Below, piece by piece: positions 1 through 64,000 of a stretch of 64,000 nt of DNA (positions are counted from its first letter, which is position 1; each line of letters starts with the position of its first letter). This DNA comes from Tubulanus polymorphus (lineage: Eukaryota; Animalia; Nemertea). The notes beneath the pieces were generated by a model. It was not told the DNA's origin and ran no database searches. It saw only the letters and a list, made by a program, of their open reading frames with translations. Where the stretch lies: NCBI RefSeq assembly GCF_964204645.1, contig NC_134030.1, forward strand, positions 17,630,210 to 17,694,209. Reading direction: 5' to 3'. The position numbers were made by a program, and so were the translations under genes.

Positions 1-398
1 TCCGAAAGCGTTCGCCACACACACGCAGCAACAGTAAGTAGACCTATATACGTTACTACTGTTGCTGTGCGTGCGTGTCTGCAACCGATCGATAAAATAC
101 ATACAAACTCATCGTAGTACAAATGTACATACAAAATCACTGTGTTGCAATGAATATGCATTGAAATGCGATACTTTTACGTGACGATAAGTAAAACAGG
201 CACTGAACGCTTTTACGGTTCACCTGATTACCGATCGCGCCGGGCCAATTGAGTGAGATCATCACCCCCGCGCCGGACCAATTAAGTGAGATCATCACCC
301 CCCCCCCCCCTACTTTTACATCATTTTTGGACTATTTGGAAAATTGATATTTTTCAATACTGAAATCCGCGGGAAACCGCGGGGAATTCTCATCTCTG

Positions 399-558
399 CC
401 GGACACACTGGGCGATTCTGCCAACATATTGGATTCGGGCGATTTCGTCGGCCGACTAAATCGCCCAAGGCGATTGCCCGGACACACTGGGCGATTTTAC
501 CGGCGATTTCGTCGGGCGACGAAATCGGGCGACCAAATCGCCCAGTGTGTCCGGGCCT
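399..558. mobile_element. Palindromic MITE-like remnant (PIF/Harbinger-type end)
   Basis: CCGGACACACTGGGCGATT occurs at 399 and 478. Its inverse AAATCGCCCAGTGTGTCCGGGCC is at ~535-558 and is followed by TTA. Confidence 0.55.
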
Positions 559-1698
559 TAAGGCTAACGGCCATATATATATACACAATAAACAGTAATT
601 GAATTCGCCGTAATACATAAGTATTAGCGAATAATAACGCGTAGGCCAACAACGTATTTACAGTAGGAGGGATTCTGTGGGCTTAAGGCCCTTGATTTTC
701 AACTCGGAAAGAAGAACAGAGACGAACGGGTGCAAGACCCGAAACGCCGCCAGGCGGCGCTGTCCCCGGACCGACTTACATCGTTAAAGGATGATCTCCA
801 AGTAACTGACTATACTAAAAAGTCGCGCGTCTTATATTCACGCATTGCCGACTCCGATGTGTTGAATCACTCCGCGTCGCTTCGCTGGTCGCTCAACAAT
901 GGCCGTCGCGGTAGATGTGCTTCTTCGCATTCTTTCGAGTCGCTCTGCTGCTGGACTACGTCGTCTACATGCAGATGCCATATATCATTAAAAAGCTTAG
1001 AACTTTCACTTTCTAATGGTGTGAAATGTGTGGAGGATCGTCCATTCGTAAAGATTAATAAGGTCTCGAAAGGCGGTCGTCATGCGTGACCGCGTTCAGG
1101 ACCGTCGATTCAATCGTCGAATTCTCGGCATTTTTAGGATATGAAGGTGACGAAATCATCTTCTGGATTTGTAATATTGAGGACTATATAAGGGCGTTAA
1201 CTTCGTGACTAGAAATTAAGGTGATAGCTTATAATGATAGCCGCAAGACGTCGGTGTAGAAACTTAAACTCTCCAGTTAGTCGAGCGGGCCATGTGCTCG
1301 TACCGGAAGAAAACAAACCGGCGAAATCGTCTCAACTAATAAACTACGGCTCGTGTCGCCTAAAAATGATGAAATTCGTAGATGCTTTCACCGAGTCAAG
1401 ACTTTATAATCCTCTTTCAAACGGTATCACACGTGATAGCTTTCGATAATTATTTCGTGTGTAAAAGGCGAGATAAATGCAGCGGCGGTACTATTTAACA
1501 CCGGGAACAATTTCGGGATTAAGGAGTCGCGGGTTATCGTCGGCGCCGGAGTAAGGGGAAGGTATCTTCTGCAAGGTCGCTAATAAACAAGGGGAAGGAG
1601 GAATCTGTCTTGAGAAATGAAATTTTGTTACATCTACTCACATTCAGACGTCACAAATTGAAAGTGACGAAATCGAGGAAACGAACAGCAACAATTAG

Positions 1699-1968
1699 CA
1701 GACAGTTCACTAGCTATCAGACAGTTCACTAGCTTTCAGACAGTTCACTAGCTGTCACACAGTTCACTAGCTATCAGACAGTTCATTAGCTGTCAGACAA
1801 TTCACTAGCTGTCAGACAGTTCACTAGCTATCAGACAGTTCACTAGCTGTCAGACAGTTCACTAGCTATCAGACAGTTCACTAGCTATCAGACAGTTCAC
1901 TAGCTGTCAGACAGTTCACTAGCTGTCAGACAGTTCCCCTAGCTGTCAGACAGTTCACTAGCTTTCAG
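1699..1968. repeat. 19-bp minisatellite (CAGACAGTTCACTAGCTRT)n, ~14 copies
   Basis: Direct tandem repeats read from the sequence. Confidence 0.95.
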
Positions 1969-3377
1969 GCTATCATTAGATATTTTAGTCGGCGGTTTAA
2001 CATTATCATTTTTTATTTATGAACCCCCTCCTGGACTGGATCCGCCGCGCCTGATTGACGCTGCCTTATCGATAATTCGTAACTCGTCTCATTGTGAGTG
2101 CATTTTTATGAAAATACCCCTCCCCTCCTCCTACCTAAATCACAAACGCGTTTGTTCACAAAAATGACAAGAATATCCTAACAACATACCTCTCGATATG
2201 ACAAAACTGTAAGATGAATATATACTGTATCAAAACCGTACGTCCACAGGACACTACTGTTCGTCTTCCTCTAAGTGACTGAACTGCGCACTTTATCCGA
2301 TCCCGCCCCCGTCACGTGATCTATTTGTATTTTTTTAGATACGTGGTAATGATGGTCATTTGTCCTGTGAAACTCATGAATATTAATGAGCTCATCGATC
2401 GCTTCCCGGAAGTCAGGCAAGCACTCGCGTGTCTGTATCGATTGTATTGTAGTAGTATAGTATCCGTTTTGGTTCCACTCTGAGTTCCACACGGGGTTCC
2501 ACTCTGAGTTCCACTCTGAGTTTCACTCTGAGTTCCACACGGGGTTCCACAGGGTCCACAGTTGTGAATTAAGATTTGACTATGAGTTAACTCATTGAAA
2601 ATGAACTGATTTTAACCCAGATTATGACCAGTGATCCCAATAGTTAGATAATATGGCCCGAGTCCGTTATAAGTCGAAAATAGTGCCAGTGTAGTGGGCC
2701 ATCTTGATTTTGGTCAGGTCAGTTTTTGGGACAGAATCACCGACGGGTCGCCAGTCCGAATTGTATATGTTGTAGCAATAATACATTGAATTCTAACAGC
2801 TGCCGCGAAACGAAGCAGCGGCGGATCTAGGGACCCGAGAGACCAGGGCCACTCCCCCTCGAAGTACCGAGCGTTTATTTCTTATTTTCCCGAATACTGT
2901 TGCGCCCCGGCTTGAGAGTTTTGTGCAGCTATAATCTAATCATGAATTAGTTCTAAAATGCAGGAAATTGCACCAATTTTGCACATGGAATTTTGAAATA
3001 TTCTGGGGGATGATCCCCAGATTCCCTTGTCTTCGCGCCTAATACGGCGTTCAAAATTTGTGCGCCCATGGTGCGCAATATGAGTGCTTTACATTAATCT
3101 CTAACAGCCAAATTAAATTTTGAATAAAGTGAATTGACGCGTCGATAATGCTATATCCATTTGACAGTAATTCCATGCCATAAATGAATACCATTATCGT
3201 CAACCCGGACGATAAATTATTATAATCATTGTGAAAATATCCAATTATTTTCTAGTTTAGTTGAAATTACCAAATAAGATCAAAATCATCCACATCCCGA
3301 TGGACCCGAGTTTTGAAGTTGGACAAAAATAAATAAAGAACATAAAATATAGAGTCTTGAACTAGGGCTAAACACGA

Positions 3378-3531
3378 GTGTTTTGAAACAGGCCCTCCGC
3401 TGGAGAACTATGAGTGTATTGAAACAGGCCCTCCGCTGGAGAACCATGAGTATTGAAACAGGCCCTCCGCTGGAGAACCATGAGTATTGAAATAGGCCCT
3501 CCGCTGGAGAACCATGAGTATTGAAACAGGC
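3378..3531. repeat. ~34-bp minisatellite (TGAGTATTGAAACAGGCCCTCCGCTGGAGAACCA)n, ~4.5 copies
   Basis: Direct tandem repeats; these explain ORFs 3286..3561 and 3368..3571. Confidence 0.9.
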
Positions 3532-3966
3532 TACCTGAGATACCCTGTACCCGTGGAGCACAACGGTCCAAACTAAAATGCAGTTAGAAAAATCTATTCA
3601 CCTCACAGAAGGAGAGAACTTCCGCTTTATATGCGATTTTTATATCTGAATTGCTATCGACTGATATTGCAGCTGTAAAATGAATACTCCCAAATCATGC
3701 TGATATAAATTCTATAGGAGGCCCGGAATCAAATGGGATTTTGGATTTGAAAAACTATCTAACTGCAGGGCGAATCGAGACAGGAACACAAGGAGCACAC
3801 GTGTTCACGTCGAAATTTATCCCGTACCCTTTTGAAAATACAGCCCCCAATAAGACAGCAATCCGCAGCGCGAGATTTAGCTTATATACCCTAAATGTCC
3901 CTCAAATGCCTAAAAATCGTGTGAGAATCTGACAATTATAGAAATGAAAAATAGAATCCGAAATGT

Positions 3967-4308
3967 TTCCTTGAGCTAGTGTAGTTTATTCAACGTTTCG
4001 ACTATATCCTAATAGTCATCTTCAGGAATACTGTATTCCTTGAGCTAGTGTAGTTTATTCAACGTTTCGACTATATCCTAATTGTCATCTTCAGGAATAC
4101 TGTATTCCTTGAGCTAGTGTAGTTAATTCAACGTTTCGACTAATCCTAATAGTCATCCTCGGGAATACTGTATTCCTTGAGCTAGTGTAGTCTATTCAGC
4201 GTTTCCACTATATCCTAATAGTCATCTTCAGGAATACTGTATTCCTTGAGCTAGTGTAGTTTATTTAACGTTTCGACTATATCCTAATAGTCATCTTCAG
4301 GAATACTG
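3967..4308 (-). ncRNA. Tandem array of 5 x ~69-bp units, each carrying a minimal type I hammerhead ribozyme (Penelope-type)
   Basis: Minus-strand unit reads TATTC-CTGAAGA-T-GACTAT-TAGGAT-ATAGTC-GAAA-CG-TT-GAATA-AA. This gives the CUGANGA core, a 6-bp stem II, GAAA, a palindromic AACGTT in place of stem III, a 5-bp stem I and a downstream AATAAA. Copy 1 (3987-4030) is perfect; the others have substitutions. Confidence 0.8.
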
Positions 4309-7300
4309 ATGTTGGCCACATTATAACCATTGATGAAACACTCTGAGTCCGTGTTGTAAGGATAATATAAAATCCCTGCACTATGGAAGGCGAAAGCCAC
4401 CAAAACATGGTTATATGTCATTCGATAATCAAAAGGTTTAAATAGATGATGAAAACATGAAGAACTGTCAAAAGGTGATAAAAGGTCAATCGATGGTATT
4501 TCATCATATTTTCAGATTTTATCACCTTTTCATCTTTTACCACCTTTTCATTATCTTTCAACGGTTGCCAATAGCAACCATTCGATGATACTACTAACGC
4601 CATCTGTGCATATAGAGGCTATCAATCCATCTATTTCTGGTAAAAAGTATGAGTTCCAATGTCTCTACTCCACACTCTGTTGTCGCGCTATAATCTTCGA
4701 ATCCCAAACAGATTGAATATGATCATGTTCGAGTCCCTTATTTAAATGTATTTCCTAATGAATTGTGATCATTTTTTGTAAATTTATCTAGAATGCCTGA
4801 ATTCTGAGGCATTTTTGTTCCATTCATGACTTCTCGGGGTGCCTTTAATATTAATAAGAAATGCATATTAATTTTTCTTAAGAAAAACTTTGCGTCAACA
4901 ATTGTGATGCTTTATACACTCTTATTAGACTGTTGTGGGAATTTTATCACATATTCATAAAATTTTGACAATTCATGAATGACTCTTATCAGGAAAGATA
5001 CTAACTAATCCTTTCTAAAACTGACGAAGCGAAAAATGTTGCTGTGAAGGTGTTGCTGAAAATTTAAGATCATTTGCTATTTGACATTCTGGATTCGAGC
5101 CTTAGCTTAACTTAGTCTCGACAAATTGTCAGAAGACATTTCCAGAAAAAGCCTAATAGCACGCAACCTAATAGCTACGAGTAATCGAGATGATTACCCG
5201 TAGCACGCACGAATGAACTAGTGCAACTGGCATTATCAAAGTTTATGTAAATATGAATTTTCTCCTGGACCTGAACCAAAAAGTGCGATAAAACCTATAC
5301 AAATACACATGTCATGACGCCCGTGCATTCAACGATTTCTCGACTAGGTTTCTCGATTTTCTAGGGCTCAATGATTTCTCGATTTAGGCTACCCGACACT
5401 TATTATTACGCATGTGTTAGAGTTGCCCTATCTGCTATTCGCCTGAAATAGATGGATAGACACCTCTATATGCCGATAGATGGCGTTCGTAGTATCATCG
5501 AATGGTTGCTAGGGATCCCGATATGTTAGTGTAACATTTCTTTGATCATAACTACTGGGATAGACTTTATAAACCACCAAGGTTTTTCTTAGCATTATGA
5601 GTTTTCCGGCTTGCTCGGCTACCCGTACTGGCGGGGTAGTTTAGAGAGGCCAATGAAATCGCCGGTTTGCTGAACTACCTCTCTTGGCCGGGATGCGGTA
5701 TCATGATTGATCTGACAGTTTCAAGTGGTTAATGGGTGTTTCAAGTGCTTATTACTTCATGTGGTACAAAAAAGATGTCATAATACCAATACGCTATACC
5801 GCTAGCTTCGTAGAAAGACCACTGCCTGTGGCCTTCCCAAATTTTAATTTTCCTTATCGATTTGATTTCGATTCCACATGTTTCACCTGAGCTATAGACC
5901 ACAATGCTGACACCATGATGGTCAGTAACTGACCAATTGAGATATTCCCGAGTGTGAACACTTGAACACACGAATTTCGATTTTTAAAGTCATCGTTTGT
6001 TTCCGAACTACTAAGGTATCATCATTGCATATTCATAAATTGACCATCACTGACCACCACTGACCAAGTGAAACTTCTCGAATATCGTGGTCGAATTCGA
6101 AAGTGCTTGTCGTCGTATTGATCAGCAGGATGTTTTGCTACTGTTTGTGAATAGCGTCGACATGATGGAAATATATTACTCCTAAATAGGTTACACATCT
6201 CGATCACATCACCTCACTTGCCGCAGTGCGTTATTTTCACTGCATAGTAATGCTAATACATAAACGTTTTTACTACTTGACCCGAATCATCTGAACAGTA
6301 CTGCGTTTGAAAACTCAACGAATAGAAAATGTTTGCGGGAAGCACCTACAAATTAGTCACGACAAGATTAAATCTATGGTTAAAATGGATGCTTGAAAAG
6401 CAATTAAATCACAAGATGACTAACACTCGTCTTTCAAGCAACAGTTGTCCTTTAGACTTGGCCACTTTTGTTTCAGGAAACTGCGTAGACCAGCGGTCAC
6501 CAAGGCATTAAACCATTCCTTCAAGTTTTGAAAATTCGATGGTGACGATATTTCCGTCAAAAAAATGTTTCGTTAATATTTCAAGATAACATTGAGGGTC
6601 TTATGAAACACTATCATGGGTTCTTTTTAAATCTAAAATAGCATAAAAACTTCTGTGTTTCGTTATAAACAAGGTTAAATTCCAAACATGAAATATGGAG
6701 CCTGTATCACACGATAAACACATCTAGAATTTTATCTAAATAGGCCCTTTCTAAATGGCAATTGTTCAGTTTTTTTAACGGCCGACATTCAGAGGCTCCT
6801 AAAAACCGGTGGTAGCGCTTGGGATTTTCAGTGTAGGGCACATCTCACATCGCCTCGGGCTCGCGGTCGGTTGTTTAATGGGAACACATCTGGTTGACAC
6901 TAGTTTCACAGTTGACGAATTCAGAAAACTTTCTTCAAATGTCATTGATAACATTTTAAACATACTATTCTTCTTAATTACATTTCGCTGATTCCATGGA
7001 TATTTTTTTATGAAAATTACTCCAGTTATAACGGATTTAAACATAAAATCATTATTTTCAAAATATTCAATTTTCTCGCCAAGGTATCGCTAAGGTGCCA
7101 GTCCGTGGTGGCTATTGAATGCGACGACCGCATATGAATGCATTGATTGAATCTCAAAAGTCAGATTATATGAAATTGATACATGGATAGGTTATTCCAT
7201 ATATACTGGTGCCCAATATATGATATAAATGTTCAATCAAAAAGTAGCAACTGAATCCATAATTCAGTCTGGTATTGTTATCCTCTGTTGGTAGCCAGTG

Positions 7301-7743
7301 TAGATGAGCAAGTATCGTGGTCCCTGATTTTAGTTATCGTCATAATTCAAGCCACGCGATTTCGAACTGTTCAACAAGTTGGAGTTTGTGTAAAGATGAA
7401 TGAATTTAAAATGGAGTGGAATGTCTATTAATATTTGTATTGATCATGAAAAATTGTAGTTAAATATTTGACTCTACGGTTGGTTTTAGATTGTATTTCT
7501 CCACGCCAGAGGTAATCACGGATATCGGACAACAAAGAAATTCCTTGTGTAAAGCTCAACTATATCTCAATGATGATTAAACATTAATTTTCCCAAAAAT
7601 TCTCCCCTTCGAAAACCTAAACAACCAATGTACGCTTGCTTTAAGTTTGCCAATGGACTATTGTTGCCTTTTCTAGCTATTGTACTGTTTGCCGCAAAAA
7701 AGATTGCGTCCTCTATTACAGGAATTAAGGATATTGCTGCTCT

Positions 7744-8080
7744 GGGACCAGTTTCTCAAAAGTTAGTTTAAATTAACCATTATACATGACTGAAAACACC
7801 ATTAATATGAAAAAGATCCACTATGTACACATTTCAAATTTCAAACCAAGTTTTATCATTAGAAAATAACGACACAACGTTCGATCTCTCACTAGAGATC
7901 ATCCTTTTGAATTTGTGCACAGTGGGTTTTCGTATCGTATTATCGTATTATCAATTCTCCTCATTTGAGTGTGACTATTCTACAAGTATAAAGTTATTTT
8001 AGCAATGTTTAGCGAGTTTTAATTGTCATTATAAATGTTACCTATTCACTGGTAAACTTACTAACTTTTGGCAACTGACC
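7744..8080. mobile_element. Non-autonomous DNA transposon (Harbinger-like MITE)
   Basis: Imperfect TIRs: GGGACCAGTTTCTCAAAAGTTAGT on the left, and the right end reverse-complements to GGTCAGTTGCCAAAAGTTAGT, flanked by TTA. Confidence 0.5.
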
Positions 8081-9499
8081 TTAGATCGAGGAATGGTATC
8101 CGGTGGCCTGCTGATCCACTGATTTACTTACACTGCTAAAGAAATATACAGTATTAGACGTAAATAGTATAGAACATAGAAGTACTATTTATCTTTATAT
8201 CGCGATAATTTGTGTACGTAGAGTCTCGTGGTACTTATGATTATTGTGTATAGAATCGATAATTAGCAACCCTCCACGGATACGAAGCGGTCTAAGTTTA
8301 CATCCTACCATAATTTTCCTCGAAACTCTCACCATTATTTCAAGGGTCGGTCTTATATGAAGAAAATATATGAAGGACGTGTTCACTGGTTAACGAGGCC
8401 AAAAATCTTCCCCAAAATTTCAAATTTTCACGAGCAAAGATAATATACTTCATGCTTTTGGTGCAAAAAACGCATGTCCACAAATCGCACTTTGTGTTTT
8501 CAAAATATCGATTGAGTGTGGAATTGTTTCGAATTCAGGGATCTCCCATTAACAATCCGGTATTTTTCAATAAGATAAGTCAAACTATTGTTGTGATCAG
8601 ATGGCCAGTTGAATACTTCTTCATTATATTGAACGATATGTTATACCATTTGAATAGTTGTTAGATTAAGGCCCACACCATATCTAATTATTTGACACCA
8701 ATCACGACTGTGTTGATTTTAAAATAGACAAATTAATTTAAGGTCAGTATTGGTCAAAAATTGGTCAGTTAAATAGTTGTTAGATCATATCCCGCACCGT
8801 ATCTAGTAGCTCGACGCCCAAACACGATTTTATTGCTTTATTAAACATATAAATTACTTATGGTGGCTTCTTTTTTACTTATGGTTAGTGGTAACTGGTC
8901 AGTACTGGTCAAGCATTGGTCAGTTAAACAATTTTTAGATTAATGCCCACATCATATCTAGTTATTTGACACGAAACAACTAAATTATTTGCAAAACAGA
9001 TAATTTACTAAATATGGTACTGGTCATGCATTGGTCAGTTTAAAGACCAAGGTCCACGCTACGAGTTATTTGATACCAAACATGATTGGATTGTGTCGTT
9101 TCGGAAAATTTATCTGTTGGGCAATTTGTGGTCAGCCCTGGTTCGTAAGGTTCTTATTTTGCGGGTATTATATCTCGAACACCGAAAGACTGAATTACAT
9201 GGAAATGAAGATCAGTGTTTAACTAATAGTCCTTAGTCTGAATAAAATGTCTCTGGTATGGGTGCTATAGTGCTTACTGTATCTAATTCTTTTTATTTTC
9301 ACTACCACCGTAATTGACTATGATGTTTTCATGTGTCTTAAAATAGCCGAAAGTCGTTGATTTATGCGATATTTACATACAGCGCCACCCGTTGGTAGTA
9401 AAACTAACCAGAGCAATACGCTAGCAAACCGGCATTCTCATAATGCCCAGAAATTGGCCATGGATAGTCGGACCTCCATTAGTTAGGCCTATTAAATTA

Positions 9500-12400
9500 A
9501 AAATAAAACATATATTCCACTGATTAAGTTGACAAAAATATTTTGATTTTAGAATGTAGCGAACACGTCCATCGTATTTTGGAATTCTTCTTTTGGAAAC
9601 TCTAGCTGCATCCTGTTGTTGATGACTTTTGGAGGGCTTAAATCATAGATGATGTTTTCTGTGGGGTGCTCCTCGATGATGTCTACATCCGGCCATATAA
9701 ATGAATTTTTAGTTTCACATGGTTGGTTAAGAAACTGTACCATCACTACGTCTCCAAAGGCAAGAATCTCTAAGATCTGAAAACAGATTTCATGAATTGG
9801 GTAAGCCATTGAATGCATTTGTTCTCAGAACTAATTTCAAGGAATCGTACCACTCCAAAATAAAGATGTTTTCGTCCACGATTGCCCTCTTGGTATAGCG
9901 CTATGTAGACACCCTCACTGTTAAAAGAAAACGACCATTTTCAAGTCAGTATACAAACAAGATCTAAACTACAATTCTACAAGCCTACCTAATATTTATT
10001 TCTTGTATTTTAGGCATACTTGCTTCAGGAATTTGATCATCATCTTGAGTTTGGTCATCATGGCCCTGAAATGCATGTTTTTCATTGACAAATAATGAAT
10101 CATTGAATTAACATTCTCAAATGGTTTTGTTATCTACTTACTGGAATATTTGATTCCTCTGGTCTCGATGAAATCTGCAAAAAGAGCGTGACAGGAAAAA
10201 TGTAAATAAATGGTACATTAAAACCATAACCTATTTGCAGCACTATTTTAACTTACAGTTGTAGTGAGTCTTTTTTGCCTCTTTTCAATTCTCTCTTGTT
10301 CTTTTTTTTCTTTTAGATTTTGCTTAGCAACCGCATTCGCATAGGCATCGTCAGCAGTAATTATGAAGTATCTCTTCTCTTCACATTTTCTCTTCTTTTT
10401 TGCTAGTGTGACCACAGGGTAATCCAAAACATCGTGATCTGGATCAGCTGATAATGTTTTGAGAATCGAAATGAGATATCTCATATGGAAAAATATTTGT
10501 ATTTAATTCATTCTAAATTCTCTGTTACCTGGGGACGAGTTGTTATCAAAAGGAAATATAGGTGGCGCTTCTGTCTCCGCTGTTAAAAACTGAAAGATAT
10601 ATTTCATAAACATATGTGAATACTCCATTTAGATGTGAATGTAATGTGAGGAAAACAAATCATGAAAAATAAAAGGATATTTGTTGATTGTTCGTCAGCA
10701 CTTGAAAACTGAAATGTAAAATCATTAGGTGTAAGTAACAACAAAGAACACAATAGAACCAATCTGAATCTGTTATTCCAACACAGGTAAAATAATAATA
10801 CTAATTAACAAACAATTAACCTATAATTTTAAGTTTTTTGTTTCACACCTGAGATGGATTTTCACTCGTTGATTGATTCTAGATAGTAATTAAGGTTACA
10901 GGTCATTGCAAGATATTTTAAATGATTTTGTCTATATTTACGTTTTGTATGTTTTAGTGTGAAAAGTCATACCTTATTTGATTCCGACAACGGAACATCA
11001 CTACATGGTGTAGGATCGGCGATCTAGAATACCAATACACATCATTGTATTCAAATAACAACTTGGTAAGATCATATGACCCGGATAGAAAATAACTCAC
11101 ATCAGCAATGACTGTTGCAATTGTAGTTGTAGATGGAAGAAATGCCTCTGGTGGAATTATAGAAGGATCGAATGGATAAATCCCGCACGACCTGAATCCA
11201 TTAATTAAGTGTTCAGGCGAGATACTCTGCCAAGTAGGTGTAAAGATTTCAAAAAAACAACTCTTGTTGATGATCCGACCTGGATTTTGATTTGAGAAGT
11301 TTTGACAGAGGCGATTCCATGAGGACTTTAATGTCTTAAAACACGATCTAAAAAAGAACACATACCGCCGCGGTAAACATTAAATTAGATTGTATAAATC
11401 AATAAGGGCAAAAAGACCTACCGATCTAGAGGCTGTAGCCAGTGTGATGTGAGCTCTGGGAGTTCAACTAATTTGATGTTATTTTCGCGAGCCAGTTCCA
11501 CCAATTCTAAGAAATTGTGGCTATTATGACCATCTGATATCAAAACTTGCGGGCGAACTCGGCCGATTGCTGGTAAAAAGCTCTTCTTAAACCACAGTGT
11601 TGCGATTCCCTATTATGATAAAAATTATGGAAAGTTAGATAGATTAAAAGTAAGTTGTTGATTCCTGGTTATGTATAGGCCTATTATTTGTAACCTGCTT
11701 TGTCCATCCACTTTCAGAAACAGACACTGTAGTTCCGGGAGGTGCTCGATTGGAATCAACAGACTGCAGTGATGCTGCCGTTTTCCCTTTAAAAATTACA
11801 TTCGGTGGTAGCATCTGCCCTGCCGCATTACCACAAGCCATGATGGTAATAGTTTCACGATTGCCACTAATGCGTGCCTGCACATATCTGCTTCCCTTTC
11901 TGTGAATGAAACACAATTCTTAGTCTTATTATCAAACCTTTATGAGATATCTGTTTTATACTTTCAGAGGACTTGGTGTGCATTTTATGACAAATTTACA
12001 GTTGTATTTGATTCAAAGGGTCATTGATTCCCCACTTTTTTTACATTCATACACTGATGCCTGATGGCAGCAGTGCCTTCGGGCTTGCGCAGTGTTACTG
12101 ACGGATTTCTGGATTTAAACCCAGCCCAAAACTGATCACTTGGGACAATCTAAAAGAAAAGACTGCATTATTAAATTCATGCTTTCAAATAACAAATCCT
12201 AATGATGTTGGCTAATTGACAAGCACCTCCTTGAACGGTTTTCCACGTTTCAACGCAAGATCTCCAGCATATTTCAGGAAATTATTCTTTGAGAATCCGT
12301 ATCAGCCCTGTTTTTGGCAAAATCGGCGAGCTTTTTCTCATCTGCCTCCGTTAAATGTGTCGGCCGGCCTAGTTTTGAATCTGCCGGTATTTTGCCACTA

Positions 12401-13302
12401 ACACGGTCGTGCAGAGTTGATTTTGGAACTGCAAAATTCTTAGCCGCCGATAAAACTGATGAGCCATTTCCGACGGACTCAATGGCTTCACGCATCTGAG
12501 CTTCCGTCCACTTTCGATACACTTTTGGCATTCTATAAAAAAGAAATGAAAACATGACCTTCTTTACTATGAACCGAGGTGAAAGAAAATTTAAAAAAAA
12601 TATTTCGTTAGGCCTGGATAGATTGTTTCTGTAATTTGTTATGACGGCCTAGACCAAGATCTTATTTTGACTGAATCTGGATGGTAGTAGCCCTACCTGA
12701 ATTCATGAATGAATGAGCCTAGAGAAAATAGTTCTAAACCTGACTTTCTTTCTTTGATAGGCCTAACTAATCAGCATCACAGTTTTATTTAATGTGGATA
12801 ACAGATGTGTAAACATACGCGTAACTAATCTAACATAATTTCGGAACTTCCGAAATTATGTGGAAGAGCCGTGAAAGCTGGGTGTGGGATTTCCGAAATT
12901 ATGTGTAGGCGAGCGAGTTCTTGAAAATCGCCGTTTTTTACGATAAGCGTATTCCGATAGAAAATGAATGTTTATAAACAAACTATCGACTTCCTAGAAC
13001 TTCTTGGCAGTGTTTACGTATCGGCTGCCACGAAATTCCGTAAAAGCGGGGCGAATCAATAATTTACTTACATGACTGACCTTTTCGCCCTGCCGCGCTG
13101 ATTTCGTGTGCCAGAAAGAAATGCGTACTACGTCATCAAAATGGCGCGGAATCCCGTGGAATTCCCAGGAAATACCAACCTACCTCCCCTATATCTAATT
13201 TGGCCTAATCCACGTAGGTATTCCCTCTCCGCGACCGCGGAGATGCTGTAGAAAAAAAACTTCCGAATTTATGTGGTCTTCCGAAATTACGTGTAGTTAC
13301 CC
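9500..13302 (-). mobile_element. pogo/Tigger-like (Tc1/mariner superfamily) DNA transposon; only one terminus visible
   Basis: Contains a transposase gene. The terminus TA|GGGTAACTACACG (minus strand, 13302) has repeated TTCCGAAATTATGTG motifs. No matching left TIR was found, so the left coordinate is approximate. Confidence 0.75.
9549..12531 (-). pseudogene. Multi-exon pogo-like transposase (HTH_psq + CENP-B HTH + DDE_1), frameshifted
   Basis: MPKVYRKWTEAQMREAIESV...AAKNFAVPKSTLHDRVSGK (psq HTH); RETITIMACGNAAGQMLPPNVIFKG; SESGW; [10 protein letters not shown]; [10 protein letters not shown]; NGFRSCGIYPFDP. Split by GT-AG introns, with a frameshift near 12300. Confidence 0.85.
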
Positions 13303-13635
13303 TAGTTGATTATTGACCTAAATTCCCTACACAAAATTCTCACAGAATGAGAAGACATTTTATTTAGAGAAATTGCTCTGTCCCTGTCCTAGTTGAGTCG
13401 TACTCGGTAGTGCCTGGATTTTAGACAGAGCAAGCGACAAAATCTGCATTCGAACAAATTTTAGATTGATTCGAATAATTAGACAGTTTTAAACAGATCA
13501 CTCACAGGGGACAGCATCGGGTAATTATTCGCGGTTGATTTAGAACATTTGAAAATTTTTGAAATAGATCTCATTTTAAAAACGAAACTAATCTTGTTTA
13601 ACGTTCTCTTATTAGGTTTTGTATCTACGGTAACC

Positions 13636-14783
13636 ATGGAGATTGATACAGTGACTGTAGATGATTATGTTGCTAATGGCGACCAGGCATCAGACGGATA
13701 GGTCTACAAGAACAATGTCGATGTAGTGATTATAGGAGCCGGTTTGAGCGGTAAGATTTAATGACCCCCCTCCCCCTATTAACTCCCCTATCGGCCCCTC
13801 CCTCCCCCTATTGGCTCCTCCCTCTCCCTATCGGCTCCTCCCTCCCCCTATCGGCTCCTCCCTCCCCCTATTGGCCCTTCCCTCCCCCTATTGGCTCCTC
13901 CTCTCCCTATCGGCTCCTCCCTCCCCCTATCGGCTCCTCCCTCCCCCTATCGGCTCCTCCCTCCCCTATCGGCTCCTCTCTCTGATTGGATATAGTTATG
14001 AATTGTTTTTACAGGTTTAAGCGCTGCTAAACTTTTACGAGATCACGGTAAATCAGTCATAGTTCTAGAGGCAAGAGATCGAATTGGGGGCCGAACTTAT
14101 ACAGCACGGGTCAGTTCTAAATCAAACCACTAGGGGGCACTCACAATTTGACAATACTCTACCAGGTTCCAAGGACCAGGTTTACTGGAACTGGTCTGGA
14201 TTTACCGGACCCGGGTTTAGGTTTACCAGACTCGGGTTAGGTTAAAACTAAGCTGTGTATTTTTCTGTGTTTTATAGAGTGAGTTTGAGGAGGTGTGGAT
14301 CTCGGAGGGGAATTTGTTGCGCCACCTTTTAACCGTGTGTCACGACTGTGTCGAGAATTCGATATCAGTCTCATTGATATGAATGAATCTATCGATATTC
14401 TCAAAATACTGGTGAGTATTCCCCTTATGACATCATCGCATTACTCTCAAAATACCGGTGAGTATTCCCCCTATGACATCATCGCATAACTCTCAAAATA
14501 CCGGTATCACTGTATGTGCTACTGTTGAGATATTTGAGATGATATATTTTTCAGGGTAAAATGAATTTGGTGGAGAATAATATTTTACCCGCTGAAAGTT
14601 TATTCGATCAACTCGATTTAAACAATACGTTTAAAACTATTAACAACATGGCTCAACAGGTCACTATCAAATACCGCAGGCGTAACTATCAAATAACTAT
14701 TTGCAACATGGCTTCACAAGAAACTTTCGACAACTTGAACTAAATTTGCTGTTTACATAATTCATGTGTAGGTGCCATTGAAA
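13636..14783 (+). pseudogene. Flavin monoamine oxidase (MAO)-like pseudogene, exons 1-5 only
   Basis: Exons 13636-13750 (..DVVIIGAGLS), 14015-14109 ([32 protein letters not shown]), 14278-14411 (VDLGGEFV..), 14555-14659 (..LDLNNTFKTINNMAQQ) and 14772- (VPL..), all with GT-AG boundaries. In-frame TAG at 13699; exon 3 is out of frame. Confidence 0.85.
13766..13980. repeat. C-rich ~20-bp minisatellite (CCTCCCTCCCCCTATCGGCT)n in MAO intron 1
   Basis: Direct tandem repeats. Confidence 0.9.
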
Positions 14784-15897
14784 GTGAAAAATATGGAGCG
14801 GAAAGTCAGTCTCCAGAAAACGGGGGGTGGCCTCACTGAGGAAGATCCAGTCATTGAAAAGATCGTCGCGGCGAATGAAAACCGGGTGGCATGGAGCGGC
14901 ATTTCAGACACCGATTATCTCGACACCTATTTGAAAAGACTGGGCAACAAGAAGGTCAAGGAATATCTTTATTGGATGCATTAAATGAAGAACAGGGTAA
15001 GAAATCATTTGGTTTTGGACCCGAGGGTGTGAATCTAATGAGTTGAGCATTTGTTTACATTATCGGCTGCGTGATGACGTCATTGATGACCTTAAAACCT
15101 ATCCAGGAAGTATCCTGGAATTCCAGGGTCGGAAAATAGATCATGACCTCGTGACTAGAAGATTTAAATTCTTACTTACCCTGTTTATCTAAGCTTATGC
15201 CATGTTACCTACTGGATAGTACACTGAACACGTCTGGCCTTCCAAGCATTCCGAGCCTATAATCCCTCCAAGTGCTTTGTGATTGATACATAATCCTAAA
15301 TTTACAGTGTCTACTGCTGGACCCAAAAAAACATGCAGCAATGGCTTGCATCGTGCCACGAGCGCCGCCTTTTTTGCAGAGCAGGCAGGGCTCGAATCCC
15401 GTTGGACTCTAATATTATATTTTTTTCACACAGATTACATCGTACTCGCCAACAAAATCCTGCTGCAAGATACGGAGCTACAAGATACGGTTACGCAAAA
15501 TTATTTAAAATAATTGACCGAAAATATTTCATGCGGTTAGTGTCACAAATTATGTATTGATCAAAGTTATCAAATAATCGCATTCTAAATGTAATCTGAT
15601 TTATTTTTGTATTACAAATCGATTGTATGCTCGTTGATTGAATCTAAACATTGTCGGATGTTTCATTAAACGTCAACTTAATCCAAACCACGCACGATCA
15701 TAAATTCATTTCTCGTTCCAGAAAACAAAGCGAAGAAAAGAAGATTTACCCAGCAGGATCTCCTTAATGAACAAGTTATGTTCATGAAGGCCAAAACAAA
15801 GAAAATGGAAATGGAAATGTCCGCCTTCGAAAAAGAATCAGCATTGCGTGTTCGCCTGTTAGAATTGAAGATAAAACACTTAGAAAAAGAGGAATAA
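14784..15897 (+). pseudogene. Harbinger Myb/SANT-like DNA-binding partner protein, C-terminal part
   Basis: RKVSLQKTGGG motif, typical of the end of Harbinger Myb/SANT-like domains. Coiled-coil last exon (..EKESALRVRLLELKIKHLEKEE*). Confidence 0.6.
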
Positions 15898-16748
15898 TTG
15901 TGTATAAAATAGTGAATTTGTTTGTTTACTTTTCAAAAGTTTTATATATTTCATATATTTGTTAATTCTGTTATCAAATAAATTGCCGCAAAAGTTCCAT
16001 TTTTTGAAATAATTGTTACATGTTCTCTCCTGTGTTAGCAGCATTATGTGGAGGATGTTGGAGTGTCAGTCGCTGAGGGAAAAAATGTGGAAATTATCCC
16101 TGTTGGTAAAAATGTTCAAGTCTATGGAAAAGATCTTTTTTTTAATTCTAAATTTTTGATATAGTTGAAGTGATAAATAAGTACTAATCCTAAACTCCCT
16201 CAATAGTTCATGCTTCCGTCGTTATGATTCTAAATCCGAAATTCGAATATATTTTTTTTAAATATTGACCAAATTTCCATACCACAATCATTTACAGTGT
16301 TATGTAAAACCCCAAATGAAAATAGATAGTACTTTTTACGATTAAATTTAGGAACTAATATGTAGATAGATATTGTATTACTACTTTTATACTATATTTC
16401 TTCATAGAAATTTCCAAACTGCGATAATGTCACCACAGAGTATTTGAAAAGTTTGTGAAATTAAAATATTTTGTTGAATTTTGCTCCGAATTCAAATTTG
16501 GAGGAATTTTACCAGGGGATACTACTTACCAGTTACCAAATCTAATATCATCAATAACCTCTAACATTTACCTAATTAGTGTCGAAAAACGAAAACTTGA
16601 AATTTCTAATACGTGCACATTTTTTTGATGATTTGATACTCAAGTCTGCATTAATTGTATGACAGAAAACTCATGGCATTGGTTATTGAATTGTCCAATC
16701 ATCTTTTCCACACACTCTTCACCAATTACAAGTAGAACCGAATCTTAT

Positions 16749-18229
16749 TTAAAAATAAGTGTTTGTGATATATGTTCTCATATGTAGCCCTTGTTCATCA
16801 GCGGCATGTGCAACATGGTTTTCATCTACTACTAGTTCATAATTCACTGCATCTTCAACCTCTTTATTCATTATTGCGAAATTATGCAATACTGCACATG
16901 CTGTTATAACCTTTCATGCTTTTGTAGGAGCTAATCTTAATTCACCATGTAAACAGTGAAATCTTCTCTTTAGCCATCCAAATGTTCTATCTATAGTTGA
17001 CCTGGTTTGTTTATGAGATCTATTAAAGTTATGTTGTTGCAGTCCATTACAATTCAAGTATGGTGTAATGAGGTGTTGTTTTAAGGCATATCCACTATCC
17101 CCAAGCAAGTGACCTTTGTAAGGGGTTATATTCAAGTATCTAAAATGTAAGATTATAATTGATTAATTAAAAAACATGGATTTTTTATATTGAAGTTAGA
17201 GTAGACATTTTCTATTTAGTAACCTATTGCATTTTGCGAAGTTTATTAGGCTTAAATAACTAATCGGGGCTATGCCAACAACGGCTGAAGCAACATTAAG
17301 CACTTTAGTTATATTCAACTCCTTGTAGGCCAATATTGCTTTTACATTTACTACGCGGCCTTTAATTTCTCAATACGTTATCTGGCAAGCGAAGAGGCTC
17401 TGCAGATGAAGCTATCGTGACAACTTCCTGGCCATTGTGCAACGATATTCGTAAATAATCCTGAAAATGAAATGAATGTTCTAAAAGCATAAGCTAAAAA
17501 GTATGAATATCTTACCAAAATCCCTCCCCCTCCCTTAGCCGGAGCTCAGACCAAATTCCAAAATCTTCTAAAGTATATATTTCGAATCTTGTTATTTGCG
17601 AGTCAATTAAATATCTATTTTTTGTACCAATAAATTTGCGGTGTGTAAATGTATATGCTTACATATCTTACTATAGATATTAAACTTACCATCGGCATTG
17701 CAAACAGCCTGCACATTGATACTATGGTATCCCTTTCCATTAACATAGTCGGCTTCATTCTCATTTGGTCCCTGTATTCGTATGTGCGTTCCATCGATGC
17801 ACCCAATTATACCAGGAAATTGCGATATCAGATAAAAGTCCGCTTTCGTTTTTGCGATTTCAATATTTGACGTGGGAAATTTTATAAACTCATTCTTCAA
17901 CGAGCATAGAGCATTGGTCACTTCGCTTATACATCTTGACACCGTCGATTTGCTCACCCCAAAACTATCAGCAATCACTTCTAAGAAGGATCCACTTGCG
18001 TAAAAGCGCAATGCTATCAGAAGTTTGTTTTTTTTTTGGTTAAAGGTAGACCACGTTTCGAATCTCTGTCAACGAGATGGTGTGATAACAGACCGTAAAG
18101 TCGCTCAATGCCTGCTAAACTAAATCTATATCGGTGGTAGCATTCATCATCTGTTAAAATACGGTCTATCCTCGAGGAATATGACTTTTCCTTAGCTTGT
18201 CGCCCAGCCATCAAGTAGAAAGCAGCCAT
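16749..18229 (-). pseudogene. Harbinger (HARBI1-like) DDE transposase, intron-containing, disrupted
   Basis: [63 protein letters not shown] and ACAVLHN motifs. Frameshift at ~18020 and a stop at 16914. Confidence 0.9.
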
Positions 18230-18589
18230 TTTTATCTCTGAGTTAAGGATTTAACTAGTCTGACCCTGGGTTAAAATTTAACTTTTTTCCAATTTTAACC
18301 CTAGGGTCAAATCTAACCGAAAACTATGGAACAGATTTGACCCTAGGGTTAAAATTTGACGGGGGTTAAGGAATTTGACCCTAGGGTTAAAATTTAACCC
18401 ACAACTATGGAACCGGGTCCTGGTATTTATATAGAATAAGACGAAGCTAATTACAAACAATTTCAAATTACTGAGTGACAGGATAATCATAATATAAAGA
18501 TAATAAATTACACGCAATCTAAATTACTGAGTGAAGATATTTGACTAGTAGTTAATTATCTAACAACATTAAGAATAAAACCCCTGTGA

Positions 18590-19144
18590 AGCTGGCTCCC
18601 GGTTCCCGGTTCCTTATTCGGCTCCCGATTCAAAATGCTATTGAACCGGGAGCCGAATCGGGAACCGGGAACCGGGAGCCGGCTACTGGTTCAGCTCCCG
18701 ATTCAAAATGCTTTTGAACCGGGAGCCGAATCGGGAACCGGGAACCGGGAGCCGGCTACTGGTTCAGCTCCCGATTCAAAATGCTTTTGAACCGGGAGCC
18801 GAATCGGGAACCGGGAACCGGGAGCCGGCTACTGGTTCAGCTCCCGATTCAAAATGCTTTTGAACCGGGAGCCGAATCGGGAACCGGGAACCGGGAGCCG
18901 GCTACTGGTTCAGCTCCCGATTCAAAATGCTTTTGAACCGGGAGCCGAATCGGGAACCGGGAGCCGGCTACTGGTTCAGCTCCAGATTCAAAATGCTTTT
19001 GAACCGGGAGCCGAATCGGGAACCGGGAGCCGGCTACTGGTTCAGCTCCAGATTCAAAATGCTTTTGAACCGGGAGCCGAATCGGGAACCGGGAACCGGG
19101 AGCCGGCTACTGGTTCAGCTCCCGATTCAAAATGTGAAGCTGGC
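18590..19144. repeat. 66-73-bp tandem array (..TTCAAAATGCTTTTGAACCGGGAGCCGAATCGGGAACCGGG..), ~7 copies
   Basis: Direct tandem repeats bracketed by GTGAAGCTGGCT at both ends; probably the internal array of a MITE. Confidence 0.9.
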
Positions 19145-19422
19145 TACTTATTCGCCAGGTGGCGCTGGTGTACACTGTGTTGTAGTCCAGACATTTTACG
19201 TAACTATGTCTACTCTGCTGATAAACAAACTCGACCTCGACCTTGACAACAAATCGCCAGGTGATGGCGTGAGCCAATCCAGACGTCTAAACACGATTGC
19301 GTATGCGACCGCGAGAGCGGTCAGCTGTAGCTTCACTTCAGGATAGAACGATAACCACACTCAAACGTGGTGAACGGATAATAAAAATTTTTTAGATTCA
19401 ATAAATAAATTCTTGTTTTTAC

Positions 19423-19548
<126 letters not shown>

Positions 19549-20149
19549 GTACAACACCCCCATAATCGAACGGGCACTATATAATTAATATAATTCATAT
19601 TCGAAGAGGAAAGAGCATCGTATCCTCAATTAATACGCTTTATTCTTAAGTTAGATCACGGATTAGGGTTAGGATTAGGTTTAGCAATACGACTGTTGAA
19701 TCTTCACAAATAGCGTAGTCTACTAGCATGCGTCGAATATATTATGTTTAAGGTTTTAGTTATGTCCACATATCGTGTTAGGTGAAGGAAAAGGGTTAGG
19801 GTTAGGTTTAGATTTAGGCATAATGAACATAAGACCTACTTTTTGGAATAATGAAACTCACAAATTGCGCAGTTTTCTTACCTAGCATAAAACCATAGCT
19901 AATATTTTATGTTTAAGGATTCAGTCGTGTTTAGATAGTTGGTTTGCTCAAGGATTAGGGTTAGGGTGAGGTTTAGGCATAATAGGAGTGAGCATTTTAT
20001 TTTAACGGACCACCGGTCAATGTCAAGTTAATTTAAAATGTTTAGTCTAATGCTTAGTTATATCACACTGTCCACGATCTCCACACTGTAAATATTATAA
20101 CACCAAAAATATCACTCATTCACTAAAATCAAAGTCGACTTTACACAGT

Positions 20150-20390
20150 AAGTTACACCCTGACGATGTCCACGCTAAAATCAAAGTCTACTAAGGCATT
20201 GTATGGTACCACGTTGACGATGTCCACGCTGTCTACACTAAAATCACATTCTATACTATAAGGCATAGTAAGGTACCACGCTGACGATGTCCACGCTGTC
20301 TACACCAAAATCACATTCTATACTATAAGGCATAGTAAGGTACCACGCTGACGATGTCCACGCTGTCTGCACTATAATCAAAGTCTACTA
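20150..20390. repeat. Degenerate ~69-bp tandem repeat (GGTACCACGCTGACGATGTCCACGCTGTCTACAC..)
   Basis: 3-4 diverged copies. Confidence 0.8.
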
Positions 20391-21665
20391 TAACACACAG
20401 TACATATACAAGGTACGACGCTATCACAGTCGATTACACGAAGTCAAGGTCTACTATAACTCAGTACAACGATTTGGTGGCGCTACTAATAAAAAATAAT
20501 TCAATTCAATTAAACGTCATTTACATGTTACAAAATCAACATTCTCCATTTACATGATTTAAACTAATAAACATGCTCCTCTAGGATACCTAAACTGCAG
20601 TCATATCCCCTTTTGTTATTCTGTTGATTAATATTATCATTACAGATTATCCACTAGAATTCATATTCTATCAGATTCGACAACTAACAGCTTCTAAACG
20701 AAATGATGAACTCTGATAGTAATATAAAACGTCTTTCTGTCTGCGTAGATTCTATGTATGTTACTGTCCACCCTATTTTAAACTTAAAATCACTTACTGT
20801 CAGCATAGAACTATAAGCGAACAGGAAGGCTGACTCCTCAAAACTCAACTAGGTGCCGCTAGTAATCTTGTGTTTTGTTCAACGCACTCACCGTTGGCGA
20901 TAAACGATAGATGTTGTAGACTGGTTGCCGGTCTCTATTCTTAATTTAGCGTTTTTCATTGATGTGTTTAAGTCTTAATACTAAATCTTGAAAAACGGCA
21001 ATGTTCAATGCTCGCATAGAAAATATAATCGAAGATATTTCCGAGAACCTATTGTGTATTGCCACGGTGAGAGCGCTGATTAATTTCGAAGTTAGCAAAG
21101 GCAAATGTATAGTGGCGTCACAAAGTTGGCCTTTCCTTTCGCTTATTGTTCTTTGCCAAACAGACGAACAACAAATTTGCTTATTTTGCAGATACCACTA
21201 CCTCAAAATAGATATTCAAGGCCTTTTTGTAAGATTTCATCAATCCGAATGACCCATTCCAATCAGGGCCAAGGTTTGGCAAGTGACACATCCTAACAGT
21301 AGTCATTAGTCTATATTGGAAATGGAACGTGTAAATTGAGTAAAAATAATACATCAAAGATTTAATTCAGTTGATATTGAAAGCCGGTTACTGAACCAGG
21401 ATAAAAATTTGATAGATATTTATTTCTAAAAGCCGCTAACATGTGTTTCCAAAACGACCATAAAAGGAGAACGATTTTGTGTAATATCGTGTCAACACAC
21501 GTCAAACCAAGAACTCTGTTCGAGTGTATCCTCACTGGTAACGAGGTAAGTGAAGCTATAGACGACAAGCTCAAATATTACATTGCATAGTTACATGTAG
21601 ATGTAACTCCGTAAATGTTATATACTTGTTATTTCAGTAAATCTGATTGAATCATTTATTTCAGA

Positions 21666-22139
21666 ATGTTTACTAAAACTCTTTTCATCGCGTTGGCCTT
21701 GTTTATGGTCATTGGAGCCGTCGCGGCAACTGATGGTAGGTTTTAATAGTAAATCGATTCAATTGGTTTATATACATGTTTTAACTCGGCAAACGTACAC
21801 GTTAGTTCATTCTACGAAGCCTAAATTGACGTAGGAATAATAGTAAAGATCTTGTTCACCCATTTCACGTGCACTGTTCGCATACGATATTTTGTCCGTC
21901 AAACGGCAGTCAACCGGCAGTTAACTTTTTACTCGAGACCAATACTCGGGATTGGAACCTGTTTGTTTCGGGCCGTCCGGTTAATGATTGTAATAAGTCC
22001 GAGCTAATTTACAGATGTGCGAAAGGTGAAGAGAGGAACCCCGTGTTGGTGCGGTAAAACAAAGGGTGTATATTGGTGGCTCGGTAACTATAAGGCAAAG
22101 AATTGTTGTTATGTCCCTTACGGGTCATGTTGTCATTAA
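21666..22139 (+). CDS. Secreted cysteine-rich peptide precursor (64 aa), APETx/BDS-like beta-defensin-fold toxin or defence peptide; join(21666..21735,22015..22139)
   Basis: MFTKTLFIALALFMVIGAVAATD-D-VRKVKR|GTPCWCGKTKGVYWWLGNYKAKNCCYVPYGSCCH*. It has a signal peptide, a KR processing site and six Cys. The phase-1 intron has GTAGG..CTAAT..ACAG, and there is a probable 5'UTR donor GAG|GTAAGT at ~21545. Confidence 0.85.
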
Positions 22140-23658
22140 CACAGGAGCTGGAGAGATGTGCAGATATTGAATACACGATATATTTGTGACATTCAATGCT
22201 CTGTGTTTGTTTCTTGTTTTCTTTTTGTCAACAATTGAGGATATGTGTCAGTCATTGCAAGCACTCATTTAAAAGGGTGCCCCGGGTTCGAAACCACTCA
22301 TTTTCAGAGTTGTTCCAATGACAAATGGAGGATAAACGGTCCGAGATGCTACGGGTTGGAACCCAGTCGCAGTGGTACTGCTGAATGACTCGGACCGTTA
22401 AAAGATTAAAAGTGACCCGGTTTCGAATCAAGAGTTCGGACACCAAGATAGTTCAAATGTTCTACACCTAGTGCACTTCAATTCAAGACAAGTGAACACG
22501 ATCAATTTGTATCTAATGAGTTTGACACAAGCCGGAACAAACGATGCTACAAATTCCAGACGCACAAGCAGGTGACGATGGTCGAACTAGAAGTTCCGAG
22601 AACTGGAATGGCAAACCATACGCAGTCGCTCACATTCTGTATTACGTCACAAATATATTCATAAATAATGATACAAGTACTAATATCTATTCATAGTCCG
22701 TTACATAAAATGACTCAACTGATTTTAGAAATTCGAGATGATACAACAATTAGATGAATACAAGAGATCCACGGATCTTAATATCTCGGGCGCAGAATGT
22801 AATCTTTGTAATGCATAGGCGCCATCTGATTGATACATCTGTAAGGTTTTCCTTGAACACTTCATGGATGTGTAAAATCTGCTAATTTCGGTGAACATCA
22901 TCGAAATCTAGTCAACAATCATCGCGGCAATACACGAGGTTTGGGCCTATTCTATTGTGCGCGCATAATCTTCCTTGAAGGAGCGTATCGATTGAATCTT
23001 CGGTTATTTGCATAATGAAATAGATATGGGGAGATGGAATCGATACTACGGCTATCAAAATAAAAATAAACATATAAGACTCTCCCATGACTGGGAAATG
23101 AGAAACTAGAACCGAGCAGATTTATAGATGAAAAGAATAAAAGACCGGTTTGTCTGCGTCAATCGAATATGCCCTTACATTGATTGACAGCGGGAGCTCA
23201 GCCAACCGCAGGGAGCAGTTATTTTACTTCAATGTAACCTTGTACATCGGCCTTCTAGCCGTTTTATGAAACAAAATACTCCTTGAAATTTCTGTAAAAA
23301 TCGCCACAAATCCGTCGATTTCTCTTCAATGAACGCGATATTCAAAATTTCATTTCCAACAGATTTTAGCCGCACGATTAAGCTACATTTTGCACATAAA
23401 CATAGTAGATTGCATGACTTCGTGTAAAAGTTATAACCTCATTTGTTAGCAAAAATTTTCGATTTTTGGACCCATTACAACATCTCGAGCTTCGCCCGAG
23501 ATAATAAAGATGATAGCTTTAAACAGAAAACAGTTGGCGGATATATAACAAACCAACGAAGAATAAACAATATAATCTAATTTAAAAAGTTCCAGTTAAA
23601 ATCTTTTATATAGTGCTCATTGAATAGGTGAGTTTTCAATTGTGAAGTGAAACTAAAA

Positions 23659-23779
23659 AGGGGAGGGAGGGAGGGAGGGAGGGAGGGAGGGAGGGAGGGA
23701 GGGAGGGAGGGAGGGAGGGAGGGAGGGAGGGAGGGAGGGAGGGAGGGAGGGAGGGAGGGAGGGAGGGAGGGAGGGAGGG
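23659..23779. repeat. (GGGA)n microsatellite
   Basis: Direct reading. Confidence 0.99.
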
Positions 23780-24056
23780 TGCACGCGGCAAAGCATTCCA
23801 ATGGCACCGCAACAGCTCAAGAGCCATAAAATAGTTGTCGGTATATTGGTTCAAATGATTTAATTGCGACAGTCAAGCACGTGCATCTGGAAGGTGTAAG
23901 AATAACAAGAACTGACCAAGGATAAACGGTTCTAAACGATATATGATATAAACCCGACTACCCCGCGCACCATCGACGTTACTTCAAAACATCAACGAGA
24001 TCGAATCGTTACGGCGGATTTTGAGTTTTATTTCAGCGCAGAATCTGTTATCAGAC

Positions 24057-24332
24057 TCACCGACGAGAAGGTATTATGTTATCACTACAGAATATCGACG
24101 GCTCGATGTTGTAGTATAGTTTGATGTTAAAAGATCCCGGTAAAGAGCTGTTGACGAACCAACGACATTCAACACCGCGCGTTAACGACGAGTAATTCGG
24201 TGAAACGATGTAACCGGACGTAGAATCGACGGGGTACCAAGTGTTGTTGAACATATAATTTACAATCGGAGGAGTCTCAGATCGATGATAATTTCCGTCG
24301 TTGAAAAGTTGAAAAATCTTCAATACACGCAT
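24057..24332 (-). CDS. CUB-domain-like exon fragment of an unidentified host gene or pseudogene
   Basis: STSGYIVSPNY...ECRWFV...C pattern of a CUB N-terminal half; ends near a GTGAG donor. No complete gene model could be built. Confidence 0.45.
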   Translation of the reverse strand: MRVLKIFQLFNDGNYHRSETPPIVNYMFNNTWYPVDSTSGYIVSPNYSSLTRGVECRWFVNSSLPGSFNIKLYYNIEPSIFCSDNIIPSRR

Positions 24333-25678
24333 TTCGTACGTCCACTTAAAAGTACATACCGTATCTTAGGTTACAGCGAATTTAATTTCTAAGTTTCTTC
24401 TTAAATCAACGGCGCAAAATATTATCAGCATTTCATTCCATAATTCACAAAATGTCGTTCAGGCTAGAATATTGTCTCGTGCCATATATTATCTGCTAAA
24501 GAAAGCGGGCTCAGATTTGGATTATGTTAAATTGAATTAAAGTGAATTCATTCAGTACAAAATAATGCGCTGTTTGTACCTCGTACGCGGTTCTCGGATA
24601 TTTCCATTCATTGTGTGAACTGCGCGGTTATATGGATCTAACAAATTCTATACTGCGCGGTTATATGGACCTAACAAATTCTATACTGAACGCTGAGTGT
24701 GTCAGTCTGGCCAGACGGTGGTTGTTCGGTGATAGGAGCGGTTCGCGTCGCAGTTAATTCAGTAGGATAAAACATTACGTATTCGTGTAAGTTGATAATG
24801 TATTTCATTTCGATTTACAAACGTCGCGCTTCCTTAAATGATACATTTCGATTTTACTCAATTTACAAAAATGCAAAATTTCCTGAAATATAGAGACGCG
24901 GAAAATGCCAAATTTCTTCCGACTTGTTCGAGTGACTAAATTTTGACTGAAATATTGTATCGATCGGAAACTTGGAGAAACTTCATTTCTCACATTTATG
25001 TGTTTAGTCGCATACAAGTAGAGGTCCATTTCCGTGTTTTGAGGTCCATTTCCGTGTTTTGGAGGCTTTGATATATTCGACTTTTTCGTTGTTTTTCTGA
25101 ACGTTCTGTTGGTTCATATTTTCCAGAAAGCTTTAATAACAGTGTGTGATCTATGATAGTTAATATTAGCTCAATATTACGACGCGAGTTGTTGCTACTT
25201 GGATCGTGGTCGCGTCGCCGGCACGGCTTATACCAGAATGAATTGTACGAACGAATTGTAAGTACGTATTGGTTGAATTCGGAGTTATTTGACCGTTTTA
25301 TGCTAAATTGAGAAATATCGTTTTTTAATAAAATAATGTTTAGAAAAGCTAGTTCCACATACATTTAAACTGGCCCAAACTCGAGATCAATCTGTTCCAG
25401 TAATGTGTCTTCAAATTCGGTCTGCATAATTCAAGATTACTGCACGGATATACATATATTGAACATGGCTCTAAGTTTAATTTTCATAAACCAGGTTGAC
25501 ACCCTGTCTCAGGCATCAGGCCTTTACAGATAATGATTCTTCTAAGTCAAATTAGAAATTTTCATGCATTCAATTGTTGCTTTTTCAGTGAGCAGCAGCC
25601 AAGCCTCACTTTCTTTTCACCAGAATCTGATGGCTACCATTACTGTGAGGCTGACTAAACCACCGTTAATTCCGGACC

Positions 25679-26900
25679 GTGCGAAATAATCCACATTGCT
25701 CCACACAGAAATTGTCGGCGAGTAGATTTGCTGTTGTGTTAAAACTGAATATAACAGATTACAATGTTCATGAATCGAATCAAATTTTGATAGTTGTTAG
25801 TTTTCCTTCGGTTGATATATCTTATGATATTGGGTATTACAAGTTTTCTTGCATAGAGAATAAAACAGTTGCTTCTAGGCATCAGATTCCTTTGAGCCTT
25901 GCATGTGCGTTAACCGTCCATCGTTGTCAAGGTATGACTTTGGACAGTGTGGTTGTCGATTGTACCCATATTAAAACCCCTGGTCAACTTGGCGTTGCTA
26001 TTAGTCGAGTTCCAAGTCAAGAATTTTTCTTTCTGAGAAATTTCTCCATGCGAAAGTGTATTATTCCTCCTAGTCCAGATGTAGAAACGTTCTATTCATC
26101 AATTGATTCCAGAAGATTCAGTTCCGATTTGACATGTTGTTTTGTTAGTAGTTCTCATGAATGCACTACTGATTTATGTGTAGACATTGATGATGAAGAG
26201 GATGAATTGAGAGAACTCAAATTAGTTTTAGATTTTGTGCTAGATAATGATGTGCCTTCATTGCCAAACAATAGTACCGAAAATGTTTCTTAACCCGATT
26301 GGATAGATCCCATCAGTATTATTCATAAACTTTTAGTTCATAATCCGTCCATACCATACCAAACTAGTTGTATTATTTGAGAACAAATTTTGGGAAAAAA
26401 AAGAAAATTTGTTAAATGTTTGTTAGAAAATGTGATCATTTCTTGAAACGTTCTATTATTCACATATCACAGTAGAGAAACCAACTACCAAACATTGGAA
26501 TGCGTATAATAAATGTGTGCAATCGTTCCTTTTAAGCAGTGATTTTGATCAGTTAGCCTGTCAGTTGCTTACACAACGTAGTGTTATATCCGATGATCAG
26601 TATTCCGTTTGTTCCTCATTATTTTTCGAGTTAAATTCTTCATTTCTTGAAAATAAAGCACTAGCGAGAGTTTTATCTGTACCAATTCCAGCATCAGTGT
26701 CTTCTGAAATAAAGTCAAGTATGCTCGGTAAAGTTCGATATGTTGGTTCATACTGTATTATGAAGATCATTAAAAGATACAAACGCTGTTTAAGATCTGC
26801 AGAATGGATGTAGCATCGCCTCAATTGTTCGGTGCTTAACTTAAGAAGGACATTCTAGAATCACTGACTACATCTCAAAGTGAACTTTTACAAAGTTGTA
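25679..26900 (+). pseudogene. Pif1-family helicase C-terminal remnant (probably TE-borne)
   Basis: RHQIPLSLACALTVHRCQGMTLDSVVVD..PGQLGVAISRV (Pif1 motifs IV-VI). A broken downstream frame contains GKVRYVGSYC. Confidence 0.75.
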
Positions 26901-26926
26901 GTTTTCCGGAAACCCTTGAAGAAACT

Positions 26927-29900
26927 TTGAGACGTCAGAATATTTTTGAAGGGCTTACTAATGATGCGCGTGACAGAATAAAGTTTGTACGTGCACACCG
27001 TGTCGGAAAATATAGTGCTGGAACTGTGCGACCGATTGTCGTTAAGTTCCACTTTTACCCTGATAGGGAAGAAATTCGTGGAAAATCCGCACTTCTGAAA
27101 TCTCGTGGTCTTAGAATCGCCCAACAAGTCCCTAAAGAAATCCGAGAACGTAGAAAAGCATACAACAACGTTGTGGAGGACCAATGTATACTTGGGTCCC
27201 CCTCCCGATCCGGATGCTATTAATATGCAATTACTTGAGTTCGATCATGGGGTACGAAAATTACTTGAAGACCATGATATTGACACAACTAGATCATCTC
27301 AAGATGATACTGTTAGACGAGATATTAGAGGCATGAATATGATAAACATGTGCATAGGTTGTAATTTGTTAATCTTAAACGGTAGGGCATTTCAGGATAA
27401 ATCGGTTGGAAAGTTTACGTGTCATCAACCAGGTGGCAAAAGTGTGGTCGATTATGTATTAGCCGATTTTAACATGATTGATATACTGTCTGACTTCCAC
27501 GTGTCTGACGAATTACCTTTCTCTGACCACGCGATAATTTCTTTTAGTTTGCAGGCTAGGATTGATAAACACGATAATACCTCAAATACAAATTTTACGT
27601 CCCATAACAAAACTACTTGTCACAAATTCAAATGGCGTAAAGAAAGGGAAGTTGAATTTGCTCAGTATATGCATTCAGATGATACCCAATCTTACCTCAA
27701 CGATATTATAAACAATGCAATTAATAGAGAACATAATGAGTTTTCAATTAACGAATTGGTTAACGATTTTTCAAAATTCTTCCAGTCTTGCGGTCGAAAA
27801 AGTTCATGGTTCATTTCAAAATTCGAGGAACATGAATAACAATAGGCCTATATCATGGTATGACGGCTCGTGCAGAAAAGCACGAAACGTGTTCAGCCGG
27901 GCAGTGCATCGACACAGATTATACCCGAATGATTTAAACCGATTTCTGGTCAAAGAAGCACGGGATAAATACAAGTCCACTATAAATAGTGCTAAAGCAT
28001 TGTATGATGAACGTATGCTGGATGACCTGCTGAAAGCGCTAGATTCAAATAACCACAGAGATCTATGGTCCAAATTTAAAGGGCCCAATGAATACGTTGA
28101 TACTCAACTAAGCATTGATGACTTATATGAGCATTTTAAAAGTGTCTCGTATGAAGATCGCCCTCCACTGGATGTTGATATCGACGTATCTGATCACATA
28201 CTTGATCAGCAAATCACATTGGAGGAGGTTAATAGAGCATTTAAAATGCTAAAAAGAAATAAATCTGCAGGAATAGATGGTATAAAAGGCGAGGTATTTA
28301 TCGCTGGTGGTAACCCAATTATTACTCAACTTACTATTCTTTTTAATATTATATTAGATAGTGGACGCTAACCCGAATCATGGAGCACTGGCTATATTGT
28401 TCCACTACACAAGGGTGGTTCAAACAATTCAGCAAATAATTACAGGGGCATAACCATCTTGTCGGTATTTGGCAAACTCTTCTCAATAATTTTGAATACT
28501 AGATTAACTTCATGGTGTGAGGCATACTCTGTTCTATCGGAGGCGCAAGCTGGCTTTAGGCCAACTTATAGTACAACGGACCAAATATTTGTATTGAATT
28601 CGGTTATAAATCACCTGTTAAACAAGAATTGCAAATTATACGCGGCCTTCATTGATTTTTCGAAGGCGTTTGATGTGGTTGACCGCTCGTTATTACTACA
28701 ACAACTCTCTGTGAGTGGGATCTCGGGTAAAATATTATGTATTATCAAATCTATGTATATGTCCAGAAAATCATGTGTAAGATATCAAAACCATTACTCT
28801 GATTATTTTATTTGTGACACAGGGGTCAGATTCTCCTGACTCTCTTCAAGTGGCGCTCGATAATGTTTATATCTATTGTGAAACCAAACATATTAAGATA
28901 AATTATGATAAAACAAAGATAGTTATATTTAGGAAATCTGCTAACGCTCGGTTATATAAATGGACAATTAACGGTCGAGTACTTGAATGTGTGAGTCATT
29001 TCAAATACCTAGGCTTGGTATTTAATTTTAATGGAAAATTTACTCAAACTATAGACTCGCTAGCAAATAATGGAAAAGCAGCGTATTTCACATTTTGCAA
29101 ATATCTTTTATGCTACACAAACATAACAACACGCTTAGCACTCAAGTTCTTTAACGCCATGGTTGTACCGGTCTTAAACTATGGATGTCAAATATGGGGG
29201 TTTCAGGTAGAGAAGAAATTGGAGCGCATTGTTCTTAAATTCTATAAATCTCTACTGGGTGTAAAACAGACCACACCGGACTTTTTTGTCTATGGGGAAT
29301 TAGGTGAATATCCACTGTTTATTAACCAGCGACTACAGGTACTGAAATACTGGCTAAAGATCATTAAAACAAAACCTGAAAAATTTTCAAAAAGAGTTTA
29401 TGATTTCATGTTCACCGTATGTCAAGGTTCACTTCACATAGTAAATTGGGCATCAAAAGTTAGGGATCTGTTGAATAGCCTGGGATATGGCGAATTCTGG
29501 ATTAATCAGAGGGTTGAAAACGAATTGTGGTTTATCCGTTCAGTCGAACAACGTATGAAAGATATTTATTGTCAAAATTGGTTTAATGCAATATCTACGT
29601 CTAATAAAGCGTTATACTATCGGGACTATAAAATGACTATCATGTATGAGCCATATCTGGACATGTCAAAATTCATTAGAACTACTATAGCAAGATTTAG
29701 GTGTTCAAGTCATGATTTAAAAGTGGAGACTGGTAGATGGACGAGACCTCCATTACCGTATGCTCACCGCACATGCTTCCGGTGTAATATTAATGCAGTT
29801 GAAGACGAATATCATATCGTTTTGATATGTCCCTTTTATGATAACCTTAGTTTAGAATATATCAACTCGAGATACTGGAACAACCCAAATACAGCGAAAT

Positions 29901-30100
29901 TTTCTATTCTAATGCGTAATAACAATGATTTTTCAAACCTTTCGAAATTCCTTAAGAAAGTTTATATACTCAGGCAACCTTAACTTATTATGTAATCCAC
30001 ATACATGTATCAATGTTTGTTCTATGTTATATTGTTTCCCGCCATTTATGCTTGTATTTCGATTTTTGTCATAAAAGTTTATAACTTTGGCAATAAATAC
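26927..30100 (+). mobile_element. 5'-truncated, internally deleted non-LTR retrotransposon (RTE-X / L2-CR1-group-like)
   Basis: ORF1 C-terminus (RAHRVG..RPIVVKF), APE C-half (LILNGR..FTC..SVVDY..SDH), RT N-part (KSAGIDGI, NYRGITI, QAGFR, FIDFSKAFD, GVR), KYLG and a CCHC zinc finger (RTCFRC..EDEYHIVLIC). AATAAA is followed by (TA)n. Confidence 0.9.
27105..29983 (+). pseudogene. LINE ORF2 (endonuclease/reverse transcriptase), frameshifted; the YADD-containing segment is deleted
   Basis: Four overlapping ORF pieces; GVR joins directly to post-YADD sequence at ~28830. Confidence 0.85.
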
Positions 30101-30121
30101 ATATATAATATATTATATATA

Positions 30122-30251
<130 letters not shown>

Positions 30252-31019
30252 TTGTATTGGTGTAATAATTGTGCTAATAAGTAGTATACTATAGCGACGA
30301 CACCAGACATATTTAGACAATTTGAGTGATAATGTACACGGTATTTGAGGGTCTGCGACGAATGATTTTTAGAAAGTTAAATAGCTGTAGCGCAGGTTCT
30401 AATAATGAGCCTAATATAGTCCAGTTATAGTCAATATGACTAGTTAAATTTTTTCTTCATTGATTGACGCTGGGAGGTCTAGATCAAATTATATTGTCAA
30501 TCAAATCAATTATTTTACAACTGCAAATTCACATTTGATATTGATATTAATAATCAATATTACTTACTCCATTATGTTACGCACTGCTGCAAATTGTAAT
30601 AAAGTGTGCTTTGCATGAGTATGAAATTAACACAAGCTGAAAGAATAGCAATTTAAATACGTGGATGATAAAAATCAAGTTAAAAGGTGTAGGGACGGAG
30701 AGATCTGGCGAAAAAAAAAAGTAATGGGTGCAAAGTGGACCCGTGCCTAATTGCCCGACCAAAAACGACGGACCAGACCTGAGTCAAATTAAGCGTGTTG
30801 ATTTAAACTGGTTCTGGAAGTCAGTCACTTCGCTTGGTTTAAGTATGGACTCGTTTTAGATTCCGTGGTTTAAGCATTGTTTAGTAACGAATGAATGGGT
30901 TTGAATTTGAATGTGAAATGAATTTGAACATGAAAATCTGCGCGCTCTTTGGTAAGCCATGCGTAAAATTTAAGTCGGACCTGATTCAAGCGAATTTAGC
31001 CCCGACAAATCGTCTCTAT

Positions 31020-31283
31020 AGCCGCGATCACACGTGTATTTTTGGCCCGGAACAACTGTTCACACGGGTGCCAAATTTGGCCCCACCAAAAACGTTGGAC
31101 CAGGCCCGAGCACCAGACAAATGACTGCGTTTGAATTGCAACTAGCACCGTAAATGATCCACTTCGCTTTAAGTATCGAGTGAATGGTTTGCGTGTGAAC
31201 GCGCTCTCTAATTACCACATTTGGCCCGAGCCTGATCGGTGCTAATTTGGCCCGGGCCAAATCGTCTCCGTGTGATCGCGGCT
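31020..31283. mobile_element. Harbinger-type MITE
   Basis: Perfect 15-bp TIR AGCCGCGATCACACG / CGTGTGATCGCGGCT with a 3-bp TAT duplication on both flanks and internal TTTGGCCC repeats. Confidence 0.8.
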
Positions 31284-32699
31284 TATGTGGGTCATGATTG
31301 ATGAGAGAAATCTTTCCCTTTGTTTGCAAATTAGCCATTGTTCTAGTTTTAACTTCTGATTTGTACCCTGTATAGGGGTTTACATTTGTACTCTTTCATA
31401 GAAATACGACAGATATCAAATGGAATCTTTGATTAAAGACACTGTAGACCGGAACACACCATCCACCCGACCTAACATCCGCAATTATCTCATTAATGAG
31501 ATGATTGCTCGTAGATCCGACAGCTACGTTTTACAACTAGAAATATATTAGATCAGATTCCTAATAATAAAATCATTACTATTAAGAATATGTTATTAAT
31601 TATGGATAAATTCAAAAAGAATTGACAAAATATATTGCTTTGAATGGTCTTTAGATATTGGATAGGGCGATTTTGAATTATTTTTGGGGAATTTTATCGA
31701 GAAGCTCAAACTCTCTAAGGCGATAAAGTGTTTAAGGCAGATCTTTCCCGTTTATGGTCCCACCATATGAATTGCTCATGAAACTATTATGTATAAACAC
31801 CTCACAATTAACGTAATGACTCAGTGACGTCCTGTTGCACAAGCTATATTACACCATGATAAAAAGCCTATTATAGTCGAGTTGGATTTCTCGATGTATA
31901 AATGCAGGGAGGGTCGGGAGCTTTATGTTCAATAACATTAGGTTCCAATGTTTGCTCTATGGATTTCAAAAAATAAGAAAAATCTACGTTTAAACGTGAT
32001 ATCTGTTTCATTACTCGTGATATATCGGGGAATCTCTGCAATAAAATTTGACGATTTCAAAACTATTACAAAATGAGCAAATTGCGATTCTTAGTGATAT
32101 TTGCTAACAGTATGAATTCTAGCGTATATGCAGATTTGTGTGATATGTAATAAGTATCGTAGCGAGTAATCATTGAGAAAAGTATCTACCGTAGCTAGAT
32201 ATGACGATTAAAAATCCTATATCCAGAATATCTCCCTCCAAATACCTTCATCCGTTCAAAAACGATCCCCTGGTAAAGATTTCCTATTTAGAAATCTAAA
32301 AATCTAAATCCTAGGGTAAACATACCTGGGTAAAAGTCCCCTAAATATTCATACTTGGTGATTGTCAAGAATATTTCAAAGCACGATGTTTCTCGAATTT
32401 GCAATGAGACTGAAATATGTTTGAACTTTTAAATGAAATCTTTCGTTGCGATAAATTCTTACGGATAAGATAAATTGTAAAAATCAATAAGAGTAATAAA
32501 CTTTTATTTGTAATATCTTACGATTCGAACTGGAATATTTTTGAACTGCAGACTCTTGTTAACTTGTGGTATATTATTTCAGTTGTGCGATGCCATGAAT
32601 TATTAGAAATCACGTACTTTTGATATTAATTATTTTAGATTCAAGCTAGTGTAATATATTTGAAATGTGCGATGAACCCCTTTTTATATCCGGAATACG

Positions 32700-33443
32700 C
32701 CTATAGAGACCGTGTCAGAATTCAAATACATCGGCATGCTTTTTAACTACACTGGAAACTTTGCTAAATGTAGAAAGGCGATCTGTGATCATGCAAAGAA
32801 GGCATTATTTTTTGTATTACAGCAAGTACAGAGGCACAGTTTGGATATCGATGCCTCGTTCCAGATTTTTGAAGCAGTAGTTGGTTCAATACTTTCGTTT
32901 GGTAGCGAGGTTTGGGGTTTTATCAATTTAGATGCCGTTGAAAAAATTCATTTAATGTTTTGTAAGTATCTCACGGGCCATCTCATCATGCAGGAGTGGT
33001 CTCGCTCTGGGAAAATGTATAGAGTTTTGCTAAATTATCATGTTAATGGTAATAATAGTAAATGGATATCATGCGTAAAATCAACGTTAAAAAATTGGAA
33101 GATACCAAAACATACCAAGGAGCGATCGCTTATGTACCAAATGTAACCTAAACAAAATTGGTGACGAATTCCATTATGTTTTGGAATGTAACTACTTTTT
33201 GAACTTGCGAAATGCGTATATACCCGAATTTTTGACAGTAAACCCAACTACCTACAAATTTAGGAAATTATTCAACACAAATGATAGAAATGTGATAAGA
33301 AAATTTGCAGTTTATGTTAAAATATTATGTAGAAGTATGTAAACTCTTATTTCTATGTATATTACTGCTGTTTTTGTGCTCGAAAAATTATGTACAATTT
33401 GGAGCAATAAAGAATAAATGTAAAAAAAAAAAAAAAAAAAAAA
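32700..33443 (+). mobile_element. 3' fragment of a second non-LTR retrotransposon with poly(A) tail
   Basis: FKYIG, GSEVWGF and a frameshifted CCHC finger (RLCTKCNL..GDEFHYVLEC). AATAAA x2, then an A-tract at 33422-33443. Confidence 0.85.
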
Positions 33444-33984
33444 ACTAAGCTGTGCAATAACTACATGTATATGTACAAATTTAGTATCAATGAATTGTTA
33501 ATTTGTAGTATGTTTTAATTTAGATAGCATAGTTTGTATGGGCATATCGATATCCTTGAGGTGTTCGACAGTAAAATATGAATAAATTGGATATACGTAT
33601 CAATAATAGGAATTAATTGACCTTAAGATAGTATCTACTTATAATCCCTTCAAAGGGAGGGGATTACCTACTTTGAAGAATTGGGGATTTTTACCGAGGG
33701 GATTTTTACCTAGGGGATTTTTACTCGCTTACTTAGATGTTTTGAATTATTAACTTAGTTGTTTTGTTAAGTTTAAGTTCATCACTAGTAAGTTTATTCA
33801 TTGACCACTTGCATGATAGTTCTTGATATATTCTTTATATGCAATGAAATGAAATGTAAGTTCACCACATTTCTGAACTCATTAATACCGATTTTAATTG
33901 TTTTAAGCCCCATGAAAAATATATGATATCATTAAATTGAAAGTTTAATGTTTTATTAACATTGGCAGTAGTCCTCATAAATTT

Positions 33985-34105
33985 TCCTTGGCCTTTTTTT
34001 CGTGGCCATTTTTTCCCTTGGCCATTTTTTCCTAGGCAAATTTCCTTTGCCATTTTTTCCTTGGCCATTCTTTCCTGGTCATTTTTTCTTTGGCCATTTT
34101 TCCAA
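33985..34105. repeat. ~15-bp tandem repeat (GGCCATTTTTTCCTT)n
   Basis: About 8 degenerate copies immediately left of the Polinton-like element. Confidence 0.8.
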
Positions 34106-34262
34106 CATTCTGGGGTTTTTACCGCTAACCTTTAGCAATGCACTGTAATGAACAATTTACTTTGTTTTGCTAAATTAACTACAGTAATTAGGAAATAGCG
34201 TTTTCAGATCGGAGGTCGAGGGTCGACCACTCATCACCACAAGTAATTTTTTTTCCTAATAA

Positions 34263-37200
34263 ATGGGGGAGAATGAACACCAGCCAGAAAATAATAATGT
34301 TAATAAAAATCAATATTATTGCCAATATTGTAAGAAAATACATCGATAAATCCCAAAAATCACGACATGAAAAAACTGCAAATCATATAAAAAATGTAAT
34401 AGATTTTGAAACTCCAGAAAATTCCAATGAAAGAAAAGAACGATTAGAAAATATGAATGTGGATGAAATAAAATGTGAAGTTTGTAATGAATTTATAGTA
34501 AAAAAGAATTATAATAGACATCTCGAATCACAAAAACACCATCAAAATTTGAGTAATAATGTTTTAGGAAAAGATTATTTTGATGATAAACCTCAAAAAG
34601 TAAAAAAAAAAAAACTTCAAAAACTAAATCCATTTCAAATAAACCTTACATGGAAAATGTTAGAAATTATATTGATTCACTAGAAATAAAAGATACAATT
34701 GAAATTTTAGAAACATTACATAGTAAAATTGGTCCTGCAGCTATTATATTTAGATTAGAAGATTATAGAAGATTATAGTACATTTAATGAAATAATAGAA
34801 AAAATACTAGATTTGATAACAGATGTTGAATATCCAAAAATTAGTATCTCTGGGAAAGTAAGTTTTATAAAAGTCAGAAGAAAAAATGAATTATAATATT
34901 CAAACACACTCTGAAGAAATAATTTCATAAACACAAATAAAAGAGAAGTTAGAAAAAATATTTAATGAATTTAAACGTCATATTGAAGAAAGATATTTTG
35001 AGGGTTCTGGCTTAACATTGAATGAAATTATATATTTAGATTTAAATGTTTATGATACAAAAAGGAATAAAACATCAAAAAGTAATAAAATGTTTAAAGA
35101 TAATTCAAACTTTACAACAGAAAAGGAGGATATTAAAGGATCATCTTATATTAAATTACCATTTACAATAAAAGCAGTAATAAATGTTCAAAATGAAGAT
35201 AACAAATGTTTTCTGTGGGCAATTATAAGTTGCTTACATCCAACTAAGGAAAATGTTTGTAGAATAACAGATTATCGGAAATATGAAACATCATATAAAA
35301 TTGATCAATATCCAGTAACTATAAAAATGATTCCTAAAATAGAAAAAATTAATAATTTAAAAATAAATGTATTCGAATTAATGCAATTACCAAAGACAAA
35401 AGGTGAAAATATTAAAGATTATACATTGGAAACTTTATATTTAACAGAATATTATGATGATGAAAATGCTATAGATTTGTTATTTTACAAAAAAGATGAA
35501 AATGAACATTATATGTGGTTAAAACAAATTGATCTATTCTTTAGAACAGAAAGTGATTTTAACAGTCATAAAATTTATCTATGTAGAAAATGTTTATCTA
35601 AATTTAGAACTGAGAATGCGTTACTAAAACAAAAAGAATTATGCGATAATAAAGATTTTTGCAAATTAATAATGCCAACAGAAAAAGATTATAAACTGAA
35701 ATTTACTAATCATAAATCTAAAATTATTGTTCCATTTGTAATTTATGGGGATTTTGAATCGTTGAATAAAGAATTAACTGATCAAGATAGAAAAGAAATA
35801 TATAACAAAAAGCAATTATTAAAATCAATGGATAAAGGAAATGAATTAAATGAAGACACAACACAAGATAATTATAAATACAATTTAAAAAGTTCATCAA
35901 AGAGCTGCTGCTTATGGAATTTACATCAAATCAAATTATCCCGAATTATATGAAAGTCAATATATTTCTTTTAGAGGTGAAGATGTAGTTAATGATTTTT
36001 GTAATAAAATAATTGAATTAGAAAGTGATTTTGCAAAATTATTAAACAAAAATAAAAGAATAGTTATGACAAAAGAAGATGAAATTGATTTTAATTATGC
36101 GACTCATTGTTGTTATTGTGAAAAACGTTTATTATTCATTTGATAAAAAAGTTAGAGATCATGATCATTTAAATTCAAAATATCGTGGAGCTGCTCATGA
36201 AGATTGTAATTTACAAGCTAAAAAAGTAAATTTCGTTCCAATATCATTTCTTAATTTATCAGGCTATGATACCCATCTATTTATAAAACAATTATCGGGA
36301 AAATTGGGCGCAATTAATCAAGAAATAGAAGATTATAATGCTATGGATGGTGTAAATGTAAGAAAATATGATTTTAAACTATTAGCTAAAACATCCGAAA
36401 ATTATATTTCATTTCAATTTGGTTGCATTAGATTTTTAGATTCTTATAGATTTCTAGCAAGTTCATTAGATAATTTATCAAAAAGTTTAGTTGATAATGA
36501 TTTTATAATAACTCGACATTATTACCCAAATGAACAAGATTTTAAATTATTGAGATATAAAGGCGCAATTCCTTATTCATTTTATAAAACACATGATGAT
36601 TTTAATGTAACAGAATTATTAAAAGAACAATTTTATGATCAATTAAAAGAGGAGGATGTGAAAGACGAAGTGTTTAATAGAACATTAAATATTTGGAACC
36701 ATTTTAAGATGAAAAATCATGGTGAATTAGTTGATTTATATTTAAGATCAGATGTTATGATATTGGCTGACATATTTGAAAAATTTAGAGAAGTTAATTT
36801 GAATCATTTTAATGTTGATCCTTGTTATTGCTACTCTAGTCCTGGTTTAACCTGGCAATGTGGTTTAAAAATATACAAATGTAGAATTAGATTTATTAAA
36901 AGAACCAGACATGGTTTTATTATTTGAAAAATCAATTAGAGGTGGAATTAGTGGTGTTATGGGAGGTATTTATGGTATTTTAAAGCAAATGATGAATATA
37001 AATTATTATATATTGACACCAATAATTTATATGGTTGGGCAATGATGCAACCTCAACCATATAAAAATCTTATATTAACAGAAGTTGAAAATGATGATAA
37101 AACTGATTGGGAAAGCGCAATTATGAGTTTAAAAGATGAAGCACCAATTGGTTATTTCTTTGTAGTTGATTTAGAATATCCTGAAAATATAAAGTTTAAA

Positions 37201-39326
37201 ACAAGAAACTTACCTTATTGCCCAGAACATTTAACTGTAGATGATAGTTATTTAAGTGAATACCTGAAGAAAAAAAAACCGAAAGATCATGTTTTTACAG
37301 AAAAATTAATACTTACTCAAAATAATAAATACAATTATATCGTTCATTATAGAATGTTAAAATTTTATCTAAAACAAGGAATGAAATTAAAGAAAGTACA
37401 TAGATATATTGAATTTAATCAATCGAAGTGGTTAGAAAAATATATAGATTTCAATACTCAACAGAGAACAATATCAAAAACAGATTTTGAAAAAGATTTC
37501 TTCAAATTAATGAATAATAGTTTTTATGGTAAAACATGTGAAAATATTAGAAATAGAAATGATATTGAATTAGTAAATAATTCTGAAAGATTAAGACATT
37601 TACAATCAAGTCCTAGACATTTAGGAAATAAAAGATCTGAAGATTATTTAACAGCAGTTAAATTAAAAAGAACGTCAATGAAATTTAATAAACCTATATT
37701 CATTGGTTCAACTGTTTTAGAAGTATCAAAATTATTAATGTATGATCTTTATTATAATGTTTTACAACCACTTTTTGGGGAAACGCATATTGAAATATTA
37801 TATTTTGATTCTGTAACAGCTGACACCCCAATATCATTAAAATGTAATAATAAAATATTAATTAGAAGAATTTCAGAAATAATTCCAAAACAAAATGAAT
37901 GTTATATTTCATATGGTGAAAAAGAATTAATACAAATAAATGAATTAATGGATGTTTGGACAAGAAATGGATGGAAAAAATTAAAGAATATTATTAGGCA
38001 TAAAACAAATAAGAAAATCCATAGAGTTAGAACTAAATTAGGGTTTGTAGATGTTACAGAAGATCATAGTTTAATTAAACGAAATGGTAATGAAATAAAA
38101 CCAACTGATATAAAAATTGGAGATGAATTATTACATAAAAGATTTTTCCAAAGAATGAATCATATGTCATTTGATGAAATTGTTGATAATATTTATAATA
38201 TAAAATCCGAAACATTAGAAGAAAAAGAATATTTTATCAAAGGATTTTTCATGGGTGATGGTTCAGCAGGTGTGTATAATTATGTTTGGGGTAATAAATA
38301 TAATAGTTGGTATATATGCAATCAAGACTTAAAATTATTAGAAAGAAATTCTGTGAAGAAGTTTATTCTCATAAAACATTTAAAATCATAGATGTTATGA
38401 AATCATCAGCAGTTTATAGAATACATGTAAATAATCCTAATGATTTTGCTATAAAATGTAATGATGAATTCTATATTCATGCAATAGTGAAAAGTAATAC
38501 TTCAACAAAAGAAAAGATAGTTCCAGGTTATGTATTAAATGCAAAAAATAATTTGAGAAAGTGGTTCTTCATTGGATTCTATGCCGCAGATGGCACTAAA
38601 AAATTTACAAAGGATAAAAAGATAACCTTTGCACAGAAAGGACAAGTTGCTATATCAGGATTAAATATATTATGCAGTTCATTAGGATTTAATATGAATA
38701 TAGAATTAATTAAATCTAAACCAAATTGTTTTAATTTAAGGCATGTAGAAAAAGAATTAACAGAAGAAGTTAAAGATTTATTTGAAATATATAACCCATC
38801 AGATTATGTTTATGATTTATCAACTGAAGATGGTACATTCAACTGTGGATTTCCATTAATTGCAAAAAATACTGACAGTTACATACTAAAAATCAAGACA
38901 AATGACATAACAAAAGACTTAAAAACATTAAAACATCATTTTGATTTTAGCAATTATCCCAAAGATCATGAACTATTTAGCAATGATAATAAAAATATTC
39001 CTGGTAAATTTTAAGATGAATTAGGGGATGTTGAAATGATTGAATTTGTTGGGATAAGAAGTAAAATGTATAGTTATAGAACAAAAGATCATGAAGCTAA
39101 AAAGTTAAAAGGAATAACAAAACATGTGGTTGATAAACATATAGAATTTCAAGATTATATAAAGTGTTTATATAACTCAATTGTAATGAAACATAAAATG
39201 AATTGTTTAAGATCAGAAAATCACGAGATGTATATTAATGAAGTTGAAAAAACTAGTTTGAATCCATTTGATGATAAAAGGCATATTTTAGATGATGGTA
39301 TAAAAACATTACCTTATGGCCATTAA
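34263..39326 (+). pseudogene. Protein-primed family B DNA polymerase (pPolB) with N-terminal zinc fingers, an HNH-like insert and an intein; several frameshifts and stops
   Basis: INVQNEDNKCFLWAI; ExoI VIYGDFES; ExoII NLSGYDTHLFIK; FLDSYRFL; ExoIII YLRSDV; IRGG; motif A YIDTNNLYGWAM; motif B KLMNNSFYGKT; motif C YFD|TDS split by the intein; EFVGIRSKMY; KLKGI; FDDKR. Confidence 0.93.
37810..38870 (+). mobile_element. Full-length intein with LAGLIDADG homing endonuclease in pPolB motif C (pol-c site); one frameshift at ~38345
   Basis: N-extein YFD (37801-37809). Block A SVTADTP; block B DVTEDHSL; LAGLIDADG motifs FIKGFFMGDGS (38233) and FFIGFYAADGT (38565); block F YVYDLSTEDGTF; block G LIAKN. 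C-extein TDS (38871). Confidence 0.93.
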
Positions 39327-39601
39327 AACAGAAAATCAATATCATCATACTCGAAATCACTATTGGCTTCTTCATTTTCATTTAATTGTTCTTGTATAAT
39401 TCGTTTAGGTTCTTCCATTTCATTTTTCTCATTTAAATAACGTGTTATATTGTGCCACATTTCATCTCGCTCTCTTTGTTTCTTTTTGTTTGTTAATTCA
39501 TCAAATGGAATTATAATATCGATGTTTAAATAATTTACAATCTTATTTAAAAAGAATTCACAATTAATTGAATCTGTTATTCTATTTTCCAAATGATACA
39601 T
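39323..39601 (-). CDS. Hypothetical viral protein (acidic C-terminus)
   Basis: Intact ORF; its start overlaps the upstream stop (TAATG). Confidence 0.55.
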   Translation of the reverse strand: MYHLENRITDSINCEFFLNKIVNYLNIDIIIPFDELTNKKKQRERDEMWHNITRYLNEKNEMEEPKRIIQEQLNENEEANSDFEYDDIDFLF

Positions 39602-40371
39602 TAATATTTGTTTGAATGTTTTTTTTTAATATTTTCCATATCTTCTTCTGTTAATTTAGGTTTTTCATAATAATCGTTAAATAATAAATATAAATACATT
39701 TTCTTTTGTTTTGTGTTAAATGTTGATGGAATAATTGTTTTTATTATATCTTTTTTAGTTATTTCACCATTTTTATTTTCTATCATTTTCATTTTTTCAA
39801 GCCATTGCATATATTCTGGTGTATGATCTTCTATAGAAAATATTTTAAAAATTTCATCTAGATAATTTAATTTTGGTTCTATGAGAAAATCTCTAATTTT
39901 TTCTTCACCCCATAAATTCCTTTGCCATCCACAATCAACACAAAATATCTCAGTACCCTCTTGTCTTAAGGTCGCATAATAACATTGTGGGCATTTTTGT
40001 TTATAATTTCTTGGTAATAGATCTTCATTAAGCTCTTGGTATTTACTTACGTTTTCTATATGTTTTATTGTTCTATTATGTAGATTTGAATTACTAGCTG
40101 TAATAATCAATTTACAATATTTACAATAATATGTTTTTCTTGTTAATTCATTATATTGTTTTTCTAACTTTTCAACTGTTTCTTTATTATCTGGTAACGT
40201 TTTCTCATATTCTATTTTTTCTAATAAACTATTTTTTCTTTCATTGAATTCAGTTTCAAATTTATTTGAAATTTTATCTATATGTATTTTACGAAATTGA
40301 TGATTCTCCCAAGCTTCTATATTTTCAGGACTAAATTTCATTCGACAAGGCTCGCAGAAATGATCTTTCAT
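39601..40371 (-). CDS. Viral multi-zinc-finger protein (two C2H2 H-x5-H fingers plus a C4 ribbon)
   Basis: CEPC..H-x5-H, CKYC..H-x5-H, CPQC..CVDC. Confidence 0.7.
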   Translation of the reverse strand: MKDHFCEPCRMKFSPENIEAWENHQFRKIHIDKISNKFETEFNERKNSLLEKIEYEKTLPDNKETVEKLEKQYNELTRKTYYCKYCKLIITASNSNLHNRTIKHIENVSKYQELNEDLLPRNYKQKCPQCYYATLRQEGTEIFCVDCGWQRNLWGEEKIRDFLIEPKLNYLDEIFKIFSIEDHTPEYMQWLEKMKMIENKNGEITKKDIIKTIIPSTFNTKQKKMYLYLLFNDYYEKPKLTEEDMENIKKKHSNKY

Positions 40372-40652
40372 ATTATCCTTGTCATAGAATAAGAAAGGTC
40401 TTTTCCAAATAATTTCAGGTTCAACTTCAACAGAATTACTATTACTTTCATTACTATCAACATTAGCCGTTGCGCCATTAATTTTACACTTCTCTGAATG
40501 TTTTTAACATAATTTCTTGAGAACAATTTATTACATTTTGGGCAGTTTATTTTAGGGGGTTTATAATTTTCATCATGTTTTTTCATATGTCGAGCCATAT
40601 TACTTTTTCTTAGAAGTTCACCACAAATTTCGCATGCTATCTTCTCATCCAT
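40368..40652 (-). CDS. Viral C2H2 zinc-finger protein (probably frameshifted)
   Basis: CEICGELLRKSNMARHMKKH, then CPKC; TAAATG start. Confidence 0.7.
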   Translation of the reverse strand: MDEKIACEICGELLRKSNMARHMKKHDENYKPPKINCPKCNKLFSRNYVKNIQRSVKLMAQRLMLIVMKVIVILLKLNLKLFGKDLSYSMTRII

Positions 40653-40720
40653 TTATTAAGGAAAAATTTTATTGAAATTAATTTTTAGTGATGAGCGGTA
40701 ATTTTTTCATGTTATAAATA

Positions 40721-41497
40721 ATGGTAGAATTAAAAGAATAAGAATACAGAATATTTGTTGATTCTAGAAAACTTACAAATTATAGATCACATGATTTACT
40801 AGTTCAATTAGATAGAGAATTTAAGAATTGTGTTGATTTAAAATGAGTAAATATAAGTTTATGTAATTCTTCTTATAATATAACAGCTAAAACTTTTGAA
40901 CATAGAGACTTTTTAATTCATATTGGAGACTTTTTAATTCATATTGGAAATAAAAATAAATGGTTTCATCTATTTTTAAAACCAGGGTTATATAATTTAG
41001 AAACATTAGCCCAAGATATTAATCGGAAAGCAGGATTAAAACTTGAAAGTGAAGATAAATTTTCAATTAGATTTATAAAAAGTGATTGTTCTGATAAAAT
41101 TAAAATAAAGTTAGCCAATGAACAAAATAAATTCATGGTAAACAAGCCAATAGCTAAAATGTTAGGAATTAAACCGCGTATTGTTACTGGAAACGTAGAA
41201 GGTAGCTCAAATTAAATACCTTTTACACACTTTTATATTTATTGCAATTTAATTGACCCAACAAAAACATTTGAAGCAACTAAAGATACAATTTGTAATT
41301 CTAGTATACTAAATATTTTACCATTAAAAAATATTAAACAATTTGGAACGCAAATAAATTATAATTTAGCTGAATGAAATTTTAAACCTTGTATTCTTCA
41401 ATTTAATAATTTTAAATTAGAAATAAGAAATCATAATGGATATTTAATTGATTTGAATAACTTTCCTGTAATTTATGAATTAGTTATAGGATGTTAA
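40721..41497 (+). pseudogene. Minor capsid protein (penton, single jelly-roll)-like pseudogene; not in the ORF track
   Basis: Manual translation gives LKPGLYNLETL..FYIYCNLID..ILNILP..LEIRNHNGYLIDLNNFPVIYEL, matching Polinton penton-type motifs. Several stops and a ~22-bp tandem duplication near 40905-40950. Confidence 0.65.
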
Positions 41498-41500
41498 GAG

Positions 41501-41523
41501 TAATTTTTTTCACTATATAAATG
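41501..41523 (+). promoter_or_regulatory. Representative copy of the element-wide TAATTTTTT-N6/7-TAAATG promoter-like motif
   Basis: TAATTTTTTTCACTATATAAATG. Related copies precede starts at 34263, 40652(-), 40721, 41878, 42124, 42567, 43009, 44268, 45741 and 48966. Confidence 0.75.
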
Positions 41524-41874
41524 AATATAACTGTTGGACCGAGTATACGTTTTGGGTTTGATTTTAAACGTGAGAAAGAAATGAAATTTAACATTACTGA
41601 TGTAATTATACATATTAAAAATATTGCATTTTCTAATGAAAAAACATTAGAGTATGAAACAACAATAGATAAAGAAACTTTAAATGTAGAAAAGATTACT
41701 AATTTAATTAGACAATCTTTAAGATTTTATGAATTAGATGAAGATTTTATCATCGATGATATTAAAAAAATAATAATTGAAATATACACAAATGAAACTA
41801 GTAATGAAATAAATGTTGAAATAATTATAAATAAGATAACTAAATATTTTGAAGATAGTAATTTTTTTGATTAA
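41521..41874 (+). CDS. Hypothetical viral protein
   Basis: Intact ORF with the conserved upstream motif. Confidence 0.6.
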   Translation: MNITVGPSIRFGFDFKREKEMKFNITDVIIHIKNIAFSNEKTLEYETTIDKETLNVEKITNLIRQSLRFYELDEDFIIDDIKKIIIEIYTNETSNEINVEIIINKITKYFEDSNFFD

Positions 41875-41877
41875 TAA

Positions 41878-42099
41878 ATGAGTGATAATAAGTGGATAAT
41901 AACTGGATTATATGATGGAGCATTACTATCAGTTGGAACTGTTGGTTATTCAATGGTATTAAAAAAAGTATTTAAAATGGGAAGTATTAATGTTGATAGA
42001 TTTGATATAAATGATATCTTAAAATTAACATTAGCAGTTACTTTATCTAATTTAACTATTGATTATTTAGAAAAACAAAAATATATTCCTCCCATATAA
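41878..42099 (+). CDS. Small hydrophobic viral protein
   Basis: 73 aa, two hydrophobic segments, conserved upstream motif. Confidence 0.6.
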   Translation: MSDNKWIITGLYDGALLSVGTVGYSMVLKKVFKMGSINVDRFDINDILKLTLAVTLSNLTIDYLEKQKYIPPI

Positions 42100-42123
42100 A
42101 TGCGTAATTATTTTACTAAATAA

Positions 42124-42540
42124 ATGGCTTCTGCAGTTATAACTATTATAGGATCGGCAATTGTTAACGCTTTAGCATTTACTGGTGGTGGATATTTATT
42201 TAAGCATATTGATAAAAATGGATCATTAACAGAACAAAAAAGATATAACTTAGCAGTAGAAAAATACAATAAAGCAGCAGAAGAATATAGAGAAAAGAGG
42301 CAAAACTATATGGATTATATTAACAAGGAATTATATGATCAGAAGATTTCACATAGAGATTTTCAATCAGTTGATGATGCAATGAGTTTATATAACGCGG
42401 TAACAAATAAAGAAAAATTACATATATACAAACCTAAATTATCAGATTATTCTACCCCAATTAAAGAACAACAGAAATATGAATTATTTGGATTTTAGGC
42501 GGAACTGTTATTGTTATATTTGTAGCGTATAGATTTACTA
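42124..42540 (+). CDS. Viral protein with N-terminal hydrophobic helix and coiled coil (C-terminus frameshifted)
   Basis: MASAVITIIGSAIVNALAFTGGGYLF..; conserved upstream motif. Confidence 0.6.
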
Positions 42541-42566
42541 ATTAGTAATTTTTTTTTGCAAAATAA

Positions 42567-42992
42567 ATGGATGATAATATTGATATTATTCCTCATGATA
42601 TAAATAAAACTAAATTAAAAATGTATTTAGAAAAACAAATATTAGAATTTGAAAGTGACTTAAAGATAAAGAAGAAAAAATATTTAAAAAGTAAAATTAT
42701 ATATTATTTGATTATCAGTGGTTCAGTTACAATTAGTTCTGTAATAACATTTCTAGCAATATTCAGCCCATTAACACCTTTAGCTATATCAATTGGTGTA
42801 TTAGGATTAAGTTCAAGTGTTTTAACCGGAATAATTTCAAAATTAAATATAAAAAGTAATAAAGAAAAAATTTAAACTAATATAAAAGAAATTAATAAAT
42901 TGAAGAATACACTAGATTATATAATAAGTTTAAATGGTCATATAACAGTTGAAGAACAAGATAAATTATTAAAAGAATTAGTTAATTATTAA
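42567..42992 (+). pseudogene. Two-TM viral membrane protein (premature stop at 42873)
   Basis: Two hydrophobic helices; the frame continues past the stop to TAA at 42990. Confidence 0.55.
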
Positions 42993-43008
42993 TTTTTCTA
43001 TTATATAA

Positions 43009-44251
43009 ATGGTAGATAGTTTTCCAAAGGCTTTCCAATATAATAAATCAATTAAATATAATATTCCTGCAATAGATTTTAATAAAGATATTACATATAG
43101 AAATGAAGTTTTAGATTCATTAACTAATTTAGAAATTTATGTTACTGAAACTAAAATGAAATAAATCTAATATGAAGTATTGGCAGAACCAATTAAATTT
43201 TGCTGTTTATTGCGCTACAACAGGATGTGGAATAAGTTGGAATGATCATTTAAACAAACCAAGTTTACCATTGATGTTATCACATTTTAGATTTCATACT
43301 TATTTTCAAATAAAATTAATATTAGATGAATTAGAATGTCCTTTACCAGGTTCAAAATATTTTAAAGAATTGAATAATAATATTAATTTTTCTAAGTTTT
43401 ATAAAATATGTAATGAATTTAATATTAATTCAAATAAAGATTTTAGAGCAAAAATTGGAACAATGGGTAGATTAGGAATATTATATACTAAAGAATTTGG
43501 AAAAATAATGACAAATTCAGATATAAGAACACCAAATTGGAATGAATTACCAAAATATTATAATAATATACAACAACAAAACAATAATGGTTGGGTTAAT
43601 TTCATTTTAGAAAATAGTGAAGGTTTTACTAAAGCTGGAATACAAAGAATAAATCAATCTATTAGAACTTATTTGATATGTATTTTAGGTGCGCAAGTTG
43701 AAACAAGATCACCAATATTTGGAAATGATAACACTTCATTTGATGCGCAGAAATAATTCAAAGTATTATTTGAAGATTCAATTCATAATGATAAAAATAG
43801 ATCGATTCCAGAAAACATTTAAAGATATCAAAATTATCTAGATAAATCACATATTAGATTAAATTATTGTATAGGCCCTAATATATTAATTATTTCTAAT
43901 GATTTAGTATTAAAGATGGGAAATATAATTGGTTATAATAATCTAATTAAAACTGCAACAATAAATAATTCATTTGGATTAAATGATATAAATAAAAAGA
44001 TTATTACTGCTCCAAAATTAATGGAAGGTGAAAAAAATAAAAAACATATTCAATCAACAGAAACTAAAACTAAGAATATTAAATTAAATAATGATTCTAA
44101 ACCGGATTATAATACATCAAAAAATATTAAAACTGATAATATTCAACATGATATTAAAACTGATAATGATAATAAATTCCATGAAAATACTAAATTAGCT
44201 TTAACTTGTATAGGAATTGTTATAGGAGGAATATTATATTTTAAATTTTAA
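43009..44251 (+). pseudogene. Conserved-looking viral protein of unknown function with C-terminal TM anchor
   Basis: Fragments WQNQLNFAVYCATTGCGIS.., FRFHTYFQ, SIRTYLICILGAQ and a terminal LALTCIGIVIGGILYF. Contains stops and a frameshift. Confidence 0.6.
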
Positions 44252-44267
44252 TTTTTTTATTATACAA

Positions 44268-45724
44268 ATGGATGTAGAAGGTGGAGAAGATATTGGAATA
44301 GATAATTTTGATGAACCTGGCATAACTGATGAACAACAACCTGATTTTAGTGAAACAAGTTTTAATGACGGTAATGAGCCAGAATATAATAATAATTTAA
44401 ATATGCCTGATTATATTAAAAATGCTGAATCACAAATAGATCCTGAAAATGTAATTCCAGATTTAGTAAAACAAGATTTAGATAATTTAAACAAAATACC
44501 TAAATTAAAACGTATAATTGAAAATTCTGAATTTATTATAAATGATGAAGCCGTTGGACCTTTGGCAGATGAATTAAAATTTTTAGATAATGGTAAATGG
44601 TATTATCATTTTTAAGGTGATTATTATATTGATATCACTTATAAACGTGAAAACAAAATATTAGCAAAATCAACTTTAGAAAAATTAGAACCAGGTAGAA
44701 TTAAAAGAATTAGTAATAGTAATGTAATAACTGATGTTATAAAACAAGAATTAACTGTTAATGATATAGACGTATTTAAACAAAAAATTAATGAATTATT
44801 TGAAAAAAATCAAAAGTAAATCAGAAACGGAAACAATTCCTAAAGAAGTTAATAATTCCAAAACTAGTAAACTTAAATCAAATAAAGTTCCAATTGAAAA
44901 ACTTTTACCGAATGGATTAATTGATGCAACAGATCAACAATTAGAAGATTTAAATAATATATTTTCTGTTGAAGCAATTAGAGAAATTAAAAGTATAAGA
45001 CTTGCATCTGATAAAATTGCGCATGATAAAAGTATGAGATATTAAAATTAGAACTTTAGAAAAAGAATTAACTGATAAAAATAAAGAAATAGAACAATTA
45101 AAGTCTGATTTAGATCATCAAGTAATTGATGAAATAGAATATAGGCACAAAGAATTACGATTAGAAAAAGAAATTAATAATTTAAAAGATAATTTAGAAG
45201 TAGAGAATGAAGAAATTAAATTATTATTAAAATCATATGATTATAATATTAATAGATTAAAAGTTATTTTTAAAGATTTGTTGATAAAACCAAATTCTGA
45301 AATATCATTGAAAGATAGAATAAAATTATTATCTAACTTAGAAGGAATCACAATTCTTTCAATTCTAACAGCTGTAACTATGTTATTTACAACAATTGGT
45401 TTAGCAATATCAAATTCATTAAAATCTACACCTACTCCCAATAAACCAGATAAACCCCCGAATGATAATAGTTCTATTCCAGATAAAGTTAAAGATGGTT
45501 TAAAGAAATTAGCAAAATATTTATGGGAACTATCTAAAAAATCTGCTGCAGCTTTACCAGGAATTATTGCATCAATTGTTAGTTTTATATTGAAATCTGC
45601 AGGTAATATTCTTAACTTTGCTGCTGAACATATTATTTTATTTTGAATTACAGTTGTAAGTGCTATTATTTTTGGGTTAGTGAATATGATATCAAAAAGA
45701 TATCAAGAAAAAATAAATAATTAA
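44268..45724 (+). pseudogene. Large viral protein: acidic N-terminus, coiled coil, C-terminal hydrophobic/amphipathic helices
   Basis: ORF pieces 44268..44615, 44791..45045 and 45278..45646 form one broken frame that ends at 45724. Confidence 0.6.
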
Positions 45725-45740
45725 TTTTTTTGTTAAATAA

Positions 45741-46994
45741 ATGAGTGGGAGTTATATAAGTCCTTCTAATATTTCTAGAATATCTAATGCTATTAAAGCA
45801 GAAAGATCACATCATATAATTACTCATAATCCTTCAAATATTAATCCCGATGAAACTTTATATGTTAGAATTCCTAGATTAACAAAAAAATACTCTTTAT
45901 GTTCCAAATAGTATTTATTTATCAGCCGATATAAAAGTATCTGGTCATGATAATAATTATGTTGTCGATAATGTTGGAAGATATTTGATTAAAAAATTAA
46001 CTATAATGATTGGTCCAGAAACAGTTTTCTCATTAGATGATTATAATTTATTCATGCATTATAAAGATTTATGGTTAACTAAATGAAATAGAAATAATAT
46101 GATATTTCAAGGCATTCAATCGGAAAACCATAATAAATTAAGATCAGGAGCTAATGACGCAATAGTAACCCGTGCCGCAGATAATTTGATTAAAATGATT
46201 TATGAGAGCAAATATAAGTTCCATTAGACTTTGAATTGATAAATAATAATGTACCTTTATATAAATATGTAATTCAAGAAGATATGATATTTGAGATAAC
46301 ATTTGCTCCTGCAAATGCAATTGTATTATCTAGCGTTGTTAAAGATATGAGTTATAAATTATCGAATATATGTTTAGAATATGACACAGTAACTAATGAA
46401 AATATTGCTAGCACAATTCAAACTCAATACAATCAAGGATTTTCATTACTATATGATTATATTGATAAATTTAAAACTGTAACTATTAATGCAAATGATG
46501 AAATAATTAATGAGAATATTAACTTCCCAAGAAGATCTATTAAAGGTATATTAATATTTTTTACCATTGCAACATATTCTAATGGCGCAATAAAGGTAGA
46601 TAATTATTATAATCCTGAAATAGCAAAAGTAGAAATAACAATTGAAGGCATAGCAAATAAAATATTTTGTCAAGGAATGAGAATGATAGATCAATGGCCA
46701 GAAATTAGAAAACATTTTATGAATGAAAAAGTAAAATCATCTGAAAATTGTAATATTAATCAAATTGATTATTATGCCGGTAATAAATATGCATTATGGT
46801 TAGATTTTAGAACAACAGAGGATAATTCATTACATGGTTCTGGAAAAAAACTACAGAACACTAAAGATGGAATACAATTATTCATGAAAAAGAAAAAAAG
46901 AAAAGGAAGCTTAAATTTTAAATTGCACATTTATATTATATCTGACGCACAATTAAATATTGTAAATTCACAATTAGATAGTATTCAATATTAG
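45741..46994 (+). pseudogene. Major capsid protein (double jelly-roll)-like, disrupted
   Basis: ~415-codon beta-rich frame (ITHNPSNINPDETLYVRIPRL..YKLSNICLEYDTV..YALWLDFRT..LHGSG). Size and position fit a Polinton MCP; the fold cannot be verified without a profile search. Confidence 0.65.
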
Positions 46995-47024
46995 AAATAT
47001 AAAGTTAAAATTAACGATATATAA

Positions 47025-48152
47025 ATGTGTGGTACAAAAACTCCTAATACTAAAGAACAATATTTAAGAACTTTATATTACAACCCTGAGAGTTCGGTTG
47101 CTTATTCTTCAACCAAAAATATATGGCGTCAAGTAAAACAAGATAAATTAGATAAGATAATCCCACAAAATGTAGTTAAATATAAAGATATAAATGAATT
47201 TATGTTAGAACAACCAACATATACTACACATAAAAAAATTGTTAGAAAATATAAAACTCGTAAAACTATGGTAAGTTATGTAGATCAACAGTTGCAAGGA
47301 GATTTAATTGATATGAAAAATGTTAAGAAAGATAATGATGATTATTGGTGTGATATTGAATATAATTGATATTTTTAGTCGTTATGTATGGAGCTTCCCA
47401 CTTTATAGAAAAGATGCTGCACAAATGTTTTAAGAAAATTTCTTTCGGATGATAAACTAAAACCAGAAAAAATACAATTTGATGATGGAAAAGAATTTGA
47501 TAATTCACTTGTTCATGAACTCTTAGAAAATCATAATATTAAATATTTTTCAACAAAATCGGATAAAAAAGCAGCAGTTGTTGAACGATTTAATAGAACA
47601 TTAAGAACAAGAATGTGGAAATATTTTACAGCAAATAATACTTTTAAATGGATTGATGTTTTACCAAAATTGATAGAAGGATATAATAATTCTTATCATT
47701 CTTCTATTGGAATGAAACCTATTGATGCTAGAAAACCTGAAAATGCTGAAATTGTTTGGAATAAATTATATGGAGCATTTCTTGTAGATGATTTTGGTGA
47801 ACCTAAATTTAAAGTTGGTCAAAATGTTAGAATTTCTAGGTATAGAAAGATATTTGATAAAGGATACGATCGAAATTTTACTGGAGAAATATATAAAATA
47901 AAAAAGGTAATAACAACAAAACCATATGTCTATAAATTAGAAGATTTAGATGGTGAAGAAATTGATGGCTACTTTTATGAAGAAGAATTGAGTTTAAGTA
48001 CTGAAAATCTAGAACAAGAATATAAAATTGAAAAAGTATTAAAAACAAAAACTATTAAAAGAAAAAAATATTCTTTAGTAAAATGGGTTGGATGGCCAGA
48101 TAAATTCAATGAATGGATAATATCAAGTAAAATTAAAAAAATATATAAATGA
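47025..48152 (+). pseudogene. Retroviral-like (rve) integrase with C-terminal chromodomain
   Basis: YYNPES..; QGDLIDM; FDDGKEF; KAAVVERFNRTLR; YNNSYHSSIGMKP; KFKVGQNVRI; chromodomain EYKIEKVL..VKWVGWPDKFNEWI. Frameshifts near 47350-47460. Confidence 0.92.
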
Positions 48153-48757
48153 ATAAGGAATTATTTATATTTGAGACTCATAATATGTTCATTTCTGGCG
48201 TAACAAATTGTGGAAAAACTTATTTTATATTAAATTTATTAGAAACTGTTTATAAAAACTATTTTGATAATATAGTATTATTTTGTCCAATATATGAATT
48301 TAATCAAACTTATGATAGAAATATTACTAGAAATAATAAATTTATTATATTAGATCCTAAAACAGTAAAAGAAAATTTAGATAATTGTATTAAAATAGCA
48401 ATAGATATTTATAAAGGATCAAATACATTATTCATTATAGATGATTGCGCAAATTTACATGATTCAAAAGTGAGAGAAAGTGAGTTATGTTATCTGACTT
48501 TCTCTGGGAGACATTTTGGGATAACAACATGGGTTTTAAATCAAAAATATAATTCAATTGTTAAAGACTTTAGAGAAAACATTAGATTTCTAGTTTTATT
48601 CTACAATAAAGATAAAAAATTGATGAAAAATGCACTTGAGGAAAATGATATTATTCCACATGATTAACATAATGAATATATGGATAAATTGAAAAATATT
48701 AAAAGATCAAAATTACTATTTAGATTACAACACCCATTTAAATATGAATTTATTTAA
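48149..48757 (+). pseudogene. A32/FtsK-like DNA packaging ATPase (premature stop at 48665)
   Basis: Walker A SGVTNCGKT, Walker B FIIDD, SGRHFGIT and the downstream NQ motif. Confidence 0.88.
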
Positions 48758-48965
48758 ATTCAACAGGTTTGTTAATCTATTACATATTTAGTTACATTCT
48801 AGTTGAATTCTAGTTATTAGTAGTTGGAACAAAAATCAAATAAAATTCAACAAGAAATAAACAAAAACAACAATATTTCAACTAGCTTGTTAATCTAGTT
48901 GAATTCTAGTTACATTCTAGTTGAATTCTAGTTGCAACAACACAACTAATTTGTTTGTTATATAA

Positions 48966-49556
48966 ATGGTGGGTGAAAAGAAAATAAAATCTAAAAATGG
49001 TGATGTTCCAATTGAAAAAACATTAGATGATTTAGGAATAACAGAAACAAAATTAATTCCAGATGATGGTGCTTTAAATAATGTTACAACAAATAATAAT
49101 TATGAATATTATCTTTATTGTAAACATCAATTAGAAATATTAATAGCATCTGGAAAATGTAAAAATTTTATCGGTAAAAATTTAACTTATAAAGAATTAG
49201 ATACAATGAAATCACATGAAATTATTAGATTATTTAAGATTTATGAAACCGCGAGAACAGCTAGAATTAATGACGCGATATCAGAAAATGTAGTTAAAGG
49301 TTATAGTAAATTATGTAATTATATGCTGCCAATTCAAGATGAAAATAGATTATATGCTGATTTAAAAAATGATTATTTAGTTATGACCGAATTAAATAAA
49401 TGGATTGGATATTTATCATTTCAATTAGGTGGATTTATGACATTATTATCAACTGGAGCTACAACATTTTCAAATATTGAAAGTAAAAATATTTCTGTAA
49501 TAAATGAACAAGGTGGAAGAAGTGAAGAAAAAACCGAGATCACAGAAACAAATTGA
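48966..49556 (+). CDS. Hypothetical viral protein
   Basis: Intact 196-aa ORF with the conserved upstream motif. Confidence 0.6.
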   Translation: MVGEKKIKSKNGDVPIEKTLDDLGITETKLIPDDGALNNVTTNNNYEYYLYCKHQLEILIASGKCKNFIGKNLTYKELDTMKSHEIIRLFKIYETARTARINDAISENVVKGYSKLCNYMLPIQDENRLYADLKNDYLVMTELNKWIGYLSFQLGGFMTLLSTGATTFSNIESKNISVINEQGGRSEEKTEITETN

Positions 49557-49866
49557 ATGGTCTCGGCAATTAGGAATTAAATCACAAGAATATAAAAAAG
49601 CTGTAAAAGAAAAAATAAGTAATAAAAATGTTAATAAAAATGGTGAAAATATTGTTATTTCTACTCCTTCTAATGATAGAATATTTGATAAATGTCTATA
49701 TTTTACAGTTGGATTTGTAATTGTATTCATTTTGATTGGGTGTAATTGGTATAAGAAATCAAATAAAATTCATGATATTAATAATTCTGAAACAACTGCT
49801 ATTAAAAATGAAAATACTTCTGAAATTCCAAAATTGATAATAAAAAAAAATGGATTAATTTTTTAG
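49504..49866 (+). CDS. Basic viral protein with one TM segment
   Basis: KKKPRSQKQIEWSRQLG.. plus hydrophobic LYFTVGFVIVFILIG; TAAATG start. Confidence 0.55.
   Translation: MNKVEEVKKKPRSQKQIEWSRQLGIKSQEYKKAVKEKISNKNVNKNGENIVISTPSNDRIFDKCLYFTVGFVIVFILIGCNWYKKSNKIHDINNSETTAIKNENTSEIPKLIIKKNGLIF

Positions 49867-64000: not shown

Follow-up and report, generated by a model that had tools for sequence, protein, structure and literature searches.

Late promoters of vaccinia and mpox consist of TAAAT followed by a G, overlapping the start codon, with a T about 10 nucleotides upstream in a T patch (as described in PMC11980589 and PMC6211774); the T at the 10th nucleotide upstream is conserved in vaccinia, according to the former account. 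Sharing of a promoter with a helper virus has precedents in the virophages Sputnik, mavirus and zamilon and in the Polinton-like virus (PLV) Gezel-14T, which are small elements with a double jelly-roll (DJR) capsid and a promoter motif in common with a large DNA virus; the systems, as they are described, involve Mimiviridae motifs, protists and a known helper (10.1101/2022.07.28.501842; PMC11464507). Polinton-like viruses have also been tied to poxviruses in animals, having been found in entomopoxvirus occlusion bodies, and the main text of that report makes no mention of promoters, motifs, upstream sequences or transcription (Barth 2024, PMC11296320). The yeast cytoplasmic virus-like elements pGKL have pPolB and a TAAAN initiator, and their leaders are poly(A), made by slippage; by that account both an RNA polymerase and a capping enzyme are encoded on the elements, and a capsid and an integrase are absent (PMC6211774). 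Maverick/Polinton groups 1 and 2 (Polintoviricetes, adintoviruses) combine pPolB, an rve integrase, an A32 ATPase and a DJR capsid in about 16 kb and occur in many genomic copies; no virion of a Maverick-Polinton has been seen so far (10.64898/2026.06.19.733378).

The element that we compare with these systems lies in a 64,000-nucleotide stretch of Tubulanus polymorphus DNA (the window). Like the Maverick/Polinton groups it has pPolB, rve integrase, A32 ATPase and DJR capsid. Unlike the virophages and Gezel-14T it has a pox-type motif, a capsid that is not of the Sputnik type and a host that is likely an animal; unlike vaccinia and mpox it has its putative promoters, those of replication genes included, on an integrating element with no detected RNA polymerase. 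It further differs from pGKL in having a capsid and an integrase, and from the entomopoxvirus-associated PLVs, as these are described, in that they carry a protease and no rve integrase (PMC11296320).

The element and its genes

The degraded Polinton-like element occupies positions 34150..49872 (ends approximate, no strand assigned), with a GC content of 0.24 versus about 0.35 in the flanks. Pfam scans and a capsid model identified its pPolB, rve integrase, A32 ATPase and DJR major capsid, which are the hallmarks of Mavericks/Polintons. Most genes of this copy are disrupted into ORF pieces, and the copy is dead. The element is multi-copy; near 49872 many reads from other copies diverge from the window sequence, and the copy appears to be cut at its right end, with neither terminal inverted repeats nor a 6-bp target duplication found within 32.5-52.5 kb of the window.

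At the left, on the plus strand, a promoter-like T-run and TAAATG (34244..34265) stands ahead of pPolB (34263..39326; PF03175, E=4e-8), which has N-terminal zinc fingers, several frameshifts and stops and, in the polymerase YxDTDS motif, a broken intein with a LAGLIDADG-like endonuclease (37810..38870, plus strand; TIGR01445, E=4.6e-6, above the cut-off; PF14528, E=0.03; borders taken from the sequence). A zinc-finger and VLTF3-like late transcription factor gene follows on the minus strand in three pieces (39323..40652), its own T-run and TAAATG lying at 40650..40672 (minus strand). The other genes are on the plus strand. Behind a T-run and TAAATA-ATG variant (40698..40723), the broken gene at 40721..41497 may encode a minor capsid (penton) protein, which only its size and position suggest (ortholog L004:565-1329); comparison of its product with a Maverick penton-like ORF gave no significant match. 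Next, each with the motif, come a 117-aa gene without assigned function (41500..41874, ATG 41521) and a small hydrophobic core gene (41858..42099, ATG 41878), both supported by tblastn of relatives; a core gene with a hydrophobic N-terminus, broken close to its end (42104..42542, ATG 42124); a broken two-TM SLATT-like gene (42546..42992, ATG 42567; a weak match, E=0.014); and a broken, conserved core gene of about 440 aa with a C-terminal TM helix (42989..44251, ATG 43009), the predicted structure of which was uninformative (pLDDT 42). A T-run and CAAATG variant opens a broken coiled-coil/TM core gene (44248..45700, ATG 44268), and the motif opens the broken DJR major capsid gene (45721..46994, ATG 45741). 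TAAATG stands at the broken rve integrase gene with chromodomain (47005..48152, ATG 47025), there without a T-run, within the 3' end of the integrase at the A32-like packaging ATPase gene (48129..48757, ATG 48149; PF04665, E=9e-13), which is broken close to its end, and within the upstream ORF at a small gene with a C-terminal TM (49484..49866, ATG 49504); between the last two lies a conserved core gene of unassigned function with the motif (48946..49556, ATG 48966).

For the capsid, the model of an intact ortholog (pLDDT 83) matches the PBCV-1 and iridovirus capsids (E=2e-16), and the fold search placed both above mavirus. The Sputnik MCP Pfam did not match the family's capsid, whereas it does match another locus (L064); we therefore rejected a virophage (Lavidaviridae) proper, the capsid not being of the Sputnik/mavirus type. 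Nor is the capsid detectably similar to the Maverick-type hexon in the one comparison made (a group-2-like hexon, E=0.5). The family also differs from Maverick/Polinton groups 1 and 2 in several small TM genes and in the lack of a detected protease: no adenovirus-type maturation protease was detected in the window or locus proteins, among which several core genes have no assigned function. IMG/VR scans with the ATPase, the capsid and the 440-aa gene as queries gave no matches, a search for capsid homologs among longer proteins was empty, and PDB sequence searches (capsid, two core families, VLTF3 piece) and PHROGs yielded nothing informative.

The T patch and TAAATG at gene starts

A sequence-only reading had assigned a poxvirus-late-like promoter to nearly every gene start. 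All 14 ATGs that it listed sit where it placed them, 12 of them as TAAATG (ATAAATG in 12/12) and the near variants as TAAATA-ATG (40721) and CAAATG (44268); its total of 16 genes becomes 14 in our count. With tblastn of intact relatives most starts fell at, or a few codons from, these ATGs, the least firmly anchored being 34263 and 44268. TAAATG is strongly enriched at the starts over the other ATGs of the element (12/14 versus 36/634, p=5.5e-13). Because an in-frame methionine cannot follow TAA, in-frame internal ATGs form a biased control, and antisense ATGs (13/218, p=1.1e-11) and the first ATG after a stop in 200 shuffles (7.3%, p=2e-12) were therefore added. The claim that most starts have TAATTTTTT upstream was overstated: TAATTTTT(T/C) is found at 7/14, a T5 run at 9/14 (43/634 for other ATGs) and AATTT at 10/14. 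Among TAAATG sites alone, the T5 run precedes 7/12 starts versus 2/36 non-starts (p=3e-4), and a matrix trained on a distant clade of relatives ranked the true starts of the window higher than the remaining TAAATG sites there (p=2.2e-5). Intergenic gaps are short, as had been noted (3-30 nt or overlaps), with two exceptions: 48966 is preceded by about 200 nt, and the divergent 40652 and 40721 starts are 68 nt apart. The pPolB and integrase genes share the late-type start, and no early promoter class is visible.

The motif is conserved in related elements from metagenome loci, at 155/172 core-gene starts, a count in which orthologous starts are not independent of one another and many motifs overlap coding sequence (37/42 starts versus 74/1632 other ATGs in relatives; 118/130 versus 135/3308 in the distant clade). 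The T patch lies at the 9th-12th nucleotide upstream of TAAAT, with T as the majority base at the 9th, 10th and 11th in 19, 15 and 19 of 21 family-by-clade groups, so that it peaks at the 9th and 11th, in contrast to the conserved T near the 10th in vaccinia and mpox. At starts where the ATG is not fused, TAAAT ends at most 6 nt from it in 6/17 cases versus 203/5466, and the conserved unit is therefore TAAAT.

These counts bear on several readings that need no virus. Ordinary Pol II signals or AT bias (an AATAAA belonging to the gene upstream, a TATA box, or plain chance) would fit a GC of 0.24 and the presence of AATAAA or TATAAA in all 12 window motifs, but we hold this to be very improbable: in the distant clade AATAAA occurs in 22/130 motifs and TATAAA in 9/130, on which grounds poly(A) signal and TATA box were rejected; a TATA box at the ATG would begin transcription within the ORF; and composition, in the controls for it, falls short as an explanation by many orders of magnitude, chance with AT bias being rejected on the enrichment over other, antisense and shuffled ATGs. 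Looking for a loss of Pol II signals did not set the family apart: z for AATAAA in the coding strands was -2.1 and +0.7, versus -0.6 in a Maverick control, T5 runs are depleted in that control too, and neither TTTTTNT nor the 3' ends distinguished the family from controls. The motif might instead act in translation, either by coupling stop and start (TAA-ATG) along a polycistronic RNA or as an unusual start context; the tiny gaps would suit this, as would the 15/155 motifs whose TAA is the upstream stop codon. The other 140/155 are not upstream stops, which led us to reject coupling as a general cause, and 69/155 stand at divergent genes (57 overlap an opposite ORF, some as CAT-TTAA-ATG). Kozak context was likewise rejected, a purine at -3 being rare (4/42 and 8/130 starts of relatives) and the usual T poor for Kozak, and a translational signal predicts neither a fixed T patch nor TAAAT-Nx-ATG variants; we regard this account as improbable.

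Equally doubtful, in our judgement, is that the motif was inherited from a cytoplasmic ancestor as a relic that no longer works in the window's lineage. That the window copy is dead, with most genes broken, would suit a relic, but intact relatives keep the motif despite ATPases only 41-83% identical, changes in gene order and GC contents of 0.20-0.45, and one sub-lineage replaced it wholesale. In this sister sub-lineage (L017-L023, L035), TAAATG is found at 0/20 starts and TATA at 16/20, 3-14 nt before the ATG; its TATA, not the window motif, resembles the ASFV late initiator TATA (as described in PMC7163114) or the mimivirus late motif ending RTA[TG]A (as described in PMC11464507), and the sub-lineage may have switched to a helper with another initiator. 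The motif is absent from controls that share integrase or pPolB with the family, namely canonical-looking Mavericks (0/26 ORFs) and a virophage (0/13 ORFs). The signal does not by itself specify a poxvirus: in an AT-rich giant-virus contig 3/13 starts are TAAATG and a further 2 are TAAAT-ATG.

A VLTF3-like gene and the late machinery of a proposed helper

The gene at 39323..40652 (minus strand) resembles VLTF3, a factor for late transcription in large DNA viruses, by two weak, collinear matches: 39326-39625 matches PF04947 positions 106-165 (E=1.5e-4; 21.9 bits versus a Pfam cut-off of 25, as a fragment), and residues 44-160 of a giant-virus VLTF3 align to 40008-39664 (28%, E=0.001). A search for a close homolog of the VLTF3 middle part was empty. 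The gene is also present in L022, with a similar fragment in L050; the remaining longer loci, L004 and L024 among them, are incomplete, and it was not detected there. The sequence-only reading had not picked out this gene. VLTF3 has already been reported in some coral polintoviruses (PMC11131425).

Pfam scans of window and locus proteins, from incomplete loci, found no RNA polymerase gene, and no match to TBP, TFIIB or VLTF2. We think it probable that the T patch with TAAATG is a poxvirus-type late promoter, and that a co-infecting cytoplasmic large DNA virus, most likely a pox-type one, would have supplied the RNA polymerase and late factors for transcribing the integrated element, as happens with virophages. 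The earlier proposal of a pox-like polymerase holds in part, for the architecture, which in both sequence and spacing fits the late promoters of vaccinia, is found family-wide and is absent from controls, and is joined by the VLTF3-like gene and the lack of a detected RNA polymerase gene; transcription by a viral polymerase, and a poxvirus as helper over another large DNA virus, are what we infer from it. With the motif at nearly all starts and a VLTF3-like gene, the element probably depended on a large DNA virus infecting alongside it: its gene starts would be read by the late machinery of that virus, not the host's, and the VLTF3-like protein would help to recruit or bias the helper's late complex.

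The main rival is a private late switch, in which a protein of the element itself, VLTF3-like or zinc-finger, would bind the motif inside the nucleus and bring in host TBP/Pol II, no helper virus being required. Such a switch would accord with the element's VLTF3-like gene, with its integration and with its rise to many copies; we nevertheless consider it unlikely, in view of the scans without TBP, TFIIB or VLTF2 and of the TAAATG at which the VLTF3-like gene itself begins, so that something else must begin the cycle. A start inside TAAAT, moreover, leaves 1-3 templated nucleotides before the AUG, which is unusual for a Pol II mRNA. Against transcription by a helper stand the lack of a visible early promoter class and the fact that integration needs the nucleus and poxviral transcription is cytoplasmic. 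Coral polintovirus genes, perhaps of another family than the window's, are expressed in ordinary transcriptomes, as described in PMC11131425, which also counts against a helper.

Meaning for animal Polintons

What is new here is a broken gene, VLTF3-like by its sequence, on an element with a pox-style late motif; we found no report of Polintons with such promoters in the open-access literature. The motif bears on how the Polintons of animals come to be transcribed and mobilised, and on whether there are virophages among them. A broader reading, which we advance tentatively and hold to be possible, is that a widespread Polinton-like family in invertebrate genomes consists of endogenous virophages of poxvirus-type viruses, with pox late promoters on every gene and their own VLTF3, and with sub-lineages switching between pox-type (TAAAT) and TATA-type helpers, such that large DNA viruses still to be discovered in these hosts could be predicted from promoter sequence alone. 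If true, a pox-type late promoter shared by the whole family would direct attention to helper viruses not yet described, and antiviral elements of the virophage type would then be a feature of animal genomes as well as of protists.

The TAAATG motif at gene starts

The degraded Polinton-like element (window 34150..49872) carries TAAATG at 12 of its 14 gene starts. By comparison, TAAATG is found at 36 of the element's 634 remaining ATGs (p = 5.5e-13), at 13 of 218 ATGs in antisense and in 7.3% of cases in shuffled-sequence controls, so the motif that the sequence-only reading placed before nearly every gene is indeed there, and is enriched given the AT content. The upstream T-run, said to precede most starts, occurs at about two thirds of them and is absent from the remaining third or so; among TAAATG sites it accompanies 7 of 12 true starts versus 2 of 36 non-starts. 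With a matrix trained on a distant group of relatives, the window's true starts outrank its other TAAATG sites (p = 2.2e-5). No separate early promoter class is apparent among the element's genes. Intergenic gaps are as short as had been reported (3-30 nt); the sole long one (48759-48933), 3' of the ATPase, holds short direct repeats.

We found 118 ATPase homologs and aligned 65 of them with the window ATPase, which gave 61 metagenome loci (L062, from a bacterial bin, was excluded because its context is unrelated). ORF calling ignored the motif and took the first ATG following a stop; starts with 40 nt upstream were counted in gene families present in at least three loci, after dropping six near-duplicate loci (L006, L023, L029, L035, L046 and L052). 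The motif is conserved in related elements, as the earlier reading would have it: the group that includes the window has TAAATG at 37 of 42 starts (background ATGs, 74/1632), the distant group at 118 of 130 (135/3308). Several of the 17 starts lacking it belong to broken genes, and six still have TAAAT no more than 6 nt from the ATG. When each family in each clade is given a single vote, T holds the majority at the 9th nt upstream in 19 of 21 groups, at the 10th in 15 and at the 11th in 19. The TAAATG signal at gene starts is genuine, family-wide and specific.

Stop-start coupling, a poly(A) signal and Kozak context were each rejected as the general cause because of counts in the relatives. 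The TAA is the upstream stop codon in just 15 of 155 motifs (the two had been described as separate in several cases), and 69 of the 155 lie at divergent genes, 57 of these overlapping an opposite ORF; AATAAA occurs at only 22 of 130 distant-group starts, and a purine at -3 at only 8 of 130.

Among individual loci, L024-L057 have the ATPase and a conserved 440-aa gene head-to-head in a conserved arrangement, their ORFs overlapping by 13-43 nt and the promoter of each falling within the other's coding sequence; in L015 and L016 divergent starts are just 4 nt apart. The closest long relative, L004, has a deoxynucleoside kinase with a TAAATG start (10340-10981, E = 2e-31), and a pPolB-related gene (L065:115-4017) starts with a T-run and TAAAT-AG-ATG. 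One cluster of capsid homologs (P0139; 135 members, contigs up to 1 Mb) suggests a eukaryote with many intact copies, and ATPase homologs on short contigs filed under Bartonella sp. (P0063) probably reflect host contamination.

Make-up and state of the element

The element is an AT-rich island (34.15-49.9 kb; GC 0.24 versus about 0.35 in the surrounding repeat-rich DNA) in which a Pfam scan identified pPolB, a chromodomain rve integrase and an A32 ATPase. The model of an intact capsid ortholog (pLDDT 83) is a double jelly roll, with PBCV-1 and iridovirus as top structural matches. The majority of genes are broken, and a search for inverted termini found none. In another sample with the same species label (1,934 million letters), read depth on the last two genes is about 260-820, with just 124 of 6,994 placed reads at least 99% alike; many reads diverge from the window sequence near 49,872, and the flank is also repeated. 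We read the element as a single truncated copy from a family of many copies, in a host that is probably an animal. An intein with a LAGLIDADG-like endonuclease lies inside the pPolB catalytic motif (37810-38870); homing endonuclease insertions are mentioned for polinton pPolBs (PMC11161782). Outside the element are a fragment of a RecQ-like helicase C-terminus (53366-54193) and ORFs without a Pfam match (27225-29983).

The terminal piece of a VLTF3-like gene (39,323-40,652, minus strand) matches PF04947 below the cut-off (E = 1.5e-4). As a query it retrieved a giant-virus VLTF3 from IMG/VR; the zinc ribbon of that protein, together with the 110 residues after it, can be aligned with the neighbouring piece upstream (E = 0.001). 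A weak VLTF3 match is present in L022, and L050 has a similar fragment that on its own is without a Pfam match. VLTF3 is already known in polintoviruses; the available part of the source (PMC11131425) does not link it to promoters.

Control elements and a TATA sub-lineage

Three IMG/VR contigs that share the integrase at 39-43%, presumably group-2 Mavericks by their protein motifs, have TAAATG at 0 of 26 starts (two are near-copies), and a virophage with a related pPolB at 0 of 13. An AT-rich giant-virus contig has it at 3 of 13, which counts against specificity. L066 has it at all seven starts despite a distant ATPase and an rve integrase fused to a protease-like domain (2740-4251); the code is therefore not bound to one virion module.

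One sub-lineage (L017-L023 and L035) has TAAATG at 0 of 20 starts; TATA lies within 16 nt of the start in 16 of 20 (background, 64/647), and a purine is at -3 in 15 of 20. An ATPase tree (n = 45, at least 150 aa) places these loci between the two TAAATG groups and requires three changes of promoter label, one owed to the decayed L048. A switch that each element makes wholly or not at all is consistent with a single machine reading the promoter. The TATA resembles the ASFV late initiator, which in the available text is TATA with leaders of median 9 nt (PMC7163114), and, as far as the available text of PMC11464507 goes, the last part of the mimivirus late motif. In TATA-type L022, which has the VLTF3-like gene, a Bcl-2 family gene (2448-2861, E = 2e-18) adjoins the capsid gene.

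A candidate late promoter

The consensus of vaccinia late promoters, in the portions of the sources available, is TAAAT(G) plus a T that is conserved at the 10th nt (PMC11980589), and poly(A) leaders arise by slippage at TAAAT (PMC6211774). The relatives' TAAATG at the start and T patch at the 9th-11th nt upstream are alike, and by architecture the combination would work like a poxvirus late promoter. In the literature searched, pox-type promoters are not reported for Polintons: the word 'promoter' is absent from the main text of Barth 2024, Starrett 2021, Stephens 2024, Yutin 2015, Krupovic 2024, two 2026 preprints and the egovirus preprint.

The principal alternative is a switch encoded by the element itself and acting on host Pol II; testing whether Pol II signals had been lost gave no discrimination, and no RNA polymerase subunit gene was found in the element. 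Most likely, the late complex of a helper would bind the T patch and TAAAT, initiate in the A run and add a poly(A) leader. The resulting mRNAs would be of the leaderless-template type and would make the very short gaps and head-to-head overlaps possible.

Follow-up and report, generated by a model that had tools for sequence, protein, structure and literature searches.

Catalytic motif C of a Polinton protein-primed DNA polymerase is interrupted by a LAGLIDADG intein with relatives in other Polintons

Introduction

How does a family B DNA polymerase of the protein-primed kind (pPolB) come to have its catalytic motif C split by more than a kilobase of coding sequence, and does the insert behave as a resident of one gene or as a mobile element in its own right? 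The window (the whole stretch of DNA analysed here, 64,000 nt) contains such a gene within an AT-rich Polinton-like element. An earlier note on this DNA, made from the letters alone, had read the insert as a giant-virus-type intein that homed directly from an NCLDV or mimivirus PolB into the lineage of the window element. We examined the insert, the element around it, its relatives in protein, contig and read collections, and the separate histories of intein and extein.

An intein at the pol-c site of the window polymerase

The insert lies between the YFD and TDS of motif C, where the polymerase reads YFD/SVTADTP...LIAKN/TDS (5′ boundary 37809/37810), and its length is not a multiple of three. 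Its features, in positions of the window, are as follows.

37810..38870, + strand: LAGLIDADG intein of 1,061 nt (~354 codons), with one frame break near 38345 (sequence and family profiles; 62-65% identity to the intact intein of P0001)
37810..38130 (right edge approximate), + strand: N-terminal Hint (splicing) region, with the Ser1 codon starting at 37810 and block B, TEDH, at 38056-38067 (TIGR01445 above cut-off; PDB matches PI-PkoII and 9hth)
38242..38594, + strand: two LAGLIDADG-type motifs, GFFMGDG at 38242-38262 and GFYAADG at 38574-38594, which flank the frame break (family profile matches I-DmoI, PI-SceI and PI-PkoII)
38808..38873, + strand: C-terminal splicing region, with block F, VYDL, at 38808-38819, the terminal Lys-Asn at 38865-38870 and Thr+1 of the extein (sequence)

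The split of motif C by an insert with a single change of frame, as the earlier note had described it, is thus borne out by the sequence, as are the splicing blocks and both endonuclease motifs. The N-terminal half of the insert scores 27.7 bits against TIGR01445 (intein_Nterm), above the curated cut-off of 24.5; searched separately, the halves match Pfam Intein_splicing (E 0.003) and LAGLIDADG_3 (E 0.017), both below cut-off. A profile of the intein family gave 23 PDB matches, among them PI-PkoII (E 5e-15), PI-SceI and I-DmoI, and a structure model built from a shallow alignment was too poor for use (pLDDT 43.7). The residues of a canonical intein are present (Ser1, TEDH, the block F Asp, the terminal Asn and Thr+1), while the penultimate residue is Lys and not His. 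A penultimate His is usual in class 1 inteins without being universal. In a pattern-selected set of 277 related site-C inteins, 126 end in KN, and 140 have KN or SN in place of HN. Several motifs of the window intein are presumably shared with the mimivirus PolB intein, as the earlier note proposed.

The D/T position had been named as the pol-c site, and the available part of Ogata 2005 (PMC549080) does place an intein there, at YGD/TDS. Removal of the insert restores YFDTDS, which is what relatives with an empty site read, and the insertion is in frame in P0001, P0002, P0335, P0289 and P0401; the window copy is itself frame-broken. Base composition is alike in insert and polymerase (24.7% against 23.9-24.8% GC; GC3 0.12-0.13 against 0.14-0.16). 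Judged by its sequence, the insert is a canonical-looking LAGLIDADG intein at the pol-c (YGD/TDS) site, for which splicing is predicted.

Other identities for the insert were considered. A hedgehog or BIL Hint domain was ruled out, in line with the earlier note, by the endonuclease and the two exteins, and no hedgehog protein is among the 23 PDB matches. A chance ORF was rejected. A chimeric join of intein and extein was likewise discarded: the 5′ junction is spanned by two read contigs (contig 10 of X2 and contig 2 of X1), and intact relatives contain both junctions.

The host element is a decayed Polinton

The extein had been assigned to a Polinton pPolB, and both its PF03175 match and its pPolB relatives agree. 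The surrounding element was annotated as follows.

34190..49870 (edges approximate): AT-rich (22-25% GC) Polinton/adintovirus-like element, with flanks of ~31-46% GC (composition, ORF profiles)
34273..39326, + strand: gene for a protein-primed DNA polymerase B, broken into several pieces and with the intein inside motif C (PF03175 E 4e-8; tblastn with P0356, P0357 and P0001)
45883..46994, + strand: broken gene, likely for the major capsid protein (Capsid_N of Pfam, E 0.005, below cut-off)
47025..48152, + strand: retroviral-type integrase with a C-terminal chromodomain, broken (rve_3 E 0.049, Chromo E 9e-4; IS481 and IS3 models E 3e-6 and 2e-5)
48149..48667, + strand: A32-like packaging ATPase (Pox_A32 E 9e-13, above cut-off)
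34231-34267, 40690-40726, 41489-41525, 41846-41882, 42535-42571, 42977-43013 and 45709-45745: candidate sites of the motif TAATTTTTT (sequence comparison)

The gene set (pPolB, retroviral-type integrase, A32 ATPase and capsid gene) is that of a Polinton/Maverick, with weak matches for capsid and integrase. Outside the intein the polymerase is interrupted at further points, the genes for capsid and integrase are likewise broken, and the window copy is an inactive, decayed relic. Between the two ends of the element we found neither a terminal inverted repeat pair nor a target duplication, and the copy may perhaps be truncated. Among the 22 ORFs scanned in the window, several of which have no assignment, none gave a Pfam match to a maturation protease or a minor capsid gene. 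An HNH/endonuclease-VII-like motif can be read in the polymerase near 36150-36215, and the intact relative P0335 matches PF02945.

Several features of the element and its borders are recorded here as observations. Upstream of several element genes, TAATTTTTT is followed by a short spacer and a TAAATG-like start, an arrangement that we take to resemble the poxvirus late-promoter TAAATG. Immediately to the left of the element (33680-33730 and 33982-34130) are short repeats of the GGGGATTTTTACC type together with a tandem array of 14-15 nt units; they are possibly a remnant of the left end and have no counterpart at the right end. Beside the polymerase, on the - strand at 39323-40503, are two ORFs, of which one weakly matches Pox_VLTF3 (E 1.5e-4) and the other encodes a zinc finger of the U1 type (E 7e-7), and two small unassigned ORFs with hydrophobic, Gly/Ala-rich N-termini occupy 41878-42498.

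The flanks of the element contain a Harbinger-type transposase, a reverse transcriptase and microsatellites, together with a RecQ-type ORF; the Atlas clusters nearest to this ORF are eukaryotic, with Cnidaria as the commonest phylum (0.97, 0.95). From these flanks the host is likely an invertebrate animal. Arrays of ~70-nt repeats, partly palindromic, are also seen in the host flanks at 18590-19134, 51973-52286 and 60737-61293.

Filled and empty sites among pPolB relatives

At least 16 other protein clusters (90% identity) combine a pPolB flank with an intein at the same site (P0001, P0002, P0149, P0283-P0286, P0289, P0292, P0296, P0303, P0316, P0376, P0401, P0432 and P0443). The intein is complete and in one open frame in five of them: P0001, P0002, P0284/P0335 (one cluster), P0289 and P0401, the last a cluster of 136 members. 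The intact P0401 passes Pfam Intein_splicing and Hom_end, and LAGLIDADG_3 or Hom_end is above cut-off in P0001, P0335 and P0401. The window copy retains both LAGLIDADG motifs, as do the intact relatives examined. One pPolB record, P0286, has Ala in place of the Asp immediately before the intein and is likely a decayed copy.

A search with the N-terminal half of the intein returned 109 long proteins, the best two of which, P0001 (64%) and P0002 (52%), are unbroken polymerases of PF03175 whose intein occupies the same site; the remaining 107 lack PF03175 and are RNA-primed PolBs or topoisomerases II. In a second search, 10 of 51 shorter proteins had pPolB flanks. Empty sites are common as well. 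Among the 120 nearest relatives listed by a search with the N-extein, 5 are intein-bearing, 77 read the motif without an insert and 38 were left unclassed. The nearest N-extein relative of the window, P0356 (88% identical), reads YFDTDS without an insert.

Broader collections contributed little. A profile search of 1.84 billion representatives gave one pPolB-flanked match among the 150 listed, because PolBs with several inteins fill the top ranks. In viral and metagenome contigs, none of 165 intein-bearing ORFs, at no fewer than 164 loci, had a pPolB extein as its best match (pattern scans; alignment scans covered the best 80). Scanning such contigs with P0401 gave no match, whereas P0356 found three pPolB loci, two of them with an empty motif. 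Phage records gave two weak matches, and the leads from an Atlas search with P0401 were all below 0.9.

Sequencing reads contain both states of the site

The earlier note had called for a search for intein-plus and intein-minus copies, and both occur in reads as they do in the protein relatives. Four runs of one organism contain 40-47% of the window's words; run X6, of which ~12% was read, bears the same species label, and the organism may be another individual or a related species. Summed depth in X6 is 114-260 over the intein, against 269-504 over the flanking polymerase sequence, and just 184 of the 5,358 placed reads are at least 99% alike, a pattern that points to many diverged intein-bearing copies in the organism sequenced. 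The high depth could come in part from free virus. At the frame break of the window copy, ~116 of ~180 reads have a different sequence, so this break is not a fixed feature of the family.

A precise empty site is seen in 32 X6 reads, placed at 85% likeness, that join 37809 directly to the C-extein, with a further 69 loose ends departing at 37809; these reads may derive from a sister subfamily. A codon difference was seen beside the junction: the Ser of the TDS that follows the intein (window 38871-38879) has an AGY codon in the window copy and TCN in the empty-site reads. TCN is used in 96 of 113 giant-virus-type loci, and AGY in two empty pPolB loci. The contrast could, weakly, mark a short co-conversion tract.

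Kinship of the Polinton inteins

Nine of ten pPolB inteins form one clade with support of 99/94 (bootstrap not fully settled), in a tree made after removal of 18 distant rows, 6 fragments and 1 long branch. In a larger quick tree, 13 of 14 pPolB inteins came together (SH 88) against 59 non-pPolB inteins, chosen out of 142 representatives as the 36 nearest, 10 at random, 7 of site B and 6 of D/TDG. The intein of P0289 falls outside the main clade, nearer to the PolB site-C inteins, and may be a separate entry, while the test neither rejects nor establishes one origin for all pPolB inteins (p-AU 0.275).

With another pPolB intein the window intein shares 64% identity, and with giant-virus inteins at most 44%, figures that largely refute, for the window copy, a recent direct transfer from a mimivirus-type PolB. 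In the separate trees suggested by the earlier note, the extein does group with Polinton pPolBs, as predicted, and the intein sits in the Polinton-wide clade. Sisterhood of this clade to the nearest giant-virus group is neither rejected nor established (p-AU 0.242). Outside identities are 33-47% to site-C inteins of metagenomic PolBs, as against 26-35% to three long-branch inteins on large-phage-like loci; those three attach beside the Polinton clade, so the root position of the intein tree is not fixed. Many of the top outside loci are named GVMAG. By identity, the nearest non-Polinton kin of the window intein are giant-virus PolB site-C inteins. Giant viruses appear the likeliest source, since they hold by far the greater diversity of the family, which is found there also in PolB site B and topoisomerase II, in a sample that was itself assembled by searching for this intein family.

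The range of the family is worth recording in its own right. Members occur in viral-type topoisomerase II at D/TDG of the toprim motif and at PolB site B (N/SxYG) (examples of both: P0017, P0027, P0038, P0158 and L062), and some PolBs carry two or three inteins of the family. PolBs on large phage-like contigs have long-branch members at D/TDG (L001:8105-12568, L002:8129-12589, P0044 and P0089).

Signs of movement among Polintons

On a 42-row tree of pPolB exteins (the 77 empty records thinned to 33, and P0002 omitted since it aligns too poorly), the distribution of the intein needs 9 changes, at least 8 of them forced by starred branches. A single intein-bearing clade is rejected (p-AU 5e-55), and the sister of the window is the empty P0356. 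This scatter fits gain or loss, and within one pPolB class an old gain followed by many precise losses also fits. P0002 is more telling. Its intein is 47-55% identical to others of the clade, whereas local alignments of the extein give 24-38%; in the intein tree it joins those of the window and P0001 with support of 98/95. An intein of the same clade in a very distant pPolB class indicates movement between Polintons, and it is likely, on these comparisons, that the intein spreads between them and is still, or was recently, mobile.

Proposed mechanism and alternative explanations

We consider it probable that a LAGLIDADG intein splitting YxD/TDS of Polinton pPolB splices itself out in intact copies and homes into the empty sites of other Polintons. 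N–O shift, transfer and Asn cyclisation are the established chemistry of inteins. In the precursor, an N–O shift at Ser1, transfer to Thr+1 and cyclisation of the Asn would restore DTDS, without which the polymerase would have no catalytic motif. The freed protein, with its two LAGLIDADG motifs, would cut empty DTDS-coding DNA, and repair of the break from a filled copy would spread the intein, either between elements that infect together or between copies scattered through a single nucleus; a multi-copy element would supply empty targets in both settings. Entry into Polintons would have been from the intein pool of giant-virus PolBs, as one or two ancient events; a non-canonical jump is the probable route, given that ordinary homing would demand flanking genes more alike than these. 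The copy in the window would then be a decayed passenger, brought into the host genome by the integrase of its element. For the wider proposal, that animal genomes carry true homing inteins in Polinton pPolB, which home in the germ line among transposon copies and cross between pPolB classes and to or from giant viruses, we would put the chances at about even.

A different history could be read from the same trees: an ancestral Polinton gained a true splicing intein once, and its descendants inherited it and often lost it precisely, the endonuclease no longer homing. The test that leaves one pPolB origin standing favours such a history, as do the similar intein and extein identities between the window and P0001, P0401 and P0335 and the fully ameliorated base composition of the insert. 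Yet it would need many exact excisions, given 77 empty against 5 filled sites among the 120 relatives listed and at least 8 changes on the tree; it leaves unexplained why P0002 is so much closer in its intein than in its extein; and it sits poorly with the two endonuclease motifs kept in the window copy and its intact relatives. We regard it as unlikely. That the intein passed recently, in one step and during co-infection, from a PolB of mimivirus type into the window element, the origin first suggested for it, seems to us hardly credible: the shared site and the closest outside identity, to giant-virus site-C inteins, speak for it, and P0289 may be a separate entry of this sort, but the window intein lies inside the nine-member pPolB clade and is much closer to another pPolB intein than to any from giant viruses.

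The element might instead belong outside the animal germ line, as a Polinton-like virus of a protist or symbiont or as free viral DNA joined by assembly error. The missing terminal repeats and target duplication would suit this, and related records come partly from metagenomic sources. Against it, the window copy is decayed in several genes, as an integrated relic would be, the flanks carry the transposase, reverse transcriptase and microsatellites and the RecQ-type ORF with its Cnidaria-dominated clusters, and the runs of one organism hold many diverged copies. We consider this improbable, and return to homing among Polintons as the preferred reading.

Comparison with known systems

The window intein is, as far as sequences can tell, a known allele type of intein in a new kind of host gene, and one that is widespread among Polintons. 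Our literature search, outside subscription journals, Repbase and InBase, found no paper on Polinton inteins. The available parts of PMC12220804, PMC3671162, PMC5718144 and PMC5871332 contain no Polinton intein, and a motif search in the available supplements of Starrett 2021 and Jeong 2023 gave no match, the control motif DTDS likewise giving none. In Green 2018 (PMC5784728), as far as available, eukaryotic inteins are counted in fungi, protists, plastids and NCLDVs, with zero for Metazoa, and the supplement files at hand have no Polinton, Maverick or adintovirus entry. A Polinton-wide intein clade would change both the zero count for Metazoa and the absence from Polinton papers. It would also show directly, at the sequence level, that Polintons and giant viruses exchange genes, a standing question, and would be a natural case of a homing endonuclease that targets dispersed repeats instead of alleles, whose persistence in animals can be tested from genome data. 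The germ-line homing reading, if true, links the mobilomes of giant viruses and animal Polintons. For pPolB annotations and trees, the insert should be removed first.

Like the Polintons/Mavericks (adintoviruses) in the available part of Starrett 2021 (PMC8502044), the window element is AT-rich, ~16 kb long and has pPolB, integrase, A32 ATPase and a capsid gene; it differs in having no identified terminal repeats or maturation protease. The text and the part of the supplement at hand of that paper make no mention of inteins. Nuclease domains inserted in Polinton pPolB are themselves on record, as HNH/VSR inserts (Jeong 2023, PMC10748475; Krupovic 2024, PMC11071308, each in the parts available). 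Those are described there as nuclease domains at other positions, whereas the window has a complete Hint and LAGLIDADG intein in the catalytic motif. The word intein is absent from the main text and supplement of Jeong 2023 in the form available to us, and the accessible text of Krupovic 2024 suggests in one sentence, citing Jeong 2023, that pPolB nuclease inserts arose from intein invasions.

Among inteins, those of fungal and protist nuclear genes (VMA1/PI-SceI and Prp8, in the available part of Green 2018) are also LAGLIDADG inteins in eukaryotic nuclear DNA, and the family profile matches PI-SceI; they reside in single-copy host genes, whereas the target of the Polinton intein is a dispersed family of mobile elements. 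The closest known counterparts are the pol-c inteins of NCLDV and archaeal PolBs, such as the 351-aa Mimivirus PolB intein, which interrupt the same point of motif C (YGD/TDS), with Ser1, Asn and Thr+1, ~350 aa and two LAGLIDADG motifs (Ogata 2005, PMC549080, in the part available). The same part of that paper doubts ordinary homing across very distant genes, and the same caution applies to the Polinton intein. Unlike the pol-c inteins, the Polinton inteins lie in the protein-primed, not RNA-primed, PolB of an integrating element, form a clade of their own and occur in many copies in a eukaryotic genome.
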